64,000 bases of DNA. Source: an uncultured Clostridia bacterium. Its GTDB lineage: Bacteria > Bacillota > Clostridia > Oscillospirales > CAG-382. How positions within the stretch are numbered: position 1 is the stretch's first letter; each line of letters starts with the position of its first letter. This document shows positions 1-64,000 of this stretch, piece by piece. Position numbers and translations under genes: made by a program. Under the pieces are notes generated by a model that was not told where the DNA came from, ran no database searches, and was given only the letters and a program-made list of their open reading frames with translations. The DNA lies in assembly GCA_947626805.1 (NCBI GenBank), contig CANQTR010000001.1, positions 11,579-75,578 on the forward strand, given 5' to 3'.

Positions 1-42
1 GTTCAGGTCCCTGTCGTCCTCCACCACCAGTATCTTGAACAT
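1..42 (-). CDS. response-regulator receiver domain, first 14 codons only (gene continues beyond the left edge)
   Basis: Reverse complement of 1-42 reads MFKILVVEDDRDLN, a canonical receiver-domain start. A GGAGGGAGG Shine-Dalgarno (complement of 51-59) lies 8 nt upstream of the ATG at 42-40. Confidence 0.5.
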   Translation of the reverse strand, partial: MFKILVVEDDRDLN

Positions 43-209
43 CTTGCGAACCTCCCTCCGCAAATCCGTTTTTCGTATTGTAACACCCAAATGTTAAAAT
101 TTTGTTTGCGTTTTCGGCTTTTTCCAAAGAATTTTGCCCGCGGGAACAAAACGACCGTCCGAACCACCCGCCCGGACGGTCAAATTTCAGGAACCCCCGC
201 AAACGCGGG

Positions 210-1436
210 TCATCGCGTTTTTCCGTTGACGACCTCCATGGATTTTCCGGTTGTAACGTCAACGATTGCGAGGTCCTCGTTGCCGCGTTCCGTGGAAAAT
301 ACGTTGGGAAAATCCCGATACGTCCGGTACTGGATATACAGCACTTCCCCGTCCGCAAAGACGTAATCGATACGGTCGGGTTTCCCGTCGTGCGCGCCGT
401 GATAGACGAGTTCGGGGGCACCGCCGTATTCCTTGACGCGATAGACGTTCCCGCAAGTGGGATTATCGCGGGAAAGGTATTCGTAGAGTTCGTCGTCCTC
501 CCGATAGGACTCTATCCGGGACGAATCCTCACAGCAGTAATAGAGATAGCCCGCGCTCGCCCAGTAATGGAGGGCGGAAGGGAGCGTTGCGACGTCGACC
601 ATTCGATTGTCCTCCAGTTTCTGCAGAACGCCCGTGTCGTAGTTGTAATTGTAAAGATTCCCTCCGAAATTCGTCAGAAAGGTGACGCCCTCCACGACCG
701 CATACGTCTTTCGGAAATCCTCCGAAAAGCGATACAGCGTAAGCGTTTCCAAATCGTGCAGGTACACCGTATCCCCGCTCGCGTAATAGCTTGCATTCGC
801 GGGTTCCGTCAGCCGTTCGCTCCGTTCCGACGAATAGGTGTACCGCCACAGGGAATACCGGGGTTTCTCGTCGACGTACTCCGTTTTTACCCAATAAAGC
901 CCTTCATCCGTGTCGGAAAGCAGGACGGCGTCGCTCGGAATCGAGAGCCTTTGGGCATTGTCCCCGTCCAAATCGGAAACGTACGATTCCCCCTCCCCGA
1001 GATTCGGGGCGAAAAACAGGTGGTTCGCGCTGAAAGAAATCGTTTTCCCTTGCGAGAACAGGCAGGATTCGTGCGTACAGAATACGTCATGGCACGCGTA
1101 GGAGAATTTGCCGCTCAACTTATCGTATTCCAGGAGCGTCCAGACGTAGCGGTCGGTCGCGCAATTGAAAATCATGCGCGTCGGCGTATTTGCGTACAGC
1201 AGAATCCCGTCCTTTCCGTGCAGACAGGAAACCGAGCTGTCCTTCGCGAGTTGTTTCAGCCCGTCCTCCCCTAAGGATTGATAGTACGCGGAAACGAATT
1301 CCGTTTGCAGAAGTTCCGTTTCGGCTTGACCGGTCCCGCCCTGCAGGGAACCGGCGCCGGAATAGGAATAATCCGCCGAGCAGGACGGCAAAACCAGCAG
1401 AAACAGCGACAGGCAAACCGAAATGAATCTTTTCAT
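210..1436 (-). CDS. lipoprotein of unknown function
   Basis: ORF 210..1571(-) trimmed to the internal ATG at 1436. MKRFISVCLSLFLLVLPSCSAD is a signal peptide plus lipobox. The rest is Tyr/Asp/Ser-rich with no motif I recognise. It lies directly downstream of the ABC pair. Confidence 0.7.
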   Translation of the reverse strand: MKRFISVCLSLFLLVLPSCSADYSYSGAGSLQGGTGQAETELLQTEFVSAYYQSLGEDGLKQLAKDSSVSCLHGKDGILLYANTPTRMIFNCATDRYVWTLLEYDKLSGKFSYACHDVFCTHESCLFSQGKTISFSANHLFFAPNLGEGESYVSDLDGDNAQRLSIPSDAVLLSDTDEGLYWVKTEYVDEKPRYSLWRYTYSSERSERLTEPANASYYASGDTVYLHDLETLTLYRFSEDFRKTYAVVEGVTFLTNFGGNLYNYNYDTGVLQKLEDNRMVDVATLPSALHYWASAGYLYYCCEDSSRIESYREDDELYEYLSRDNPTCGNVYRVKEYGGAPELVYHGAHDGKPDRIDYVFADGEVLYIQYRTYRDFPNVFSTERGNEDLAIVDVTTGKSMEVVNGKTR

Positions 1437-1450
1437 ACAGACCTCCCCGG

Positions 1451-3523
1451 TCACAGTAGTAGGAATCCGGCAAACAGGACCGCCGACGACAGCAGGAACG
1501 TGAGCGCCTTGCTTTTGGTCCCGCGGGATAACGCCGCAACGCCCAGCGAAAACCCGCAAGCCGAAACGCACGTTGCGACCACCCGCAAGAGCGCATAGGC
1601 GAAAAGCGGAAGGGACCCCAAAAAGGAAACGCCTTCAATACTGTACGCGCGCGCCGTGCACAGCGGCAGCGACCCGTAAAAGGCAATCGCCGCGGTATCG
1701 ATTGCGGAAAAAGCGACGGCGCAAAACGCCGAAAACCCGATACAAAACGCCAGTTTCGATTTGTGCAAGGCCTTGCGGTCGCAAACCGCATACAGCAGGT
1801 GCATGCGGTTCCTGTATTCGTCGCCGTAAAGACCGCACATGGCCGCGACGAGCAAAAGACCGAGCACAACGTCGACCCGGAACGCAAAAAGTCGGTTCCA
1901 GCCGGTATCATACAGCACGGACGGCCGTTTCCCGCTCTCCGCCAGCGACCGGAGATACGTCAGCCGCTCCCGCACCCTGACGAGCGCTTTCTCATTTTGT
2001 TCCGCCTCGTAGAAACGGACAAGATACCGTCCCATTTCGCTCCTCGTCACTTCCCCGGCGCGGTACTTTCGCTCCATCTCCTCTTTTTGCCCCATAACCG
2101 CGTACAGTTCGGAAAGTTCGGCGTCAAGCGCCGCCTGCTTTTCCGCGGTGTAGTCCCCTTCGACGGACGTCAGGTAGGAACGGTATTTCTGTTCCGTGTA
2201 GGTGGGCGTGAAGCCGTACAGTTGCGCCGAAACATACCCTTTGAGGAGAATCGCGCCCACCAGTACCGGCAGGATTCGGTTGGCGAACAACTGCTTTTTC
2301 CGCTCGTAGGCGTACACGCTCCTGACGCGGGTCCGGCGGCGGGTCCGGCGCGGTATCGCGATACGGAACGCCTTGTATTCCGGCGGTCGGTTCCGGTGCA
2401 GGACAAAAACCGCGCAAAGCGCAAGGGCGCAAAGCAAATACAAAAGCGAAACGACGACCATGCCGTACAGCACGGTCCCGCCCGTCACGACGGGATAGAT
2501 ATGCGCAAACAGCGTATTCCCGTCGCAAAGGGCGGCGAAACTGCCGATGTTCCGGATACTGCCCGCCACAGTCGGGTCCCCGCTTTTGAACGCGAACTGC
2601 ACCGCCGCGACGACGGCCGCGCCGACAAGCGAAAACACGCGGTTCCCGCTGTATTTCCCGACGATACACGCCGCCATGCAAACGAAAAAGCAGGCGAGGA
2701 ACAGGAACGCCGAAAGAATGCCGACCGCCTCCGTTACGGTCAGGGGCAAGGGAAACAGGTAGAACGCCTCGCTGTTCTGCAGGAATTCGGCGAACGCGGA
2801 AAACCCGCCGGACACGGCGTATACCGCGACCGAAAGAACCGCGGACGATACGCTCGCGACCGCACAGCAGACCGCGCAGACGACGGTTTTCGCCAAAAAG
2901 CGGGACCGCCTGCCGTATCTTGCGGAGCGAAACAGCAGTTCGTTTCCGCGTTCCCGGTCGCCGAAAGCCGCCATCGAGCCGAGGAACGCGCCGAAAAGCA
3001 GGAGCGGGAGGAGAAGCGCCGACAAAACCTCGAAAAGCGATTCCAATCCGCGCATATCCGCCTGCCCCAGGCGGAGCGTTCTGTTTTTTTCGTAAACCGC
3101 GATGAGCATTTCATTGACGGCGTTCCGCCCGTCGTTCCCGGCGGATTGCTGTTTTTTCAGTTCGCCGACGGTTCGGTCCAGTTTGTCGATGTAGGACTGC
3201 TGTCGGTTTATTGTTTCGAAAGCGAGCCGGTACTGCTCGAATTCGAGCCGCCATTCCGGCGCGGCGCCGCCCCCGTCCGCGTCCGAATCGAGGGAATCGG
3301 CGTATGCTTCATACGCCTCCTGCAGTTCCCGATACCGCGCGAGAACCGCTTGCGGGTCCTCCCGGTATTCCTCCGCAATCCGTTCGACCGCGTCCGCGTC
3401 GTACGGCGACGGCTCCGCAAAGACGAACCCGAGAAAAGCGGAAACGGCGAGCAACAGCAGGAACATACCCGCAAAACCCCTGCCGAGGACCGTCTTTTTC
3501 AACTCAAACCCGATCAGCCTCAT
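1451..3523 (-). CDS. ABC-2-type transporter permease, internally duplicated (about 690 aa)
   Basis: ORF 1451..3649(-) trimmed to ATG 3523 (GGGGA SD 6 nt upstream; 20-nt overlap with the ATPase gene end). It has two blocks of multiple hydrophobic helices separated by charged helical linkers. Confidence 0.7.
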   Translation of the reverse strand: MRLIGFELKKTVLGRGFAGMFLLLLAVSAFLGFVFAEPSPYDADAVERIAEEYREDPQAVLARYRELQEAYEAYADSLDSDADGGGAAPEWRLEFEQYRLAFETINRQQSYIDKLDRTVGELKKQQSAGNDGRNAVNEMLIAVYEKNRTLRLGQADMRGLESLFEVLSALLLPLLLFGAFLGSMAAFGDRERGNELLFRSARYGRRSRFLAKTVVCAVCCAVASVSSAVLSVAVYAVSGGFSAFAEFLQNSEAFYLFPLPLTVTEAVGILSAFLFLACFFVCMAACIVGKYSGNRVFSLVGAAVVAAVQFAFKSGDPTVAGSIRNIGSFAALCDGNTLFAHIYPVVTGGTVLYGMVVVSLLYLLCALALCAVFVLHRNRPPEYKAFRIAIPRRTRRRTRVRSVYAYERKKQLFANRILPVLVGAILLKGYVSAQLYGFTPTYTEQKYRSYLTSVEGDYTAEKQAALDAELSELYAVMGQKEEMERKYRAGEVTRSEMGRYLVRFYEAEQNEKALVRVRERLTYLRSLAESGKRPSVLYDTGWNRLFAFRVDVVLGLLLVAAMCGLYGDEYRNRMHLLYAVCDRKALHKSKLAFCIGFSAFCAVAFSAIDTAAIAFYGSLPLCTARAYSIEGVSFLGSLPLFAYALLRVVATCVSACGFSLGVAALSRGTKSKALTFLLSSAVLFAGFLLL

Positions 3524-4382
3524 GTTCGTCCCCATATAACAGCATATATGCGTCCTCAAGCGTCGGTTGCACTTCCACCGCCGTTTCCGACGGCTTGACG
3601 GGGGAAAGCAGGCGGCAACTCGTTTTTCCGCCTTCGCTGTTGATTGCAATCACGCGGAAACGCGCTTTCAACTCCCCGAGCGCGTCGCCGTCGACGGTGC
3701 AGGACCAAACCGCGCCCCGCGCCTTTTCCGCCAGCGCGTTCGGTTCCCCGCAAAAAATCGTTTCGCCTTTCTTCAGGCAAATCACCCCGTTCGCGATGTG
3801 CTCGATATCGCCGATGATGTGCGTCGCGAGCAGAATCGTCTTGCCGAAGGACTGTTCCGCGAGGAAGTTTTTCACCAGAACCCGTTGCTTCGGGTCCAGC
3901 CCCGCCGTCGGTTCGTCGAGAAGCACGATTTCCGGCTCGCCCAAAAACGCCTGAATCAGCATCAGCCGCTGTTTCATGCCGCCCGAAAACGAAGCGATTT
4001 TCCGGTTTTTCACGGCGTCGAGCTCGAACCTGCCGAGAAGGGAATCGATTTGCGCCGACGCCGCTTTCCGGTCTATCCCCTTCAAAACCGCCATATAGTG
4101 CAGGAAATCCAGGCAGGAAAACGCGGGAATCAGTTCGCAAGATTGCGGCATATAGCCGATACGGGCGCGGAAACGACCGTTTTCCCGCTTTATTTTTTCT
4201 CCGTTGAAGAGAATCTCGCCGCCGTCCTGCCGAATGTTATCGGTCAGAATGTTCATGAACGTCGTTTTGCCCGACCCGTTCGGACCGAGCAACCCGTAAA
4301 CGCCCTCGCCCAGCCGGCAACTGCAATCGCAAAGCGCCCGTATTTTGCCATACGATTTACGGATTCCTTTTATTTCCAGCAT
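3504..4382 (-). CDS. ABC transporter ATP-binding protein
   Basis: Walker A GPNGSGKTT, signature FSGGMKQRL, Walker B IVLLDEPTAGLD, H-loop LLATH. Start moved from GTG 4388 to ATG 4382, which sits behind a GGGGG SD. Confidence 0.9.
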   Translation of the reverse strand: MLEIKGIRKSYGKIRALCDCSCRLGEGVYGLLGPNGSGKTTFMNILTDNIRQDGGEILFNGEKIKRENGRFRARIGYMPQSCELIPAFSCLDFLHYMAVLKGIDRKAASAQIDSLLGRFELDAVKNRKIASFSGGMKQRLMLIQAFLGEPEIVLLDEPTAGLDPKQRVLVKNFLAEQSFGKTILLATHIIGDIEHIANGVICLKKGETIFCGEPNALAEKARGAVWSCTVDGDALGELKARFRVIAINSEGGKTSCRLLSPVKPSETAVEVQPTLEDAYMLLYGDEHEADRV

Positions 4383-4496
4383 ACGCACCGCCCCCGTTCC
4401 GCCGCATCTATCGTTTTTTTATCGTTTCCCCGTATCGGCGCGTCCTTCGCCGCCGAAAACGGCGTGCTCACGCGCGAATTTGCGTGATTTCGGCGG

Positions 4497-4886
4497 TCAA
4501 CTGCATTTCGGAATCATATAACGGATAGGACGCGTCGCCTTGAAAACCGGTGTCTCCAAAGGAATCGGATTCTCGCGTTCGTCCATTCTCCGAATGGGGC
4601 GGGTACGAATCCATACGAAAATCAGGACGGCGACGGGAAATACCGCACAATATGCCAATTTGGGGGATAGCATACTCAAAAGGATCAAGCCGAGAATGAC
4701 AAGCACCAGACCTACCGCGAGCCGATTGACGGAAAAGCCTTGCCCGTAAAATTGCCTGCAATGCGGACAGCGCCCGAAATCCGTGTATCTGCTTCCCACC
4801 GTCGTGCGGGGCGTTTTGACCCGGTCGACCTTCGGGTTTATTCTTTTACCGCACCACGGACACCTTTTTGTACGCATGATACGCAC
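4497..4886 (-). CDS. zinc-ribbon membrane protein, unknown function
   Basis: CPWCGKRINP ... CPHCRQ (two CxxC pairs) followed by two hydrophobic helices. No family recognised. Confidence 0.5.
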   Translation of the reverse strand: MRIMRTKRCPWCGKRINPKVDRVKTPRTTVGSRYTDFGRCPHCRQFYGQGFSVNRLAVGLVLVILGLILLSMLSPKLAYCAVFPVAVLIFVWIRTRPIRRMDERENPIPLETPVFKATRPIRYMIPKCS

Positions 4887-5176
4887 GCCCTTTCTTGATT
4901 CAAATTCGCACGAACGATTCCGATTCCGTATTTTTGAAAGCCGTCAAGACAACGTCGCCGACGGGCGACCGCGCACGCGCGGCGTATTGTCGTATTTACC
5001 ATATATGCAAACATTTTTTCGTTTTTCACGGTAAAACCGTATAAATTATAGCAAAAATCCGACCGTTTGTCAAGCGGAATCCGCGCCATGGGTCTTAAAA
5101 ACCGGTTTTTCAAAACGATTGCGATATGCAGGCGCATTTTTTTCGTCTGACGGGAACGAAAAAAGTCGCGAAACAC

Positions 5177-5205
5177 TTGCAAACGCCATCAAGAATCGGT
5201 ATAAT
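5177..5205 (+). promoter_or_regulatory. sigma-70/SigA-type promoter
   Basis: TTGCAA (5177-5182), a 17-nt spacer, then TATAAT (5200-5205), 52 nt upstream of the ATG at 5258, in an AT-rich intergenic region. Confidence 0.6.
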
Positions 5206-5257
5206 ATACAAAAAAGGGTTCTGATTTTCTTTGCCCACATCGTAGGAGGACGATTTT

Positions 5258-5827
5258 ATGTTGTTCGACAGAATCAAGAAAATAACGCTCGCCTCTCTCT
5301 GCACGCTTCTGGTATATTTGCCTTCCTATGTAATTTTAGGCGCAATCGCGTCGTCCGACCCCGTTGCGAAAACGGTTGTTTGGACCCTCCTTTCCATCGC
5401 TTTGCCGGCATTATTTTCGTATCTGCTCATTTATTTCTGTTATCTCCGAAAGCGCAACGGGGAATTGCGCTATTGGCAGGACTATCGCGAGGGCGTTTTG
5501 GATACGGAAAACGAGTGGAAGAATTTGCTGTCGAGGGAAAAAGGAATGGTTCTTCTCTTCTTCTCGATAAACTTCCTGCTTTGGATAATCGGAAGTATCG
5601 ATGTGCTCCTGTTTAAAAAGCAAACGTTCTCGACGGTTCTGAATATCCTTTATTCGCCGATGTCTATGCTTGGCGAAATCCTGCCGAATTGGGCATACGG
5701 CGTACTGGGCTATTTGTGCGGCGCCGTTATCACATCGTTTTGGTACTTGCTGGAGATGCTCGTGGTGCAAAAAAAGTGGAGGAAACAAATCGTTGCACAG
5801 GAGAGCAGCGAAGGGGAGAAAAAGTAA
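5258..5827 (+). CDS. integral membrane protein, unknown function
   Basis: 189 aa with four to five hydrophobic helices and a GGAGGA SD. Same AT-richer composition as the downstream operon. Confidence 0.7.
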   Translation: MLFDRIKKITLASLCTLLVYLPSYVILGAIASSDPVAKTVVWTLLSIALPALFSYLLIYFCYLRKRNGELRYWQDYREGVLDTENEWKNLLSREKGMVLLFFSINFLLWIIGSIDVLLFKKQTFSTVLNILYSPMSMLGEILPNWAYGVLGYLCGAVITSFWYLLEMLVVQKKWRKQIVAQESSEGEKK

Positions 5828-5957
5828 GGCGTCCGCCGACATTGAACAAACGAACCGGTTTCTATGGATACGGCGGAAACCGAATTTCGACGTCGGAGGC
5901 ATATCGAAAGTCGCCGAAATTGCCGAAAAACATTGTAATTGAGCGGAGAATCGTACG

Positions 5958-8900
5958 ATGGCAGAGGATTTGCTGGACAGAAAACTCGAATATTGGGAAC
6001 ATCAATTGCTCGACCTTGGCAAGCGCAACAAAATGATTCATTACCGCGAAACCAAAAGGACTACCCTAAAGTTAGTAGAGCCTTCTTTTGGCAATCTCTT
6101 TACGCGACTGGCGATAAACGAAGAAACGCTGACCTTTCAGCGTGCGGTTGACAGAGAAACGGACATTCGGGTATTTTCCATTTTGTCGCTGCTGGAAACC
6201 TTATCCGCCCCGCTGCCGGTTACAATCGGCGATATCAAAACAGAAGGAAGTATCTTAGAACGTCAGCGCACATTGAAAAATATGCGCGCAAAATCCCGCC
6301 TTGCGCTCGAAGAACAAGGAACGAACATCCTCTACCTTTCTTTTGGATTTATCGAATGGAAAGACGGCAAGGGCGCTTCCGCGCAATGGATTAAATCCCC
6401 CATCATATTGGTGCCGGTCGTATTGACTTTAGAAGCAATCAATTCGCCGTATACGCTATCCAAGCACGAAGACGATATTGTTGTCAACCCCACATTGGAG
6501 TATTATCTCAAAACGGAGTACGGGATTGCATTACCGCATTTTGACGCGGACAAGGATACGCTTGACGAGTATCTGAAAAGCCTTGAAGATATCGCTGACC
6601 GGAGGGGCTGGAAAATTCTACGGGAAGCAAGTTTGGGGCTGCTTTCATTCCTCAAGATTACGATGTATAATGACCTTCTCCGCAATGAGGAGCGCATAAA
6701 GGAAAATCCCGTCATTCGGGCAATGTCCGGCGATACCGATGCGGTGAACGATATCCCCGACGAATTGCATTCATTCGACCTCGATTCAATAAAACCGCAA
6801 GACTGCTATCAAGTGCTGAGCGCCGATTCCAGCCAGCAAGACGCGATTCTTTACGCGAAGAATAACATCAGTTTCGTCATGCAAGGTCCTCCCGGAACCG
6901 GTAAGAGTCAGACGATTACCAACATCATCGCGGAAGCCTTAGCCGATGGAAAAAAAGTATTGTTCGTATCGGAAAAAATGGCTGCTTTGCAGGTGGTATA
7001 TCGAAGGCTGCAGGACGCACACCTTGCCGATTTCTGCCTGCCGCTCCACAGCTATAAGGCAAACAAGAAGGAAATCCTCGAACAAATTGGCGCCAATCTC
7101 AAGTTGAAGCAAACGCGCGTAAAAGATACCGCTATCACCAATCTGGAAGAGCTTTTAGCGATTCGTCAAGAGCTGAATCAATACGCTTCCGAACTCCACG
7201 CATTGAATCCCGAATTGAACCGTAGCTGTTATGAGGTTTACGGCAAACTTGAGGAAGTCAATCATGCGCCTACGGTTACATTCGCCATAGATGACCCCCT
7301 GGGGGTTTCACAGGCTACGTTGCAATCCGATTTGAACGCATTAAACGAATACGCATTGTCCCTGAGCAGATTAAAATATTTCATCAAGAATAATCCGTGG
7401 GAGGGTCTGTCCTCTCGTATATCGAGCTATGCATACTCGGAAAAAATGCGTTTGGAATTAGGCGCGTTTCATGAAATTCTGTCTCGGCTTATCGCGGAAA
7501 TCCAATCCGTTTCGGAATGTTCGCATCTGCCGAGCGCGCTTCCGTATACGGCAATCCCGCTATTGGCAGACGGGTTGCAAAAAATCGGTGCGCTCCCGTC
7601 CGTACCGAATGCGTGGCTTTACGACGTCGACATTTCGCAAGCGATATCCGTAGCCGAGGAGGCAAAAACGCTGTACGAAAAACAGTTTGCGCGGCAAAAG
7701 GAGATTGCGTCCGTCTTTAACAAAGATATCTACGGATATGACTGCAACGGCTGGAAAGAAACGCTCCGGGCAATCGCGAACGCCCTTGCCGACATGCCCT
7801 TGCTTGACAAGGATTCTCCGGACGATTATATCCGAGAGGCGCCGTTACTCGCAAAGGTTTTTTCCGCGCTCAAAGAAAAGCTTGTTACCGTCAATGAAAA
7901 ATTTGCGGCAATCAATGATTTGCTAGGGACGGATTTTCAAGCGAATGTCGCTACGCAACAAGTCGTCGCGGATTTGCTCGCCTTGCTCCAAAGCAACGCA
8001 ATTCCGCAAAAGAATTGGTTTTCCGCCGATTTAAGCGCAATCAAGGGATTGGTCGACGAGGCGAAGACCACGGCAGACGAGCTAAGGACCTGCAAAGAGC
8101 GCATATTGACCGAATGGGAATCGGACGTTTTGGCTTTGGACTATTCGCCGATGCTGTTGCGCTATAAAACGGATTACACACATCTGTCTAGGGTCTTTCA
8201 TTCCCAATACAGGCGGGATAAAAAGCAAATACAGGCATTGTCGAGAACCGTCCGCAAAAAACTGCCCGACGCTGTGGCGTTGGACCTGTTAAACGCATTA
8301 AAGAGATACCACGAAAAGCTGGCGTGGTTCGAGGAAAAGCGTGTTGCGCTATCCACTGCCCTTTCCTCGTATTATATCGGCGTCGATTCGCAATGGGATT
8401 TTATACGGGACGCGGTCGGCGTCGTCGAGCAGCTTTCCCGGCTCCTGGGAGGCCGCATTCCCCCGCGGACGATTGACCTGTTGTGCGCCGACCACCGCGC
8501 GCAAATCGAAACTTTGGAAACTCTGCTGTCAACCGCTAGAACGGCTTTTTCCGCGGCGAAAGAGATTCTGGAAAACCGACAACTCTCCATTCGTATCGAT
8601 TCCCCTGATTTTGATTCGAATCAAACGGTGGCTACAATCGACGCGTACCTGTCAAAACTAAACGAAATTGCCGTGCAGAAAGACCTGCTCAAGCCGTATC
8701 TGTATAACGCGGACGAGCCGATGGACTCCATAAATTCGGCAATGGAAACGCTGCATTTGTACACGGATACGAAGGATTTGCTTTTCGCCCGCTCCGCAAC
8801 GTATCAGCAGCAGTTTGGCTTTTTGTATTCGGATTCCATCACCGATTGGGATTACATTCTCGAACTGCTTGCGAAGGTATCGGAAATCAAACAATTGTCA

Positions 8901-11498
8901 TTATACGAAGAACTACGCCCCGCTATCAACGTGACGGCTGACCGAAAGCAACAGCTGCAGGCGCTTTCCGCGCGGTTGCTGGACGGTTTGAAAGCCGGAC
9001 AAGCCTCGTACGGTTGGATAAAAGACCAGTTCCATGCCGCAACGCATTTCGACGCCTTAAATCTTATCGCCCTTTCCGAAAAAATCGAAGGCTGCTCCGC
9101 TCACATCGACGCCCTCGGCAATTGGATTGACTATCAAGAAGCCAAAGCGACTTGCGACAAAAACGGGCTTTCCGATTTCATCGGCAAAATCGAAGCATCC
9201 GAACTTTATGCGGATATCGACAAAATCTTCTTAAAGGGCTTCTATCAGATGTGGCTCGGCGCCGTATGCGAGAAGTCTGCCTCGGTGCGCCGTTTTCGGA
9301 AAAACGCGCACGAGGAACGCGTCAAAAAGTTCATAGAGCTTGACGATTTGCAACTTTTGATTGCACAAATGCGTATTCGCGAAAAAATGATTGCGAATCT
9401 GCCTTCAACGCACCGATTGCTGAAAGCGACCGATGAAGTTGCAATTCTGAACAAGGAACTGAGCAAAAAACGCAATATCATGCCTTTGCGCAAACTTTTT
9501 CGGATGATTCCCAACCTGCTTATGCGACTGAAACCGTGCCTCATGATGTCCCCGCTCTCCGTGTCCTATTTTTTGGAAACGGAAGCATACCACTTTGATT
9601 TGGTGATTTTCGACGAGGCTTCCCAGATTTTCCCGGAGGACGCCATAGGAGCTATTTTCCGCGGGTCGCAGGTTATCATTGCCGGCGACAGCAAGCAACT
9701 GCCGCCCACCAATTTCTTTTCCGCAACAACAAACAATTCCGACGGGGATTACGATTTGGATGAGGACCAACCGCTTGTCGAAATCGTTTCCGATTCTATT
9801 TTGGAGGAATCGGCGGCGGTATTGCCGAACCGTACCCTGCTGTGGCATTACCGGAGCAAAGACGAAAGCCTTATTGCGTTTTCCAATCGGGAAATTTATA
9901 AAAACAGCCTGATTACCTTTCCAAATCACATTCATAACGCTCCGGACATGGGCGTTGAGTACATCTATGTGGAAAACGGCTATTATGAAGGCGGCGGAAG
10001 GAACTGCAACATACGGGAAGCGGAAAAATGCGTCCTGCTGGTACTGGAACACATCCGACGGCATCCCGACCGTTCCCTTGGCATCATCGCTTTCAGTGAA
10101 AAACAGCAAATCGCCATTGAGAGCGCAATCATCGATTTCAGAGAAAGGATGCCGCAATACGAATGGTTCTTTGATGAATCCAAGGAGGAGCCTTTCTTCG
10201 TCAAAAATCTTGAAAATGTTCAAGGCGACGAACGCGATACCATCCTCTTTAGTATTTGTTACGCCAAAGACCGAAACGGGAAAATGTATATGCGGTTCGG
10301 ACCGCTTGGGCATGAGGGCGGCGAGCGCCGCTTAAATGTAGCCATCACCAGGGCAAAGTGCAATATAAAATTGGTGGGTTCTATCCTCCCTTCCGAAATT
10401 GACCTCAGCAAAACGAATTCCGAAGGCGTTCGTATGCTTCGCGCTTATATCGAATTTGCACGAAACGGCACTAACGCATTCAAGCCGGTAGAAAAAGGCG
10501 AGGCTTTCGAATCGGACGACGAATTCTGCAACATGGTAGCCGCTTTCCTGGAAAGCAACGGATATACGATTCGGAAACGGGTGGGGTGTTCGGATTACAG
10601 AATTGATATCGCAATCGAAAATCCGAAGGCGAACGGAGAATTTATCGCGGGCATCGAATGTGACGGTATGTCCTATATGCACGCGAAAACCGCCCGCGAC
10701 CGAGACCACCTGAGAAGAACCGTGCTTGAGAACATGGGCTGGAATCTGTATCGTGTGTGGTCTACCGAATGGTCTCGCAATCCAAAGGCGGAGAAAGAGG
10801 CGTTGCTCCGATTTGTGCGAACCGCCCTTGAAAAAAACGACGCGGTTCCCTACGCCGTCAAGCAAAGCAATGCGGAGGAGCAGAGCATTGCAATGGAAGA
10901 TATCGCAAGCGAAACAGCAATGCCTCATCCAAAAACGCAAACGCAAAATCCGTATGGGTTTGCATATTACACCGCGGCAAAATGGTGGGAAACGCAATAC
11001 TCCGACGCGCGCGATAATTTGACGCGAATCGGCGATGTCATACTGCATATTGTCCGTACGGAGCAACCCATGCATATGGAGCTCTTATACCGACGAATGG
11101 GTCCGTCATTTACAGCCGGCAAAGCTACCGAAAGCGTCAGAAATGCCGTGGACGAAGCTATCGCAAAGAAATTGAAGGGGCGAGTGGGAATTGACGCCGA
11201 CCGGTTCATTCGGCTGCTTCCTCACGAACCGATTACGGTGCGCATTCCGAAACCCTACGACACACCGCGCCCGATGGAATTGATACATACGGAGGAAGTC
11301 GCCTTGGCAATGATTCAAATCATACGCAACGCGTTCGGTATTACGGAGGAAGATTTGGCGTCCGAATGCGCTCGCGTATTTGGGTTTGATCGAAAAGGGC
11401 CGAAAATCAAAGCCAAAACCGACGCCGCCATTCAATTTTTGGCAGATACCGGAAAAATAAAAATCATCGACGGCAAGGTGCAGTTGACAGGAGAATGA
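5958..11498 (+). CDS. DUF4011-type Upf1-like SF1 helicase fused to a Vsr/DUF559-like PD-(D/E)xK nuclease fold and a DUF3320-like tail (1846 aa)
   Basis: DUF4011-like N-terminus (LEYWEHQLLDLGKRNKMIHY). Walker A GPPGTGKSQT (6885-6914) and Walker B VIFDEASQI (9603-9629). Motifs V/VI VQGDERDTILFS and RRLNVAITRAK. Nuclease-like block YRIDIAIE...GIECDG...RDRDHLRRTVLENMGWNLYRVWSTEW (about 10590-10770). Confidence 0.92.
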   Translation: MAEDLLDRKLEYWEHQLLDLGKRNKMIHYRETKRTTLKLVEPSFGNLFTRLAINEETLTFQRAVDRETDIRVFSILSLLETLSAPLPVTIGDIKTEGSILERQRTLKNMRAKSRLALEEQGTNILYLSFGFIEWKDGKGASAQWIKSPIILVPVVLTLEAINSPYTLSKHEDDIVVNPTLEYYLKTEYGIALPHFDADKDTLDEYLKSLEDIADRRGWKILREASLGLLSFLKITMYNDLLRNEERIKENPVIRAMSGDTDAVNDIPDELHSFDLDSIKPQDCYQVLSADSSQQDAILYAKNNISFVMQGPPGTGKSQTITNIIAEALADGKKVLFVSEKMAALQVVYRRLQDAHLADFCLPLHSYKANKKEILEQIGANLKLKQTRVKDTAITNLEELLAIRQELNQYASELHALNPELNRSCYEVYGKLEEVNHAPTVTFAIDDPLGVSQATLQSDLNALNEYALSLSRLKYFIKNNPWEGLSSRISSYAYSEKMRLELGAFHEILSRLIAEIQSVSECSHLPSALPYTAIPLLADGLQKIGALPSVPNAWLYDVDISQAISVAEEAKTLYEKQFARQKEIASVFNKDIYGYDCNGWKETLRAIANALADMPLLDKDSPDDYIREAPLLAKVFSALKEKLVTVNEKFAAINDLLGTDFQANVATQQVVADLLALLQSNAIPQKNWFSADLSAIKGLVDEAKTTADELRTCKERILTEWESDVLALDYSPMLLRYKTDYTHLSRVFHSQYRRDKKQIQALSRTVRKKLPDAVALDLLNALKRYHEKLAWFEEKRVALSTALSSYYIGVDSQWDFIRDAVGVVEQLSRLLGGRIPPRTIDLLCADHRAQIETLETLLSTARTAFSAAKEILENRQLSIRIDSPDFDSNQTVATIDAYLSKLNEIAVQKDLLKPYLYNADEPMDSINSAMETLHLYTDTKDLLFARSATYQQQFGFLYSDSITDWDYILELLAKVSEIKQLSLYEELRPAINVTADRKQQLQALSARLLDGLKAGQASYGWIKDQFHAATHFDALNLIALSEKIEGCSAHIDALGNWIDYQEAKATCDKNGLSDFIGKIEASELYADIDKIFLKGFYQMWLGAVCEKSASVRRFRKNAHEERVKKFIELDDLQLLIAQMRIREKMIANLPSTHRLLKATDEVAILNKELSKKRNIMPLRKLFRMIPNLLMRLKPCLMMSPLSVSYFLETEAYHFDLVIFDEASQIFPEDAIGAIFRGSQVIIAGDSKQLPPTNFFSATTNNSDGDYDLDEDQPLVEIVSDSILEESAAVLPNRTLLWHYRSKDESLIAFSNREIYKNSLITFPNHIHNAPDMGVEYIYVENGYYEGGGRNCNIREAEKCVLLVLEHIRRHPDRSLGIIAFSEKQQIAIESAIIDFRERMPQYEWFFDESKEEPFFVKNLENVQGDERDTILFSICYAKDRNGKMYMRFGPLGHEGGERRLNVAITRAKCNIKLVGSILPSEIDLSKTNSEGVRMLRAYIEFARNGTNAFKPVEKGEAFESDDEFCNMVAAFLESNGYTIRKRVGCSDYRIDIAIENPKANGEFIAGIECDGMSYMHAKTARDRDHLRRTVLENMGWNLYRVWSTEWSRNPKAEKEALLRFVRTALEKNDAVPYAVKQSNAEEQSIAMEDIASETAMPHPKTQTQNPYGFAYYTAAKWWETQYSDARDNLTRIGDVILHIVRTEQPMHMELLYRRMGPSFTAGKATESVRNAVDEAIAKKLKGRVGIDADRFIRLLPHEPITVRIPKPYDTPRPMELIHTEEVALAMIQIIRNAFGITEEDLASECARVFGFDRKGPKIKAKTDAAIQFLADTGKIKIIDGKVQLTGE

Positions 11499-13183
11499 GG
11501 ATGAGCAATCAAACGGAAATCAACCCCGAAATCAACGCAACCGTGCGCAACGCGGAAGTCGGACAAGCGACAGTCGTCAATCCGGATATTCTAACGGCGC
11601 CGTCCAAAATTCCGGCGGGCACTATACTTGCCGGAAAATACGAAATCGCGGAACCCCTGTGCGCTTCAACCGGAGAAGCCGACCTCTACCGTTGCAAATG
11701 CGACGGCAAGGAATATGTTGCAAAGGTGTATCGGCGGCGACGCGCCGTTAAGCCCGAAGTCATAACGGTTCTGAAATCCATAGATTCGCCGTACGTCGCA
11801 AAACTATTTGACACAGGGGTCTATAACGACCGCCCCTTTGAGGTGCTCCCGTATTACAAAAACGGCAGTTTGCAAGGCAAACGGTTTTCTTTGGCGGAAT
11901 TGAAGGAAACCATAATCCCGTGTATCAACGAAGCGCTTAAGGTCTTACATCAAAACGATATTATCCATAAAGACTTAAAGCCGTCGAATATTATGCTTTT
12001 GGATGACAACAAAACTGTTGCCATCATCGATTTCGGAATCAGTTCGGTTGTAGAAGCCGGGAATACCGTATTGGTCACGAAAACAGGCATGACGCCCGAA
12101 TACTCCGCTCCGGAAACCTTCAGGAATCTGTTTTTGGAGGAATCCGACTACTACTCTTTCGGCATCACCTTGTTTGAATTGTATTGCGGATATACGCCGT
12201 ATGCAAACATGGACGCGGAACAAATCGCACGATTCACCGCCGTTCAGCGGATTCCCTTCCCCGAAAGTATGCCGCAAGAATTGCGGGATTTGATTTCCGC
12301 CGTTACCTATTTCGACATTACCAACCGCAATAAAAAGAGCAATCCCAATAGGCGCTGGACCTATGAAGAGGTATTGGGCTGGTGCAACGGCAAAAAGCAG
12401 GTCATTCCGGGCGAGGGCGTTGGACTTGCGGCGGAAAAGGCTATCCCGCCATACACCTTTTTGGGGAAGGAATACAAAGAGATTCCCGCCCTGATTGCCG
12501 CTCTTGCGGAACATTGGAATGACGGAAAGAAACAGCTTTATCGAGGCTTATTGTCCGGATTTTTCAAAAATTTCAATCCCGAAATCGCAAAATTTTGTTT
12601 GGACGCGGAAGAGGAAGCGACGCGAACGGCGGGCAAAGATGATGTCATCTTTTGGAACCTTCTCTATAGGATTTATCCGGAATTAAGCGGTTTCTATTGG
12701 ATGGGGCAGATTTACGAATCCCTCCCCGCATTGGGACGCGATATGCTCGAACGGCTTTGGAGCAACGATACATCCAACCATTCTTATTGGGACAGCATCC
12801 TGACGAACAAGTTGCTTACGCGTTATCTTGCAATCGTCAAATCCCAAAATGACGCGCTGGTGTCCGCGTCCTCGGCGCTGGAAACGGCGCATACGGTCGT
12901 CGGCAGAAGCAACCGCGATACCATGATGAACTACTATACAATGGCATATTTGCTTTCCGGGCAGAAACTCTTTGCGATTGGCAAAAAACGATTGCAGAAC
13001 GTATCGGAGCTGACCGCGCATATGAAAGGACTGCTTGCTTCTTCTTATGAGGAATTTGAGGACTTTTGCCATGAATTGATTGATTATGATGATACGCTGG
13101 ACGTCCAGTTTGAAGCGTGGTTGATAGCGCTCGGCAAAAGAACGGAATTGGACGCTTGGCGGCAGGGGTTGCAGGACACCTGA
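11495..13183 (+). CDS. Hanks-type Ser/Thr protein kinase with unassigned 260-aa C-terminal domain
   Basis: ATP-anchoring Lys in YVAKVY, catalytic loop HKDLKPSNIML (from 11966), DFG (IIDFGIS), APE (YSAPE). The ATG overlaps the helicase stop (ATGA); a second in-frame ATG is at 11501. Confidence 0.9.
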   Translation: MRMSNQTEINPEINATVRNAEVGQATVVNPDILTAPSKIPAGTILAGKYEIAEPLCASTGEADLYRCKCDGKEYVAKVYRRRRAVKPEVITVLKSIDSPYVAKLFDTGVYNDRPFEVLPYYKNGSLQGKRFSLAELKETIIPCINEALKVLHQNDIIHKDLKPSNIMLLDDNKTVAIIDFGISSVVEAGNTVLVTKTGMTPEYSAPETFRNLFLEESDYYSFGITLFELYCGYTPYANMDAEQIARFTAVQRIPFPESMPQELRDLISAVTYFDITNRNKKSNPNRRWTYEEVLGWCNGKKQVIPGEGVGLAAEKAIPPYTFLGKEYKEIPALIAALAEHWNDGKKQLYRGLLSGFFKNFNPEIAKFCLDAEEEATRTAGKDDVIFWNLLYRIYPELSGFYWMGQIYESLPALGRDMLERLWSNDTSNHSYWDSILTNKLLTRYLAIVKSQNDALVSASSALETAHTVVGRSNRDTMMNYYTMAYLLSGQKLFAIGKKRLQNVSELTAHMKGLLASSYEEFEDFCHELIDYDDTLDVQFEAWLIALGKRTELDAWRQGLQDT

Positions 13184-13198
13184 GCGGTCGTCGCATAG

Positions 13199-13217
13199 AA
13201 AAGGGGCACCCTTTTTT
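13199..13217 (+). terminator. weak hairpin plus T-run (possible attenuator or partial terminator inside the operon)
   Basis: AAAAGGG-GCA-CCCTTTTTT, 16 nt after the kinase stop. The stem is only 7 bp, so the call is weak. Confidence 0.35.
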
Positions 13218-13312
13218 GACGGCAAAGATTCGACACGAACGAATCTGCCATTACGCATATCAAAAAGGAACGGTTCTGCCGATTCCAGGATTTTCGGAGA
13301 GGAGGACGCCGA

Positions 13313-14605
13313 ATGAGCGGACCCAAAACATCAAAATATACGTTAACGCCGGAGCAACGGCGGATTTTGGCGGAGCAAAGAAAACTTGCGCACAGAAAAT
13401 CCATAGCTTCCGAAACCATCCAAAGGAATCGCAAAAGATTGCTGCAAATCGGCAGTATATTTTCTGCCGCAAAGACCGTTTCGGACGCGCTCGTGAGCCG
13501 TACCGGTTCCGATAACGGCTTTGCGGAGCGGATGCCGGAATTGGAGGGTATCCTTGCGTCCGTCGCCTCCGTCGTCGCGGGCGTAAATGCCGAGGACGTC
13601 GTTTCCCTCGAAAATGCGTCAAAAACGATTTCGGAAAGTCTCGCAAAAGCCGAAAAGATTGCTTCGGAATTGTCCCAAATTTCCGCCCGCAACGAAGTGG
13701 AACTGCAAGCCGTACTGCATGCCGATATCGATAAAGGATTCGACACTTCTTTTGCCGATATTGCCCCCGCGGCAGCGCCTACCGTAACGGAAAGACGAAA
13801 AACGCTCCTCGCGCAACTCATTCGGATGAAAAATAACAAAACCCTGCCCGCCGAATGGATAACCGAACTCGAAAAAGCAATCGGCAAAATAAACGATATC
13901 CGGGATGAAACGTTTTTGAAAAATTTTTCTTCCGTAACGGTCGCTCCGTTGCTCAAACGTTGCCAAATCTTCTTGGATGAATGCGAAGCCTGCCACGAAG
14001 AATTCGAAAAATTATATGCGGAATATATTGCCCTCTGCAATCTTTACTGCTATGTCGCGCAAGAGTATCCCTGTTGCGCCGCCTCTATCGAGGCTCTCAA
14101 AGCGGAAATCCGGCGTATAAGCGCCGTTGCGGCTGAAAATGACGAGCAAGCGTATATCAGCGAATGTTTGGACGAGGTCATGGAAGAAATGGGCTATACC
14201 GTGATTGGCAGTCGCGAAGTCACCAAAAAGAACGGAAAGCATTTTCGCAATGAACTTTATACCTATGGGGATGGGACCGCGGTCAATGTGACGTATTCTT
14301 CCGACGGGAGAATCGCAATGGAGCTTGGCGGAATCGATTCCGTCGACAGACTGCCGGAGGCGCGCGAAACAGCCGCTTTGTGCGCGTCCATGGAACAGTT
14401 TTGCGATGATTTCAAGGAAATCGAAAAGCGACTGCTCGCCAAAGGCGTCGTGCTTGCCCACCGGGTTTCTCTGCTGCCTCCGAGCGCGGAATACGCCCAA
14501 ATTATCAACACAACGGAGTATCGAATGACCGAAGAAACGGATACGTCGCAAGCGAAGAAAAAACGTAGGACCGCAAAAAATCGAAAAGCGATGGGGATAG
14601 AGTAA
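13313..14605 (+). CDS. hypothetical protein (430 aa), helical N-half, Cys-containing alpha/beta C-half
   Basis: GGAGAGGAGGA SD. No catalytic motif recognised. N-terminus MSGPKTSKYTLTPEQRR carries Thr-Pro/Ser sites. The stop lies 3 nt before the FHA gene. Confidence 0.8.
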   Translation: MSGPKTSKYTLTPEQRRILAEQRKLAHRKSIASETIQRNRKRLLQIGSIFSAAKTVSDALVSRTGSDNGFAERMPELEGILASVASVVAGVNAEDVVSLENASKTISESLAKAEKIASELSQISARNEVELQAVLHADIDKGFDTSFADIAPAAAPTVTERRKTLLAQLIRMKNNKTLPAEWITELEKAIGKINDIRDETFLKNFSSVTVAPLLKRCQIFLDECEACHEEFEKLYAEYIALCNLYCYVAQEYPCCAASIEALKAEIRRISAVAAENDEQAYISECLDEVMEEMGYTVIGSREVTKKNGKHFRNELYTYGDGTAVNVTYSSDGRIAMELGGIDSVDRLPEARETAALCASMEQFCDDFKEIEKRLLAKGVVLAHRVSLLPPSAEYAQIINTTEYRMTEETDTSQAKKKRRTAKNRKAMGIE

Positions 14606-14608
14606 CCA

Positions 14609-15223
14609 ATGGAAAAGTATAAACTTTGCCCTTCCTGCAAGAAAAAGAATCCGCCGACTTTATTTGAGTGCATAAACTGTGAAACCGACCTTACCGGCGT
14701 TAAAATTACCGATGAAGAGGCGGAAAAAATGCTTGCGGAAACCGCCGTTTCGCAAGCGGAATCGCCTAAGAACATGGTTAGGGTTTGCGAATGCGGCGCA
14801 AAGAACGCCCCCAATGCGCGAAAATGCCGTTCGTGTAACGAGGACATCTCGGACATTCCCCCGACCGTCGATACGGAAGAAGGAACCGAAACCACGACCT
14901 TTGTGTTAAGCAGTCTTGACGGTCGGTACGCTTTCAAGGTCACGACAGACGAGGTAACGCTCGGACGAGAGAGCGCAATGCGCGAATACCTCTCGGCAAA
15001 AAGCTATGTGAGCAGATTGCACGCAAGCGTTACAAAGGTGCACGACGAATGGTTTATCGAAAATTTGAGCAATACCAATTTCACCTATGTCAATAATAAA
15101 AGAATCACAGAGAAAACCAAACTGCAAGACGGAGATGAAATCGGACTCGGGGGAACATCGCTTAACGGCAAGCGCCAGGAACAGGCGGCATATTTCTTGG
15201 TGAGGATTGGAAAATGTATGTAG
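14609..15223 (+). CDS. double zinc-ribbon + FHA domain protein
   Basis: CPSCKK...CINCETD and CECGAK...CRSCNED ribbons, then the FHA core VTLGRES...SRLHASV...IENLSNTNFTYVNNKRI...DGDEIGLG. Confidence 0.85.
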   Translation: MEKYKLCPSCKKKNPPTLFECINCETDLTGVKITDEEAEKMLAETAVSQAESPKNMVRVCECGAKNAPNARKCRSCNEDISDIPPTVDTEEGTETTTFVLSSLDGRYAFKVTTDEVTLGRESAMREYLSAKSYVSRLHASVTKVHDEWFIENLSNTNFTYVNNKRITEKTKLQDGDEIGLGGTSLNGKRQEQAAYFLVRIGKCM

Positions 15224-15762
15224 CGAGAATTCTGTATCCCGTCGAGGTTCTCGGACCCGGAAAGCGTGTGGGTATTTGGTTTTGCGGTTGTCCCCGCAGG
15301 TGCAAGGGATGCAGCAATCCCGAGCTTTGGGAATTTAACGAGCGCTACAAAACGACCCCCGAAACGGTTTTTGCATTGATAAAAAGGCTTGCCGAAGAAC
15401 ACCCGATAGACGGCTTTACAATCACCGGCGGCGAACCGATGTTTCAGACGGCGGATTTACGGAAATTGCTTGGATTATTAAAAGAAATCTCGGATGATAT
15501 ACTTGTTTATACGGGATACAAGAAGAGCGACCTTGACCCTGCATTGCTTGCCGACGTGAGCGTCCTGATTGACGGAGAATATCTGGAAGAACGGAATGAC
15601 GATTCGCTGCTCAGAGGTTCTTCCAATCAGGAAGTGCATCTATTAGACGCGAAAAAGGCGGATACCTATAGGACCTACTTTGCGACGGAAACCAACAAGA
15701 TTCAAAACTTCTTCACCTCGGACGGCGTTGTTTCCGTCGGAATACACAGACCGAACTTTTGA
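15214..15762 (+). CDS. NrdG-like radical-SAM activating enzyme (182 aa), orphan
   Basis: VLGPGKRVGIWFCGCPRRCKGCSNPELW contains CxxxCxxC (C26/C30/C33, nt 15289-15312). Also TGGEPMFQ, ILVYTGY and a VLIDGEY...LLRGSSNQ tail, as in class III RNR activases. Overlaps the FHA gene by 10 nt. Confidence 0.85.
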   Translation: MYVARILYPVEVLGPGKRVGIWFCGCPRRCKGCSNPELWEFNERYKTTPETVFALIKRLAEEHPIDGFTITGGEPMFQTADLRKLLGLLKEISDDILVYTGYKKSDLDPALLADVSVLIDGEYLEERNDDSLLRGSSNQEVHLLDAKKADTYRTYFATETNKIQNFFTSDGVVSVGIHRPNF

Positions 15763-15775
15763 GAGGAGAAAGGAA

Positions 15776-17656
15776 ATGGCCGATTACATCCCGAAATGGC
15801 ATAAAGAGCTTGGCATTTTCTCGAAAATCAAGCCGCTGATTATTTTGGAAGGGAATGTTTTGGACTCGTATCAGTATCCCGTAGAAGGAAGCACCCCGAA
15901 GGGCAGCATTTTGCGCTTGCCCGAATATCTGCACTTTTACTTCAAGGACATGGGATACCAAACCATCGTTTTCTATGATAGCCTGAGAGGTTTCTATAAC
16001 ACTTGCGAGGAAGGCTATCTTGAACGTTTCGCAAAACTCGCCGAAAGTTCCGCAAGCCACGGTTTTATCAAAGCCGATTTCAAAGGCGGCAATAAGAATG
16101 ACGGCGCGGTCAACATTGTTCGTAAAACCCTTTCGCAAAACCGGGAGGCAACCGTTATTGTCATGGATTTTGCGTCTAGGTATATTCCTTCTCCCGACAA
16201 CTTAGACCAAAACGAGGTCGACAGCTTTACCGTACTCCTGCAGGCGTCCCTCGACGCGAAAGATGTAAAGACGGAAAGCAACGGGATTCTGAAAAACCTT
16301 CTCCTATTGATTGCGAATAAAGCAAACGACATCCCCGCCTGGTTCTATTTGCAAAATCCCAATGTAAAGATGATTACGCTTTCCGCTCCGTCCAAAGAAG
16401 AGCGGGAAGCGTTGGTGAAAAGTCAAAACTTCCCCAGTTTCTTTGCGGGCGAAGTCTATGCGGAAGATAGCGTTTATTATGACGCGCACCCGGACGAACT
16501 TACGAAAATCCAGGATAAATTCGTTGCGCTTACCGAAGGGTTCAGCTTTACCGAAATCAACGGCTTGCGAAGACTCTGCAAAAACGAAAGAATCCGTATG
16601 CGGGATTTCTGTGATGTAATTGACTTATATAAGTACGGGATTCGGGAAAATCCATGGAAAAGCCTTGATTTTGAGAAGATTCGAAATGCCAAAGCGGACT
16701 TTGAAAATCGGGTGAAAGGGCAGGACCAAGCGATAACGAAAACGCTTGACGTTGTCAAACGCGCAATCACCGGAATGTCCGGGCTGCAAGGTTCGTCCCA
16801 TACAAGACCAAAAGGGGTTTTATTCTTTGCCGGACCTACGGGCACCGGGAAAACCGAAACGGCCAAAACGCTCGCGGAAATTCTCTTCGGCGATGAAAGC
16901 TGCTGCAAAAGATTTGATATGAGTGAGTATGGGCAAAGCCACAGTGACCAAAAATTGCTCGGAGCGCCTCCCGGATATGTGGGGTATGAGGCCGGTGGAC
17001 AGCTGACCAATGCCGTCAAAAACAACCCGTTCTCGATTTTGCTGTTTGACGAAATCGAAAAAGCGCACCCGTCTATTTTGGACAAGTTCCTGCAAATTCT
17101 CGAGGACGGTCGAATGACCGACGGGCAAGGAAATACCGTCTACTTTTCCGAAACAATCATCATATTCACAAGCAATCTCGGAATTTACACGATGAACGAA
17201 AACGGACAGCGGGAAGCAAACGTCACAAGCGATATGCCATATCGGGAAATATCCGCGCGCGTTCGAGAAGCCATTGAAGCGTATTTCAAATTGCAGCTCG
17301 GTCGCCCCGAAATCCTCAACAGAATCGGAGAGAATATCGTGGTGTTCGACTATATTCGCCCCGAAGTAGCAAAACAGATTCTCAATGCGCAAGTGCAGAA
17401 AATCCTTGCGAATCTGTCTGCCGAAAAACGGATTACGTTAACCATTGCAGACGACGCTATGGCAACTTTAACGGAACACGCTTTAAACAATCTCCAAAAC
17501 GGCGGGCGCGGAATCGGAAATGTCGTCGAGAACCTCTTAATTAATCCGTTGTCGCGATACCTATTTGACAGGGAGATATTCGGTACCGCAAGCATAACGA
17601 TTAATCGCATTGATACCACTGCAACGCCGCCGTCATTGAACTGCACGAAGGGTTGA
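15776..17656 (+). CDS. ClpA/ClpB-D2-like AAA+ ATPase with degenerate N-terminal half
   Basis: ORF 15680.. trimmed to ATG 15776 (GAGAGGAGAAAGG SD). Walker A GPTGTGKT (16832-16855), GAPPGYVGY, Walker B ILLFDEIEKAHP, sensor-1 IIIFTSN, ILNRIGE, and a ClpB D2-small-like tail. The first 330 aa or so have no P-loop. Confidence 0.9.
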   Translation: MADYIPKWHKELGIFSKIKPLIILEGNVLDSYQYPVEGSTPKGSILRLPEYLHFYFKDMGYQTIVFYDSLRGFYNTCEEGYLERFAKLAESSASHGFIKADFKGGNKNDGAVNIVRKTLSQNREATVIVMDFASRYIPSPDNLDQNEVDSFTVLLQASLDAKDVKTESNGILKNLLLLIANKANDIPAWFYLQNPNVKMITLSAPSKEEREALVKSQNFPSFFAGEVYAEDSVYYDAHPDELTKIQDKFVALTEGFSFTEINGLRRLCKNERIRMRDFCDVIDLYKYGIRENPWKSLDFEKIRNAKADFENRVKGQDQAITKTLDVVKRAITGMSGLQGSSHTRPKGVLFFAGPTGTGKTETAKTLAEILFGDESCCKRFDMSEYGQSHSDQKLLGAPPGYVGYEAGGQLTNAVKNNPFSILLFDEIEKAHPSILDKFLQILEDGRMTDGQGNTVYFSETIIIFTSNLGIYTMNENGQREANVTSDMPYREISARVREAIEAYFKLQLGRPEILNRIGENIVVFDYIRPEVAKQILNAQVQKILANLSAEKRITLTIADDAMATLTEHALNNLQNGGRGIGNVVENLLINPLSRYLFDREIFGTASITINRIDTTATPPSLNCTKG

Positions 17657-17659
17657 GGT

Positions 17660-18382
17660 ATGAAGGTCATCGCCATAACGCAAAAAGGTCCAAACAAGTC
17701 GGAAAATGAAGATAGAATCGTCGTCGGGAAATCCGTCCTTGCAGACGGGACCCTCTGTTCCGAAATCAAGGAAGGCGTTATAGCGATTGCGGACGGCGTC
17801 GGCGGGCAAAACGCGGGCGCGTATGCGTCGCAATACGTCGCGGGCAGGCTTTGCACGATAAACGAAATATCCGACAAACGCATGCGGGATATAAACGAAG
17901 AACTGATACGAATTTCCGAGACCCGTGAAAACCTAAACGGAATGGCTACGACTTTATCCGGGGTGCGTATTTCCGAAAGCAAGACGCAATTGTTCGGTAT
18001 CGGTAACACCCGTGTATATCTTCTTCAAAGCGGAAAATACCTCAAACAGCTCACATCCGACGATACGACTTTGCAGTATTTGCTTGCCGCCGGCCAATTA
18101 GCGCCGGGCGACGCGGCGAGGTTTGACAGGAAAAACGAACTCGTCGCTTGTTTCGGAGGCAACTCTCCCGAGCTGTTCAAAATCAAGATACGCGATATGG
18201 AACCGTTTGCCGCGCCGATTGTCCTCAGTTCCGACGGCATACACGACTATTTGACCGTTGACCAAATGGAAGATATTATCGCGTCGTTCGGGCTCTCCGA
18301 AGCCGCGTGTAAGGAACTGATTCGGCTTGCGCGGGAAAACGGTTCATCCGACGACGCGAGTATCGTTTTCGGCGTGGTTTAG
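17660..18382 (+). CDS. PP2C-family Ser/Thr protein phosphatase
   Basis: NEDRIVV, IADGVGGQNAG, GMATTLSG, GNTRVYLL, LSSDGIHDYL, GSSDDASIV (PPM motifs). The start lies 3 nt after the ATPase stop. Confidence 0.9.
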   Translation: MKVIAITQKGPNKSENEDRIVVGKSVLADGTLCSEIKEGVIAIADGVGGQNAGAYASQYVAGRLCTINEISDKRMRDINEELIRISETRENLNGMATTLSGVRISESKTQLFGIGNTRVYLLQSGKYLKQLTSDDTTLQYLLAAGQLAPGDAARFDRKNELVACFGGNSPELFKIKIRDMEPFAAPIVLSSDGIHDYLTVDQMEDIIASFGLSEAACKELIRLARENGSSDDASIVFGVV

Positions 18383-18529
18383 GCCAGACTTCGGTTTTGG
18401 AAACGCGTGCCAATCCTCCGCGGCGCAATGCGCAACTTTTAAAAAACGGGCCTCCCCTTCCGTACGGGTCCGTCCGCATGCGTTTGACGCTTTTCACCCC
18501 GCAAAATACCCTTTCGGAGCCGAAACGGA

Positions 18530-20809
18530 ATGAACGAATTGAAAGAACAAGCCCTTGCAATACTCGGAAAGTTGCTTTATCGGCAGGAACACCCGAAATT
18601 CCGGGAGAATCAAATGCGAATTATCCGTTCCCTGCTCAACGGGAAAAACACGCTTGCGATTCTGCCGACGGGCAGCGGAAAATCCGTGTGCTATCAGGTC
18701 CCCGCGTTTATGCTGCCGGGCGTGACCGTCGTGATTTCGCCGCTGATAAGCCTTATCGAGGACCAGGTAGACGCGCTGCTCGAAAATCCGAACGAGGAAA
18801 TCCGCAAAAAGGTCGCCTGCATTTCCTCCGATTTCATCGCCGACAAGGACGGGAAACACCTTTCCGAGAAAAACCGCAAAACGGGGAAAGCGGAAAAAAA
18901 CCGTTCCCGCCTTTGGAAAGAAGTCCTGCTCGACGCGTCGAAAGGCGCATACAAACTCCTTTACATCACCGCCGAACGGCTCCGACGCGCGGATTTTGTC
19001 CGCTTTATGAGCAACGCGGAAATCGGGCTGTTCGTCGTCGACGAGGCGCACTGTGTCTCGATGTACGGATACGAATTTCGGCCGCGGTACCTCGAAATCG
19101 GCAGAATTTTTGCGAAATCCGGAAAGCGCCCGCCCGTCGCCGCTTTCACCGCAACCGCCACAAAAGCGGTGACCGAGGATATCCTGACCTATCTCGATAT
19201 GAAAAAGCCGAAAATCATAACCGCAGATACGAAAGCGAGAAGGAATCTCCATTACAGCGTTCTGCGCGTTCCCGAATCGGCCGACACGGAAACGAAAGTT
19301 TTCAACCAAAAAATGAAGGCGTTGACGCGCTTTTTGTCCGCTCATCCCGACGAAAGCGGTTTCGTTTACTGTACGACCGTGAAAACCGTCAACAAGGTGT
19401 TCAAATCCCTTTCCAAAGCGGGGTATTCCGTGACGCGGTATTACGCATCCCTCGCGCAATCCCCCGAAACGGAGGAAAGCAAGGACGACAACTTCAGGAA
19501 ATTCCTTGACGGCGAAAAAAAGATTATCGTGTCGACCACGGCGCTCGGAATGGGCATAAACAAAACCGACGTGCGGTTCGTCGTGCACTTCAACCTGCCC
19601 CTCTGCATGGAAAACTACGCGCAGGAATCGGGGCGCGCGGGACGCGACGGAAAAGACGCTTACTGTATGCTCCTCTATCATCCGTCCGATAAGAATACTT
19701 GCGAAAAACTTGTGAACCAAACCGTATTTTCAAGCAACCTTTCGGAGGGCGACAAAGCGAAGCGGAAACGAATCTCCGATTTGCGGCTGGAACGGATGCG
19801 GCACTTTGCCGAAACCGGCGAAAACAAGTCGAGCGACGAACTGCAAGCCGAAATGCTCGCGTATTTCGACAATTTCGACCCGCGCGACGGCGCGCTCGAC
19901 CTCGACCGCAAGAAACTCGACGTCTACAAAACCGTCCGCAAAATCGACGTTCTTTACTGCAACCGCACCGATGTGGCGTGGCATATCCGACGGGGGATTT
20001 GCAGCGCGGAAAACCTGAACGTATCGTCCTCTTCCCATTACACGGTTTCCTTTCGCGTCACGGACGAGAACGGAAAAACGGATGCGGGAATGCTTTCGTA
20101 TTTCGATATGATGATTGCCGACGCCGTCTACACGCTGCAATTTCACCGCAAAAAAAGGGTGACGGCAAGAGCCGTCATGGGGATTTTGGCGGGCGACGCG
20201 TCGCTTACGCTCCGTCCCGACCGAAAAGAGCGCGTAGAGCAGAGCATCCTGAAAATGCTCCGCATGCACATCGAAATCGACCGACGCAACTCCGTTTCCG
20301 TCGGGTATGCCTACGAAAACGAAAACAAAGCCGCCGTACTCTCCGGCAAATTTCTGCCGCTTGCGGCGAACGCGAAGGGCGGTTTCGATTTTATCGACGG
20401 CGCGCCTTTTCCGCTTTACGAGTACGCGGAACTCACAAACGGGCAGTTTTACACGTTTCCGTTCAAGGCGCTCAAAAACATCGCGCGTCCCGCGAGCGAC
20501 AGCAACCTTGCACTCCTGCACTATCTTTTGTGCAGAATCGATATGATGAGTTCGCCGCAAAAAAAGCGACGGACAACCAATCGGATACGGATGGATACGG
20601 TTTTCGAAGTTCTCGGCGTATCGCTTCCGGAGGACCCCTACGAAAGGGCGCGAAAAGAGGAAACCGTTTCGCAAAAAATCGCCGGGATGCTCGACGGACT
20701 CAAGGCGATTGACCGCATTGCGACATGGACGGTCGAACGCGAAAACGGCGTGCGGATTTTTACGATTAAGAAGTGGATTTACGATGCTCCCGACGTCATA
20801 TCTCTATAA
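18530..20809 (+). CDS. RecQ-family DEAH helicase with atypical C-terminal 330 aa
   Basis: LPTGSGKSVCYQVPA, VVDEAHCVSMYGYEFRPRY, TATAT, GMGINKTDVRFVVHFNLP, YAQESGRAGRDG. I see no Cys4 zinc module or HRDC-like motif after motif VI. Confidence 0.88.
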   Translation: MNELKEQALAILGKLLYRQEHPKFRENQMRIIRSLLNGKNTLAILPTGSGKSVCYQVPAFMLPGVTVVISPLISLIEDQVDALLENPNEEIRKKVACISSDFIADKDGKHLSEKNRKTGKAEKNRSRLWKEVLLDASKGAYKLLYITAERLRRADFVRFMSNAEIGLFVVDEAHCVSMYGYEFRPRYLEIGRIFAKSGKRPPVAAFTATATKAVTEDILTYLDMKKPKIITADTKARRNLHYSVLRVPESADTETKVFNQKMKALTRFLSAHPDESGFVYCTTVKTVNKVFKSLSKAGYSVTRYYASLAQSPETEESKDDNFRKFLDGEKKIIVSTTALGMGINKTDVRFVVHFNLPLCMENYAQESGRAGRDGKDAYCMLLYHPSDKNTCEKLVNQTVFSSNLSEGDKAKRKRISDLRLERMRHFAETGENKSSDELQAEMLAYFDNFDPRDGALDLDRKKLDVYKTVRKIDVLYCNRTDVAWHIRRGICSAENLNVSSSSHYTVSFRVTDENGKTDAGMLSYFDMMIADAVYTLQFHRKKRVTARAVMGILAGDASLTLRPDRKERVEQSILKMLRMHIEIDRRNSVSVGYAYENENKAAVLSGKFLPLAANAKGGFDFIDGAPFPLYEYAELTNGQFYTFPFKALKNIARPASDSNLALLHYLLCRIDMMSSPQKKRRTTNRIRMDTVFEVLGVSLPEDPYERARKEETVSQKIAGMLDGLKAIDRIATWTVERENGVRIFTIKKWIYDAPDVISL

Positions 20810-20966
20810 AAACATAAGAGTTTTTGCGGTTTCGGCAGGTCATTTTTCTTGCAAATACGCTGTTTTTTCGGTGATGCGAACGCATATATGTTTATCTGTT
20901 TCGCCTCACATGCCTACGAAAAGAAACCGAATCCTGTGAGGCACCCATGCGAAGCATGGGAAGTAC

Positions 20967-20997
20967 AGTCCGAAGAAATCTTCGGACTATTTTTTTA
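20967..20997 (+). terminator. rho-independent terminator
   Basis: AGTCCGAAG-AAAT-CTTCGGACT followed by ATTTTTTT. It is preceded by two more hairpins at 20903-20942 and 20944-20960. Confidence 0.7.
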
Positions 20998-21206
20998 TGG
21001 AACCGCCGCAATTCCCTTGCAATCGTATGATACGCGGCGGCGCGCCCGCTCGGCGGGCGTTTTTTCTTTGTTTCCGCGTTTTCGTTTATTGCTTTGCGTT
21101 GGGCGCTTTTCTTTCGTTCGGTGCAACACGATGCCTTCGGCATCCGGGTATTCCTTTGAAGGTTTCAAATTACTGTAAAATCAATATCTAAAAAAGGAGA
21201 ACACTT

Positions 21207-21809
21207 ATGAAAATCTTTACACCCTGTATCATCCGAGAAACCGCAAGCGGTCTGAACCGCGTTCCAATCGAGGACGAACTGATGCGTTCGCGGGAAATCT
21301 TCCTCACCGGCGAAGTGGACGCGGAATCCATGGGCAGCCTGCTCAAGCAGCTCATGTTTCTCAATCACGAATCCCCCGACGAGGAAATCACGCTCTATAT
21401 CAACAGTCCCGGCGGCGAAGTCGACAGCGGTTTCGCGGTGTACGACTACATCAAGGTCATGCCCGCGCCCCTGAGAACGGTATGCGTCGGATTGGCGGCG
21501 TCGATGGGCGCCATCCTCTTCCTCGCGGCGCAAAAACGCGAAATGTTCCCGCATTCGAAAATCATGATTCACGACCCCGCGCCCGGCGGCGGTTCGCTCG
21601 CCGGAATGAAGCCCGCTCAGCTGGAGGACTATCTGTCCTCGCTGAAAAAGGTGCAAAAGGTCCTCGGCGACACGATTGCGAGCGCAACCGGTCAGACGCG
21701 CAAGTGGGTGCTGACAAAAACCAAGAAGGATACGTATTTTGACGCCGACGAGGCTTTGAAATACGGTCTTGCCACCAAAATCATCACGGAAAAGGAGCCT
21801 ATCCGATGA
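21207..21809 (+). CDS. clpP: ClpP-family serine protease subunit (accessory paralogue)
   Basis: YINSPGGEV, catalytic Ser in GLAASMGAILF, His in IMIHDP, AAGGAGAA SD. Bona fide ClpP-like over its whole length. Confidence 0.88.
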   Translation: MKIFTPCIIRETASGLNRVPIEDELMRSREIFLTGEVDAESMGSLLKQLMFLNHESPDEEITLYINSPGGEVDSGFAVYDYIKVMPAPLRTVCVGLAASMGAILFLAAQKREMFPHSKIMIHDPAPGGGSLAGMKPAQLEDYLSSLKKVQKVLGDTIASATGQTRKWVLTKTKKDTYFDADEALKYGLATKIITEKEPIR

Positions 21810-22555
21810 AAACAATCGCTTATCCGCACGCCACCATCCCCTTCGCGGAAAAACTCCGCCGAATCAAAAAGGGATTCGCGACGGAACCGTTTCTCTCCGC
21901 GCTTCACACGGTGCGTTTCGTGAATACGCCGGCGCTTTCCGCGGCGAAAGTCTTGGACGACGAGTCGATGACGAATCGCGAAGCCATGTATAACGCGTTG
22001 CGGAAGGAATTCCCGCGCGAAGACCCGGTCGGCGTCACATTCGGCGTCATCGCCGAGCGGCTTGCCGCGTCGTTGCGCTATCCCTTGACGGAAAGCCTCA
22101 AAAGACTCGCGGAGGCGTATTTTCATTGCCTGAACGACGCGGAATATCTCGCCTCGGAAGATGGTCGCAAGTATCAAGGCGACCACGATTTGATGCCGGC
22201 GTATACGTTCCTGCAAGCCGTTTCCCATTCCGAATACGAGAGCTTTCTCCGGTTCATCGAGGGAGCGTCCTATCAAAAGAACGCACGCGCACGGGAAGAA
22301 AGCCTTCGCGCCCTCGGGATTTCGCCGTCCGACGAGACCTCGCTCGGCGATATCTATACGGCTTTCGTTTGCCGGAATCTCCCGGACGAAGGTCCTCCCG
22401 GAATGAATCTTGCAACGATACGAAATTACTACGGCTCGCTCGTCGACCTGTTCATCATACCGATAGCCGAAATCTCGCAAATTCACATCGACACGAACGA
22501 ATTTCTTGACACCAAAATGATAAAAATCAAGGAGGCGACCAATCATGGTCAATAA
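21806..22555 (+). CDS. hypothetical protein (249 aa)
   Basis: ATGA overlap with clpP and an 11-nt overlap with the next gene. Codon usage is coherent with its neighbours. No motif recognised. Confidence 0.7.
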   Translation: MKTIAYPHATIPFAEKLRRIKKGFATEPFLSALHTVRFVNTPALSAAKVLDDESMTNREAMYNALRKEFPREDPVGVTFGVIAERLAASLRYPLTESLKRLAEAYFHCLNDAEYLASEDGRKYQGDHDLMPAYTFLQAVSHSEYESFLRFIEGASYQKNARAREESLRALGISPSDETSLGDIYTAFVCRNLPDEGPPGMNLATIRNYYGSLVDLFIIPIAEISQIHIDTNEFLDTKMIKIKEATNHGQ

Positions 22556-23855
22556 AAACAGAAGCAATTACAAAGGCGAGCACATTCTCGCCGCCGGCGT
22601 TCGCACAAACACCGACACATGGGAAACGGGAATCAACAACAACGTGCTGATTATCGGTCCGTCGGGCGCCGGCAAAACGCGCGGATACGTCAGACCGAAC
22701 ATCGAGAACGGAAACGAAAGTCTCATCGTGTCCGACACCAAGGGCAACCTTTACCGCGCCCTCGCGCCGTCGCTGAAGCGACGCGGTTACAAAGTCGCGA
22801 AAATCAATTTCAACGACCTTGCGGGCGGTTACGGATACAACCCTTTGGATTATATCCGATACGACCCCGAGAAGGGAACGTACAGCGAACAGGACATCTT
22901 GAGCCTTACAAGCGCGCTGATTCCCCTCACCAGCTTGAAGGACCCGTATTGGGATTATGCCGCGAGGCAGTACCTGCAGGTTCTGATCCCGTACGTTCTC
23001 GAAGCCCTGCCCGAAAGCGAGCATACGCTCGAATACGTGAGCAAACTTGCGCCTCTCATGGGAACGCCCGGGTTCCGGCAACTGATAAACGAACTTGCCA
23101 TGCTAAAGCCGAACGGCACGACCCTGATGCGGTACAACGCGGCAAGCGTGATTACAAGAGCGGAAAAAATGGACGCGAGCATCCGGGGAATCCTTTCGAC
23201 GAACCTCGACCCGCTTTGCTTCGACGACGCGCTCGCGCTGTACTCGAAACCCGAAAAGCTCGACTTTGCGTCGCTCGGTCGCGAAAAGACAGCCGTGTTC
23301 CTCACCATCAGCGACATCGACCGTTCGCTCGACAAACTCGCGGTCATCTTTGTCATGCAAGCCATTCAGACTCTTTGCAGGGAGGCGGACGCCTGTCCGG
23401 ACAGCTGCCTGCCGGTCCCCGTGCGGATTTACCTCGACGATTTCGCCACCAACGCGACAATTCCGAATTTTGACAACATCATCTCGGTGATTCGTTCCCG
23501 CGAAATCTACGTCAGCATCGTCCTGCAAAGCATCGCGCAACTCGATACCCTGTACGGCACGTCGGCGGCGCAAACAATCATCAACAATTGCGACCAGATG
23601 GTCTATCTGGGCGGTCAGGATATCGCGACGGCGGAATACATCAGCAAGAAGACGAATAAACCGCTGCACAGCATCCTGTGTATGCCGCTTGACAAGGCTT
23701 ACGTCTTCGTGCGCGGCAGAACGCCGGTCTTTGGAAACAAATACGTTCCCGAACCCGAACCGCGGAGCAAGGTCGACGAGCCGGACAGAACCGGACGCGG
23801 AACGGACCGTTTCGCCGAAACCCCGGAGCCCGCCCCCGAAATGGCGACAGCCTGA
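22545..23855 (+). CDS. VirD4/TraG-family type IV coupling-protein-like ATPase lacking the N-terminal membrane anchor
   Basis: Walker A IIGPSGAGKTRG, Walker B RIYLDDFATNATIPNFDNIISVIRSREIYVSIVLQSIAQL...NNCDQMVYLGGQD (typical T4CP C-terminal block). No TM helices. Confidence 0.8.
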   Translation: MVNKNRSNYKGEHILAAGVRTNTDTWETGINNNVLIIGPSGAGKTRGYVRPNIENGNESLIVSDTKGNLYRALAPSLKRRGYKVAKINFNDLAGGYGYNPLDYIRYDPEKGTYSEQDILSLTSALIPLTSLKDPYWDYAARQYLQVLIPYVLEALPESEHTLEYVSKLAPLMGTPGFRQLINELAMLKPNGTTLMRYNAASVITRAEKMDASIRGILSTNLDPLCFDDALALYSKPEKLDFASLGREKTAVFLTISDIDRSLDKLAVIFVMQAIQTLCREADACPDSCLPVPVRIYLDDFATNATIPNFDNIISVIRSREIYVSIVLQSIAQLDTLYGTSAAQTIINNCDQMVYLGGQDIATAEYISKKTNKPLHSILCMPLDKAYVFVRGRTPVFGNKYVPEPEPRSKVDEPDRTGRGTDRFAETPEPAPEMATA

Positions 23856-23867
23856 ACCAATCCTTGC

Positions 23868-23899
23868 AAAAGCCCGAACCAACCGGTTCGGGCTTTTTT
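23868..23899. terminator. bidirectional rho-independent terminator between convergent genes
   Basis: AAAAGCCCGAACC-AACC-GGTTCGGGCTTTTTT. Confidence 0.8.
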
Positions 23900-24687
23900 C
23901 ACCTATCTTTTAACCGACGATACAAAAAGAAACACACCGTCAGCGACGCAAGGAACCACACGCCAATCAGCACATAGGATTTCACGACGTCGGAAACCGC
24001 CACCTCAACAATTGCGGTCGGGCGGCATTTTGCGCGCCAAAAATAGAAATACACGATAACGGAATCCGGAACCTGATAGAAATACCGCCAAAAAGCGGTT
24101 TGGTAAATCGGAGCAAAGGTGATTAGAAAATTGTAAAACACGCATACCGCGATTCCGCAAACCGCCGAGCGGGCGAGCAGCGCGCAAAGCATCGCCAAAG
24201 AAACATACTGCAAGACGACCGGAACCGCATAGGCGACCCATCGAACAAAAGTCAAACAGAACGCCTCCGCGACGCCGTAGGTACTGCCCGCAAGCCCTCC
24301 CGTCATCGCCAAAACGCCGAGGAAACAACCGAATGTCATCAGAAACGAAACGCCGAATCCCAAGGTAAGATACGCCGTCACCTTCGCCGCATAGCGCGCG
24401 ACCGTAGAGGAACCGGAAACCGTTTGTATCTCCAAGAAACGGTTCTTTCGTTCGCTGAGAAAATCGGTGCTGACCATGACTGCAAGCAGCAGCGGGACGG
24501 CGAATTCCAATCCGGCAAGCGGGAACCCCGACAGGACTTTATGGAAATTATAGGTCAAATTCAAATCGCCGGGGTTGCGCAAATGGTTTACGAACAGCAA
24601 AAAGACCACGCAAAGCACGATACAGAACAGCGGAGAGCAGACCATCGCCTTCCAGGTATTCCGAAAGCATTTTCGATAAACGGTCAT
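23899..24687 (-). CDS. ABC-2-type permease
   Basis: 262 aa with six hydrophobic helices, downstream of the ABC ATPase. Confidence 0.7.
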   Translation of the reverse strand: MTVYRKCFRNTWKAMVCSPLFCIVLCVVFLLFVNHLRNPGDLNLTYNFHKVLSGFPLAGLEFAVPLLLAVMVSTDFLSERKNRFLEIQTVSGSSTVARYAAKVTAYLTLGFGVSFLMTFGCFLGVLAMTGGLAGSTYGVAEAFCLTFVRWVAYAVPVVLQYVSLAMLCALLARSAVCGIAVCVFYNFLITFAPIYQTAFWRYFYQVPDSVIVYFYFWRAKCRPTAIVEVAVSDVVKSYVLIGVWFLASLTVCFFLYRRLKDR

Positions 24688-24735
24688 TCGTCAACCTCTT
24701 TCTCACGCAAACTGCCGCGGTTTCGCCGACCGGCG

Positions 24736-25611
24736 CTACCGTTTGACGCCGCCCAGCGTGCCGATATAGGCGTCCTCCAGCGTCGCGGCGACCGGCTCGG
24801 ACCCGTCCGCGACGGGGAAATCGGAAAGATACCGAACCGTCGGTCTGCCCGCATTGTACGACACGGAAACGACCGTCAGCCGTTGTTTCAGGGCTTCCTC
24901 CGCGCCCGGCTCGCAAACGGTCTGCCAAACGCGATTCTCCTGCTGCCGTATCAGTTCCGACGTCGAACCGGCATACAGCAATTTCCCCTGTTCCAGAACG
25001 CAAACATTCTCACAGATGCTTTCGATATCATGGATAATATGCGTGGAAAGCAACGTCGTTTGCGCAAAGCTGATACGCGACAGCAGATTGAGAAAATACA
25101 GCCGTTCCTCCGGGTCCAGCCCGGTCGTCGGCTCGTCGATAATCAATAGGTTCGGCGAACCGAGCAGCGCCTGCGCGATTCCCGCCCGCCGCAACATGCC
25201 GCCGGAATACTTGCGCAACCGCTTTTTCTTTTCGTCCTGCAACCCGACGATTTGCACGCACCGGTCGATTTCGTCGACGCGGCGGCTCTTTTTCGTGATG
25301 CCTTTCAGCACGCACATATAGTCCAGGAATTCATAAAGATTCATCCCCGGCAGCAAGGCGGAACTTTGCGGCAGGTATCCGAGCGAGGAACGGAATTCCT
25401 TCAAATGCGCGCCCGTTTCCTTGCCGTCGAACAACACCCTGCCGCCCGACGGTTTCATCGCGGTGGCAAGGATACGCATTAGGGTGGTTTTCCCCGCGCC
25501 GTTCCGACCGAGCAGACCGAATACGCCGCCGTCTATCGAAAAACCGACGTCCTGCAAAGCGGGCGTTCCGTGCGAATAGGTTTTGGAAAGATGTTCGATT
25601 GTCAGGTTCAT
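24736..25611 (-). CDS. ABC transporter ATP-binding protein
   Basis: Walker A GRNGAGKTT, signature YSGGMLRRA, Walker B LLIIDEPTTGLD, H-loop LSTH. Start set at ATG 25611 behind a GGGAGG SD. Confidence 0.9.
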   Translation of the reverse strand: MNLTIEHLSKTYSHGTPALQDVGFSIDGGVFGLLGRNGAGKTTLMRILATAMKPSGGRVLFDGKETGAHLKEFRSSLGYLPQSSALLPGMNLYEFLDYMCVLKGITKKSRRVDEIDRCVQIVGLQDEKKKRLRKYSGGMLRRAGIAQALLGSPNLLIIDEPTTGLDPEERLYFLNLLSRISFAQTTLLSTHIIHDIESICENVCVLEQGKLLYAGSTSELIRQQENRVWQTVCEPGAEEALKQRLTVVSVSYNAGRPTVRYLSDFPVADGSEPVAATLEDAYIGTLGGVKR

Positions 25612-25624
25612 AAAGACCTCCCTC

Positions 25625-26326
25625 TCATGCATAAAGCCGTTTCCGACGCGAAAGCAAAACGCTGCCCAGCAGAAGGAAAACGGAAACGCCGAGAACCAGC
25701 AACCGATTCTGTATCAGGATACCGTCCGGCACATACCACATACCCGCGTCCCCCGCGAAAACGCCGTGCGCATATGCGCCCGCGAACGGGTCGGTACGGC
25801 ACAAGGTCCGCGTGACGACGCGCGCGGCGGACAGCCCGCTCCGCTCGTACAGCAGGAAAAACGCGAGGACATAGAGGGCAAAATTTCCGTACCGTATCCC
25901 GCACAAGAACCGAACAAACAGCGCAAGACCGACCAGGAAAAGCAGCGTCACCGGGTAGGAAAACAAAAAGTACGGTCGAATCCAGACGGGGAGCAGCGGC
26001 AACCCCGTCGCGAGTCCGGACGCAAGCAGCGCAAGGGTGTGCAGGGTCGCGTCCGCAAGCGCGACTTCCGCAAGGGACGTCCCGTGCAAGACAATCAGCG
26101 ACGGCTCCTCCCGGCAACGGAACAGCACGGACAACGGAACGGTCCCGAAAAACGGGGAAAACACTTCCAGATTCCGGCGGAGTTCCAAAAGTTCCCGGTC
26201 CGACGCGGCGGGGTGCAGCGTCCCGGTCAAATACAAGAAAAGCGCCGGCAAAAGCAAAAGAAACGCCAATATCGCCCGGTTTTGCCGTAGCCGAACGGCA
26301 TACAGCACCCAAATCTTGCTTTTCAT
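25625..26326 (-). CDS. ABC-2-like membrane protein
   Basis: C-terminal 233 aa of ORF 25625..27058, starting at MKSKIWVLYAV (ATG 26326). ATGA overlap with the upstream gene stop at 26323. Multi-TM. Confidence 0.6.
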   Translation of the reverse strand: MKSKIWVLYAVRLRQNRAILAFLLLLPALFLYLTGTLHPAASDRELLELRRNLEVFSPFFGTVPLSVLFRCREEPSLIVLHGTSLAEVALADATLHTLALLASGLATGLPLLPVWIRPYFLFSYPVTLLFLVGLALFVRFLCGIRYGNFALYVLAFFLLYERSGLSAARVVTRTLCRTDPFAGAYAHGVFAGDAGMWYVPDGILIQNRLLVLGVSVFLLLGSVLLSRRKRLYA

Positions 26327-27000
26327 TCCGTCAAAAAGCGGTCCGCGCGCCGCGCGAGCAGGTAGGATAAAGTCAGCAAAAAGACGGTCAAACCCAGCAC
26401 AAACAGCCGATTGTTGCCGTAAACGCCGCGATTCGTAATGGTGTTCGCAAAGAACGGGGAAAACCGTTGAATCGCCTTCGGGTCGGTCAACCGCAACGTT
26501 TGCGAAAGGAACGCCTTGAGGGAGACCGTCAGAACCGTATGCGCCAATAGCGAAAGCAGAACCGCCCCATACGGATTCCGAAGCAAGACGCGAAACAGCA
26601 AGGAAACGGACGTCACAAAAAGCAGGGTCGTCACCATCGTCAGCGCCTCGCGCGGCGCATTCGCCTCCCCGCGCAACAGCAGCCAAATCGCCGGGGGAAA
26701 AGCCGTATACGCATAGGTGACGAAATAGCGCACCAGCAGTACGTCGCACAACCGCGTAGGGGAAACGCGAATCCATTCGATTTCCGACGCACTTCGGAAC
26801 AGGATACCGCAAAGAATCAGCGGGAACAGAAAATAGCTGTACTCCAGGGTATCGTAAGATTCGTACACGCGAATGCTGCAATAAAACACGAGCAGCGACA
26901 GGGGCAGGCAGCCCGAACGATAGCGCAATTCCTTTTTTAGGATACAGAGCACGGCGATTCCTCCAGCGTATGCATATCCTTCCAAAATGCGGGAATCCAT
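26323..27000 (-). CDS. ABC-2-like membrane protein
   Basis: ORF 26323..27033 is hydrophobic and multi-TM. The start is uncertain (ATG 27000 chosen; it overlaps the end of the upstream lipoprotein gene). Confidence 0.5.
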   Translation of the reverse strand: MDSRILEGYAYAGGIAVLCILKKELRYRSGCLPLSLLVFYCSIRVYESYDTLEYSYFLFPLILCGILFRSASEIEWIRVSPTRLCDVLLVRYFVTYAYTAFPPAIWLLLRGEANAPREALTMVTTLLFVTSVSLLFRVLLRNPYGAVLLSLLAHTVLTVSLKAFLSQTLRLTDPKAIQRFSPFFANTITNRGVYGNNRLFVLGLTVFLLTLSYLLARRADRFLTE

Positions 27001-27878
27001 TCGTTCCGCACGATTTGCAGGCGAATCCGGCAAAAGGTGCCGTCCGAAATTTCTTCATCGGTCGCGGGAAGTTCGTCGGGCGCGAGGATATTCCGAAGGT
27101 TCGGGTCTTCCGGCAAATACGCGTAATCGACGCCCTCCTTCTGCACCTTGAGCGGCTCGTATGTCAGATAAAAGTAGTCCCCGCGCGCATTTGCGTAGCA
27201 TGCGCCGACCGGTTCCCAGCCCGTCGCCGGAAGCGCGGCTTGCACCGCGTGCCATTCCCGCACGGTCGTCAGGAACACGACTGCAAGCCCCTTTTCGGAT
27301 TGCGCGCTGTACGTCAGAATCGCGTTTTCCGGAAGGGAAAAGAAGTCCGGCGGCAAATCGTCCGGCAGACCGTCGAACCGTCGTTCCTCCAAGCCGAGCG
27401 AACGCGACGATTCGGGGTACACGGGAAACACGCTCCGCGCAAACAGCAGCCGACGAACGCGCAATTCGTACACATACGGGGTTTCCCCATACCGCTCCCG
27501 CAACGCCCGGTTCCGGCGGTTATCGTAAACGGCGACCCGCCATCCCGTCGGGTGCAGGTAGGTGGAAATGCGGTCGTTTTGCGAAACCTGCTCCGGCAAG
27601 CGCAAAAACCAATCCGCCGCAAGCGCCTGCTCGTACCGAACGCGTTCCCCGACCGACCCGCGATAGCGAAAACACAGTTCCCCCGCATTCCATTCCGCGC
27701 TGAGCCGTTCGCTTTCCTCCGGAAGAAATACCCATTCCTCCGCGGGGAAATCGACCGCCGGTCCGTCCGGGGCAATCGGTTGATTCGGGTCAAAAACCTC
27801 CGTCGGTCCCGCCCCGCATGCGGACAACAGCACGCAAAGCGGCAGGGCGACGAGGAAAAGACGGCGTTTCCCGGTCAT
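26937..27878 (-). CDS. lipoprotein, paralogue of 27879..28751
   Basis: MTGKRRLFLVALPLCVLLSACGAG has a lipobox. Shares LPxDxP...GDYFYLTYE-type blocks with the upstream gene. Confidence 0.7.
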   Translation of the reverse strand: MTGKRRLFLVALPLCVLLSACGAGPTEVFDPNQPIAPDGPAVDFPAEEWVFLPEESERLSAEWNAGELCFRYRGSVGERVRYEQALAADWFLRLPEQVSQNDRISTYLHPTGWRVAVYDNRRNRALRERYGETPYVYELRVRRLLFARSVFPVYPESSRSLGLEERRFDGLPDDLPPDFFSLPENAILTYSAQSEKGLAVVFLTTVREWHAVQAALPATGWEPVGACYANARGDYFYLTYEPLKVQKEGVDYAYLPEDPNLRNILAPDELPATDEEISDGTFCRIRLQIVRNEWIPAFWKDMHTLEESPCSVS

Positions 27879-28751
27879 TTATTCCCGTACGACATGCGCA
27901 TTCATGCGGCAGATTTGGAACGTATAGAGATTGGTATAGGTATCGCCTTCGGCGGAAGGCTGCCCGAACGACAGATAGAGGTAATCCCCGTTTTCGGAAA
28001 CATACGCCTTCGTCCCATCCGGTCCGAGCCGCTGAAAACCGGCTTCCTGCACGGTTTGCAGGTACGTTCCGTTATCCTTTACGGTGAGGAACAGTCCCGT
28101 GGATTTCTGCTGTATCGACAGGATTTCCGTTCCCTCTTCCGGGCGCGGAAATGCGTCCGGCAAAGCGTCGGACGGCCATTCCGCAAACGCCGTTTCTTCC
28201 AATCCCAGGTCGGTATCCGCCGACGGATACGTCCAGAAATAGGCTTTCGGCGGCGCGCTCTCCTGCCGGACCCGCAATTCATAGGTAAAACCGGTCGGGC
28301 TCTTTTCGTTGATTGCCGTCAAATGCGTATCCTCGTCTTCCGAACTCGAAATCGTGACGACGAATCCGTCGCGATTGACGATTCTCGTCGTGTCGGTTTC
28401 CCAATCGGTATCGTATACATAGCCGCCTTCCGTCAACTGCATCAGGAAAGCCATATCCGTAGGATACATGCCGACCCTTTTCGGGGCGAACAGGACGACG
28501 CGCACTTCATTGTCGACGCGTTCCGCCGCATAAACCTCGGTATACGTCGCTTCGGGGAAATCCGCCGGCAGCAATTCGGCCGGCCAATGCAGCGTCCCGT
28601 CGGATTCCGCAAACGACAGCACGCCGATATCCGGAAGGCTCGAAACGCCCTCCGGCAGAGGTTCCGTTTCGTCGCACGCGACCAAGCACAACAGGCACAG
28701 GGAGATCCCCAGCGCCATGCATTTTTTTACCAACCCGTGTTTGAAAATCAT
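27879..28751 (-). CDS. lipoprotein with internally duplicated domain
   Basis: LCLLCLVACDE lipobox. Two copies of a WP(A/S)(E/D)xLPxxFP... module; GDYLYLSFG is paralogous to the downstream gene. Confidence 0.7.
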   Translation of the reverse strand: MIFKHGLVKKCMALGISLCLLCLVACDETEPLPEGVSSLPDIGVLSFAESDGTLHWPAELLPADFPEATYTEVYAAERVDNEVRVVLFAPKRVGMYPTDMAFLMQLTEGGYVYDTDWETDTTRIVNRDGFVVTISSSEDEDTHLTAINEKSPTGFTYELRVRQESAPPKAYFWTYPSADTDLGLEETAFAEWPSDALPDAFPRPEEGTEILSIQQKSTGLFLTVKDNGTYLQTVQEAGFQRLGPDGTKAYVSENGDYLYLSFGQPSAEGDTYTNLYTFQICRMNAHVVRE

Positions 28752-28780
28752 ACGTCAACCACCCCGCAATTTTTTTCGTA

Positions 28781-28808
28781 ACGTTTCCTTTGCAAAATTT
28801 GCGTTTCC
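28781..28808. promoter_or_regulatory. direct repeat ACGTTTCC / GCGTTTCC at 20-bp spacing (possible LytTR box)
   Basis: CGTTTCC occurs at 28782-28788 and again at 28802-28808, in the divergent intergenic region next to the LytTR regulator gene. Confidence 0.3.
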
Positions 28809-28949
28809 GATTCCTACGACCCAATACCACCGTATCACAAATTTCCCCGGATTGCAAGGCTTTGGGATAATGCACATAAAATGGGATATTTGATACGAAA
28901 CATCCGCCGATTCGGGGCAGTCGCAACTTCCGCCCGCATCGAAAAAGCA

Positions 28950-28978
28950 TTGACACGCCTGCCAAAATATGATAGAAT
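28950..28978 (+). promoter_or_regulatory. strong SigA-type promoter of the LytTR two-component operon
   Basis: TTGACA (28950-28955), a 17-nt spacer, then TAGAAT (28973-28978). Confidence 0.65.
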
Positions 28979-29054
28979 ACAGGCATACCGCAAGCGGTTC
29001 GGCATCGGCGGCGCGGTCCCCCGTCGGTGCCTTTCGCGGAAAGGAGGCGCAACG

Positions 29055-29786
29055 ATGATTCACATTTGCGTATGCGACGATAGTGTCGAATTCCGAAAAA
29101 CGTTCCGCCAAACGCTCGAAGAAATGCTCCCCCGGATTTTCCCGAAGTCCCTGCAATACGAAATCGGGGACGGCGTCGATAGCGGCGAGCAATTGCTGAA
29201 CCGTTTGGAATCCCGGAACGTCGACGTCCTGTTTTTGGACATCGAAATGCCCGGCATGAACGGGCTTGCGCTTGCAAAACAAATCACGGCGGCGCAAAAA
29301 GAAATCCGAATCGTTTTCGTTTCCGGTTACGAGCAGTATGTCTATCAGGTCTTTGCGTTTTCCCCCTTCGCGTATCTACGGAAAGATTGCATTCCGGACG
29401 AACTTCCGGCCATTCTCAAGCGCATCGCCGATACCTTCGACCGCGAGAATCGGTTGATTTCCCTGACGTCCGTTCGGGGCGCGGTCACGCTTGATACGCG
29501 GGATATCCTCTACATTCAATCCGTCGGCAATTATTACGAACTGAAAACGCAAAAGGGCGTCTGCCGGTGCAGAGGCACGCTTCGGGAGGTCGAAAAACGC
29601 GTTTCCGCTTTCGATTTTTATCGAATCCATTCGGCTTATATCGTCAACCTGTACCATGTACAGCAAATCCGTCAAAACGAAGTATCGGTCAGCTACGAAA
29701 AAAAGGCGCTCCCCATCGCGCAAAGACGACTCGCGGGTTTCAGAACCGCGTATGCCGAATTCAGCCTTCGGAGTTTCAACTTATGA
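29055..29786 (+). CDS. LytR/AlgR-family response regulator (receiver + LytTR)
   Basis: ORF trimmed to ATG 29055 (AAGGAGG SD). Receiver motifs ICVCDD and DVLFLDIEMPGMNG. LytTR motifs YIQSVGNYYELKT...FYRIHSAYIVNL. Confidence 0.9.
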   Translation: MIHICVCDDSVEFRKTFRQTLEEMLPRIFPKSLQYEIGDGVDSGEQLLNRLESRNVDVLFLDIEMPGMNGLALAKQITAAQKEIRIVFVSGYEQYVYQVFAFSPFAYLRKDCIPDELPAILKRIADTFDRENRLISLTSVRGAVTLDTRDILYIQSVGNYYELKTQKGVCRCRGTLREVEKRVSAFDFYRIHSAYIVNLYHVQQIRQNEVSVSYEKKALPIAQRRLAGFRTAYAEFSLRSFNL

Positions 29787-31123
29787 TTTACACGATTGCG
29801 GAAATAGCGGCGACCGTCGCGGACGTTTTCTTCCTGATTTGGTTTGTTCCGCGTTTTTTGCATACCGCATGGTATAAAAAAGAGAACCGGGTCTTTTTGC
29901 TTTTCCCGGCGCTTCTTTTGGTCCTGCAGCTGTCGGCCGCCTATTTCCGCCTGACGTTTCACCCGCTCGTCCTGAGCGGCGTCGCGCTGCTGACCGTCGG
30001 GTATTCCCTTTCGCTCTGCAAGCGGAAACGGTTCCTATCCGTTGTGGCGTCCGGTCTGTACCTGCTCGTGATTCTGCTGACGAGCGGTTTGGTTTCCGTG
30101 CTTTTCTCCTCGCTGAACAGGGTTTATACCGCCCTCTCCGCGTCCCTCGTTTATACCGCGGCGGACCCATTGCAGGGCGTCGCTTCCCCGACCCGCGTCA
30201 TTTATCTGACCGTCGCAAAATTGACGCAATTCGTCCTATACAAATCGCTCCTGCTCCTGTTCGGGAAAACCGACCGTTTGGATAAAAAGAACGGTTTCCT
30301 GCTCCTGTTCTTCCCGTTCTTCACCATCATCGGTTTGGGCGCATTGATGACGGTTTCCGCGCACGCCCCCGCGCGGGAAATGCATCTCCCCGTCCTGACC
30401 ATTCTGTTCGTGCTGGTTCTGTTCAACTTTGTCGCGTACGTTTTGATTCGTCAGGTCATGGAAATGCAAAAGAAAGCATACGAACGCAAAGCATTGGAGG
30501 AACGGCTCCGCTTTGAGCAGATTCGTTTCGAAGAGGCGAATCTGCTGTGGGACAATACCCGAAAAGTACAACACGATTTGAAAAACCATTTCACCGTGCT
30601 CAAATCCATGCTCTCGCAAAACGACACGCCGGGCTGTATCGCCTACCTGAACAAGCTGTACCCCGCAATCGAAAGCATGGGCGGTTCCGTGCGCACGGGT
30701 CACGCGGTTCTCGATTGCCTGCTCAATACCAAAATCTCGGCAAACAAGGACATCCATGTGATTGTTTCGGGCTACGCGAACGCATTCGCGGATATCGACG
30801 ACGCGGACCTCACCGGGATGGTCGGCAATCTGCTGGATAACGCGTTTGAAGCGGTTTCCAAAATCGACCCTTCCGTAAAAAGGCAGGTCGAACTGCATTT
30901 CCTGCTCAAAAACAAAACCCGTATGATACTGTGCCGAAATACCGTTGCGAAATCCGTTTTGGAAAAGAACCGCGAACTTCGCTCGACCAAAAGCGAAGCC
31001 AATCACGGTCTCGGGCATAAAATCATCGAGTCGATTGCCGAAAAGTACGGCGGATTCGTCGTGTATACGGAAAAAGACAACCTGTTTTGCGCGCAAATCA
31101 TGCTCCCGTGTAAAACCGTTTGA
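29783..31123 (+). CDS. AgrC/GHKL-type sensor histidine kinase
   Basis: ATGA overlap with the regulator stop. Six N-terminal TM helices, H-box region VQHDLKNHF, and ATPase motifs NLLDNAFEA and NHGLGHKI. Confidence 0.85.
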   Translation: MIYTIAEIAATVADVFFLIWFVPRFLHTAWYKKENRVFLLFPALLLVLQLSAAYFRLTFHPLVLSGVALLTVGYSLSLCKRKRFLSVVASGLYLLVILLTSGLVSVLFSSLNRVYTALSASLVYTAADPLQGVASPTRVIYLTVAKLTQFVLYKSLLLLFGKTDRLDKKNGFLLLFFPFFTIIGLGALMTVSAHAPAREMHLPVLTILFVLVLFNFVAYVLIRQVMEMQKKAYERKALEERLRFEQIRFEEANLLWDNTRKVQHDLKNHFTVLKSMLSQNDTPGCIAYLNKLYPAIESMGGSVRTGHAVLDCLLNTKISANKDIHVIVSGYANAFADIDDADLTGMVGNLLDNAFEAVSKIDPSVKRQVELHFLLKNKTRMILCRNTVAKSVLEKNRELRSTKSEANHGLGHKIIESIAEKYGGFVVYTEKDNLFCAQIMLPCKTV

Positions 31124-31171
31124 GGGTTCTCGGTTCGAATGGGCGTAAAATCATCGCGTAAGGGTGAGGGT

Positions 31172-31933
31172 ATGACACAAGCCGAAAGAAGAATTTTTCT
31201 GATGCAAAAACTGCTTTCCGAACAGCCCCGGTATCGGGATTTGCGGATTCCCCCCGACGAAACGGGGCAAAGGCGATTGCTCCGCTCCCTGCTGAACGTC
31301 CGCCCGCCGCGACCGATTGGAGAGGATTTCCTGACGGTGCAGGACGCTTATCTGCAGGAGGAAATCGCCCGGAAAGGCGTCACGGATGTATCCGATTTGA
31401 CGCCGGTCAAGCCGGGTATCTATCTATGGCAGGGCGACATCACCACGCTCAAATGCGGCGCTATCGTGAACGCGGCAAACTCCGGCATGACCGGCTGCTA
31501 CGTCCCCTGTCACGGCTGTATCGACAACGCGATTCACACCTACGCCGGGGTACAGCTTCGGCTTGCCTGTGCCGAAATAATGCGAAAGCAAGGGCACGAA
31601 GAGCCGACCGGGCAGGCAAAGTGCACGCCCGCCTACAATCTGCCCTGTGATTTTGTCCTGCACACCGTCGGTCCCGTCGTATCCGGCGATGTGACCGAAA
31701 AGGACCGGAAACTGCTTGCCGCCTGCTATCGTTCCTGTCTGGAACTGGCGCGGCAGAACGGAATCGGGAGCGTGGCGTTCTGCTGCATTTCCACGGGGGA
31801 ATTCCATTTCCCGAACGAAGAAGCCGCAAAAATTGCCGTGGACACGGTGCGAAAATACAAAGGCGACACGAAGGTGATTTTCAATGTTTTCAAGGACGTC
31901 GATTACGAAATCTACCGGAAATACCTCGGATAA
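31172..31933 (+). CDS. macrodomain protein-ADP-ribose hydrolase (SirTM-associated, Cys/His cluster type)
   Basis: GAIVNAANSGMTGCYVPCHGCIDNAIH, HTVGPVV, AFCCISTGEFHFP. Helical N-terminal extension. Start at MTQAERR (an alternative start is 31139). Confidence 0.85.
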   Translation: MTQAERRIFLMQKLLSEQPRYRDLRIPPDETGQRRLLRSLLNVRPPRPIGEDFLTVQDAYLQEEIARKGVTDVSDLTPVKPGIYLWQGDITTLKCGAIVNAANSGMTGCYVPCHGCIDNAIHTYAGVQLRLACAEIMRKQGHEEPTGQAKCTPAYNLPCDFVLHTVGPVVSGDVTEKDRKLLAACYRSCLELARQNGIGSVAFCCISTGEFHFPNEEAAKIAVDTVRKYKGDTKVIFNVFKDVDYEIYRKYLG

Positions 31934-32753
31934 TCTCCGGCGGCTCCGGGAGGCGCTGAACGTTGCGGACGCCGTTGTCGTCGGCGCGGGCGCGGGGCTG
32001 TCCGCCTCGGCGGGGTTTACCTATACCGGGGAGCGGTTTCGGCGGTATTTCTCCGACTTTGCCGAAAAATACGGCTTTTCCGATATGTATTCCGGCGGGT
32101 TTTACCCGTATCCCTCGCCGGAAGAATTTTGGGCGTATTGGAGCCGGTATATCTTCATCAACCGCTATACGGACGCGCCGAAACCGGTCTACGAGGAACT
32201 ATTGGCGTTGGTTCGCGACAAGGACTATTTCGTAATCACCACGAATGTCGACCACTGTTTCCAAAAGGCGGGATTCGACAAGAAACGGTTGTTCTACACG
32301 CAAGGCGACTACGGGCTGTTTCAATGCGCCGAGCCGTGCCGTCGGGAAACCTTTGACAACGAGAAAACCATTCGGCAGATGATGGAACAGCAAAAGGAGA
32401 TGCGTATCCCGTCCGAGCTTCTGCCCGTCTGCCCGCATTGCGGAAAGCCCATGACGATGAATTTGCGCTCCGACGACCGCTTTGTCGAGGACGGCGGCTG
32501 GCATTCGGCGGCTGAACGGTACGAGAACTTTCTTCGGACGCGGCGAAACGGGCGGATTCTGTTTCTGGAACTCGGCGTCGGGTACAACACGCCGGGCATT
32601 ATCAAATATCCGTTCTGGCGCATGACCGCGCAAAACCGGGCGGCGACCTATGCCTGCATCAACTACGGCGAGGCGGTCTGCCCGACGGAAATTGAAAAAC
32701 AGTCGATTTGCATCGACGGCGACGTCGGCGAGGTTTTGGAGCATTTGCGGTAG
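31884..32753 (+). CDS. Sir2-family protein, class-M-like (SirTM) candidate ADP-ribosyltransferase
   Basis: VVVGAGAGLSASAGF, ITTNVDHCF, YTQGDYGLFQC (Gln where deacetylase sirtuins have the catalytic His), and a CAEPC...CPHC zinc ribbon. The start codon is uncertain. Confidence 0.8.
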   Translation: MFSRTSITKSTGNTSDNLRRLREALNVADAVVVGAGAGLSASAGFTYTGERFRRYFSDFAEKYGFSDMYSGGFYPYPSPEEFWAYWSRYIFINRYTDAPKPVYEELLALVRDKDYFVITTNVDHCFQKAGFDKKRLFYTQGDYGLFQCAEPCRRETFDNEKTIRQMMEQQKEMRIPSELLPVCPHCGKPMTMNLRSDDRFVEDGGWHSAAERYENFLRTRRNGRILFLELGVGYNTPGIIKYPFWRMTAQNRAATYACINYGEAVCPTEIEKQSICIDGDVGEVLEHLR

Positions 32754-32894
32754 GGCTATGCGGAATCCGCGACGCGGGCGCGCGGGGTGCGGCGAGGGCT
32801 ATCCGACATTTTTCGAACCGCTCCGTTCCGCCGCGGAGATTGCAAAAATCCGCGGGGAATGTGAAATCGTTCCCGTCGCCGTATCACGCAAAGA

Positions 32895-32929
32895 AAAATC
32901 GCGCAACCCGCATGGTTGCGCGATTTTTT
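32895..32929. terminator. bidirectional terminator
   Basis: AAAATCGCGCAACC-CGCAT-GGTTGCGCGATTTTTT, a perfect 14-bp stem between convergent genes. Confidence 0.8.
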
Positions 32930-32999
32930 GGCTGCAAAGGCACAGGGCCCCGGTTCCGCCGGTATGCCCGTAGGGAACGACGTCCCTTTCGTCGGGGTC

Positions 33000-33932
33000 T
33001 TACTTCCTTACGCGGACCGCGACGAACGCGCCGGCAACGGCGACGAGCGCGAGAACCGCGAACACCACGATTCCGGCGTCACCCGTCGACGGAGCGGCAG
33101 ACGAAGAAGCCGCCGGCGTCGAAGAGGTTGCGGGCGTCGAAGAGGACGCGGGCGTCGAGGAAGTTGCCGGCGTCGAGGAGGACGCGGGCTCCGAAGAGGA
33201 CGCGGGCTCAGAGGAGGTCGTGGAGACCTCGGTCAGCAGGATATCCGCCACGGTATAGTCCTTGTACAAATCGTACTTGCCGGACCAGCCGCTGCCGAGC
33301 TCGTCCCTATCCATCAGGTGGAAAGCGTTGTAGCCGGTGGCGGTGCCGTTGGAAATCTTCGGGGAGGAGTAGGTGACCATCAACTTGAAACTCTTGTCGA
33401 CGGAAACGGCGGATTTCCTGATTTTGAATTCAATCGTGATACTGCTTGCGTCGGTGACGGCAGCCGCCTGAATGTCCTCGGTATTGGCGGTCTTCATCAG
33501 GAAGGTGTCGAAGCTCTTTTCGTTCCAGAGCACGTCAAAGAATTTCCGAATGTCGTTGGCTTCGCCGTCCGCCGGCATTCCGTCGCCGTGGAACCAGATA
33601 CGGAAATTCGTTGCGCCGTCCTGGGCGAAGTTCGCGGGGTCGAGCGCCTTTGTGAAGGCGACCGGTTCGTTGACCTGGACCGCGATGTAGATGTTTTCGC
33701 CGTCGGCGCGGACCGCATACTTCACCTGCAGGTCCTGATTGATTACGCCGCCATCGCTTTCGGCGGTCTGCCAGACGCCTTTTTCGTGCCAGGTGACGTT
33801 TGCCCAGCCGGTATCGTCCAGTTTGCCGTCCACCGTGACGGTTTGCTGTTCGGCAGAGACAGTGAGGAACGTGCAGGCGAGGCACGCCAGCGCCAGCGCG
33901 ACCGCGAGGGTTGTTGCGAGCGTCTTTTTCAT
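33000..33932 (-). CDS. secreted, C-terminally membrane-anchored protein with CBM9/DOMON-like sugar-binding fold (tentative)
   Basis: Signal peptide MKKTLATTLAVALALACLA. VDGKLDDTGWANVTWH-type motif. S/T/P-rich linker and a terminal TM helix followed by RVRK. Confidence 0.7.
   Translation of the reverse strand: MKKTLATTLAVALALACLACTFLTVSAEQQTVTVDGKLDDTGWANVTWHEKGVWQTAESDGGVINQDLQVKYAVRADGENIYIAVQVNEPVAFTKALDPANFAQDGATNFRIWFHGDGMPADGEANDIRKFFDVLWNEKSFDTFLMKTANTEDIQAAAVTDASSITIEFKIRKSAVSVDKSFKLMVTYSSPKISNGTATGYNAFHLMDRDELGSGWSGKYDLYKDYTVADILLTEVSTTSSEPASSSEPASSSTPATSSTPASSSTPATSSTPAASSSAAPSTGDAGIVVFAVLALVAVAGAFVAVRVRK
33112..33219 (-). repeat. six tandem 18-bp units inside the CDS (encode SS[TE]PA[ST]-type hexapeptides)
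   Basis: The plus-strand unit GC(C/G)GGC(G/T)(T/C)(C/A)GA(A/G)GA(G/A)G(T/A)(T/C) repeats 6 times exactly head to tail across 33112-33219. Confidence 0.85.
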
Positions 33933-33982
33933 GAGAAGTTCTTCCTTTCTTTTTTGGTTTTGCTTTGTATTTTTTGGTTTTT

Positions 33983-35506
33983 TTACGGGTAGAGGGTTTC
34001 CAGCTTTTCGACCGTCTTGTTCATCGCCGCGTTGAACGCGTTTTCATGCTGTTCGACGAAACTGCTCAATTGCGGCGTCGCCGTGTAAACGAGCTGGTTG
34101 TAGTACTGAATGCAGTCGTCCCAGTTGAAGGCGACGGAGATGTCTACAAGACGGTTGGAGAACAGGATATCCAGCATTTCCGGCGAATCATCGTCGTCGA
34201 GGAACCGCTTGTACTTCAGCGTCCGGTCGTAATACTCCGGCGTGACCATTTTGTAGTTGAGGTAGGCGAGCGTTTCCATGGCGAAGGTCGTGAATTCCGT
34301 ATCCGGGCAGGACTTCATGATTCCGACGACCTGGAACCGATAGGGGTCGCAAGTGGTCGCGTAGTGCTCCTGCTCGGCGTCGAATTTGGGCATCGGCAGG
34401 ATTCCGTAGCGGATTTCCGCGTTGCGGAGGTCGTCGCTGTTGACGGTATTGACGAGCCCCATGAGGAACAGCGCTTGCCCCTTATAGAAGTTCTTGACGA
34501 CGTTAGCGGAATCCGGCGCGTTCCAGGCGTAGTACTGCTCGCGCCAGGCGACGCAGGAACGGTCGTTCATGATTGTATGCACCTTCTCGAACGCGCTGAC
34601 GTTTTTGCCGTCGAGCATGGCGAGTTCGGGCAGCCCCTTTTCGTTCATCTTGATTTGCGGGGTGTCGCAACCCATGATCAGCGAATAGGTGTCGAACGCG
34701 ACGCCGACGAGCCCCCAGACGTCCGGTCCGGTCACGGTCATGATGCCGTCGTCCTTTTCCGTAGCCGCAACCTTCGCCATTTCGTACATCTTGTCGACCG
34801 TCCACGCGTTGTCGAGAACCAATTGCGTGGGCGCTTCGAGGTTGTTTTCGGTGATGATGTCCTTGTTGTAGTAAATGCAGCGGGTGTTCTCGTTGTCGAA
34901 CAGGGTGATGTCGCCGGTGGTGAAGAACAACTTGCCCATGAGGGTCATATCCGCATTGGCGGCGGAATCCCACCAAGGCGCCGTCAAATCCAGATGGGAG
35001 TCCGCAAGGTCGTAAAGGTCCAGGAACGAACCGTCGCTCGCAAGGATCGCCATGGACTGCAGACCGGTCGCGGCGATGTCGTAGGACGCCGTTCCGCTCA
35101 TGATGTCATTCCGCACGCGGGAAAGGAACGGGTTGAACGGTTCGATGAACTCGGTTTCAATCGTGAACCCGTAGGATTGGGCAATCAAATCGTTCCGGTT
35201 GACGCAGGCGTCGTTGACCGGTTCGGTGTTCCGTTCCGTCGCGCCGAACGCTTCCTCCTCGAACGGCAGCTTCTCGGTGGCGGCGAGGACGTGCAGGACG
35301 TGTCCGGAGTAATCCGCTTCGCCCAGCGTCGGGACCAGCGCTTCGCTCGTCGAGGAGGCGGCGCTGTCGTCGCCGGAGCCGGAGGTCTCTTCCTCCTCGC
35401 TGCAGGCGGTGAGCAGCACCGAGAACAGCAGCAGGCACGAAAGGACCAGGCAGAGCGCGGAAACGAGGCGTGGAAGCCGTTTGCGGGGTGGTGCAACGTG
35501 TTTCAT
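33983..35506 (-). CDS. ABC-transporter extracellular solute-binding lipoprotein (large family-1 type)
   Basis: ORF 33983..36247 trimmed to ATG 35506. MKHVAPPRKRLPRLVSALCLVLSCLLLFSVLLTACSEE has a lipobox. About 500 aa, with typical SBP composition. Confidence 0.75.
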   Translation of the reverse strand: MKHVAPPRKRLPRLVSALCLVLSCLLLFSVLLTACSEEEETSGSGDDSAASSTSEALVPTLGEADYSGHVLHVLAATEKLPFEEEAFGATERNTEPVNDACVNRNDLIAQSYGFTIETEFIEPFNPFLSRVRNDIMSGTASYDIAATGLQSMAILASDGSFLDLYDLADSHLDLTAPWWDSAANADMTLMGKLFFTTGDITLFDNENTRCIYYNKDIITENNLEAPTQLVLDNAWTVDKMYEMAKVAATEKDDGIMTVTGPDVWGLVGVAFDTYSLIMGCDTPQIKMNEKGLPELAMLDGKNVSAFEKVHTIMNDRSCVAWREQYYAWNAPDSANVVKNFYKGQALFLMGLVNTVNSDDLRNAEIRYGILPMPKFDAEQEHYATTCDPYRFQVVGIMKSCPDTEFTTFAMETLAYLNYKMVTPEYYDRTLKYKRFLDDDDSPEMLDILFSNRLVDISVAFNWDDCIQYYNQLVYTATPQLSSFVEQHENAFNAAMNKTVEKLETLYP

Positions 35507-35541
35507 TTGGAACTTCCCTCCTATAATGAATACCTTTTCGT

Positions 35542-37515
35542 TCAACGGAAACATACGCAGGTGACCTCCTGTGCCGAAAGGCGGACCTCCTGCCCGACGA
35601 CGGTGAAGGACTGCTCGCGGTCGCTGTCGTTCCACAGCGCGTACAGGTGCTCGTCGCCGGAAACGAATTCGCCGCACTTCACGCCCGGCGGAAGGGGCGG
35701 CGTCTGCTCGCAGACGTAACGCCCTTCGTAGAAGAACCGGCGGTAGGTCTCCTTGCAGGCGAGCAGCTTGCGAATCTTTTCCCGCAGCGTGGGCAATTCG
35801 CCGATGTGCGCACGTCCGCGGTAGGGCGAAACGTCCAGCCGGAAGCCGTGGATGAAAGCGTTGCCCAGCCGGCGGTCGGTATCCTCCTTGTCGTCGTGTA
35901 CGAACCGGTCGGTCTGGACGACTTCGGGGAAGGTCCGCAGGAACATCTCCGGCAGGCAGCCGGGGACGAATGAAGCGCCGGTTTGAATCCCGTGGATATA
36001 ATGCACATAGGGGAGCAGGCGGTCGTTGACCATTTCCGTCCCGATTGCCTTGCCCGCCGGGCAATCCTCCAGCAGTCGGCGGAAAATCTCCACGCGACCC
36101 TTTTCCGCCTCGTCCGGGCGGAAACCGTGTCGATGTGCGGGGTTGAAGCAGGGCAGCGGCGCGGCGCCGCCAATCTGGTCGAAAAAGGCGGAATCGCACC
36201 CGAAAGAGAATTTCAGCCGCTCGTACGCCGCCACGCGCTCCTGCCACTCGTCGGTCGCGGGGCAGGCGGTCACGAAGGATTTATAGCCGAACGAACGCAG
36301 CAACAGCCCGTCGTTCCCGAAGCGGTAATGGTCGCGGTACTCGTTGCCGTCGATGTCAATGCGGCAGACGTCCTTGCCGATTTCCCGGTAGTAGTCGGTC
36401 TGCACGTCGATAAGCTGCCCGTTCGTGTACAGCGCGACCCTGCCGCCGGCCTTCTGCACGTCCGCAATCGCCTGTCGGAGTTTTTCCGCTCCGCCGAGCG
36501 CCGGGTCCGGCTCGTAGACGGGGTAGCCGTTGTCAAAGCGGCCCTTCCACCAGCCGAAAACCATGAGCATATTCAGTCCGCAGGCCCGACCTTCCTCATA
36601 GACGCGCGGGAGGTCCTCATAGGTGAATTGCACCTCCCCGAACTGGTGCCGCAGAATGATTCGCTGCCAGCCGGTAATGCCCTTGACCCAATCCGGAAGG
36701 ACGGGGGGCGTGTACCACGTCCGGCGGGCGTGATTGCCGTAGATATCCGAGCCTTTCCGCCAATCCCCCTCGCAAAGGGCGACGAAGCAATCGGAAACCG
36801 GGACGGTCTCCCCCTCCCGCACGCAGGGCAGGTGGGAAATCGTCAGCAGCAAACGGGGGGCTTCCCGGCGCGGGGAAACGCCCGCCGCAAGCGCGCAGAC
36901 CTTCAACGTCGGGTCATGCCGACCCACGTACAGGAAACGCCCGCCGGTTTGCAGACCGAACCAGCACATGGCGGCGTCGCCGGGATAGCGCATGGCGTTC
37001 CAGATTTGGTGGTGGTCGGAGGAGATGTACTCGGTGTGGCAGGTTCTTTTGATGCGCTCCCACGGGTTTTCGACGGTGGAGCCGAGCCCGTTGCAATGGC
37101 AGAGGACGTCCTTTTCCCGTTCCGCCCCGCAAGCGGACGACAGGTCGACGAGCGGAAGCTGCAGTTCGTTGAGCCGCACGGCGCACCGATTGGTGACGGT
37201 GCCGTCGAACCGGAAACCGGGATAGGTGCTCACGCAGGCGCTCACCGTCACGGTGAGGGTGATGTCGAAACGCCGCCCGTTCTCCGCGACCAGACAGGGG
37301 TATTCGATGCGTAGGGTCTGCCCCTCCGCGCGGACGACGCCGGTTTGCTTGGAGGAGCGGACGGTCATTTCCCGTTCGTAGCCGTCGTCCAGATAGGCGC
37401 GCCAGAAATCCGCGCCCTCGCTTTGGCGAAGCGCCGTGCCGGGCGAGGACCAGCCGACGGTCCGCCCGTCCTCCGAAACGGAAAAGACCAGCAATCCGGA
37501 AGTCAATGCAAGCAT
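35542..37515 (-). CDS. putative glycoside hydrolase-like TIM-barrel protein (DUF-type)
   Basis: 657 aa. The central block NMLMVFGWWKGRFDNGYPVYEP...GGRVALYTNGQLID resembles GH-like barrels. The assignment is tentative. Confidence 0.45.
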   Translation of the reverse strand: MLALTSGLLVFSVSEDGRTVGWSSPGTALRQSEGADFWRAYLDDGYEREMTVRSSKQTGVVRAEGQTLRIEYPCLVAENGRRFDITLTVTVSACVSTYPGFRFDGTVTNRCAVRLNELQLPLVDLSSACGAEREKDVLCHCNGLGSTVENPWERIKRTCHTEYISSDHHQIWNAMRYPGDAAMCWFGLQTGGRFLYVGRHDPTLKVCALAAGVSPRREAPRLLLTISHLPCVREGETVPVSDCFVALCEGDWRKGSDIYGNHARRTWYTPPVLPDWVKGITGWQRIILRHQFGEVQFTYEDLPRVYEEGRACGLNMLMVFGWWKGRFDNGYPVYEPDPALGGAEKLRQAIADVQKAGGRVALYTNGQLIDVQTDYYREIGKDVCRIDIDGNEYRDHYRFGNDGLLLRSFGYKSFVTACPATDEWQERVAAYERLKFSFGCDSAFFDQIGGAAPLPCFNPAHRHGFRPDEAEKGRVEIFRRLLEDCPAGKAIGTEMVNDRLLPYVHYIHGIQTGASFVPGCLPEMFLRTFPEVVQTDRFVHDDKEDTDRRLGNAFIHGFRLDVSPYRGRAHIGELPTLREKIRKLLACKETYRRFFYEGRYVCEQTPPLPPGVKCGEFVSGDEHLYALWNDSDREQSFTVVGQEVRLSAQEVTCVCFR

Positions 37516-37536
37516 AACCGTTTCACGCCTCCCGCG

Positions 37537-38520
37537 TCAGAATCCGACCAGTTCGTCCGCTTCCTCGCTGCAGGTGAACGTCGGGCAGTAGGAGAATTGC
37601 CAACGGGAGCGATAGTCCCATTCGGTCCCCGCGCCGACCGGGGACGGCTCGGTACGGAAGCAGGAGAAGTAGAGTTTATTGGCGACGGGGTTCATATCCC
37701 AGAACCGCGTATAGAGGTCGGAACGGAAGAATTGGTCCTCCGGGTGAAGAATGCTGACCGTCATATGGCAATCCGGTCGATCCTTCCCCCACAGTTCCGC
37801 TTTGGAAGCGACGTTGCCGTTGCTGAAATGGTTGCCGTATTGGCTGCTTCCGTGCAGCGGCGTCCGCACGAGCTTTGTCGTTCCGTCGTCGTTATAGAAG
37901 CGCGCGAAATTGCCGCAACGCTTGAAAATCGGCATCATGCAGCTGCACGACCTGCCGAACCAGACGTCCTGCAGCAGGCGGAAACGGGTGCGCAGGCAGA
38001 CGTCCTCGCCGTTGAACAGATAGTCCTTTTCCGCCTCGATGAGCACATGTTCCGGCAAAAATTCGTCCTGATACAGGCAACTGTGCATGACCACCCGCAA
38101 CCCGTTCACGCGCGCCGAGCCGCCGGGGAGCAGGGAGAGCACTTCCCCGCTCGACGCGTCGAAAAAGGTCCTATCCAGCAGCCGCTCGTTGGAGCAGGCG
38201 GAGTTATCCGCCCGCCAGTTCGGGTCGGTATAATCGCCGTGATTGCCCCCGCGAAACGTGACCGTTCCGGGCGTCCTGCCGCAACGGAAAACCCATTCGA
38301 AGTCGGTCGAGGCGCCGACAAGCCGAACCGGCTCGCCGCCCGGCGTCGTGAAATCCACGGCGCCCAGCATATACATCCCCCAGCGCTTGCGAACCAGTTG
38401 CGTCGTATAGCGCCCGCCGTCCGTCCGACGGTACGCAATCGTATAGCAGGCGCCGGTTTCGTCGAGGTCGACCTGCACCGGGAGCAGTCGGGAAATCCCG
38501 AATTGCGTGAATTGTTCCAT
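37537..38520 (-). CDS. hypothetical protein (327 aa), beta-rich, first gene of the glycan cluster
   Basis: Good coding periodicity and it sits 21 nt upstream of the next gene. No motif recognised. Confidence 0.6.
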   Translation of the reverse strand: MEQFTQFGISRLLPVQVDLDETGACYTIAYRRTDGGRYTTQLVRKRWGMYMLGAVDFTTPGGEPVRLVGASTDFEWVFRCGRTPGTVTFRGGNHGDYTDPNWRADNSACSNERLLDRTFFDASSGEVLSLLPGGSARVNGLRVVMHSCLYQDEFLPEHVLIEAEKDYLFNGEDVCLRTRFRLLQDVWFGRSCSCMMPIFKRCGNFARFYNDDGTTKLVRTPLHGSSQYGNHFSNGNVASKAELWGKDRPDCHMTVSILHPEDQFFRSDLYTRFWDMNPVANKLYFSCFRTEPSPVGAGTEWDYRSRWQFSYCPTFTCSEEADELVGF

Positions 38521-38925
38521 TTGTGCATTTGTCCTCGCTCATTTTGTGGAAATTGACGAAAAACCTCCGTCGAAACACGTTTGCACAGGATACAAATTTA
38601 CAAATAACAGTATATTCCTTTTTTGAAAATATTGCAATAACCGTTTCAAAAGTTTACAAATTATTCACAAATTCAAAAGAGGCGCAAAAAAACGGTTCCT
38701 ACGACCGCAATGCAAACTTGCGCGAAGATTTCAATCCGTTCATCAAAATGCACTTGCTTTTATTTGCGTTCCGTTGTATAATGGGATTGAAAAAGGCGAC
38801 CGCAAAACACCGCAAAAAGTCGCACGGAACCTGATATTTCTGTTGGGGACAAAACCATTCGCGAACCGTATAATAAAGGCAGTTGCAGAGGAAACGCACG
38901 GGTTTCGGAAAGGAGGCGCGCAAAG

Positions 38926-40524
38926 GTGATTCTGTCGGGTTCGTTAAAACGGAATGTCGTTATGCTCGCCGCAACCTTTCTGATATGCAGTTTCCTGAAT
39001 GTCCTCTTTGAGGGCTTCGGTTTTACGGAATGTTCCCGGCTTTATTGCGGCGTGCTCGTTCTGCTTTGGGCTCTCTCCATTCAGGCGCGCGTCACCCACG
39101 CCCGCCTTCGGAATCTTCTTTTATGGATTGCGGCGCTGATTCTGCTCTGTTCCCTGCTGCAAATCTTCCGCAATCAGTTTTTCCGTGACATTCCCGCGAT
39201 TCAGCGCTATTTATGGTATCTCCACTACGCGCCGATGATGGCGATTGCGCTGCTGTGCTTTTACCTGTCCGTATGCATCTACCAACCGGCGGAAACGCCG
39301 CTGCCCGCGGTCTTTTGTCTGCCGGGATTTGCGGGCGTCCTGCTGACGCTGGGCGTGTTGACGAACGACGTTCACTTTTTCGCGTTCCGCTTTTCGGACG
39401 GCGGCGAAAGCACCCGCGCGTGGCTGATGTATTGCTTCATGGCGTTTCTTCTGGTCACCGTTTTTACGGCTTACTTCGTCATTTTGAAAAAGCACCGGCG
39501 GTACAACACGAGAAAACACTGCCTTCTGCCGCTGCTTCCCCTTGCCGTCGAAATCCTTTATATCGCCCTATATGTTCTCGATTCGGACCCCCGAATCGGC
39601 GGCGTCCGCGTTTGGGATTACGGGGAGATTTTCTGCATTTGCACCGTCGCGTTTTTGGAAACCTGTATCCAGACCGGCATGATTCCGGCGAACAAGGATT
39701 ACGACAAACTGTTTTCCGCCTCCTCTTACCCCGCCGTGATTTTAAACCGTGCCGGAACGGTGATTTATCAAACCGCGGGCGCAAAGTACCCCTTCCGAAC
39801 GAGTGAGGATATCCAGGTCAAGCGTCATTTCATTTCGGGCGGTCGTATCGAATGGACGGTCGATGTAAAGTATACCCATGCGCTTTCACAGCAACTTACG
39901 GAAGCAACGCAACAGTTGAAAACGCGCAACGCCTATTTGGCCGAGGAAAACCGCATTAAGCGGGAAAAAGCGGAGATGGAAACCCGCAACCGCCTGTATG
40001 ACGGGATTTCCGAAATCATCCGCACGCAACTTTCGGAAATTGACGCGATGCTGAACGACACGGGGACACCGATTGCGGCAAAACTCCCCAAAATTTCCGT
40101 ATGGAAAGCGTACATAAAAAGACGAAGCAATATGGAACTTTTGGCGATTTCCGGCCCGCTGCCCGTCGGAGAACTCACGGCGGCGATTACCGAAACGCTG
40201 GACTATGTAAAGCTGTGCGGCGTCGTCACGGCGGCGTCCTCTTCCGGGACCGGCGCTTTCCCGTCGGACCTGGTCATCGCCGCTTACGAGCAGTTCTGGA
40301 ACGTTTTGCACAAAAGCATCGACTCGCTGTCGCATATGCACGTTTCGGTACGGGCGGAAAAAAGCGAGCTGACGCTCCGCATGCTTTTGAAAACGGAGGA
40401 CTTTTCCTGCGAAGCGGACAGCCTTCGTCGGACAGGCAGAACGTTTTCTTCGAAAGGCTCCATCACAAAAGAGGGACCGGACATTCGCGTTTCCTTCACG
40501 TTCGTGAAAGGAGGCGGCGCATGA
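38926..40524 (+). CDS. multi-TM histidine-kinase-like protein with degenerate phosphoacceptor site
   Basis: Seven or so TM helices, then a HisKA_3-like helix ETRNRLYDGISEIIRTQL with Tyr (39997-39999) where His is expected. No N/G1/G2 ATPase boxes seen. GTG start (alternative Met 12 codons later). Confidence 0.65.
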   Translation: MILSGSLKRNVVMLAATFLICSFLNVLFEGFGFTECSRLYCGVLVLLWALSIQARVTHARLRNLLLWIAALILLCSLLQIFRNQFFRDIPAIQRYLWYLHYAPMMAIALLCFYLSVCIYQPAETPLPAVFCLPGFAGVLLTLGVLTNDVHFFAFRFSDGGESTRAWLMYCFMAFLLVTVFTAYFVILKKHRRYNTRKHCLLPLLPLAVEILYIALYVLDSDPRIGGVRVWDYGEIFCICTVAFLETCIQTGMIPANKDYDKLFSASSYPAVILNRAGTVIYQTAGAKYPFRTSEDIQVKRHFISGGRIEWTVDVKYTHALSQQLTEATQQLKTRNAYLAEENRIKREKAEMETRNRLYDGISEIIRTQLSEIDAMLNDTGTPIAAKLPKISVWKAYIKRRSNMELLAISGPLPVGELTAAITETLDYVKLCGVVTAASSSGTGAFPSDLVIAAYEQFWNVLHKSIDSLSHMHVSVRAEKSELTLRMLLKTEDFSCEADSLRRTGRTFSSKGSITKEGPDIRVSFTFVKGGGA

Positions 40525-41807
40525 TGCCGGAAAGAGTCGGTTCCGAATCCGTGCTTTGGTCTGTCATGGGCGTTTTTTCGGTACTCCTGTTCTTTGCCGG
40601 ATTTGCCGTTTTTATCCTCATGGTCCGTCAGAAAAGGACCGCGGGGGCGGGCGCCGCGTTGCTTACGATTCTGCTTTCCTACGGGCTGTTTCAGCATATC
40701 GGGGCGTTCCTCCGCGAAACGGGGCGCGCCGCCGCACAGACCGCGGGACGTTTCGGCGCCGCGATTCCCGATTGGCTGGTCCTTTCCGTCTGTGTTGCGC
40801 TGACGGCGGGCGAACTGCTGCTGTTTTGCAGCATCGTTTCCCACCGGAAAAACCGCATCACCCTGATGTCAATCAAGGAAGCGACGGACGGTCTGCCTAT
40901 GGGCATTCTATGCTATGCCCCGAACGGGCGGATTTTGCTTATCAACCCCGCGATGGAGCGATTCGGCAGCCTGCTTACCGGAGAATTGCCGACGGACGGC
41001 TCGCTGTTCGCGGAAAAGTTGCATACGGGCGAATTCCTGCCGGGCTGTCAAGTGATTGACGCGCCGGAAACGCTTGTGATTCGCCTGTCCGACGACACGG
41101 TATGGACGGTAACGGAAGAAGTCATCCCGTATGAGGGCGTCCGCATACAGGCGATTATGGTTTCGGATATTACCGACGACTACCAAAAAACGCTGGAATT
41201 GCGCCGCATACAGGAGAAGGTGCTGACGCTCAACGCCAAACTCGTCAAAACGAATCGGGAAATCGTCGCGTTGACGGCGGAGCAGGAACTGCTTGCCGCA
41301 AAAGTCAAGATTCACGACGAACTCGGGCAGAACCTGCTCTCCATCAAGCGCCTGATTCTGAGCGGGTGCGGAACGGAAAGCGAAGCGGCGGAGATTCTGA
41401 AACGGTTGCGCGAAAATATCGATTTTCTGAAAGGGGAAGCGGATGTCGTCCCCGATGAATACGAGCTGATGATTGGCACGGCAAAGCGTCTGGGAGTGGA
41501 CGTCGTTCTTTCGGGGACGCTGCCGCAAACGGAGCCGTTCAAGCAAATCATCGCGGCGGGCATTCACGAGTGCTTTACCAATACCCTTCGCCACGCCCAC
41601 GGCGACAGACTGCATGTGCGGATTGCCGAAAACGAAACGCTGCTGACCGCCGTCTTTACCAACAACGGGGAGCCCCCGACCGGCGAAATCGACGAAAAGG
41701 GCGGGCTGAAGCTATTGCGCGCTCTGGTCGAGCGGGTCGGCGGGCGTATGACGGTTTCCGTGGAACCGGATTTGTCCGTTACATTGGAATTACCGAAGGA
41801 GGTTTGA
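40521..41807 (+). CDS. NarL-class sensor histidine kinase (HisKA_3 + HATPase)
   Basis: ATGA overlap with the upstream gene. TM helices, H-box KVKIHDELGQNLLSIK, N-box ECFTNTLRHAHG, and a G-box GGLKLLRALVERVGG. Confidence 0.85.
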   Translation: MMPERVGSESVLWSVMGVFSVLLFFAGFAVFILMVRQKRTAGAGAALLTILLSYGLFQHIGAFLRETGRAAAQTAGRFGAAIPDWLVLSVCVALTAGELLLFCSIVSHRKNRITLMSIKEATDGLPMGILCYAPNGRILLINPAMERFGSLLTGELPTDGSLFAEKLHTGEFLPGCQVIDAPETLVIRLSDDTVWTVTEEVIPYEGVRIQAIMVSDITDDYQKTLELRRIQEKVLTLNAKLVKTNREIVALTAEQELLAAKVKIHDELGQNLLSIKRLILSGCGTESEAAEILKRLRENIDFLKGEADVVPDEYELMIGTAKRLGVDVVLSGTLPQTEPFKQIIAAGIHECFTNTLRHAHGDRLHVRIAENETLLTAVFTNNGEPPTGEIDEKGGLKLLRALVERVGGRMTVSVEPDLSVTLELPKEV

Positions 41808-41808
41808 A

Positions 41809-42444
41809 ATGCCGTATCAGGTGTTGATTGTGGACGACCAGATTATGTCGAGACAGTTGTTCGAAAATTTCGTGTCGGGTTCGGAGAATTACCGCGTGGC
41901 GGCCTCCATCGAAACCGCGAAAGTGGCCGACGCCTATTGCGCGGGAAGCCGAATCGACCTTGCCATCATCGACGTCGTCATGAAGGACGGCTCCAGCGGG
42001 CTGGACGCCGCGGCGCGCATCAAAGCGTCCTACCCCGGCACAAAGGTCATCATCGTCACCTCTATGCCGGACGCGATGTTCCTGAAACGCGCAAAGGAAA
42101 TCGGCGTAGACGCTTTTTGGTACAAGGAAGTGCAGGAAATTCCCATGCGCGAGGTCATGGACCGCGTCATGGCGGGAGAAAAAATTTTCCCCGACAGCCC
42201 GCCGGTGACACAGCTCGGGTTCGCAAAAAATACGGAACTGACCGAGCGCGAACTGGACGTTTTGCGGCTTTTGGCGGAAGGATTGACCGACAGGGAAATC
42301 GCCGGGCGGCTGTATCTGAGTTTGAGCACCGTCCGTTACCATGTGAACAATCTGATTTCCAAAACGGGACAGTCCTCCCGGACGGAACTGGCGGTAAACG
42401 CCGTCCGCAGCGGAATTGCAATCCCGCATACGCGGGAACCGTAA
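41809..42444 (+). CDS. NarL/LuxR-family response regulator
   Basis: VLIVDDQ, DLAIIDVVM, and the HTH region LTERELDVLRLLAEGLTDREIAGRLYLSLSTVRYHVNNLISK. Confidence 0.9.
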   Translation: MPYQVLIVDDQIMSRQLFENFVSGSENYRVAASIETAKVADAYCAGSRIDLAIIDVVMKDGSSGLDAAARIKASYPGTKVIIVTSMPDAMFLKRAKEIGVDAFWYKEVQEIPMREVMDRVMAGEKIFPDSPPVTQLGFAKNTELTERELDVLRLLAEGLTDREIAGRLYLSLSTVRYHVNNLISKTGQSSRTELAVNAVRSGIAIPHTREP

Positions 42445-42465
42445 CTATCGATACAAACCGATTTC

Positions 42466-42500
42466 GGCGGCAGTTTCTTGGGAAACTGCCGCCTTTTTTT
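42466..42500 (+). terminator. rho-independent terminator
   Basis: GGCGGCAGTTTC-TTGG-GAAACTGCCGCC followed by TTTTTTT. Confidence 0.85.
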
Positions 42501-42621
42501 CGCAAAAACTGACATTTCTGTTGGGGCGTTTCCCCCGCAAATCCGCTATCCTATTGGCACAGGTCCGTTAGGGGGGCCGGACAATATGATTGGATTTCGA
42601 CAGGCGACGGAGGAAACGAGT

Positions 42622-45600
42622 ATGAAGCGAATCCGGAGACAGATATGCAGTATCCTGCTCTGTGCAACGGTGCTCTTAGGGCTTTGGGTGCCCGGCGTAT
42701 CCGCGTTGGAGGCAGATACCCCGGAGAATCAAATCGGGAATCACTTTGCGGCGGACGACGAAACGGGCGAATTGCCCGACGTGCCCGAACTTGCCGGGGA
42801 AACGTCCAAAAGCTATGCGGACGGCTGGATAAAGACCGATAAAACCATCGCGGCGGGCGAACGCGAAAACGAGTTTCAAATCACGCTGGACGTCCGCACA
42901 AAGGCGGAGATTCGAAACGTCGAACTTTCGGAAGACGCCGCGGTCGTCATCGTGCTCGACCTGTCCGGCAGTATGCAGGAGGAGAATCGGCTGGAAACGG
43001 CGAAGCGTGCGGCGGTAGCGTTTCTCAATCGGTTTGCCGAAACGGAAACCGCGGACGCGCGCCGCAAAATCGCGGTCGTCGGATTCAGCGGACAGCCTTC
43101 TCAAGGCGGCTGGTGGGGCGGACGCGCCGGAATCACCGCGGCAACGACCTATCAAAGCTGGACGGACGCCGCCGACCCCTCTACCGAAGCGAAAATAAAC
43201 GGAATGAGAGCCGAGGGCGGCACCTGTTTGCAAGCCGGGCTGATACTCGCAAAAAACCTGCTGGACAGCGACGCGGTGGCGGACATTTCGAGCAAGCATA
43301 TCGTGGTCCTGACGGACGGACGCCCTACCTATTACCTGACCGACGCGGCGGCGGAAGATACATCGACGCAAGCTATCGGCGCGCCGGAAACGATTCTGGG
43401 GCGCGGCTCGGATACGGACCACAATACCCACACGAAAACCGAGGACACGGCGTGGGCGATTTTGGCGACCGGCGTTAACGTGTACGGCGTTTTTTTGGGC
43501 AATGACAGCGTGAATTGCAACAATCGAGGCTGTAACCTACGCAAAACCGGCGCGGCATGGCTGCGGGAAAATTGCGGATTTATCACCTATGCCGTAGAGA
43601 ACACCGGCGACCTGTCAAACATCTTCGAGGGCATTTCCGAATTGATTGAACTGCAGGCAAAGGCGTGGATTGCCGAAGACCCGCTGGGAGAACTGTTTGA
43701 TTTTGCCGGATTTGTCAAGGCGCCGGCGGACGAAAACGCGTATTTCTACAACGCCGCGGACAGAAAAATCCAATGGAATTTGCGCCTGTCAACGCCGGAC
43801 GAAACGACAGAGGACGGGTTCAGCATCTATCGTCTGACCTATACGGTAAGATTGAATACCCTTGCCCCCGGCTATACGGCAAATCGGTATTACCCGACAA
43901 ACGGGATCACTTCCGTTACCTGGTTGATTGAAAAGAGCACCGAAAGCGGCGTTTCCGAAATCGACAACGGCAACGCGTACTTCAACGTCCCGTCCGCGAA
44001 AGGGTATGCGGCGGATATCTCCTTCCGCAAGACGGACGAAACCGGTCAGCCGCTCGCCGGCGCGAAGTTCGGGCTATATCACGGGGAAACCCTGCTGGCT
44101 GTCGCCGTTTCGGGCGACGACGGCACGGTCCTGTTTGAAGCCGTGCCGTCGGGACATTCCTATACGATTCTGGAGGAATCCGCGCCGGAAGGGTTTCTCG
44201 CAAGCACGGAAAGCTATCCCGTCGAGGTCGCCTACGGGAATCTGATTGGCACAATCGGCGAGGAGAATACGGTCATCAATGTTCCCGCAAAAAGCTATGG
44301 CGGTCTGACCGTATCGAAAACCGTATCCGGCGCGGGCGCGAACCCGGAGGACGAATTCACCTTCACCGTGACGCTCGACGATACGGGAATCACGGGAACC
44401 TACGGGGATTTGACGTTTACGGACGGTGTCTCCGTCTTTGTCCTGAAAGACGGCGAACGCGTGACCGCGTCCGGGCTCCCTGCGGGAACCGGTTACACCG
44501 TGACGGAAAGCGAAAGCAAGGGCTACGCCGTAACCGTAAACGGGGAAAGCACGGATTCCGTGACCGGAACCGTCGAAACGGATACCCTTGCGGAAATCGC
44601 GTTTGACAATTACAAAGCGGAGGACCCGGTCCCGCCGACCATCGATATCGCCATCACGAAAACCGTTTTGGCGACCGGGGACCGTATCCCCGCTTGGGAA
44701 AACACCTTCGGATTTGTCGTGTCGAAAAAATTGCCGGAGGAGACCGGCGAAGCGGACGTCTTAGCGGCGCCGCGAATCACCCTTGTCGGCACGGGGACAG
44801 ACAGCGTAGCGCACGGATTTGACGACCTGGATTTCGCCGGGAACGACACCGTGACCTTCTATGTATGGGAAGCGCCCGGCTATGAAACGTTTTGGAAGTA
44901 CGACGATACGGTATACCGGGTAACCTTCACAAAAAATCCGGAAACCGGCGACGTAAGCCGGGCGTACGAAAAAATCGTCGGCAATGACGACGGGACGAGC
45001 TTTGAACCGGTTGACGAGCTTACATTCACGAACGTGTATCATTACGAAGACCAACCGATTATCGGCACAAACGGCGGCGATTTGACGATTTCGAAAACCG
45101 TGTCAAGGGGCGACCGGGAGAAAGCATTCCCGTTCACCGTGACGCTGGACGACCCGGACGTGAATGGCGCGTATGGCGATATGGTCTTTACCGACGGCGT
45201 CGCCGTTGTGTATTTGAAGGACGGGGAAAGCGCCACCGCCGAGGAATTGCCCGCCGATGTAGGCTATACGGTTCGGGAGGGCGACAACGACGGCTACACG
45301 GTAACGGTCAACGGGACGGACAGCGCGATTGCGGAAGGCAATATCATCGAGAATGAAACCGTATTCGCGGCTTTCGACAATGCGAAAGATATCGAACCCC
45401 TCCCCGAAACCGGTTCCCTCACGGTGGAGAAATATATCCATGACGACGACCGGGATACGGTAGACAAAGCGTTTACTTTTGCGGTGACGCTGACGCAAGC
45501 GGACGATACGGTACTGAACGGGGAGGAACTTCCTGCCGTGAAGTACGGCAAAAACGGCGCCGAGGAGGAAGCCTTTCGGCTCGATTGGGAGAAAACCGCC

Positions 45601-45999
45601 GACGGGAAGAGTCTGACCGCCGCCTTTCCGCTGAAGCACGGCGAAAAGGTCGTCATAAACGGCATTCCCTACGGCACGGCTTACAAGGTCGCGGAAACCG
45701 ACACCGCCGGGTATCACCTGGAACACGTCGCGGACAACCCGGACGACAAACCCGGCGAGGACGGCAGGTATCTCGTCGTCGACCGCACCGACAACAGCGT
45801 AAACGGGATTGTCACAAAGGACGACGAGGCGTATCGGTTCTTCAGCAATGCGAAACCGCCTGTCATGCCCGTAACCGGCGACTTCGGCGTGTGGATATTC
45901 TATACGCTCGGCGCTGTCTCCCTGCTCATTTCCTTTGTGGCTTTCGCCGGTCTCCTCAAAAAAACGCGCCGCTCATATCGCGCAAAGAAAACGCCTTAA
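42622..45999 (+). CDS. cell-surface adhesin: signal peptide, vWA domain, Cna-B/SpaA-type domains, LPxTG-like sorting signal
   Basis: ORF trimmed to MKRIRRQICSILLCATVLLGLWVPGVSA. MIDAS motif VVIVLDLSGSM. Cna-B-like block FRKTDETGQPLAGAKFGLYHGE...YTILEESAPEGF. C-terminal MPVTG (45865-45879) plus a TM helix and KKTRRSYRAKK. Confidence 0.85.
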   Translation: MKRIRRQICSILLCATVLLGLWVPGVSALEADTPENQIGNHFAADDETGELPDVPELAGETSKSYADGWIKTDKTIAAGERENEFQITLDVRTKAEIRNVELSEDAAVVIVLDLSGSMQEENRLETAKRAAVAFLNRFAETETADARRKIAVVGFSGQPSQGGWWGGRAGITAATTYQSWTDAADPSTEAKINGMRAEGGTCLQAGLILAKNLLDSDAVADISSKHIVVLTDGRPTYYLTDAAAEDTSTQAIGAPETILGRGSDTDHNTHTKTEDTAWAILATGVNVYGVFLGNDSVNCNNRGCNLRKTGAAWLRENCGFITYAVENTGDLSNIFEGISELIELQAKAWIAEDPLGELFDFAGFVKAPADENAYFYNAADRKIQWNLRLSTPDETTEDGFSIYRLTYTVRLNTLAPGYTANRYYPTNGITSVTWLIEKSTESGVSEIDNGNAYFNVPSAKGYAADISFRKTDETGQPLAGAKFGLYHGETLLAVAVSGDDGTVLFEAVPSGHSYTILEESAPEGFLASTESYPVEVAYGNLIGTIGEENTVINVPAKSYGGLTVSKTVSGAGANPEDEFTFTVTLDDTGITGTYGDLTFTDGVSVFVLKDGERVTASGLPAGTGYTVTESESKGYAVTVNGESTDSVTGTVETDTLAEIAFDNYKAEDPVPPTIDIAITKTVLATGDRIPAWENTFGFVVSKKLPEETGEADVLAAPRITLVGTGTDSVAHGFDDLDFAGNDTVTFYVWEAPGYETFWKYDDTVYRVTFTKNPETGDVSRAYEKIVGNDDGTSFEPVDELTFTNVYHYEDQPIIGTNGGDLTISKTVSRGDREKAFPFTVTLDDPDVNGAYGDMVFTDGVAVVYLKDGESATAEELPADVGYTVREGDNDGYTVTVNGTDSAIAEGNIIENETVFAAFDNAKDIEPLPETGSLTVEKYIHDDDRDTVDKAFTFAVTLTQADDTVLNGEELPAVKYGKNGAEEEAFRLDWEKTADGKSLTAAFPLKHGEKVVINGIPYGTAYKVAETDTAGYHLEHVADNPDDKPGEDGRYLVVDRTDNSVNGIVTKDDEAYRFFSNAKPPVMPVTGDFGVWIFYTLGAVSLLISFVAFAGLLKKTRRSYRAKKTP
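44299..45726 (+). repeat. three paralogous 81-105-aa domain repeats inside the adhesin gene
   Basis: Copies at 44299-44544 (GGLTVSKTVSG...FTFTVTLDDTGITGTYGDLTFTDG...GYAVTVNG) and 45073-45315 (GGDLTISKTVS...FPFTVTLDDPDVNGAYGDMVFTDG...GYTVTVNG). A divergent third copy is at 45412-45726. Confidence 0.8.
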
Positions 46000-46042
46000 A
46001 TACGCGTATCAAATCCGCCGAAAATGCGAAAGGACATGCGAA

Positions 46043-46306
46043 ATGGATTCTTTACTGTATTTTATTCTGGGCATTCTGCTTGGCGTCACGGTTGCCCTTT
46101 TCGTTTCTGCAGTAGCGTCGGCACGGCGCATTTCGCGTCATGCGCGCACCCCCGAAAAACGGCGTCGGCAGATTAAACGTCCGCAAATCCCGCCGGTGGA
46201 AATCCCCCGGAAACGGTTCCTCGGCGCCGACCTTTGCGTATGTTGCGGAGAGCCGGTTCCCGAAGGGCAGATGGTTTGCACCCATTGCGTCAAGGACAAC
46301 CCGTAG
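46043..46306 (+). CDS. small membrane-anchored zinc-ribbon protein
   Basis: MDSLLYFILGILLGVTVALFVSAV TM helix, a basic linker, then CVCCGEPVPEGQMVCTHC. Confidence 0.5.
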   Translation: MDSLLYFILGILLGVTVALFVSAVASARRISRHARTPEKRRRQIKRPQIPPVEIPRKRFLGADLCVCCGEPVPEGQMVCTHCVKDNP

Positions 46307-46342
46307 AAACGTTGCGCGTAGCATCGGCAGGCACAGCCTTTT

Positions 46343-46378
46343 CCGTACGGTTCTTTCTCTCTCGGAACCGTATTTTTC
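46343..46378 (+). terminator. rho-independent terminator
   Basis: TACGGTTC ... GAACCGTA followed by TTTTTC. Confidence 0.6.
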
Positions 46379-46423
46379 GAAACCTCTGCACCGGCAACCC
46401 GCAAAATTTGCGTCGCGGGGAAC

Positions 46424-46466
46424 AAGGCAGCAACCCGAATCGGAACCCGACTCGGGTTGCTGCCTT
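46424..46466 (+). terminator. second, very stable hairpin (15-bp perfect stem)
   Basis: AAGGCAGCAACCCGA - 13-nt loop - TCGGGTTGCTGCCTT, followed by TTCC. Confidence 0.5.
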
Positions 46467-46607
46467 TTCCGGAACGGAGAACCGCTGCAAAGGATGGTTC
46501 AATCCCCTTGACTTTTTACATTTTTTATACTGTAAGCAAAGATAAGACTTGCTTTTTCCGGCTGTGCGACAGGAAGCCAACTGCAATACAAGGGAGGATG
46601 CGGAAAA

Positions 46608-47064
46608 ATGTCTGTAACGAAATTAGCGCCGGTCAGTCTCGCCATGTTTTACGGAGCAAACCGGGACTTTGCCAACGCGTTCAGCGTTCGGGTGACGCTG
46701 AAAAACCCGGTGGAACCGGAGCCTTTGCGGCGGGCTTTGGACAAGGCGATGACGCGCTACCCCTATTTCGCCGTGCGCCTGCAGATTCGGGGCGAGGCGC
46801 TGGTATTGGAGGACAACCCCCTGCCCGTGTCCATCGTGAAGGGACCGGAACCTGCCAAACTCAACACGGCACAGTCCAACTACCATCTGGTGGGGGGTGA
46901 GCTACGAGCGTACGAGCGTGGTATTCGGCGCGTTTCACGCCCTGACCGACGGCGCCGGGGCGTTTCACTGGATCAAAACGGTCCGCTACTATTTTGGGAG
47001 CCGGTCATGCGGGAGAACGCGGAAAACATCGCCTCCGTCTATCTGTGTACGGAAACCGGGCTGA
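46608..47064 (+). pseudogene. N-terminal remnant of an HxxxDG condensation/acyltransferase-family gene, frameshifted in a G6 run and truncated
   Basis: MSVTKLAPVSLAMFYGANRDF...NYHLVG runs in frame 1. After the G run (46892-46897) the +1 frame reads VSYERTSVVFGAFHALTDGAGAFHWIKTVRYYF and then hits TGA at 47062-47064. Confidence 0.7.
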
Positions 47065-49064
47065 TGTTGAATTACGACGAGCGCGCCGACCTTGCCCCGG
47101 ACGATTGGGATTACACGGCGGCCTCCTGGTATGGGCTTGCCAAAACGACGGACGATGTGATTTTCACCACGCCCTATATGGACGCCTTCGGGCGCGGCTT
47201 AATGCTCACTTGCGCCGCTCCCGTTTATGACGGCGCGAATCGCTTTGTCGGCGTGGTCGCCCTCGACATGATGGTGGCGGACCTGAGCAAAACGGTGCTG
47301 GATATCGATTTCGGCCCCGGTTCCTACGGCTTTCTCGTCGATCAAGCGGGGGATATCATCGTTTCGCCGAACATGGAGTACGACGGAACCTTTCAAAAGG
47401 TCAGCGATGCGGATTGCCCCGCGCATGAGGCGGCGGACAGCATTCTGAGCGGTCAAAACGGCGTGACGGCGGTCTCGGACGACATCTATTACGCCTATGC
47501 GCCCATTGCCGCCGCCGACTGGACGCTCGTGATTCATATGCTGGCGGACATGGTGACCGAGCCGGCGGAAAATATCCGCGAAAACATCGCTTTGCGCACC
47601 GACGGCACGGCCGATACCATCGACAGGAGTATCCTGCACACCGGGCTGATTTCCCTCGCGGTCTTTGTCGTCATCGTGGGGGTCGTCGTCGCGCTGAGCG
47701 GCTCGTTTTCCCGTAGGCTCACGGGTCCGCTGCTGGAGTTGCGCGAGGACGTCGAACACATCAGCGGCGGCGAGATCACCCGTCAGGCGACGGTGCGTCA
47801 AAATGACGAAATCGGGGATTTGGCGGCGGCTTTCAACGCCATGGCCGGCGCGCTCGACTGCTATATCCGCGATTTGACGGCGATGACGGCGGAAAAAGAG
47901 CGTATCGGCGCGGAACTTGACGTCGCCACGCATATTCAAGCGTCGATGCTGCCCTGCATCTTCCCGCCCTTCCCGAATCGCGAAGAGTTTGACATTTTCG
48001 CCTCTATGGACCCCGCCAAAGAGGTGGGCGGCGATTTTTATGACTTTTTCCTGGTGGACGACACGCACCTCGCCGTGGTGGTCGCGGACGTGTCCGGCAA
48101 AGGCGTACCGGCGGCGCTCTTTATGGTCATCGGCAAGACCCTCATCAAGGACCACACCACCCCCGGCAAGGATTTGGGGGAAGTGTTCATGGAAGTGAAT
48201 CGACTGCTTTGCGAAGGAAACGCCGAGGAGATGTTCATCACCGCCTTTGAGGGCGTGCTGGACCTCGAAACGGGGGAATTGCGCTTTGTCAACGCCGGTC
48301 ATGAAACGCCCTTTCTCTGCCGGGCGGGCGGACAGTATGAGCCCTATCGAATCCGCGCCGGTTTTGTGCTCGCCGGTATGGAAAACACCCGCTACAAAAT
48401 GGGAAGCGTCATGCTGCAGCCGGGCGATAAGCTCTTCCAATATACGGACGGCGTGACCGAAGCCACCAACGAAGAAAACGAACTCTACGGCAGTCGGCGG
48501 CTTGCGGACGTTCTGAACCGAAACGCCGACGCCGCGCCCGACGTGCTGATTCCCGCGGTAAAAACGGACATCGACGCCTTTGTCGGCACGTCCCCCCAAT
48601 TTGATGACATCACCATGCTCTCTTTGGAATTTCGGAAAAAGATGCGGCTTTCGAATCCCGATGAACTGACCGTAGCGGCGGTGACCGAAAACATTCCCCG
48701 CGTCACGGCTTTCGTGGAGGAACGGCTGGAGGCGCTGGGTTGCCCGGTCAAGGTCAGAGCGCTGATGAGCGTTGCGGTCGATGAACTTTTCGGCAATATC
48801 GCCCATTACGCCTATGACGACGTCACGGGTTCGGCTACGGTGCGGGTGCGCATGGAAGAAACGCTCGCGGCGGCGTGCGTCACCTTCCTCGACCGCGGAA
48901 AGCCCTATGATCCCCTTACCAAACCCGACCCCGACGTCACCCTCTCCGCCGAAGAGCGCCCGATTGGCGGTCTCGGCATTTTCATGGTGAAAAAGACCAT
49001 GGACGCGATGACCTACGAGTACAAAGACGGTCAAAATATTGTGACAATCAAGAAAAACTGCTGA
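47007..49064 (+). CDS. Cache - TM - HAMP - SpoIIE/PP2C phosphatase - HATPase(RsbW-like) sensor protein, N-terminally truncated; the frame is open back to 46608
   Basis: dCache-like WYGLAKTTDDVIFTTPYMDAFGRGLMLTCAAPVY...GVVALDM. TM helix ISLAVFVVIVGVVVAL. HAMP region. SpoIIE motifs ATHIQASMLP...EVGGDFYDFF...VVADVSGKGVPAALFM...NAGHETPF...YTDGVTEA. C-terminal IGGLGIFMVKKTMD. Confidence 0.8.
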   Translation: MRENAENIASVYLCTETGLMLNYDERADLAPDDWDYTAASWYGLAKTTDDVIFTTPYMDAFGRGLMLTCAAPVYDGANRFVGVVALDMMVADLSKTVLDIDFGPGSYGFLVDQAGDIIVSPNMEYDGTFQKVSDADCPAHEAADSILSGQNGVTAVSDDIYYAYAPIAAADWTLVIHMLADMVTEPAENIRENIALRTDGTADTIDRSILHTGLISLAVFVVIVGVVVALSGSFSRRLTGPLLELREDVEHISGGEITRQATVRQNDEIGDLAAAFNAMAGALDCYIRDLTAMTAEKERIGAELDVATHIQASMLPCIFPPFPNREEFDIFASMDPAKEVGGDFYDFFLVDDTHLAVVVADVSGKGVPAALFMVIGKTLIKDHTTPGKDLGEVFMEVNRLLCEGNAEEMFITAFEGVLDLETGELRFVNAGHETPFLCRAGGQYEPYRIRAGFVLAGMENTRYKMGSVMLQPGDKLFQYTDGVTEATNEENELYGSRRLADVLNRNADAAPDVLIPAVKTDIDAFVGTSPQFDDITMLSLEFRKKMRLSNPDELTVAAVTENIPRVTAFVEERLEALGCPVKVRALMSVAVDELFGNIAHYAYDDVTGSATVRVRMEETLAAACVTFLDRGKPYDPLTKPDPDVTLSAEERPIGGLGIFMVKKTMDAMTYEYKDGQNIVTIKKNC

Positions 49065-49082
49065 CTTGTGCCCGCCACGCGA

Positions 49083-49130
49083 AAAAAGCACCCCCGGGAG
49101 CGCAAACGCTTCCGAACGGGTGCTTTTTCT
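49083..49130 (+). terminator. terminator-like hairpin with long loop
   Basis: AAAAAGCACCC - 24-nt loop - GGGTGCTTTTT, followed by CTT. Confidence 0.45.
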
Positions 49131-49273
49131 TCTGCTCACAAATACCATTTCATGGTTCGGCGTCAAAACAGTGCTAGGGGGAAAGCACTCGAAGGTACAA
49201 GCGTTGCATGTGGTCAAAACGATTGAGAAGGAACTGTCTTCTATTTCAACCCCCTAGATTGTGTCGTGGCGAG

Positions 49274-49600
49274 ATGAGATTTGCACGAAAGCGAAAACTC
49301 ATCTCAATTCTTGCGGCCGCGATTCCCAAGGGCGTACCCGTTTACTTTTGGGGAGATATTGATCTTGGCGGCTTTCAAATGTTTTCGCACCTGCAGCATC
49401 TAATCCCGGCGTTACAGCCAATAAAAATGACGGGAGAAGACGTTGCAACGTTCCACGAAACAGGTCTTGTTCGTCCCTCCGCCTATTTAGAAAAAATGAA
49501 AGTGGCGTTAGAGGAGAACAAGTATCCCCTATTTTCAGATGCAATCAACGAAATGATAAAATATGGTGTGACAATCGAACAGGAAGTATTTCTTCAATAA
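49274..49600 (+). pseudogene. C-terminal fragment of a JetD/DUF2220-like (Wadjet, Toprim-fold) gene
   Basis: VPVYFWGDIDLGGFQMFSHLQHLIP...IKMTGEDV matches the YWGDID-x-GF signature of the JetD C-terminal domain. Only about 108 codons remain, and no jetA/B/C is nearby. Confidence 0.55.
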
Positions 49601-50026
49601 AAAACACGTAGGCGAATCTTTCGGTTCGATATTAGCACAAGGACAGGTACTACAGCGAAAACACGCCCCTCGCGTGCGACCACAGCTGAGATTTCACACG
49701 CCCGGTGAACTTCCGAAAGCAGAAATTGCCGAAGAAGAGAAACGCCCGAAAACGAAAACCCGTGTCGTAAAATATCAAAATTTGCGCCGCAATAAACAAA
49801 GAAATGGGCAGAAAAAACGCCTTCGGAACGATTGTCCCGGAGGCGTTTGTGCGCGACGCATGGATTCGAAGCGCATATTCGAGCATCGCCAAAAAGAAGG
49901 CGCCTTAGAACGAAACAAATCCTGTTTTTGGCACGACTTTTCGAATCACCGGACTTTTGAAACGCATCAATCGGTTTTGGAGAGAAAAATATGATTTGTT
50001 AGGAAATTGTCAAAAATAAACCGCGC

Positions 50027-50683
50027 TCACTTCCTACTGTTGTTGTCCTCCTCAATCTTTTTGCCCCAATCGACGGCAATTGATTCGTCGCGACGGAGCA
50101 TTCCGACTGTTGCAGATACCGTTTCGTACAGCACTTGCGTGCCCTGCTTATCGGCGCGGTAGTTGACCGCCCGATCTCGACCGATGCCGATATTTTTAGC
50201 GGTCTCTACCGCATCGATGTTTGCGCCGATAAAGAGGAACTCCCAGCCGTACTGCTCCTTTTTCCGCTCAATCATCTTCTTCACTTCTTCGCTGGAATAG
50301 CGATGACTTGCGTTCTCCATGCCATCGGTGGTGATAACGAACATCGTGTGTGCCGGCACGTCCTCCGGACGGGCGTATTTGTGGATGTTCGCGATGTGGT
50401 GGATTGCCCCGCCGATGGCGTCGATGAGCGCCGTGCAGCCACGGACGGTGTAGTCCGCTTCGGTCATTTTCGGCACGTCCTTCAAGGGAATGCGGTCGTG
50501 CAGAACCTCGCTGACGTTGTCAAAGAGAACCGTGGAAACGTAGCACACGCCGTCCTCCTTGCGTTGCTTCTCAATCAGCGCATTGAAGCCGCCGATGGTG
50601 TCACTTTCCAACCCCGCCATAGAACCGCTGCGGTCAAGGATGAATACCAACTCCGTTGTATTGTTTTTCTTTTCGTTTTTCAT
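50027..50683 (-). CDS. standalone von Willebrand factor A domain protein
   Basis: MIDAS residues LVFILDRSGSM ... GCTAL ... ITTDGMEN. 218 aa, with no signal peptide. Confidence 0.85.
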   Translation of the reverse strand: MKNEKKNNTTELVFILDRSGSMAGLESDTIGGFNALIEKQRKEDGVCYVSTVLFDNVSEVLHDRIPLKDVPKMTEADYTVRGCTALIDAIGGAIHHIANIHKYARPEDVPAHTMFVITTDGMENASHRYSSEEVKKMIERKKEQYGWEFLFIGANIDAVETAKNIGIGRDRAVNYRADKQGTQVLYETVSATVGMLRRDESIAVDWGKKIEEDNNSRK

Positions 50684-50902
50684 TTGAAATCCCTCCGTTA
50701 AAATCTTTTGCCTTTCGACCTTGTGACTTTATTATACGGATTTTATTGGAGGGATTGGTCGCTTTCAATGCGACAAAACGGCATTATGATTTTTGCAAAG
50801 GGAGAAACATCTTTTCAAATGCGTCTGATTCTTTAGGAATATACTTTTTGATAGTAGAATCAATCGGCAGCCCATCCATACTTGAAGCCGGCAATTTGAA
50901 TT

Positions 50903-51605
50903 TCAATCGAGATAGATTCTTTTATAGTCATAATAGGTTGCTGCATCATCTGCACTTCCCGGAACGTCTTCATAGTCTATTTTAAAACGCTTACCCGTCG
51001 TCAAATCGTAAAAGATTCTATCCCCTTTAAAAACATAATACACATGGTTGGCTAAACAGTAGGTGGAGTTGTCAATCACGCGAAAATGTAGGTGCCCCGT
51101 CCATGCAGCGATTATTTTGTCGTCCAGCGCCGCCGCTTCCTTCGGTTTTTCAAGTACGGGCGGCATCGCTCGCGATCATGAAAAAGGCTTCCGCGCCCTT
51201 GGCGGCGGTCACCAGATGAAAGACGGCGTCGTATCCGTCCCGCAGTTCCACTTCGGTCGTGCCGAGGGACGCGAGAATGCGGGAAAATTCCGGCTCGTCC
51301 ATGTACGCTTTATTGTCCAGCGCCCCGCGGTCACAGACAATCAGCACCTTGTCTGCCGGCATCGTGGAGGCGGCTTGCGAAAAGATGGCTTCCTTTTCCA
51401 CCTGCAGCCGCACCTGACACGTTTGATAGTCCGCGTTTGTGCCGCAAGTCCACGGCGCGACGCCGCCCGTAATCAGCTCGGTCGCCGTTTCCGGCACGAA
51501 AAGCACGGTATAGCCGAGCTCGGTAAAAGCGTTTTGCATTCAGCTCCTGGCGGCGGACTTTCCGGCACACGGACCTCACGTGATGACGATTTTTGAAATC
51601 TGCAT
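50903..51605 (-). pseudogene. AAA_28/NadR-kinase-like P-loop NTPase gene carrying two in-frame TGA codons, one frameshift and a replaced C-terminus
   Basis: The minus strand from ATG 51605 reads MQISKIVIT-TGA-GPCAGKSAARS-TGA-MQNAFTELGYTVLFVPE...DRGALDNKAY...FHLVTAAKGAEAFF. A frameshift near 51160 is followed by EAAALDDKIIAAWTGHLHFRVIDNST and then unrelated sequence. Confidence 0.7.
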
Positions 51606-51607
51606 TT

Positions 51608-52087
51608 TTAGTGACCTCCCGAACAAATCAGCGTATGAACCGCTTTGGGGACGAACGCTGATGCGTCCTTCCCGTACCCCACAAGTTCCTTCACCATCGA
51701 AGAGGAAAAGGCGACGTTCTCTGCCCGAAAATACACGTACTCCAAATCGGGATTGATCAGTTTGTTTATCTCCGCAATGTTTTCCTCGTAATTATAATCC
51801 ATATTGTTGCGAAGACCTCGAATCATATATCCGGCACCGTTTTCTTTTGCAAACTCGGCAACAAGCCCGTCGCATACGCAGACGACGCAATTGCTGATTT
51901 TCATGTCAATAAGAGTTTGTTCGATTGCAGCCTTCATCTGTTCGCAAGGATACGTACGCTTCTTCTTTGCATTGACGCCCAGCACAATGTACACGCAATC
52001 AAACAGAGCGGACGCTTTTTTCACAATGTCAAGATGTCCGTTCGTAAACGGGTCGAACGAGCCGGGATAAATCGCTTTTTTACACAT
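51608..52087 (-). CDS. phosphopantetheine adenylyltransferase (CoaD)-like cytidylyltransferase-family protein
   Basis: AIYPGSFDPFTNGHLDIV (T/HxGH motif), MIRGLRNNMDYNYEE, and SSSMVKEL. These line up with CoaD across 160 aa. Start ATG 52087. Confidence 0.8.
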   Translation of the reverse strand: MCKKAIYPGSFDPFTNGHLDIVKKASALFDCVYIVLGVNAKKKRTYPCEQMKAAIEQTLIDMKISNCVVCVCDGLVAEFAKENGAGYMIRGLRNNMDYNYEENIAEINKLINPDLEYVYFRAENVAFSSSMVKELVGYGKDASAFVPKAVHTLICSGGH

Positions 52088-52592
52088 TTTCCGACGCCTC
52101 CTTGATCGTTTGCCGGATCTGCTCAAAGGAAATCGGTTGATAGCCAATCCGTTCCGCCGAAACACAGAAATGCTGTTTGCTGAAGTTTTTGAAGATCGGC
52201 GAATTATGCACATGCCCAAAAAGATTGGCGTACGGCATATTTTCGTTCACATAGACCGGTGCATGCGAGAGAATCCAGAACTCCTCATACAAAACCGGGA
52301 GGTCGTACACCTCGGAAAATCCCGCCCTTCGATAGAATTCATTGGATTGCGTGTCGTGATTTCCCTTGATCAAATATTTCGTCCCATTCAGTTTCGCTAA
52401 AATATCGGGTTCTTCACCGGCTGCCCCAAAATCGCCCAAGTGATACACCGTATCATCCCGACCGACGACGGCGTTCCAACGCGAAATCATCTCACTGTCC
52501 ATCTCGGCAACGCTTTCAAACGGTCGGTTTTCGTACCGGAAAATCGTTTTTTCGCCAAAATGCGTGTCCGCGATAAAGAATATTTTCCGCAT
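52080..52592 (-). CDS. calcineurin-like metallophosphoesterase
   Basis: FFIADTHFG, HLGDFG, GNHD and GHVH metal-binding motifs. Start ATG 52592 behind an AAAGGGGAA SD. Confidence 0.85.
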   Translation of the reverse strand: MRKIFFIADTHFGEKTIFRYENRPFESVAEMDSEMISRWNAVVGRDDTVYHLGDFGAAGEEPDILAKLNGTKYLIKGNHDTQSNEFYRRAGFSEVYDLPVLYEEFWILSHAPVYVNENMPYANLFGHVHNSPIFKNFSKQHFCVSAERIGYQPISFEQIRQTIKEASENV

Positions 52593-52627
52593 AAGGTTCC
52601 CCTTTCGGCTCGCGCTTCCGCGCGGTC

Positions 52628-53515
52628 TCATTTTCCGAACAATTTTTTGAATAGCCCGCTTCGTTTCTTCTTTTCGTTCTTTTCCTCGTTGACAGGCGTT
52701 TGCTTCTGATTGACGGACGTTTGCTCCTGTTTGATGATCGTTTGTTCCTGAATTATTGGACCCCCTCGGAGCAGAACCAAGGGCAGCAGAAGCTCCTGTA
52801 TTTGCCGAGAATTAATCAGGAAACGCTGTTCCGTCGGAAAATTTATCATCGCGTCGTCATTCTCCGAGGCGAGCATTTGCAGATACTGTTCCGCCGGAAG
52901 CCGTCTTTTCTCAAATTGATCGCTATTCGGACATTTGTCGTGCGACGTGAATATCGGGATCAGGGTTTCACGTATCGCCGCGAGATTTACCAACTGGTCC
53001 CGGTGTTCCCCCTTGCCAAACAGCAGGTACATCGGACAAAATGACAACAGGGCAAACACAAGCCCGCTCGTCCCGGCAGACCGTCCCGCTTTATGAAGCG
53101 ATTCCAACGACGCCTCCAGAATCGCGATGCGTTTCTCGTCAGAATCCTCTATTTCGACATCCGCGCCCATCTTTTGATACAACACAAATGTTTTATTATG
53201 GTGATATGTGGACGCTTCGATCGATGCTTCGAGGTCCAGCGGGACAACGGAATGAACGGTGCTTACAATGGCATCGTTGTAGAGCGGGGATTCCGATGGG
53301 ATCACGTATATCGTATCCTGCACATGAATCTCCGCATACAGATCTTCCACGAACGGACCGGTGTCCATCGTTTTGAGAATTACCGCCTTTACGTCCTCAG
53401 CCGTATAGCGTGCGATATCCCCGTTATACGTAATTTGAAAACTTTTCGGTTCTGTACCGCTCACCGCAACGCTATCGTTTTCCGATAGAACGATTACATG
53501 ATACGCTTCCAACAA
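52628..53515 (-). CDS. hypothetical protein (295 aa), possible SseB-like C-half, Lys/Gln-rich tail
   Basis: TTG start with an AAAGGAG SD. IPIFTSHDKCPN resembles the SseB-type FTS motif (weak). The tail has EQT(I/S)(I/V)(K/N)QKQT repeats. Confidence 0.65.
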   Translation of the reverse strand: MLEAYHVIVLSENDSVAVSGTEPKSFQITYNGDIARYTAEDVKAVILKTMDTGPFVEDLYAEIHVQDTIYVIPSESPLYNDAIVSTVHSVVPLDLEASIEASTYHHNKTFVLYQKMGADVEIEDSDEKRIAILEASLESLHKAGRSAGTSGLVFALLSFCPMYLLFGKGEHRDQLVNLAAIRETLIPIFTSHDKCPNSDQFEKRRLPAEQYLQMLASENDDAMINFPTEQRFLINSRQIQELLLPLVLLRGGPIIQEQTIIKQEQTSVNQKQTPVNEEKNEKKKRSGLFKKLFGK

Positions 53516-53531
53516 TTTTCACTCCTTTTCT

Positions 53532-54581
53532 TTAAACTCCCAAAAGGCTCTGATCAAACGCGAAAAGCGCTTCGTTGATCTCGAACACGTTGTAATTCCC
53601 GTTGGTGATAAAATACTCGATAATAATATCAAACTTGTTGCTGTGGGAAAGGGCGAAACCGGCTTTAAGCAGCAAATCCTTTGTTTCGTCCAGATTCAAC
53701 TCCAAGGCGATGGCAAAGGCAATCGCCGTCGTCTTGCTGGGGTGGTAGTGGACGTCGCTACGAATCTTAGAGAACAGTTTGCGGTCCACGTTGGCTTTCT
53801 TGTAGCACTCGCTGTCGGTCATGCCCTTCTCATCAATTTTACGTAGTAGCGCCTGGGAGAAGCTCTCGTCCTCCTGCTTCAGCAGGTCCTCCAGAGAGCG
53901 GCTCACGGTCCGCTTCTGAAAGGAAATTCCCTTGCTTGCAGTCGCGGCGCCTTCCCGAAAGGACTCCCGCGAAAGCGTCGCCTGTTCCGACTCCCCAAAA
54001 ACGGTACTCTCGCCCCATTCGTCCCGCTGGGTTCGGCGGGAAACGAAATGCGTATCGACGTACTTGTCGTCGATAAAGGCGGTGATGTCCGCAAACAGCT
54101 TTTCGCCGATTTGGAACGACGATTTATCGAACATAACGAGGTAGACCAGCATGTCGTGTTCGAACAGAAATCCCGTGATGCAATCCACCGCGACCTTGAG
54201 CGCCCGGTCCTTCGGGTAGCCGTACACGCCGGAGGAGATCAGCGGAAACGCGACCGATTGGCAATCGTGTTCCAGCGCAAGCCGCAGCGATTCACGGTAG
54301 CAGCTTTCCAGCAGTTCCCGCTCCCCGGTCTGCCCACCGTTCCACTTGGGTCCGACGGTGTGGATTACATATCTGCAGGGCAATCGGTACCCGCCGGTAA
54401 TCTTCGCCTGCCCGGTTTTGCAACCGCCGAGTTTCATACATTCCTGCAGCAGCTCTTTCCCGGCAGCTTTATGAATCGCGCCATCCACCCCGCCTCCACC
54501 GAGCAGGGTGGCGTTCGCCGCATTGACAATCGCGTCACAGTTCAGTTTTGTGATGTCGTTACGAATGATTTGTAATGGCAA
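53532..54581 (-). CDS. macrodomain (ADP-ribose binding/hydrolase) protein with C-terminal HTH-like domain
   Basis: IIRNDITKLNCDAIVNAANATLLGGGGVDGAIHKAAG, VIHTVGPKW, and AFPLISSGVYGYP. C-terminal MTDSECYKKANVDRKLFSKIRS...KTTAIAFAIALELN resembles an XRE-type HTH. TTG start. Confidence 0.85.
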   Translation of the reverse strand: MPLQIIRNDITKLNCDAIVNAANATLLGGGGVDGAIHKAAGKELLQECMKLGGCKTGQAKITGGYRLPCRYVIHTVGPKWNGGQTGERELLESCYRESLRLALEHDCQSVAFPLISSGVYGYPKDRALKVAVDCITGFLFEHDMLVYLVMFDKSSFQIGEKLFADITAFIDDKYVDTHFVSRRTQRDEWGESTVFGESEQATLSRESFREGAATASKGISFQKRTVSRSLEDLLKQEDESFSQALLRKIDEKGMTDSECYKKANVDRKLFSKIRSDVHYHPSKTTAIAFAIALELNLDETKDLLLKAGFALSHSNKFDIIIEYFITNGNYNVFEINEALFAFDQSLLGV

Positions 54582-54641
54582 TGAATAACCCCCTCTCTTT
54601 TTAACATCTACAAGAGTGAATTTTGGTTTTTCTTTGAGGCT

Positions 54642-54676
54642 CTGCCCCTATGATAGAAATCTCCTATCATAGGCAG
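54642..54676. promoter_or_regulatory. inverted repeat (candidate operator) upstream of the macro-HTH gene
   Basis: CTGCCCCTATGATAG-AAATCTC-CTATCATAGGCAG. The core TATGATAG/CTATCATA halves are perfect 8-mers separated by 7 nt. Confidence 0.4.
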
Positions 54677-55193
54677 AACTTTTTAAGCATTGTAAAATTT
54701 CCCCCCCGTCATTTCTCGGCATTCGATTACTTTATGTTTTTGCTTTTTTGTAGCATATCCAATTTTAAGAAGCCAGAAATTTATACCTGGATTCATTTTC
54801 ATTATACAGCGAGGCGTTGTCATTGTCAAGATATCGGTTACATATTTTGGCGAAAATGACACATTTTTTCGATAGTATGCAAGGGCATATGAATCGGTTT
54901 TCTGCATATTGAAATAAATACTTTAAAGTTCGCCAAACCGCCTATTCATGGCTTATCACGGTTTTCGTATAAGTTTCAAGCGCGAAGACCCTGCTGTAAT
55001 ATTTTGTCTCAAATTTTCAATTCCGGCGTTGTCGTAAACAAAGAAAGAGCCGTGCCTAGTCAGAAAAGCGACTTGATCCGGTTTTCTTCATGAAAAATAA
55101 TTTGGATTTCCGCAATCGCGAGCGTTTATTCATATGCGGGTTTTCAAGAATCTGTCGGGATCGTACACGAAGACCCCGCCAAACGCCGCGGGC

Positions 55194-55222
55194 TTGACAA
55201 AATACGACGCTTGCGGTATACT
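55194..55222 (+). promoter_or_regulatory. SigA-type promoter (distal)
   Basis: TTGACA (55194-55199), a 17-nt spacer, then TATACT (55217-55222). Confidence 0.5.
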
Positions 55223-55345
55223 ATTTATTGTATGATATATTATGTATATTGTACCATAGAAATGTGAGGAAATCTACCGCCGATTAAAATTGTTTGCTTG
55301 ATTTTTGTATGGTATAATAATCACCTTGGCATAAGCAAAAAATTT

Positions 55346-55374
55346 TTGACAAAATTTTGCGTCCATAGTACAAT
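55346..55374 (+). promoter_or_regulatory. SigA-type promoter (proximal) of the CAP-domain gene
   Basis: TTGACA (55346-55351), a 17-nt spacer, then TACAAT (55369-55374), 58 nt before ATG 55433. Confidence 0.6.
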
Positions 55375-55432
55375 CCAAGATAGAATTATACTTTCTTGTA
55401 AAAACAAATCCTATTAGGAGGGGAAATTTCGC

Positions 55433-57115
55433 ATGAGAAAGCGCCTCATAACGATTATCCTGTCGGTGTTTTTCACGTTGTCAATCTTTGCAACAGCATC
55501 AAATGCCGCAGGCACGCTCAAAGTATTGCCAACTACCGTAGACACACCAAAAGCAGGCTGTACATTTTTAGGAATTGAAGGAAAGTACATCACACAAATT
55601 CAAGAAGCGTTGGACCGTATCAATGAAATCCGTAAGGAAGCCTGCACGGAAGGCGTTATCAATCCCGCAACCAACAAACCTCTTACAAAAAGCGATTATG
55701 TACCGATCCAATGGTCGGCGGGTCTTGAATATATCGCAAGAATCCGCGCCGCCGAGGCAAGCCTGACGATGGATCACGCGAGAACCAACGGCGAGGGAAT
55801 CTGGTTCAGCAGCCCAAACGGTACGAGTAGTTTCGCGGAGGTCATCGCATGGAACTTCGGCGAGACTATGACCGATGGCATAAATCAGTGGTACGGAGAG
55901 AAATACGATTGGGTAAATAAGACGGGCGGGGTTACCGGGCACTATACCTCTTTGATAAATCCGCAATATCGCTATGTGGGTCTTGGAACATTTTGTTCGA
56001 GAACTACCAAGTATTACAACACTACGGCAGGTGAATTTTGTTTTTCCGACTCCGACAGTTCCCGCGGGAGTTCTACAGGAACAATCATTCAGACGCTTGA
56101 AGTTACAAACGACAATATCTCTTATGAAATAAATTGCCCTGACAAAATCAGCAATTCGGAGAAAGTATCCGTTACCGCGACGGTGTCTTTTTCCGACTAT
56201 TGGGGAAACCCGCTGACTACGAAAGGTCTTGTTTTACTGGATGACGCCACGGATAAGGTCAAATGGAGTTCGTCAAATGACAACATTGTTGTATCAAATG
56301 GAATCCTAACAATCCAATCGTGCGGAAAGGCGGATATCACCGCCGAACTTCCCAACGGGAAAAAAATAACCAAATCCGTTTCCGCTGAGCATTCCTATAA
56401 AAGCGCCGTGACGAAAGCCGCAACCTGTACGGAAGACGGCGAGAAAACGTTTACCTGCTCTGTCTGCAAAACCAGTTATACCGAACCGATAAAAGCAACC
56501 GGGCATACTTATTCGTCGGAATGGACGACCGACAAAGCCGCGACCTGCACTTCGGAAGGTTCTAAATCCCACCATTGCACGGTGTGCGGCGCAAAAGGCA
56601 ACGTCACGCCGATTCCCAAAACGGAGCACAGCTACGGTGATTTTGTCGTAAAACAGCAGCCAACCGCAACGGAAGATGGCGTCGAGGAACGCGCTTGCTC
56701 TTCCTGCGGCTCTATAGAGCAACGCACGATTGCAAAACTTTCTTCGTCGGGAACGTCATCCTCGTCAAGCACAAGCAGCCAGTCGAGCAGCGACAGTTCG
56801 TCAAGTTCATCGGTCGCTTCAGAGTCTGCGGAAAGCGAACCGACCGATTACAGCGATTCGTCATCCGAGAGCGGCTCGGTTTCAGTCACTTCTTCAATCG
56901 TCGAAAGCAGCGGTATACAAACAAACGGCAGTTTGGACAGTCAAAGCGGTTCTTCCGAACCAGATATGTCGGACAGTTCACAAAACGGCAGCAATACGGA
57001 CAACGGAAACGTTCGGTTTATCGTGGGAATTTCTTTGATAGTCGTACTGCTCGCGGGCATAGTAGCGGTAACAATCGTCTTGGTCAAGAAGAAAAAGAAC
57101 CGCAACTTACAATAG
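55433..57115 (+). CDS. secreted CAP/SCP-domain protein with Ig-like domain, three Cys-pair repeats, Ser-rich stalk and C-terminal TM anchor
   Basis: Signal peptide. CAP-like block HARTNGEGIWF...GHYTSLINPQYRYVGLG. Big_2-like block KVKWSSSNDNIVVSNGILTIQSCGKADITAEL. Repeats ATCTEDGEKTFTCSVC, ATCTSEGSKSHHCTVC and EDGVEERACSSC. Poly-Ser region, then a TM helix followed by KKKKNRNLQ. Confidence 0.8.
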   Translation: MRKRLITIILSVFFTLSIFATASNAAGTLKVLPTTVDTPKAGCTFLGIEGKYITQIQEALDRINEIRKEACTEGVINPATNKPLTKSDYVPIQWSAGLEYIARIRAAEASLTMDHARTNGEGIWFSSPNGTSSFAEVIAWNFGETMTDGINQWYGEKYDWVNKTGGVTGHYTSLINPQYRYVGLGTFCSRTTKYYNTTAGEFCFSDSDSSRGSSTGTIIQTLEVTNDNISYEINCPDKISNSEKVSVTATVSFSDYWGNPLTTKGLVLLDDATDKVKWSSSNDNIVVSNGILTIQSCGKADITAELPNGKKITKSVSAEHSYKSAVTKAATCTEDGEKTFTCSVCKTSYTEPIKATGHTYSSEWTTDKAATCTSEGSKSHHCTVCGAKGNVTPIPKTEHSYGDFVVKQQPTATEDGVEERACSSCGSIEQRTIAKLSSSGTSSSSSTSSQSSSDSSSSSSVASESAESEPTDYSDSSSESGSVSVTSSIVESSGIQTNGSLDSQSGSSEPDMSDSSQNGSNTDNGNVRFIVGISLIVVLLAGIVAVTIVLVKKKKNRNLQ

Positions 57116-57239
57116 CAAATTGCAAGAAAGCAAGAGTCCGGCAGAACCCGACCACCGATTGATTATTTGACAAAAAGAATTTTTTCTGATATAATGAATC
57201 CACGGCGAAAGGCGGACAAAAGCGAGGTGTAAACGGTTC

Positions 57240-58181
57240 ATGAACATCAACAATATCAATTTCACGTCCTTTATCCGTGTGGCGGAGGCGGGCAGTTTCA
57301 ACAAGGCCGCCGAGGAACTATACATCACTTCCACCGCACTGATTAAACAAATCAATCTACTGGAAAACGATTTAGGCGTGCGGCTCTTTGACCGGACGCA
57401 TCGGGGACTGACGCTGACGAAAGCCGGTGAATCCCTTTACAAGGACGCCAAGTACATCACGGACTACTGCCGGGAAGCGGTCGAACGTGCAAAGAGCGCG
57501 GAGCGCGAACAGGAGCAGGTGATCCGCATCGGCACCTCGCCCATGACGCCCGCCCAGCTGCTCACCGACCTCTGGCCGCAGATCCACAAGCACTGTTCGG
57601 ACGTCAGCTTTCAACTGGTTCCGTTTGAAAATACCCCGGAAAACGCCAGAGAGATTCTGAAGAATCTCGGTGATAAAATCGATGTGGTGGCGGGAATCTT
57701 CGATGAAACCATGCTGAAATTGCGGGAATGCGACGGCTTCGAGATTTCAAAGGAACCGATCTGCCTTGCCGTGTCCATCTATCACCCGCTGGCCGGGAAG
57801 GACAAGCTGACGGTCGAAGATCTATACGGGCAGACCCTGATGATCATGCACCGGGGCTGGAGCCGACAGATGGACGAAATTCGGGACGACCTGACCGCAC
57901 ATCACCCGGAAATCACGCTGGAAACCTTTGATTTTTACAATGTGGAAGCGTTCAATCGGTGCGAGCAGGAGAAAAAAGTCCTGCTGGTGATCGGGAAATG
58001 GTCCTGCGTCCACCCGATGCTGAAGGTGCTTCCCGTCGAATGGGACTATGCCATTCCCTTCGGGATCCTTCATTCCCCCGCGCCGACCGAATTGCTTTCC
58101 CGCTTCCTTTCCGCTGTGCGACAGGTGACAAGCGAAAATCAGTGGAATTGTCAAGAAAAGTGCAGTCGAAAGATTCCCTAA
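57240..58181 (+). CDS. LysR-family transcriptional regulator
   Basis: HTH region FIRVAEAGSFNKAAEELYITSTALIKQINLLENDLGVRLFDRTHRGLTLTKAGE, followed by a substrate-binding domain. Confidence 0.9.
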   Translation: MNINNINFTSFIRVAEAGSFNKAAEELYITSTALIKQINLLENDLGVRLFDRTHRGLTLTKAGESLYKDAKYITDYCREAVERAKSAEREQEQVIRIGTSPMTPAQLLTDLWPQIHKHCSDVSFQLVPFENTPENAREILKNLGDKIDVVAGIFDETMLKLRECDGFEISKEPICLAVSIYHPLAGKDKLTVEDLYGQTLMIMHRGWSRQMDEIRDDLTAHHPEITLETFDFYNVEAFNRCEQEKKVLLVIGKWSCVHPMLKVLPVEWDYAIPFGILHSPAPTELLSRFLSAVRQVTSENQWNCQEKCSRKIP

Positions 58182-58582
58182 AAGAATAGCGGTAACAATG
58201 CACCCGAATTGACGAAGTGGAACGTAGCGGAACACAGAAAATTCGAGTGCGACGCGCCGCGTGGCATCAGACCGCTTTCGGCATGTTTTCCTTCGCCCGT
58301 TCGCGGTATGCAACCGGCGGTGGCCCGCCGGGATTGAACGAGGTTACGCGAATTCGATTGTAGTATACAAATACATAACGAAAGATAATGATCATGACCT
58401 GTTCACGCCATTTTGCAGGAAAAAATCGGGAGCGTATTTTTGAAGATCCTCGAATGCGCCGGGATGTACAAGCGCACCGATGAAGGAAAAGCGGCTTTTA
58501 TGCGGTTTGTAGCCTTTGTAAATGAAACGGCGTAAGTTTTTTCATAATTTAACTCTCCAACTTATAACATCGGGAGAAATAT

Positions 58583-59056
58583 ATGAAATTTACATGGGTA
58601 GATTATAGTCCGGCGTATTTTGAAACCGTTGATTCCTGGCTGGACAATGAAGCCCGCCGCGAACTCGGTTTTGACGACGGCGGATGGAAAGAATATTGGG
58701 AATATTTTATGCACGACGAGTTATACCAACCGGGCAAGAATTTCTGGTGTAAAGTAATTCTGGACGGTGATAAACCGTTTGCCGTCATTGGACTGGGTTT
58801 AACAGATGATAGAGAGTTAACTATGCCGGAGTATCTCGTTGCACCAGACATGAGAAACCAAGGCTATGGTTCAGCAGCACTGCGTGAGCTTCTGGAATTT
58901 GGTGACAAAATTCTCGGGCAAGAATTTGTTTCTGCCAGAACCGTCATATTTCCTGACAACATTGCGTCACAAAAAGCATTCGAAAAGGCCGGATTCAAAT
59001 ACAATCGAAGTTTCCCGGACGATGGCACGCAGATTTATTTATACCAAAAACAATAA
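58583..59056 (+). CDS. GNAT-family N-acetyltransferase
   Basis: LVAPDMRNQGYGSAALRELLEF (acetyl-CoA-binding Q/RxxGxG/A motif) and ASQKAFEKAGFK. Confidence 0.85.
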   Translation: MKFTWVDYSPAYFETVDSWLDNEARRELGFDDGGWKEYWEYFMHDELYQPGKNFWCKVILDGDKPFAVIGLGLTDDRELTMPEYLVAPDMRNQGYGSAALRELLEFGDKILGQEFVSARTVIFPDNIASQKAFEKAGFKYNRSFPDDGTQIYLYQKQ

Positions 59057-59066
59057 ATATTAAGAA

Positions 59067-59084
59067 AAGGGGCTGTCGCCCCTT
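59067..59084. terminator. short GC hairpin after the GNAT gene
   Basis: AAGGGGC-TGTC-GCCCCTT. There is no long T-run, so the call is weak. Confidence 0.35.
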
Positions 59085-59412
59085 CAGTCTGTCGAAGAAC
59101 CCCAAAATTCAAGCGAAATTGGGGTTCTTTGATGTAAGTTTTTCGGAAGGAAGTAAAAACAGACAACTAAGTTGAAAACGAGCGAGCTTTTTTGAAACAG
59201 GCGGAAAGGGTTGGAGGTTTTCCACCTGTGAATTTCATATTTTTGAGTTTCCGCAACAAACTTAAGCCTGACCCAGTTGGTAACTTGGGCTAAGTCCCGA
59301 TATGGAGTATATCGCATCGCGTATTTTCTTTTGCGTCCGCAAATACTCTCTCGATAGTTTCTTTTCGTCGGTCATATACTGAGCTTTTTTCGCCTGAGTT
59401 ATAACCTTTAGG
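59084..59412 (-). mobile_element. C-terminal remnant of an IS1182/IS5-like (DDE_Tnp_1_6) transposase, frameshifted and 5'-truncated
   Basis: One minus-strand frame reads ...GEKSSVYDRRKETIERVFADAKEN. After a shift in an A-rich run the next frame reads MRYTPYRDLAQVTNWVRLKF. Joined, these give the conserved ERVFADAKEKxxMRYTxYRGLxxV block. The upstream 400 codons or so are missing. Confidence 0.7.
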
Positions 59413-59558
59413 TTACAACTCATGAACGAATCGAGACTTCTCAAAAGGTATCGATATTTTTTATAATGAAATCGTGGATCGCTGTATTGCACCCACAGGA
59501 AGTGGCGTTTTGGAAAGAACAAATGGAATAAGAATTTTCAAATACACGGAGGTACCCT

Positions 59559-60182
59559 ATGAAAAAGAAAGTTTGGATCATGATCGGAATTATCGTCGTT
59601 GTCGTGGCAGCAGCGGCGCTGCTTCTCCCTCGGCTCTTTGGCGGCTCCCATAGAGGAATCGACAACGAACCGGAGGCAAGCGTCGCCGGAGAGAGCAAAA
59701 TCCTCGTCGCCTACTTCTCGTGGTCGGGAAACGGGCAGCAGATGGCGCGGTGGATCGCGGAGGAAACGGGCGGCGAGCTGTTCCGCATCGTCCCGGAGGA
59801 ATCCTACGGCGAGGATTACGGGGATTGCGTCGACCGGGCGAAGGACGAACTGGACCATGAAATCCGTCCCGCGATTTCCACCCATATCGACGAAGCCGTT
59901 ATGGCGCAGTACGACACGATTTACCTCGGTTTCCCCATCTGGTGGAGCGACCTGCCGATGCCGGTCTGGACCTTCCTCGAAGAATACGACCTCTCCGGCA
60001 AGACGATTATCCCGTTCTACTCCCACGAGGGAACTTCCAGCGGCGGGAACAGCCTGAACCGGGTTCGCGAACTTGCGGAAGGCGCGACGGTGCTGACCGA
60101 CGAGGCGTTTTCCGTTCGCGGTTCCTCCGTCCCGGATTCCGAGGCGGAAGTCAAGGAATGGGCGTCCGGGGAATTGCAATGA
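59559..60182 (+). CDS. membrane-anchored flavodoxin-like protein
   Basis: N-terminal TM helix IMIGIIVVVVAAAALLL, then ILVAYFSWSGNGQQMARWIAEETGG and YLGFPIWWSDLPMPV...GKTIIPFYSHEGTSSG. Confidence 0.8.
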   Translation: MKKKVWIMIGIIVVVVAAAALLLPRLFGGSHRGIDNEPEASVAGESKILVAYFSWSGNGQQMARWIAEETGGELFRIVPEESYGEDYGDCVDRAKDELDHEIRPAISTHIDEAVMAQYDTIYLGFPIWWSDLPMPVWTFLEEYDLSGKTIIPFYSHEGTSSGGNSLNRVRELAEGATVLTDEAFSVRGSSVPDSEAEVKEWASGELQ

Positions 60183-60203
60183 TCCGGGAAGGGGGACGCG
60201 ACG

Positions 60204-61334
60204 ATGAAAAAAACGATTGCACTCATTTTATGTTTTGTGCTGGTTCTCGGTCTTGCCGCCTGCGGGCAGACCGGCGAGAGTGAAACGTCCAGTACGCATC
60301 ATTCCTACAACGTTACGGACGTGACTTCCGATTCCGCCGGAGACTCTTCGGGTAGCGAACAGAATCCGAGCGGCGGCGAAGTCACGTCAAGCGACACATC
60401 AAGCGGCACGTCGAGCGAGACACCGAGCGACACATCAAGTGATACGCCAAGCGATACGCCGAGTGAAAACGCTTCCACCGTCTACATGACCACCGACATT
60501 TCCCCGGAGGGGCTGATGAAGGTCTACGAGGCGCTGGGCGTGAAACTGACCGGCGACAACATCGCGGTGAAGCTCTCGACCGGCGAACCACCCGCGTCGA
60601 ACTACCTCGACCCCGACCTGATTCGCGACGTGGTGGAGGAAGCGAACGGTACCATCGTCGAGTGCAACACCGCCTACGGCGGCTCCCGCTCTGAAACCGC
60701 CATGCACTACCAGGTGGCAAAGGATCACGGATTTACCGAGCTCGGCAAGGGCTTCGTCATCATGGACGAGGACGGCTCGATGTCGCTTCCTGTGAACGGC
60801 GGCAACCGGCTGGCGGAAAACCTTGTCGGCGCACACTTCGGGGATTTCGACGGCTTCCTCGTGCTGTCCCACTTCAAGGGGCACGCCATGGCGGGCTTCG
60901 GCGGAGCGATCAAGAATATTTCCATCGGCATCGGCTCCAGAGAAGGCAAATGCCTGATCCACACGGCGGGACGCAGTCACACCAGCCCGTGGGGCGGCGA
61001 CCAGGACGCCTTCCTCGAATCCATGGCGGATGCCGGAAAATCGGTCGTGGACGCGCTGGACGGAAACATTCTCTTTATCAACGTAATGAATCGCCTATCC
61101 ATCGACTGCGACTGCGACGGCAATCCTGCCGAGCCGGACATCCACGACATCGGGATTTTGGCGTCCACCGACCCCGTGGCGCTGGATCAGGCATGCGTCG
61201 ATCTGATCTACAAAGCGGAGGGCAACGAAAGTTTCGTCCGCCGCATGGAAGGTCAACACGCCGAGCACGTTTTGGAAGCGGGCGAGCAGATCGGGCTCGG
61301 CAACCGTACCTATCGGCTGGAAAGCGTCGATTGA
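60204..61334 (+). CDS. DUF362-domain lipoprotein with Ser/Thr-rich linker
   Basis: Lipobox LVLGLAACGQ. DUF362-like block ECNTAYGGSR...HFKGHAMAGFGGAIKNISIGIGS...CDCDGNP. Confidence 0.7.
   Translation: MKKTIALILCFVLVLGLAACGQTGESETSSTHHSYNVTDVTSDSAGDSSGSEQNPSGGEVTSSDTSSGTSSETPSDTSSDTPSDTPSENASTVYMTTDISPEGLMKVYEALGVKLTGDNIAVKLSTGEPPASNYLDPDLIRDVVEEANGTIVECNTAYGGSRSETAMHYQVAKDHGFTELGKGFVIMDEDGSMSLPVNGGNRLAENLVGAHFGDFDGFLVLSHFKGHAMAGFGGAIKNISIGIGSREGKCLIHTAGRSHTSPWGGDQDAFLESMADAGKSVVDALDGNILFINVMNRLSIDCDCDGNPAEPDIHDIGILASTDPVALDQACVDLIYKAEGNESFVRRMEGQHAEHVLEAGEQIGLGNRTYRLESVD
60384..60467 (+). repeat. seven tandem 12-bp units (T[SP]S[DGE] tetrapeptides) inside the DUF362 gene
   Basis: ACGTCAAGCGAC ACATCAAGCGGC ACGTCGAGCGAG ACACCGAGCGAC ACATCAAGTGAT ACGCCAAGCGAT ACGCCGAGTGAA. 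Confidence 0.8.
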
Positions 61335-61424
61335 GAAACGTTCAGGGAAAGGAGATGATCGGTCATGGAATAGATTTGGGAAGTCATTCAGCGGGAATTT
61401 GTCTACGTCTGGTACTACTTTACC

Positions 61425-62279
61425 GTGCAATTGCGGCAGATCGCCCTCTATTACGTCCTGGGGATCGTCCTCGGCTCGGTCATCTCGGTATTCGTCAAGG
61501 ATAAAATCCACGAACTTTTCCGCAGCATGGGCGACAGGAAGCTGGGCGTCCTCGGCGTCATTCCGGCGAGCATCCTTGGCATCGCGTCGCCGCTCTGCAT
61601 GTACGGGACGATCCCGCTTGCGGCTTCCTTCTCGAAAAGCGGCATCCGGGACGACTGGCTGGCGGCGTTTATGATGAGTTCCATCCTCCTGAACCCGCAA
61701 CTGATCATTTACAGCACGGCGCTCGGACCCGTCGCGCTGACGGTGCGAATCGTTTCCTGCTTTGTCTGCGGCTGTGCGGCAGGGATTCTGATCCGGGTGT
61801 TTTACAAAGACAAACCGTTCTTCAATTTCACCGGCTTTGAACCGAAAGCGAGTCACGACACCGATCCGAATCTGTTTTTGCGGCTTCTGAAAAACATCGG
61901 GCGGAACATCAAGGCGACCGGGCTTTGGTTCCTTGTAGGCGTCCTGCTTTCCGCTCTGTTCCAGCGGTACGTCCCGGCGGACAAGTTCGCGGCTCTGTTC
62001 GGGGAAGCAAACGAGGGGTTCGGCGTCCTGATGGCGGCGACGATTGGAGTTCCTCTTTACGCCTGCGGCGGTGGGACGATCCCGCTGATTCGGGAATGGC
62101 TGTATTCCGGCATGAGCATGGGAAGCGCTTCGGCGTTCATGCTCACGGGACCCTCCACGAAGATCACCAACCTCGGCGCACTCAAGATCGTCTTAGGTGT
62201 AAAGCGGTTTCTGCTCTATCTCGCGTTTGTCATGCTGTTCTCGTTGGCGACCGGACTTGTCGTCAACCTTATAACTTAA
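61425..62279 (+). CDS. DUF318/ArsP-like permease
   Basis: Duplicated motif ASPLCMYGTIPL / GVPLYACGGGTIPL, with eight or so TM helices. The family-typical N-terminus (VIQREFVYVWYYFT) is in frame upstream of GTG 61425 back to a TAG at 61371-61373, so the true start is uncertain. Confidence 0.7.
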   Translation: MQLRQIALYYVLGIVLGSVISVFVKDKIHELFRSMGDRKLGVLGVIPASILGIASPLCMYGTIPLAASFSKSGIRDDWLAAFMMSSILLNPQLIIYSTALGPVALTVRIVSCFVCGCAAGILIRVFYKDKPFFNFTGFEPKASHDTDPNLFLRLLKNIGRNIKATGLWFLVGVLLSALFQRYVPADKFAALFGEANEGFGVLMAATIGVPLYACGGGTIPLIREWLYSGMSMGSASAFMLTGPSTKITNLGALKIVLGVKRFLLYLAFVMLFSLATGLVVNLIT

Positions 62280-62362
62280 GGTTTTGACAAATCAACCAAT
62301 CGAGACTTCTCTGTTTCTCAAAACGGATTTATAATGAAAGTATCAAAAGAAAAGGAGATTTG

Positions 62363-62932
62363 ATGATGTCTACCATGGTAAAAACGATATCCAAACCTCG
62401 TCTGTCGGTAAAGGTACAGACGCTCGCAACACTCTTGGCTGTCGTTGGAGCGGTCGCCGTTCCGCAGATTTTCCACCTGCTCGGCGCGGTGTCGGGGCTG
62501 GGAACGACGCTCGGCGAAGCGTTCCTGCCGATGCACTTGCCGATTCTGCTGGTAGGGCTTCTGGCAGGTCCGTATGCGGGAGCCATTTCGGGGTTGCTCG
62601 GTCCGCTTTGCAGCTTCGCGCTTTCCGGAATGCCGGGCGCTGTGATGCTGCCCTTCATGATGATCGAGCTTTGCGTCTACGGCCTTGCGGCGGGACTGTT
62701 GCGGAATATCAAACTGCCGACCATAGGAAAAGTCGTGGCAGCACAGATCGCCGGACGTGCCGTGCGTGCGGTCTCCATTCTGCTTGCGGTCTATGCATTT
62801 GGAAACGGTCAAATCGCCGTTTCGACGATCTGGACAAGTATCGCGACCGGGCTGTTCGGGCTTGTCCTGCAATGGGCGCTTCTTCCGCTGATTGTCTATC
62901 GCGTGGAGAATTTGAAGAAAAATGAAAAGTGA
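62363..62932 (+). CDS. ECF-transporter S-component-like membrane protein
   Basis: About 190 aa with six hydrophobic helices and an AAAGGAGA SD. The family assignment is tentative. Confidence 0.55.
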   Translation: MMSTMVKTISKPRLSVKVQTLATLLAVVGAVAVPQIFHLLGAVSGLGTTLGEAFLPMHLPILLVGLLAGPYAGAISGLLGPLCSFALSGMPGAVMLPFMMIELCVYGLAAGLLRNIKLPTIGKVVAAQIAGRAVRAVSILLAVYAFGNGQIAVSTIWTSIATGLFGLVLQWALLPLIVYRVENLKKNEK

Positions 62933-63371
62933 TTTAGAGCAGGCAGTCGAATTATTGAAAGAAACCAAGTCCACCTGCGTTCTGTGCAAAGACGGACAAA
63001 TCCACATCAGCACGGAACGCGGGGTCAAGCCGCTGTTCGCTTTTGTCGAGAGCGGGCGGGATTATCGAGGCTTTTCCGCGGCGGATAAGATCGTCGGCAA
63101 AGCGGCGGATCTGCTTTACGTCCTGCTTGGCGTTCATACGGTCTTTGCGGAAGTGATGAGCGAGGACGGGATCTATACGCTCGCCCGGCATGGAATCACG
63201 CCGCTATGCGACAACTCCGTCAAAGAGATTCGCAACCGTGTGGGCACGGGAATCTGTCCCCTGGAAGAAGCGGTAGCGGAAATCGACGCTCCCGATGAAG
63301 GAATCAAAGCAATCCAAAAGAAACTGTCCGCCATGCAAGAAATCCATAAAAAGGAAGGAAATCCATCATGA
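62922..63371 (+). CDS. DUF1893-domain protein
   Basis: TCVLCKDGQIHISTERGVKPLF, AADKIVGKAADLL, and IRNRVGTGICPLEEAV match the DUF1893 pattern. Confidence 0.7.
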   Translation: MKSDLEQAVELLKETKSTCVLCKDGQIHISTERGVKPLFAFVESGRDYRGFSAADKIVGKAADLLYVLLGVHTVFAEVMSEDGIYTLARHGITPLCDNSVKEIRNRVGTGICPLEEAVAEIDAPDEGIKAIQKKLSAMQEIHKKEGNPS

Positions 63372-64000
63372 AAAAAATTTTAATTGCATTATTCAGTATG
63401 ATTCTTCTTGTTTCGCTTGTCGCCTGCGGTTCCACGGGCACGGGGGAAAACGCAAACGGATCGGAATCCGGGAATAACGCATCCACAGCGCCGGAATCGA
63501 ACGGAAACGGTTCCTCACAGACAAATACGGATGCTTCGTCAAACGAATCTTCCGAAAGCACCGGTGAAGATTCCTCCGATTCGTCCGAACCGACCGGCGG
63601 GAAAACGCTTGTCGTGTACTACTCCGCGACCAACAATACCGAGGCGATTGCCGGGTACATCGCGGAAGCCACGGGCGGCGACCTCTTTGAGATCACGCCG
63701 ACGGAACCGTACACTTCCGACGACCTGAACTGGACGAACCCGGACAGCCGCGTATCCAAAGAACACGACGATGAATCCTTGCGGAATGTGGAACTGACGA
63801 CCACGACCGTGGAAAACTGGGAGGAATACGACACCGTGTTTATCGGCTACCCCATCTGGTGGGGCATCGCCGCTTGGCCGACCGACACCTTCGTGAAAGC
63901 CAATGATTTCACCGGGAAAACCGTCATTCCGTTCTGCACGTCCTCTTCGTCCGGTCTGGGACAGAGCGGAGAGCTCCTCAAAGCGGAAGCCAACGGCGGC
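63368..64000 (+). CDS. flavodoxin-like lipoprotein (3' end beyond the window)
   Basis: ATGA overlap with the upstream stop. MKKILIALFSMILLVSLVACGS lipobox and a Ser/Asn-rich linker. Then LVVYYSATNNTEAIAGYIAEATGG and FIGYPIWWGIAAWP...GKTVIPFCTSSSSG. Open to the window end. Confidence 0.8.
   Translation, partial: MKKILIALFSMILLVSLVACGSTGTGENANGSESGNNASTAPESNGNGSSQTNTDASSNESSESTGEDSSDSSEPTGGKTLVVYYSATNNTEAIAGYIAEATGGDLFEITPTEPYTSDDLNWTNPDSRVSKEHDDESLRNVELTTTTVENWEEYDTVFIGYPIWWGIAAWPTDTFVKANDFTGKTVIPFCTSSSSGLGQSGELLKAEANGG

Follow-up and report, generated by a model that had tools for sequence, protein, structure and literature searches.

A seven-gene operon joining a DUF4011 helicase-nuclease to a conserved ATPase and radical-SAM partner set is a candidate conflict system in a gut-type Clostridium

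Results

A compact operon in a low-GC stretch

We analyzed a stretch of 64,000 nucleotides (the window) from a gut-type Clostridium. Positions 5958-18382 hold an operon of seven genes, all on the + strand and tightly packed (Table 1). GC content was 0.45-0.51 over positions 5001-18000, compared to 0.54-0.61 in the left flank (1-5000) and 0.51-0.57 over 18001-27000. The initial annotation had described seven co-directional, closely spaced genes in a low-GC stretch, and this was borne out by the open reading frames, the measured drop in GC, and the five junctions it had quoted, all of which were exact: an ATGA overlap between genes 1 and 2 (11495-11498), 3-nt gaps between genes 3 and 4 (14605/14609) and genes 6 and 7 (17656/17660), a 10-nt overlap between genes 4 and 5 (15214-15223), and a 13-nt gap between genes 5 and 6 (15762/15776). 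Its domain assignments also all hold in searches with Pfam and, for gene 5, NCBIfam. The longest open reading frame of gene 6 opens at a TTG at position 15680; homologs are 620-629 aa, compared to 626 aa from the ATG. In the window, no catalytic motif is disrupted in the kinase, FHA, radical-SAM, AAA+ and PP2C proteins or in the helicase and nuclease parts of gene 1; the motifs of the first five proteins are also invariant among family members.

Table 1. Features of the operon and its downstream neighbor.
Feature	Coordinates	Strand	Length	Remark
Gene 1, DUF4011 helicase-nuclease	5958..11498	+	1846 aa	
Gene 2, Hanks-type Ser/Thr kinase (STK)	11495..13183	+	562 aa	
Slot A, intergenic gap	13184..13312	+	129 nt	
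Gene 3, U430	13313..14605	+	430 aa	
Gene 4, zinc-ribbon FHA protein	14609..15223	+	204 aa	
Gene 5, NrdG-like radical-SAM enzyme (rSAM)	15214..15762	+	182 aa	
Gene 6, ClpB-like AAA+ ATPase	15776..17656	+	626 aa	from ATG
Gene 7, PP2C phosphatase	17660..18382	+	240 aa	
Neighbor, DEAD/Helicase_C protein	18530..20809	+	759 aa	outside conserved system

In slot A, a weak hairpin leads into a T-run (aaaaggggcaccctttttt), and gene 3 is preceded by a strong GGAGG ribosome-binding site. In related loci, it carries variable insertions, genes for TM plus coiled-coil or LRR proteins (families f8, f9, f12, f19 and LRR_5). The neighbor downstream of gene 7 is of the DpdF/PsyrT type (PADLOC: DpdF 352 bits, PsyrT 267 bits) and was found in none of the related loci. 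The interval from 18382 to 18530 has no terminator, strong ones on the + strand first appear at 20967-21060, and the neighbor may be co-transcribed with the operon in this genome.

Gene 1 matches a catalogued helicase-nuclease family

By its profile matches, gene 1 is a member of the catalogued Hhe/PDC-S37/ProA helicase-nuclease defense family. It encodes an Upf1-like SF1 helicase, with an insert of about 860 aa between Walker A (GPPGTGKS, residue 310) and Walker B (IFDEASQ, 1217), and a C-terminal Vsr-like nuclease of the MTES_1575/DUF559 type (RIDIAI 1548, GIECDG 1565); the Pfam domains are DUF4011 in the N-terminal region, AAA_11/AAA_12, and MTES_1575, with DUF559 matching weakly. PADLOC models gave 1370 bits for PDC-S37 and 578 bits for Hhe, and NCBIfam models gave 1285 bits for 'anti-phage protein ProA' and 855 bits for Hhe, both under the equivalog cut-offs (1500 and 2000, respectively). 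PDC-S37 is a single-gene candidate in PADLOC, and Hhe is a single-gene helicase-nuclease defense in experimental use (bioRxiv 10.1101/2024.10.10.617714). Our literature search found no publication on ProA or PDC-S37, and the RefSeq name of the Aristaeella ortholog is merely 'DUF4011 domain-containing protein'.

The gene set had initially been considered unlike any named defense system. This does not apply to gene 1, but it does to genes 2-7, which have only generic kinase or AAA-core similarity and matched no specific defense model when the proteins were checked with PADLOC and NCBIfam. U430, the FHA, rSAM and PP2C proteins, and the variable-slot proteins had no match in PADLOC v2 or in NCBIfam anti-phage models.

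Among 493 plasmid records with a DUF4011 helicase, only 12 had an AAA+ protein with the degenerate first tier (pseudo-D1) described below, and partner genes were absent from the four stand-alone contexts that we inspected. Because most plasmid copies stand alone, the DUF4011 helicase can do without these partners.

Genes 2, 4 and 7 encode a predicted threonine-phosphorylation switch

Gene 2 encodes a Hanks-type kinase (Pfam Pkinase, 110 bits) with motifs (K77, HKD 158-160, DFG 179, SAPE 204) that are invariant among 43 family members; the remaining C-terminal domain, some 270 aa long, is unassigned and had no match in a PDB sequence search. The product of gene 4 has two zinc ribbons (CPSC 7, CINC 21, C-x-C 60-62, CRSC 73; DZR match weak) followed by an FHA phosphothreonine-binding domain (52.7 bits) in which GR 119-120, S135 and H138 are conserved. 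Gene 7 encodes a PP2C-type Ser/Thr phosphatase (Pfam PP2C/PP2C_2; ENED 15, DGVGG 45, SSDG 190, DDAS 231) that scored 123 bits on the NCBIfam Stp1-type model, under its cut-off of 230.

Genes 5 and 6 encode a radical-SAM enzyme and a two-tier AAA+ ATPase

Gene 5 encodes an enzyme of the NrdG/PFL-activase type (Pfam Fer4_12, 102 bits, and Radical_SAM), and its best NCBIfam model was NrdG (TIGR02491; 98 bits versus a cut-off of 126). Like those activases, it keeps CX3CX2C (C26-x3-C30-x2-C33), GC-x-N-x3-W (GCSNPELW), GGEP (72) and the C-terminal LIDG-Y...RGS-NQ (LIDGEY...RGSSNQ, 134), a signature conserved across phyla. Unlike them, members of the Clostridial clade end in an additional conserved tail (VGIHRP), and the constant neighbor of the enzyme is the AAA+ ATPase, whose gene the rSAM gene invariably adjoins in Rhizobium, Caballeronia, Acinetobacter and Photobacterium. 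NrdG-type enzymes usually activate metabolic glycyl-radical enzymes; neither NrdD nor another glycyl-radical enzyme was encoded near the operon in any locus.

The description of gene 6 as a ClpA/B-D2-like ATPase was correct but incomplete. Pfam confirmed the D2 and D2-small domains (AAA_2, 169 bits; ClpB_D2-small), and the D2 is of the ClpB/ClpV type and, judging from its intact motifs, active (Walker A K359, Walker B D425-E426, pore loop GYVGY 400, GRPEILNR 509). No ClpP-docking IGF/IGL loop was seen in the protein. There is also a first tier: residues 1-300 correspond to a degenerate D1 that lacks a P-loop (ILEGNVLD 23). The AF2 model of residues 1-310 had a pLDDT of 88 and matched AAA+ folds in Foldseek (Rubisco activase, ORC, Trip13, Rpt and NSF; E=4e-5 to 1e-3), and on this modeled structure the N-terminal half is a degenerate AAA+ module. 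The pseudo-D1 occurs only fused to an AAA_2 module or directly followed by one, and full-length orthologs of gene 6 in Proteobacteria and one cyanobacterium are 34-40% identical.

U430 founds an unnamed family with an MSGPK N-terminus

The 430-aa product of gene 3 had been noted as having no recognizable motif, and searches of Pfam, PADLOC, NCBIfam and the PDB were all empty. In the AF2 model (mean pLDDT 83.5), the N-terminus (MSGPKTS-Y-LT) is a beta-strand, followed by a long helical bundle (residues 13-292) and a conserved C-terminal alpha/beta domain (297-400); conserved segments include EVMEEMGY (288) and MELGG (336). No Foldseek match fell under E=1e-3; the top one was weak and AdoMetDC-like, and no structural relative was found. 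The family comprises 764 clusters (50% identity, E<=1e-3). Of 133 diverse representatives, 127 have the MSGPK N-terminus, which is also found in other phyla on partner proteins that are not homologous to U430.

The gene set is conserved, and its phylum-spanning core is not the phosphorylation switch

The initial annotation had staked its proposal on co-occurrence of the genes outside this genome. The order STK-U430-FHA-rSAM-AAA-PP2C was fixed in some 60 loci with U430 identities as low as 35%, although most of these were retrieved via U430 homology from related gut and rumen MAGs and are not fully independent samples. Because the same order recurs in so many loci, the clustering is beyond chance and the genes are a real conserved unit. 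Among 39 loci with enough flanking sequence, the rSAM gene was found in all, FHA in 38, STK in 36, and AAA and PP2C in 34 each.

Of the 46 related loci that could be judged, 31 have the helicase gene, and by this count it is dispensable in a third of Clostridial loci. Where present, it co-evolves with the core: its pairwise divergence tracked that of core genes (Spearman 0.84-0.85, versus 0.87 for STK-AAA). The 15 loci without it lie mostly among housekeeping genes (such as PurL, SufBD, a PBP5-type carboxypeptidase and an MCP), which indicates that the six-gene core needs neither an obvious nucleic-acid effector nor a defense-island setting to exist.

Other architectures repeat the partnership between a helicase and the AAA-rSAM pair. 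Rhizobium and Caballeronia plasmids have the order AAA-rSAM-fusion protein-MSGPK protein, with the AAA 39-40% identical over its full length and the rSAM 36-39%. The fusion (2086/2101 aa) combines zinc ribbon, kinase, DUF4011, helicase and MTES nuclease in one protein, and in Rhizobium its N-terminal zinc ribbon is weakly similar to gene 4. Acinetobacter and Photobacterium plasmids encode, in this order, an MkoA-like helicase, a PIN protein, a 371-aa protein, the AAA (34-35%) and the rSAM. A third arrangement (L091-93) reads U430 homolog-FHA-rSAM-split AAA-vWA-vWA-PP2C-STK-MkoA-like helicase. The variant helicases of L092 and Acinetobacter gave 272-320 bits on the MkoA model.

FHA and PP2C were seen only in Clostridia-type loci and one divergent metagenomic architecture, and no kinase was detected in the Acinetobacter loci. 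The module had been proposed to be phospho-gated. A writer, reader and eraser with intact motifs are indeed present, but they are not its conserved heart: across phyla, the constant components, as judged from these sequences, are the AAA+ ATPase, the rSAM enzyme, an MSGPK-type partner and an SF1 helicase-nuclease.

The setting is mobile and partly defense-island-like

Judged from gene content, the setting of the system is horizontally mobile and partly defense-island-like. Its distribution is patchy and its GC atypical for the host. Copies are on plasmids in five genera, including a copy of the operon in Aristaeella. A Tn916-type integrase/Xis immediately adjoins the operon in three lineages, TnpV is also adjacent, and a TraG/VirD4-like gene lies downstream within the window. 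The integrase gene of one locus (L001) points at the operon, and from this orientation the operon would lie just beyond the element and not within it. Many loci lack any mobile-element gene within 10 kb, and the system was absent from phage and viral collections. Neighbors in related loci include AbiE, PDC-S01 and IetA-like genes, AbiE and PDC-S01 only beside helicase-bearing loci. The accessory slots are hypervariable (LRR, TM coiled-coil, DUF4236, ion-channel and vWA genes).

Discussion

We lean towards the view that the operon is a horizontally mobile conflict system, most likely anti-phage or anti-plasmid, that combines a helicase-nuclease with an ATPase/rSAM/MSGPK module. This view is supported by the catalogued anti-phage family of gene 1, the fixed gene order, the linkage of the helicase to the core, the independent architectures that pair a helicase with the AAA-rSAM genes, the mobile and defense-type context, the intact motifs, and the recurrence of MSGPK. 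Speaking against it are the housekeeping surroundings of helicase-less loci, the stand-alone DUF4011 helicases on plasmids, the lack of defense-model matches for U430 and the FHA, rSAM and PP2C proteins, and the absence of a structural relative of U430. We infer the defense role, the order of events and all of the substrates from sequence. Gene 1 would be both the nucleic-acid sensor and the effector. Working with it would be a partner module made up of gene 6, a ClpB/ClpV-like ATPase that would thread substrates as a hexamer and has a pseudo-D1 tier; the rSAM enzyme, whose translation would be coupled to that of the ATPase or its neighbors; and the coiled-coil MSGPK protein U430. In Clostridia, a threonine-phosphorylation switch would control this core: the kinase would write the mark, the zinc-ribbon FHA protein would read it, and the phosphatase would erase it, holding the system off. 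Foreign nucleic acid on the helicase, or a signal at the C-terminal domain of the kinase, would activate the kinase; a phosphothreonine, perhaps the conserved T12 of the MSGPK protein, would recruit the FHA protein; the ATPase would then remodel or thread the MSGPK protein while the rSAM enzyme acts on a partner protein, which it would modify, or uses up SAM; and nuclease attack or growth arrest would thereby be licensed or reinforced.

There is a modest chance that the locus is instead two unrelated neighbors, an autonomous Hhe/PDC-S37-type defense gene and a separate module of genes 2-7, for defense or not, that do not cooperate. The relatives of gene 1 work or are catalogued alone, plasmids commonly carry stand-alone DUF4011 helicases, 15 of 46 loci lack the helicase, and AbiE and PDC-S01 occur only next to loci that have it. 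However, the ATGA overlap joins the helicase and kinase genes, the divergence correlation between helicase and core is as tight as among core genes, kinase and helicase-nuclease are one polypeptide beside gene 5 and 6 orthologs in Rhizobium and Caballeronia, and in two more architectures a different SF1 helicase has been recruited beside the same AAA-rSAM pair.

We think it improbable that genes 2-7 form a non-immune pathway for signaling and protein remodeling in anaerobic Firmicutes, to which the helicase would be an optional client; such a pathway might be a stress or DNA-damage response or a phospho-regulated control of a radical enzyme. STK/FHA/PP2C trios are classical regulators of the cell envelope and division, and the best NCBIfam models here (FhaB/FipA and Stp1) are of that kind, though both matches were below cut-off. 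The housekeeping surroundings of helicase-less loci, the usual metabolic role of NrdG-type enzymes, and the absence from phage and viral collections also fit such a pathway. It accords poorly with the patchy distribution and host-atypical GC, the Aristaeella plasmid copy, the hypervariable slots, and the integrases and defense genes adjacent in several lineages. Moreover, in aerobic Proteobacteria, plasmids that lack the trio carry the AAA-rSAM pair together with helicase-nucleases or PIN nucleases, and no locus has a glycyl-radical enzyme gene nearby. Least probable, in our estimate, is that the module serves a mobile element as an addiction, exclusion or anti-defense cassette of ICEs or plasmids, one that might, for instance, kill segregants or block competing elements. 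The adjacent Int/Xis and TnpV genes, the TraG/VirD4-like gene and the plasmid copies would be expected of such a cassette, but the operon probably lies just outside the L001 element, many loci have no mobile-element genes close by, and no toxin-antitoxin-like pair is recognizable in the conserved core.

Comparison with known systems

The proposed conflict system resembles several known ones in part. Mokosh type I reportedly consists of MkoA, a helicase with a kinase domain, and MkoB, a PLD nuclease. An Upf1-like SF1 helicase, a nuclease and a Ser/Thr kinase domain are common to both systems, and the PADLOC MkoA model (PDLC03920) was matched by the helicase part of gene 1 and the kinase part of gene 2, at only 81-90 bits. 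The nuclease here is Vsr-like (PIN in Acinetobacter) rather than PLD, MkoB is absent, and Mokosh lacks AAA+, rSAM, FHA, PP2C and MSGPK components.

The threonine-phosphorylation pathway of type VI secretion, with the PpkA kinase, the PP2C phosphatase PppA, Fha1 and the ClpV ATPase, likewise has a phosphothreonine writer, reader and eraser and a ClpB/ClpV-type threading ATPase. Gene 6 scored 223 bits on the TssH/ClpV model (cut-off 884.95) and gene 4 scored 28 bits on the T6SS FHA model (cut-off 120.25). Unlike ClpV, gene 6 has a degenerate D1 and lacks the ClpV N-domain, and T6SS structural genes were found neither around the operon nor in related loci. Dodola (DolA and the ClpB-like DolB) and the PADLOC candidate PDC-M37 are precedents for a ClpB-like ATPase within a defense system. 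Their similarity to gene 6 covers the AAA core only (DolB 81 bits, residues 289-468; PDC-M37B 102-103 bits, 349-470), no counterpart of DolA or M37A was detected for the operon, and the pseudo-D1 tier and rSAM partner are peculiar to the present family.

Gene 1 shares DUF4011, a split Upf1-like SF1 helicase and an MTES_1575/DUF559 nuclease with Hhe, PDC-S37 and ProA. Those are single genes, whereas gene 1 is translationally coupled to six more conserved genes. The helicase-nuclease family is known and the widely conserved partner set is undescribed; from these comparisons, the operon likely represents a multi-gene immunity variant.

Gene organization and surroundings of the operon

The seven genes form a co-directional operon in an AT-rich part of the window. 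ORF calling on the window gave the same seven ORFs and the same gene junctions that had been described in the initial annotation, and Pfam recovered all of the domains named there (table below). The claimed difference in base composition was also found: GC content was 0.45-0.51 over 5-18 kb, compared to 0.54-0.61 in positions 1-5000 and 0.51-0.57 over 18-27 kb. A terminator scan of the window found no convincing terminator within the operon; strong terminators on the + strand first appear past the gene for a DpdF/PsyrT-like helicase. The overall counts in the promoter and terminator scan were at chance level, and we therefore used it solely for the absence of a strong terminator inside the operon.

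Several other genes lie near the operon. The downstream DEAD/Helicase_C gene (PADLOC: DpdF-like, 352 bits; PsyrT-like, 267 bits) starts 147 nt past the stop codon of PP2C with no intervening terminator and may be co-transcribed with the operon; it is missing from all of the related loci. The next three genes, encoding a ClpP protease, a 249-aa protein and a coupling protein, may be the remnant of a conjugative element; we found neither an integrase nor a tRNA or flanking repeat with them. Likewise, there was no tRNA and there were no convincing flanking direct repeats at the boundaries of the island. An HTH regulator 5' of the helicase gene, as in two related loci (L001 and L030), is not present in the window. 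Two homologous ABC-transporter ATPase genes (one BLAST cluster) bracket the low-GC region, consistent with an insertion between or beside duplicated transporter operons. Genes for a tip pilin and a sensor phosphatase, both ordinary in Firmicute chromosomes, confirm the chromosomal setting.

Positions of the operon genes, of neighboring features and of genes at related loci
Feature	Sequence	Position	Strand	Pfam domains
Gene 1, helicase-nuclease	window	5958-11498	+	DUF4011, AAA_11/AAA_12, MTES_1575
Gene 2, kinase (STK)	window	11495-13183	+	Pkinase
Gene 3, U430	window	13313-14605	+	none
Gene 4, FHA protein	window	14609-15223	+	double zinc ribbon, FHA
Gene 5, radical-SAM enzyme (rSAM)	window	15214-15762	+	Fer4_12/Radical_SAM
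Gene 6, ATPase (AAA)	window	15776-17656	+	AAA_2, ClpB_D2-small
Gene 7, phosphatase (PP2C)	window	17660-18382	+	PP2C
DEAD/Helicase_C protein, 759 aa	window	18530-20809	+	
First strong terminators	window	20967-21060	+	
ClpP protease	window	21207-21809	+	
Unknown protein, 249 aa	window	21806-22555	+	
Short TraG/VirD4-type coupling protein	window	22545-23855	+	
ABC-transporter ATPase	window	3504-4388	-	
ABC-transporter ATPase	window	24736-25632	-	
vWA/SpaA-type tip pilin, 1173 aa	window	42478-45999	+	
Cache-HAMP-SpoIIE-HATPase sensor phosphatase, 818 aa	window	46608-49064	+	
Exact seven-gene form	C. thermosuccinogenes GCA_002896995.1, NIOI01000001.1	306264-326812		
Tn916-type integrase and Xis, with sigma and HTH_16 genes	L001	18449-21037		
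KAP NTPase, 830 aa	L085	5852-8344		
nSTAND3/IstB-like ATPase and two ankyrin-repeat proteins	L091	746-6340		
AAA (173 aa), radical-SAM (328 aa), hypothetical (162 aa)	Acinetobacter pNDM1_010055 (L102)	11721-13703		
rSAM-HhH-AAA-DUF2997 cluster	B. cereus NZ_CP106676.1 (L105)	8983-12792		
rSAM-HhH-AAA-DUF2997 cluster	Paenarthrobacter NZ_CP053545.1 (L101)	5935-9603		
Hsp70-TPR-rSAM-AAA cluster	Calothrix PCC 6303 pCAL6303.02 (L106)	3418-14939		

Conservation of the gene set in Clostridia

Genes 2-7 recur in the same order in many Clostridia. Using U430, the 430-aa product of gene 3, we retrieved loci from GTDB genomes, metagenomes and exact-protein look-ups. This yielded about 60 informative loci, a sample that is mostly U430-retrieved and in which many loci come from related gut MAGs. 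The hosts were gut and rumen Clostridia (Lachnospiraceae, Acetatifactor, Ruminococcus, Oscillospiraceae, Acutalibacteraceae and Monoglobus) and Erysipelotrichaceae; two further contigs had been assigned by binning, one to Muribaculum and the other to 'proteobacterium'. The order STK-U430-FHA-rSAM-AAA-PP2C, hereafter the core, was invariant down to 35% identity in U430. The initial annotation had named a failure of the genes to co-occur outside this genome as the result that would make their adjacency fortuitous; instead, the genes recurred together, in a fixed order, across this sample. Among the 39 loci with enough flanking sequence, simple ATG-start ORF calling and BLAST clustering detected STK in 36, FHA in 38, rSAM in 39, AAA in 34 and PP2C in 34.

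Accessory genes vary at fixed positions. TM and coiled-coil proteins (families f8, f9, f12 and f19) or an LRR_5 protein are encoded between STK and U430, and LRR_5 occurs again between rSAM and AAA. The position 3' of PP2C holds one or two DUF4236 genes, in some loci along with an ion-channel gene. The products of these variable genes are not paralogs of U430 (hhalign probabilities ≤1.3%). Besides the C. thermosuccinogenes locus, the exact seven-gene form is present in a second cultured organism, Aristaeella lactis WTE2008, on a 44-kb replicon (NZ_CP069422.1); RefSeq gene names are generic only.

Other elements were seen next to the system. Tn916-type integrase and Xis genes abut its 3' end and point towards it in three separate lineages (L001 and the downstream ends of L014, L025, L071 and L079), and such elements may insert preferentially at the AT-rich island. 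A KAP NTPase gene lies 5' of a minimal U430-FHA-rSAM-PP2C variant (L085), and genes for an nSTAND3/IstB-like ATPase and two ankyrin-repeat proteins lie 5' of a vWA-containing variant (L091). The system does not appear to be phage-borne, as U430 was absent from IMG/VR and the INPHARED phage collection.

The helicase-nuclease

Gene 1 is a relative of catalogued defence families. It matched the profile of the single-gene candidate PDC-S37 (PADLOC, which displayed no threshold) at 1370.6 bits in three stretches. Scores were 855.4 bits for Hhe (NCBIfam NF042953, equivalog cut-off 2000; PADLOC PDLC02194, 577.9 bits) and 1284.9 bits for the NCBIfam 'anti-phage protein ProA' (NF058533, cut-off 1500), the best stretch aligning residues 845-1812 with model positions 918-1903. 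Because it falls below both cut-offs, we regard gene 1 as a relative of these families and not an equivalog. It has the Hhe-type architecture of DUF4011, SF1 helicase and Vsr/DUF559-type nuclease (Pfam: DUF4011, 114 bits; AAA_11, 63; AAA_12, 54; MTES_1575, 108; DUF559, 18). Hhe has been used in experiments as a single-gene helicase-nuclease defence (bioRxiv 10.1101/2024.10.10.617714). Our literature search found no paper describing ProA or PDC-S37.

The helicase is a genuine partner of the core, yet not an indispensable one. Gene 1 overlaps the kinase gene and co-evolves with its six partners; relatives that stand alone do occur on plasmids. Its pairwise divergence tracked that of STK, U430 and AAA (Spearman 0.85, 0.84 and 0.84; STK versus AAA, 0.87). 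Where the upstream flank was long enough to judge, 31 of 46 loci had the helicase. The remaining 15 have housekeeping-gene surroundings, and AbiE, PDC-S01, IetA-like or HTH genes often adjoin the helicase-bearing loci.

The dependence appears to be one-sided. In the plasmid collection, DUF4011 helicases were on 493 records and the ATPase with the N-terminal tier of gene 6 on only 12, and no AAA or rSAM partner was found in the four plasmid DUF4011 contexts that we inspected (Ralstonia, P. aeruginosa, Halalkalicoccus and Bacteroides). The ATPase-rSAM pair is nearly always with an SF1 helicase-nuclease and the helicase family is mostly autonomous, hence the asymmetry. A published observation on P. 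aeruginosa cDHS1 (PMC10250203) fits this picture and may represent the same helicase-rSAM association in Pseudomonas.

The ATPase, the radical-SAM enzyme and U430

The gene 6 product is a two-tier Hsp100-like ATPase with a degenerate first tier. It scored 266 bits against ClpB (TIGR03346, cut-off 1232), with D2 alone matched, and its N-terminal 300 residues had no match by sequence. These residues gave a confident predicted AAA+ fold (pLDDT 88) resembling Rubisco activase, ORC, Trip13, Rpt subunits and NSF (Foldseek, E=4e-5 to 1e-3), with ILEGNVLD in place of the P-loop. In D2, the Walker A and B motifs are invariant, and there are a GYVGY pore loop and an arginine finger. It is the AAA+ fold lacking a P-loop together with the active-type D2 that defines the two tiers, pseudo-D1 and D2; based on the predicted fold, we set aside a novel substrate-binding domain at the N-terminus. 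The initial annotation of a ClpA/B-D2-like protein was thus right about D2 but overlooked the degenerate tier. No ClpP-docking IGF/IGL loop was seen by eye, indicating that gene 6 is probably a ClpB/ClpV-like remodeller and not a protease partner. The ClpP gene at 21207 is no constant neighbor of the system, and a ClpP partnership is similarly improbable.

The radical-SAM enzyme resembles activases of glycyl-radical enzymes. Gene 5 scored 98.2 bits against NrdG (TIGR02491, cut-off 126.1). No NrdD-like gene was present in about 70 loci, and no other glycyl-radical enzyme was seen adjoining rSAM in them. In all of the phyla compared, the enzyme has CX3CX2C (C26/C30/C33), GC-x-N-x3-W (GCSNPELW), GGEP and LIDG-Y...RGS-NQ (RGSSNQ), which, from a comparison with the motifs of E. 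coli NrdG, we take to be hallmarks of NrdG/PFL-type glycyl-radical activases. Inspection of U430 and the ATPase for the glycyl-radical motif RVxG[FYW] found none, and an invariant 'EEMGY' in U430 was unconvincing.

U430 founds its own family, comprising 764 representative clusters at 50% identity. In its AF2 model (pLDDT 83.5), a beta-strand at the N-terminus is followed by ~280 residues of helical bundle and then by an alpha/beta domain at the C-terminus. No neighbor below E=1e-3 was returned by Foldseek from PDB or BFVD, and matches to PDB by sequence or profile were coiled-coil noise only. A match of the C-terminal domain to an AdoMetDC-like structure (3c6k, E=0.019) was too weak to use.

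The N-terminus of U430 is highly conserved. Among 133 diverse full-length representatives, 122 start with exactly MSGPK, and another five carry it shortly after a start that was mis-called; their consensus reads MSGPK-[TSIV]-S-x-Y-x-L-[TS]-x-E-Q-R-R. An MSGP[KR] start was absent from the remaining ~1,040 ORFs of the fetched loci. The motif also begins partner proteins in other phyla that otherwise show no relation to U430: MSGPKVVR[VI]VTREE in a 448-aa protein encoded 3' of a fusion helicase in Rhizobium and Caballeronia, MS..HER.YRL.RERE in 371-aa proteins of Acinetobacter and Photobacterium, and MSGSPKYTSATL in a Geminocystis protein encoded 5' of genes for a HigB-like toxin, a regulator and the ATPase. 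The 371-aa (Acinetobacter) and 448-aa (Rhizobium) proteins are not supported as remote U430 homologs by hhalign (probability of 7% for the latter) and have only the N-terminal motif in common with it. Since this short element is kept while the remaining protein diverges, it may be where the ATPase-rSAM pair docks or makes a modification. As candidate roles, Gly3 could accept a radical, the N-terminus could be a tag for threading by the ATPase, and T12 could be phosphorylated.

Related architectures in other phyla

The ATPase and radical-SAM enzyme are found together beyond the core. A search with the N-terminal 300 residues of the ATPase identified a divergent architecture (L091-93): U430 homolog, FHA, rSAM, a two-gene split ATPase, two vWA proteins, a 159-aa protein, PP2C, kinase and an MkoA-like SF1 helicase (272 bits). 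Identities were 28% for the U430 homolog (E=5e-19; hhalign probability 99.5%), 47% for rSAM, and 47% and 63% for the halves of the ATPase. Rhizobium leguminosarum pRLgr12_2 and Caballeronia sp. M1242 have the ATPase (39-40% identity to that of the window, full-length), rSAM (36-39%), a 2086/2101-aa fusion protein and the 448-aa protein; the first three ORFs of the Rhizobium unit overlap. In the fusion protein, a zinc ribbon with weak similarity to that of gene 4 is joined to a gene 2-like kinase and a gene 1-like DUF4011-helicase-MTES_1575 nuclease (PDC-S37, 462 bits). Genes 2 and 1 are united here in a Rosetta-stone fusion, possibly together with the zinc-ribbon part of gene 4.

Other units combine the pair with different genes. 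Acinetobacter pNDM1_010055 and Photobacterium toruni have an MkoA-like helicase (320 bits), a PIN-domain protein, the 371-aa protein, the ATPase (34-35%) and rSAM (28-30%); in Geminocystis, the rSAM and ATPase genes are 9 kb apart in a defence-type island. Plasmid versions in aerobes include Acinetobacter NZ_CP032284.1 and Rhizobium NZ_CP090092.1. In the Acinetobacter and Photobacterium units, FHA and PP2C were absent and no kinase domain was detected. The phospho-gating proposed in the initial annotation would thus not be common to all architectures: all catalytic or phospho-binding residues of the kinase, FHA and PP2C are kept in the operon, but these two units appear to lack the switch.

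Additional clusters were observed on plasmids. Directly 3' of AAA617-rSAM193 in Acinetobacter are genes for a second, small AAA protein, a second radical-SAM protein and a hypothetical protein. A cluster recurring in two phyla (B. cereus and Paenarthrobacter) encodes an NrdG-like rSAM, a small hypothetical protein, a helix-hairpin-helix protein, a ~550-aa AAA ATPase and DUF2997, and may be another uncharacterised rSAM and AAA system. A further pairing of an NrdG-like rSAM with chaperone or ATPase genes is in Calothrix: an Hsp70-family protein, a 1316-aa TPR protein, the rSAM (overlapping), a 494-aa hypothetical protein and an 848-aa AAA ATPase. By BLASTP, the ATPases of the B. cereus/Paenarthrobacter and Calothrix clusters are not like gene 6, and we do not consider these to be the same system.

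Interpretation

We lean towards the view that the operon is a mobile conflict system in which the helicase-nuclease works with the module of ATPase, rSAM and MSGPK protein. This view draws on the observed gene order and its conservation, the co-evolution of helicase and core, the cross-phylum fusion, the intact active sites and the pseudo-D1 fold. A helicase-nuclease of the Hhe/ProA/Mokosh class would sense and attack nucleic acid, the module would cooperate with it, and in Clostridia the kinase-FHA-PP2C switch would gate the entire system. We infer a role in defence, a signal that triggers the kinase, a target threaded by the ATPase and a target modified by rSAM.

Other explanations seem less probable. 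Helicase and core might be two independent units that are neighbors by chance, as the helicase-less loci and free-standing plasmid helicases could indicate; given their parallel divergence and the fusion of genes 2 and 1, we think this unlikely. The kinase-FHA-PP2C trio and the housekeeping surroundings of some loci would suit a cellular signalling and remodelling pathway, a reading that sits poorly with the defence-type neighbors of the helicase-bearing loci and that we consider improbable. Least credible, and very improbable in our judgment, is a cassette in service of a mobile element: plasmid copies would agree with it, and the many loci that lack mobile-element genes within 10 kb would not.

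A bolder version of the conflict-system view is quite doubtful: that the pseudo-D1/D2 ATPase, the NrdG-type rSAM and the MSGPK protein constitute a protein-directed radical switch, a new biochemical principle in immunity. The unfoldase would offer the MSGPK N-terminus (Gly3 or a neighboring residue) to the glycyl-radical-type activase, and the radical formed there, or a modification of the backbone, would arm the system or set it off. Sensing or effector duties would fall interchangeably to helicase-nucleases, PIN nucleases, membrane proteins or LRR proteins, with Thr phosphorylation as an optional safety catch.

If confirmed, the conflict system would extend the Hhe/Mokosh class of helicase-nuclease defences to a multi-gene form and give a first functional context to three sizeable orphan families: U430, the pseudo-D1 ClpB-like ATPase and a non-RNR branch of NrdG-type activases. 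As far as our literature search showed, no earlier immune system combines a glycyl-radical-activase-type enzyme with an unfoldase. The one-sided dependence poses a testable question, that is, whether the add-on contributes regulation, broader range or counter-counter-defence. The aerobic plasmid versions of Acinetobacter and Rhizobium and the cultured anaerobes C. thermosuccinogenes and A. lactis WTE2008 are tractable starting points.

Comparison with known systems

In its proposed working, the operon is like Mokosh or an Hhe-type helicase-nuclease defence, and its phospho-switch resembles the T6SS PpkA/PppA/Fha1/ClpV pathway. It belongs to neither Mokosh type I (MkoA, 90 bits for gene 1 and 81 bits for gene 2, with no MkoB or PLD match) nor the T6SS TPP module (TssH, 223 bits for gene 6 versus 884.95; VI_FHA, 28 for gene 4 versus 120.25), and there were no T6SS genes among the window ORFs scanned. 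In PADLOC, gene 6 matched solely the AAA core of DolB and PDC-M37B. The DolB match (80.6 bits) covers only residues 289-468 and no operon protein matched DolA, placing the operon outside Dodola. Kinase matches in PADLOC were generic only (mad6, PD-T4-6 and the kinase part of MkoA); with 127 bits to mad6 (NCBIfam MAD6, 81 versus 460), a marginal mad8 and no methyltransferase in the operon, it is not MADS. Gene 6 also differs from Hsp100 class 1 (ClpB/ClpA), which is defined by two active AAA+ tiers, an N-domain and, in ClpB, an M-domain, at equivalog score.

Membership was thus rejected for Hhe, ProA, Mokosh, the T6SS pathway, NrdG, ClpB, Dodola and MADS, and the PDC-S37 profile was matched by gene 1 alone. 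U430, FHA, rSAM and PP2C matched no PADLOC model or NCBIfam anti-phage model (PADLOC v2, 2023; NCBIfam release 20, which hold no defence models for genes 3, 4, 5 and 7). The initial annotation recognized no named system in the operon; this stands for genes 3, 4, 5 and 7 but not for gene 1, given its PDC-S37/ProA/Hhe relatives. Our literature search found no published description of the seven-gene set, and it is not described in the survey of NTP-dependent conflict systems by Kaur et al. 2020 (eLife, PMC7159879). Based on these comparisons, we conclude that the family of gene 1 is already catalogued, and that its association with the other six conserved genes is new as far as we found.

Follow-up and report, generated by a model that had tools for sequence, protein, structure and literature searches.

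Several described systems share parts with the locus examined here. The threonine-phosphorylation pathway of the Pseudomonas H1-T6SS unites a kinase (PpkA), a PP2C phosphatase (PppA), an FHA protein (Fha1/TagH) and a Clp/Hsp100-type AAA+ protein (ClpV1). The TerY-P triad reportedly consists of the vWA protein TerY, a PP2C phosphatase and a Ser/Thr kinase (STK), and DolB of the Dodola system is a ClpB-like ATPase used in defense. The KKP module is a kinase-based anti-phage defense (PMC11341870). ProA, or Prometheus, has been reported as an experimentally validated single-protein defense (PMC13700489). Esr, a threat-sensing pathway of Actinomycetota, comprises a MoxR AAA+ protein, a vWA protein, a kinase/phosphatase pair, and an FHA output protein whose phosphothreonine state is set by that pair (bioRxiv 10.64898/2026.09.08.750141).

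The DNA analyzed in the current study is a stretch of 64,000 nucleotides, hereafter called the window. An earlier reading based only on the letters of this stretch (the sequence-only reading) had claimed that a kinase, an FHA protein, an AAA+ protein, and a PP2C phosphatase are co-encoded in it, and indeed all four open reading frames and their domains are present. However, these genes are only part of a six- to seven-gene cassette, all on the + strand. The four-part picture is incomplete because it omits two obligatory partners, a 430-aa protein (U430) and an NrdG-like radical-SAM enzyme (rSAM), as well as a helicase-nuclease that is the likely output. Neither a named family nor a publication that covers the cassette could be found, and it matches no described system. 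Judging from its neighbors and distribution, it is probably a new, phospho-gated defense system, because it combines a phosphorylation switch, an unusual unfoldase, an rSAM enzyme, U430, and a helicase-nuclease related to anti-phage proteins. More specifically, we lean toward the view that it is a horizontally acquired, three-layer conflict system, most probably directed against phages or other mobile DNA.

The genes are tightly packed in the window. The helicase-nuclease and kinase genes overlap by 4 nt at the stop codon of the former and the start codon of the latter (ATGA), the FHA and rSAM genes overlap by 10 nt, and gaps of 3 nt separate U430 from the FHA gene and the AAA+ gene from that for PP2C. 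On sequence grounds, the kinase, FHA, PP2C, and AAA+ genes are a conserved, translationally coupled unit without a T6SS. The absence of T6SS genes, also claimed by the sequence-only reading, extends to the whole 1.97-Mb assembly (81% complete), in which TssC/VipB (PF05943) has no match while an E. coli control was positive. Likewise, no Clp ATPase in the assembly reaches the ClpV1 cut-off. Downstream lies a RecQ/DpdF-like gene that we regard as an unrelated neighbor; a RecQ-like gene is found in only 1 of 80 loci.

The 80 related loci come from Bacillota, save for a MAG that bears the label Muribaculum and two records whose titles say only 'bacterium'. We infer a Gram-positive context for the window from this near-uniformity and from the ClpB of the genome, which is closest to one from Subdoligranulum. 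The order STK-U430-FHA-rSAM-AAA-PP2C is identical in 51 of the 62 complete loci from other Bacillota, and it persists down to 30% identity of U430. Because the six genes share this order, their co-occurrence is not due to chance. It might be supposed that the Prometheus-like gene, the kinase with its phosphatase, and the Clp paralogue are independent, functionally unlinked modules that happen to lie side by side, given that defense islands pack unrelated systems together and that the RecQ/DpdF-like gene is such a neighbor. However, the gene order is kept over wide divergence, the genes overlap, the AAA+ protein has a dedicated clade, and the kinase and helicase-nuclease are fused in Proteobacteria. 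The synteny and fusion data therefore contradict chance adjacency, which we consider extremely improbable.

The Hanks-type kinase (562 aa; 11495..13183; Pkinase E 1e-31) has its kinase domain at approximately residues 40-290. The Lys, HxD, DFG, activation-loop Thr, and APE residues are conserved among 70 homologues, as is an NPNRRWT motif that follows the kinase domain. The C-terminal region of ~270 aa matches no family and may be a sensor. No vWA domain was matched with Pfam, and the PADLOC hits to mad6 (127 bits) and PD-T4-6 (96 bits) cover the generic kinase domain alone. The FHA protein (204 aa; 14609..15223) carries two zinc ribbons (DZR/RanBP) followed by the FHA domain (E 6e-14), and its GR, SxxH, and N motifs and eight Cys residues are conserved in 70 homologues. 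It is presumed to be a phosphothreonine reader or adaptor. We rejected its assignment as TagH/Fha1 (TIGR03354; 28 bits versus a cut-off of 120), and its best NCBIfam match is FhaB/FipA (52 bits). The PP2C phosphatase (240 aa; 17660..18382), an Stp1/IreP-type match that falls below the cut-off (E 2e-35), retains DGVGG, GNxR, SDG, and DD motifs in 51 homologues and presumably serves as the reset arm of the switch. It is the least conserved member and the only cassette gene to go undetected in otherwise complete loci (7 of 62). Both the FHA and PP2C proteins are dispensable in distant versions of the cassette. The catalytic or binding motifs of the kinase, FHA, AAA+, and PP2C proteins are conserved across 50-70 homologous loci, and by analogy with the H1-T6SS a post-translational phosphothreonine switch is plausible.

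U430 (13313..14605) has no Pfam, NCBIfam, or PADLOC match, and its relatives include 685 representative homologues. Its N-terminus is near-invariant, MSGPK(T/S)SxYTLT, with G3 unchanged in 40 homologues; the chain continues as a long coiled-coil stalk and has an alpha/beta head, also conserved, at its C-terminus. The AF2 model (pLDDT 87.7) gave only weak AdoMetDC-fold matches when folds were compared. Homologues that begin with MSGPK are present in Rhizobium and Caballeronia, and others that begin with MSGSPK in Geminocystis. The hydroxyl at position 12 is conserved, but the residue is Ser in some homologues and is therefore a poor fit to FHA binding.

The AAA+ protein (626 aa; 15776..17656; AAA_2 E 2e-49) is a Clp/Hsp100-type unfoldase of unusual build. 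Its D1 ring (residues 1-290) is degenerate, and ILEGNVLD takes the place of Walker A. The D2 ring is like that of ClpB, with Walker A and B motifs, a GYVG pore loop, and a D2-small domain, and a comparison of 32 homologues shows no change in GPTGTGKT, DEIEKA, or PPGYVGYEAGG. We predict from these motifs that D1 is dead and that D2 is active. No N-domain, M-domain (AF2 model), or ClpP-docking loop is present. Although residues 1-320 have no sequence match in the PDB, where the best match of the protein is NBD2 of T. thermophilus ClpB (216 bits), the AF2 model aligns over ~650 columns with the two-ring proteins ClpC, ClpA, and ClpB, and thus D1 is structurally present. Scores against the ClpB family (266 bits; cut-off 1232) are low. 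A candidate identity as ClpV was rejected, as the match to TssH/ClpV (TIGR03345) reaches 223 bits over the D2 region only (cut-off 885) and TssH forms a separate clade. In a tree of D2 sequences, 15 cassette proteins from four lineages (Bacillota, Alpha- and Gammaproteobacteria, and Cyanobacteriota) group together (100/100) in a clade that excludes ClpA, ClpB, ClpC, ClpL, and TssH. The sequence-only reading would have been contradicted by an AAA+ protein that groups with unrelated housekeeping chaperones in an unconserved neighborhood, but the protein does not cluster with housekeeping chaperones and its neighborhood is conserved (51 of 62 loci). The earlier proposal of a four-part switch like that of the T6SS stands with regard to the co-encoded domain families, but the AAA+ and FHA proteins are not of T6SS type. 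Skd3 resembles the cassette AAA+ protein in having only one active ring; unlike ClpB, ClpC, and Skd3, however, the latter keeps D1 as a pseudo-ATPase and forms its own clade. DolB is matched weakly (80 bits, AAA core only), and DolA (DUF6414) is not matched.

The rSAM enzyme (182 aa; 15214..15762; Fer4_12 E 3e-29) is of the glycyl-radical-activase type. It shares with the NrdG and PflA activases the small Fer4_12 fold, C26x3C30x2C33, GGEP, and DGxY, which are conserved together with RGSSNQ. The cluster motif CX3CX2C is invariant, yet the score against NrdG (TIGR02491) is 98 bits, below the cut-off of 126, and a bona fide NrdG (186 bits) is encoded separately on another contig. Unlike for NrdG, there is no NrdD or other glycyl-radical enzyme nearby: no NrdD/PFL-like partner was detected among window genes (Pfam), in loci L001-L004 (precomputed families), or in the accessory and flanking ORFs scanned elsewhere.

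Upstream of the kinase gene is the gene for a giant, Prometheus/Hhe-like SF1 helicase-nuclease (1846 aa; 5958..11498). The ProA/Hhe architecture is present in one protein, with DUF4011, AAA_11/AAA_12, and an MTES_1575 REase domain (Pfam); DUF3320 yielded only a faint precomputed match in an 88%-identical homologue. With PADLOC, the protein reaches 1371 bits against PDC-S37 and 578 bits against Hhe. Its NCBIfam score for ProA is 1285 bits, short of the cut-off of 1500, and that for Hhe is 855 bits, short of 2000. A ProA-like helicase-nuclease adjoins the kinase in 40 of 57 loci. Furthermore, on plasmids of Rhizobium and Caballeronia the kinase and a DUF4011/SF1/MTES_1575 protein make up a single fused polypeptide, and this fusion adjoins the AAA+, rSAM, and MSGPK proteins of the cassette. 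A version lacking the kinase, on plasmids of Acinetobacter and Photobacterium, combines an SF1 helicase, a PIN protein, and a coiled-coil protein with AAA+ and rSAM. The helicase-nuclease is likely the effector or output in most loci. Because 17 of 57 loci lack it, it is not a universal output.

Those 17 loci, and the fact that nothing but the AAA+/rSAM pair is common to all versions in the four bacterial lineages, also favor another reading, in which U430, AAA+, and rSAM themselves act as the effector, with the helicase-nuclease as an optional addition. Perhaps the unfoldase, once phospho-activated, pulls a protein of phage or host origin through its pore, whereupon rSAM places a radical on the threaded protein, on G3 of U430, or on G72 of the pseudo-D1 to create a protein-directed radical weapon or switch. 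The GYVG pore loop is intact, G3 is invariant and so is G72 across the four lineages sampled, and rSAM, a paralogue distinct from the housekeeping NrdG, keeps all NrdG-type motifs. However, the canonical glycyl-radical motif (RVxG[FWY]) is absent from every cassette protein, and a glycyl radical is O2-sensitive, whereas the cassette exists in aerobes such as Rhizobium and Acinetobacter. Moreover, a helicase plus a nuclease is carried by every non-Bacillota version seen except that of Geminocystis. On balance, we consider it rather unlikely that the trio is the effector.

The distribution of the cassette is patchy and includes plasmids. It was found in 1 of 101 related genomes (37 genera) and is absent from the other 100, it sits in a low-GC island (48-50% versus 53-60% in flanking windows), and it is carried by a plasmid of Aristaeella lactis. 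Accessory genes, which encode membrane, LRR_5, and DUF4236 proteins, differ between loci. Flanking ORFs elsewhere match LmuA, DRT, Avs1a, DrmA/D, BrxH, and DpdF models, an apparent enrichment of defense genes. Some observations run counter to a role in defense. With PADLOC, the kinase and AAA+ proteins match only generic kinase and AAA-core models and U430, FHA, rSAM, and PP2C match none, such that the six kinase-to-PP2C genes fit no defense model specifically; in addition, no pseudo-D1 was found in phage records. Conceivably, the cassette is instead a non-immune DNA/RNA maintenance or stress module on mobile DNA (e.g., for R-loops or stalled replication), wherein kinase, FHA, and PP2C proteins tie the helicase-nuclease and chaperone to physiology, as in the FhaA/FhaB-PstP-PknB operon of Actinobacteria. 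The best matches of the FHA protein (FhaB/FipA) and PP2C (Stp1/IreP) are in line with such a role, and the relatives of Prometheus are reported to be akin to enzymes that act on R-loops (PMC13700489). The AAA+ protein is also 62-89% identical across Bacillota, which is commoner in housekeeping machines than in fast-evolving immune genes. However, the rarity of the cassette among related genomes, its low-GC and plasmid settings, its variable accessory genes and defense-gene neighbors, and family scores that all fall under housekeeping-protein cut-offs make a maintenance function unlikely in our judgment.

For the three-layer conflict system that we favor, it is reasonable to speculate on how the parts might collaborate. 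The deep core, kept across phyla, would be the MSGPK/coiled-coil protein, the Clp/Hsp100 unfoldase, and the NrdG-like rSAM. In the second layer, the Hanks kinase would write, the zinc-ribbon-FHA protein read, and PP2C erase a phosphothreonine mark, and the Prometheus/Hhe-type helicase-nuclease would provide the third layer, or output, in most loci. PP2C might hold the system off until an infection cue switches on the kinase, which could then phosphorylate itself or the Thr-rich N-terminus of U430. The FHA protein might dock on the phosphothreonine and bring the complex to the AAA+ motor, which with rSAM could remodel or modify a protein partner. Perhaps this step then permits the helicase-nuclease to act, or membrane proteins in other loci.

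The proposed system has only partial counterparts among those already described. With Prometheus, Hhe, and PDC-S37, the cassette shares the DUF4011, SF1 helicase, and MTES_1575 nuclease architecture of its upstream gene. However, Prometheus has been described as acting through one protein (PMC13700489), whereas the cassette helicase-nuclease is translationally coupled to six more genes and is kinase-fused in Proteobacteria. TerY-P, KKP, PD-T4-6, and MAD6 of MADS use a Ser/Thr kinase, with or without PP2C, as a signaling element, as we propose for the cassette; but the cassette has no vWA/TerY protein or second kinase, and those systems lack the AAA+/rSAM pair.

Esr is like the cassette in being Gram-positive, in lacking a T6SS, and in including an AAA+ protein in its module, and some of its FHA variants carry zinc fingers (bioRxiv 10.64898/2026.09.08.750141). 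The Esr AAA+ protein, however, is a MoxR, accompanied by a vWA partner and by beta-propeller sensors. The cassette contains none of these, and no cassette protein matches vWA or MoxR in Pfam, NCBIfam, or PADLOC. The output of Esr is transcription and Esx secretion, and it has no rSAM, Hsp100, or helicase-nuclease. The H1-T6SS pathway shares with the cassette a kinase, PP2C, FHA, and Clp/Hsp100 AAA+ protein in one locus. Unlike in that pathway, the cassette AAA+ protein has no ClpV N-domain and its D1 is predicted to be dead, and the kinase, unlike PpkA, has no vWA match. Beyond the H1-T6SS pathway, the cassette adds the rSAM enzyme, the MSGPK protein, and the helicase-nuclease.

Seven tightly packed genes, all in the same orientation, occupy positions 5958-18382 (+). 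The first encodes an SF1 helicase-nuclease of 1846 amino acids (5958-11498, +) with DUF4011, AAA_11/12, and MTES_1575 domains. This protein scores 1371 bits against the PADLOC model PDC-S37, and the NCBIfam models for the Prometheus protein ProA and for Hhe give 1285 (cut-off 1500) and 855 (cut-off 2000), respectively. The six genes that follow, hereafter the cassette, begin with a Hanks kinase of 562 residues (11495-13183, +; Pkinase, E = 1e-31) whose C-terminal half has no assigned family, and a 430-residue protein termed U430 (13313-14605, +) without a match in Pfam, NCBIfam, or PADLOC. Next are a 204-residue protein with two zinc ribbons and an FHA domain (14609-15223, +; FHA, E = 6e-14) and a 182-residue NrdG-like radical-SAM enzyme (15214-15762, +; 98 bits, under the 126-bit cut-off). 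The last two are a 626-residue AAA+ protein whose C-terminal half carries AAA_2 and ClpB_D2-small domains (15776-17656, +; AAA_2, E = 2e-49) and a 240-residue Stp1-type PP2C phosphatase (17660-18382, +; E = 2e-35). Overlaps join the helicase-nuclease gene to the kinase gene (4 nt) and the FHA gene to the radical-SAM gene (10 nt); two other gene pairs are separated by 3 nt. The sequence-only reading had singled out the kinase, FHA, AAA+, and PP2C genes. Pfam, PADLOC, and NCBIfam scans place all four at the positions claimed, but they are only four of the seven genes in the block.

Among 50-70 homologues, the kinase retains its catalytic Lys, HxD, DFG, activation-loop threonines, and APE, and the PP2C protein retains its metal-binding aspartates. 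Likewise, GR, SxxH, N, and eight zinc-ribbon cysteines are conserved in the FHA protein, as are C26x3C30x2C33, GGEP, DGxY, and RGSSNQ in the radical-SAM enzyme. A true NrdG (186 bits) is encoded on a different contig of the genome, and the radical-SAM enzyme of the cassette is an additional paralogue.

U430 defines a large, unnamed family of 685 representative clusters at E ≤ 1e-3, of which 285 remain at E ≤ 1e-30. Forty diverse members (alignment A1) were built into a profile, and a search of species genomes with it yielded 80 loci, in which ORFs were called and then scored against the proteins of the window. All but three of these loci are from Bacillota, the exceptions being a Muribaculum-labelled MAG and two records titled only 'bacterium'; across the genome collection, the cassette occurs in about 100 Bacillota species. 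The order kinase-U430-FHA-radical-SAM-AAA+-PP2C is preserved in 51 of the 62 loci with room for the full set; PP2C alone went undetected in seven more, and four are degraded. This order persists at U430 identities as low as 30%. Thus, the gene neighborhood, whose conservation mattered to the sequence-only reading, is indeed conserved. In 40 of the 57 loci with sufficient upstream sequence, a ProA-like helicase-nuclease gene immediately precedes the kinase; in the remaining 17, the upstream genes are unrelated. One locus (L026) carries a second kinase gene and ProA-like gene on the opposite strand (6794-12507, -), downstream of a truncated cassette, which suggests two inverted copies or a rearrangement.

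The ends of the block were judged by comparison among loci. A promoter and terminator scan of 4400-21300 cannot delimit the operon because its counts equal those in shuffled sequence. Strong plus-strand terminators in this region lie only 3′ of a RecQ-like gene (20967 and 21042). In C. thermosuccinogenes, the seven genes are followed by a GH32 gene, and therefore the block ends with PP2C and the RecQ/DpdF-like gene of the window is only a neighbor. This gene (18530-20809, +) encodes a RecQ-family helicase of 759 amino acids with PADLOC matches to DpdF (352 bits) and PsyrT (267 bits), and starts 147 nt past the PP2C gene with no strong terminator in the gap. It was rejected as a member, and because a RecQ-like gene accompanies the cassette in just one of the 80 loci, it may be a separate defense gene in the same island. 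Also left out was the gene for a 189-residue membrane protein (5258-5827), which has no homologue across the 80 related loci. Farther downstream, overlapping genes at 21207-23855 (+) encode a ClpP paralogue (200 aa), a 249-residue protein of no recognized type, and a VirD4/TraG-type coupling-protein ATPase (436 aa). None of the three has a PADLOC match, and CLP_protease is not among the commonest Pfam families of cassette-flanking ORFs in the other loci.

The AAA+ protein is unusually conserved, with 62-89% identity between loci whose U430 proteins share 30-70%. Its residues 289-601 match NBD2 of Thermus thermophilus ClpB (216 bits in a search of PDB sequences), and this second ring has intact Walker A, Walker B, and GYVG pore-loop motifs. 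Residues 1-320 have no sequence match in the PDB. An AF2 model (pLDDT 78.9) made from an alignment of 32 homologues can be superposed on two-ring ClpC, ClpA, and ClpB chains across about 650 aligned columns (E ~1e-23), and therefore the N-terminal half is a degenerate D1 ring (pseudo-D1), with ILEGNVLD at the expected Walker A site. The protein lacks an N-domain, an M-domain, and a ClpP loop. Its D2 domain and those of its homologues were compared in a maximum-likelihood tree with those of ClpA (E. coli), ClpB (Legionella), ClpC (C. difficile), ClpL, three TssH proteins, and two Clp paralogues from the window's own genome. All 15 cassette AAA+ proteins form a single clade (100/100) on a long stem, and TssH proteins form a separate clade (100/100) on the opposite side of the tree. 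The phylogenetic placement called for by the sequence-only reading thus has an answer: the cassette AAA+ is neither ClpV nor a housekeeping chaperone. A search of phage records with pseudo-D1 gave no match. Elsewhere in the same genome, an unusual open frame of about 1000-1200 residues (contig C48, 3506-4288, -) carries a Clp D2-like module that scores 116 bits against the ClpV1 model and 102 bits against the cassette D2.

In the U430 alignment, M1-S2-G3 is invariant, P4, K5, Y9, L11, and Q15 are nearly invariant, and the C-terminal domain is conserved. In an AF2 model (pLDDT 87.7), a short N-terminal strand is combined with long helices spanning about 280 residues and with an alpha/beta head. 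Foldseek found nothing in the PDB at E ≤ 0.001 with this model, and its weak matches are to AdoMetDC-fold domains only (3c6k, E = 0.027; 1tlu and 1vr7, E ~1), a likeness that is at most a hint.

Versions outside Bacillota were recovered by tblastn of plasmids with the pseudo-D1 query, which gave full-length matches at 19-25% identity in Rhizobium (seven records), Caballeronia, Geminocystis, Photobacterium, and Acinetobacter. The order in Rhizobium and Caballeronia is AAA+, radical-SAM, a 2086-2112-residue protein in which a protein kinase domain is fused to DUF4011, AAA_11/12, and MTES_1575, and then a protein of about 450 residues starting MSGPKVV. The Rhizobium MSGPK protein aligns weakly with U430 (hhalign probability 20%) and has the MSGPK start, size, and position in common with it. 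In Geminocystis, the U430 head is matched (hhalign probability 96%) by a 427-residue protein that starts MSGSPKY and is encoded just upstream of AAA+. On this Geminocystis plasmid (pGM01), HigB toxin and transcriptional-regulator genes lie between the U430-like and AAA+ genes (8181-8886), and the radical-SAM gene is about 9 kb upstream, past five hypothetical genes. Acinetobacter and Photobacterium carry an SF1 helicase, a PIN protein, a coiled-coil protein, AAA+, and the radical-SAM enzyme; kinase, FHA, and PP2C were neither annotated nor detected by a scan of these loci. The gammaproteobacterial coiled-coil protein is not a proven homologue of U430, because hhalign of the 371-residue Acinetobacter protein against the U430 profile was not significant. 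The kinase-less variant on Acinetobacter sp. WCHA55 plasmid pNDM1_010055 (1731-13703) is directly followed by genes encoding another small AAA ATPase, another radical-SAM protein, and a hypothetical product.

Thus, the AAA+/radical-SAM pair is the constant part, accompanied by a coiled-coil partner and a helicase plus nuclease, and the phospho-switch is a layer that is present, fused, or absent depending on the version. The main rival explanation, that the U430/AAA+/radical-SAM trio is the effector itself, is one we consider rather unlikely. Joint action of the kinase and the helicase-nuclease with the AAA+/radical-SAM pair is best supported by the kinase/helicase-nuclease fusion of Rhizobium and Caballeronia.

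Several features point to a role in conflict. The window's genome is alone among 101 relatives (37 genera) in carrying a U430 gene. GC content at about 4000-18000 is 48-50%, compared with mostly 53-60% in flanking windows, as would be expected if the cassette and the small membrane-protein gene (5258-5827) were acquired horizontally. The cassette also resides on an Aristaeella lactis plasmid, where RefSeq names are generic only. Accessory genes differ from locus to locus. Many loci encode membrane proteins from at least four unrelated families, with N-terminal TM helices, coiled coils, and no Pfam match, inserted in the kinase/U430 or AAA+/PP2C gap (e.g., L007:9340-9993, L012:8780-9973, L025:2107-3342, and L059:14370-15143), and these are candidate alternative effectors. 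A BspA-type LRR_5 protein of 330-370 residues, which may be a variable sensor, forms a 15-member family absent from the window (e.g., L005:12479-13588; also in L018, L022, L024, L027, L033, and L035). Its genes lie mostly between radical-SAM and AAA+, with two between kinase and U430. A DUF4236 protein of about 310-350 residues accounts for 24 of 88 ORFs sampled just 3′ of PP2C, usually directly next to it (e.g., L005:16192-17130, L007:15078-16040, and L017:15323-16339); the window has none, and on the A. lactis plasmid one is found upstream, encoded on the opposite strand. Flanking ORFs in other loci match Lamassu, DRT, Avs, DISARM, BREX-helicase, and DpdF models. Moreover, Prometheus ProA is reported to be an experimentally validated single-protein defense (PMC13700489). 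Rarity among relatives, low GC content, a plasmid copy, variable accessories, defense flanks, and ProA validation together suggest a conflict system.

From the established properties of these families, we somewhat favor a phospho-switched AAA+/radical-SAM cascade that unleashes a helicase-nuclease or a membrane protein. The kinase would respond to an infection cue, possibly via its C-terminal domain, and the FHA protein would read phosphothreonine formed either in the kinase activation loop or in the Thr-rich N-terminal region of U430. The AAA+ protein might then thread or remodel a partner, and a protein or small molecule would be the target of the radical-SAM enzyme. This would unleash the helicase-nuclease, or the membrane protein at some loci, and PP2C would reset the system.

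A bolder proposal, which we regard as unlikely, is a new prokaryotic immune machine in which an Hsp100 with a pseudo-ATPase ring and a glycyl-radical-activase-like radical-SAM enzyme act on a protein, under phosphothreonine license, to engage a Prometheus-type helicase-nuclease. This protein might be the coiled-coil partner, acted on at its invariant MSGPK N-terminus, or might come from a phage. Neither the U430 nor the AAA+ alignment shows a canonical glycyl-radical motif by eye, and it is speculation that G72 of 'RGFY' in pseudo-D1, invariant across phyla, and G3 of U430 are radical-related glycines. If true, radical protein chemistry, AAA+ unfolding, and Hanks-kinase signaling would be linked for the first time in defense. 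If the favored reading holds, Hsp100 unfoldases would gain a new job, in which one with a pseudo-ATPase ring works alongside a radical-SAM 'activase' lacking a known substrate. The validated single-protein family Prometheus/Hhe would also have a regulated form under a kinase/FHA/PP2C switch, a link supported by the kinase fusion in Proteobacteria. The cassette is also a defined candidate set for finding a new radical-SAM reaction on protein.

How this system compares with known ones can now be stated. The sequence-only reading likened the four genes to the H1-T6SS threonine-phosphorylation pathway while noting that T6SS genes were absent. The absence is upheld: the assembly (1.97 Mb, 168 contigs, 81% complete) has no TssC/VipB match, with a positive E. 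coli control, and none of the genome's three ordinary two-ring Clp ATPases reaches the ClpV1 cut-off. The likeness survives in that the four domain types co-occur with similar logic, but all family-level tests of it failed. We found no model specific to the six genes in NCBIfam (June 2026) or PADLOC (2023), and no description of this gene set in the literature; it would, if our reading is true, be a widespread multi-gene system without a described counterpart, with related versions on proteobacterial and cyanobacterial plasmids. TerY-P is a kinase-based defense and a closer functional analogue than T6SS, but lacks the Hsp100/radical-SAM pair. The kinase-based defenses KKP (PMC11341870) and PD-T4-6 are likewise closer analogues and also lack this pair. 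The same is true of the Esr pathway of Actinomycetota, which comprises MoxR, vWA, kinase, phosphatase, and FHA components (bioRxiv 10.64898/2026.09.08.750141). Beside Esr, the cassette would be a second case outside T6SS in which phosphothreonine gates a conflict response.
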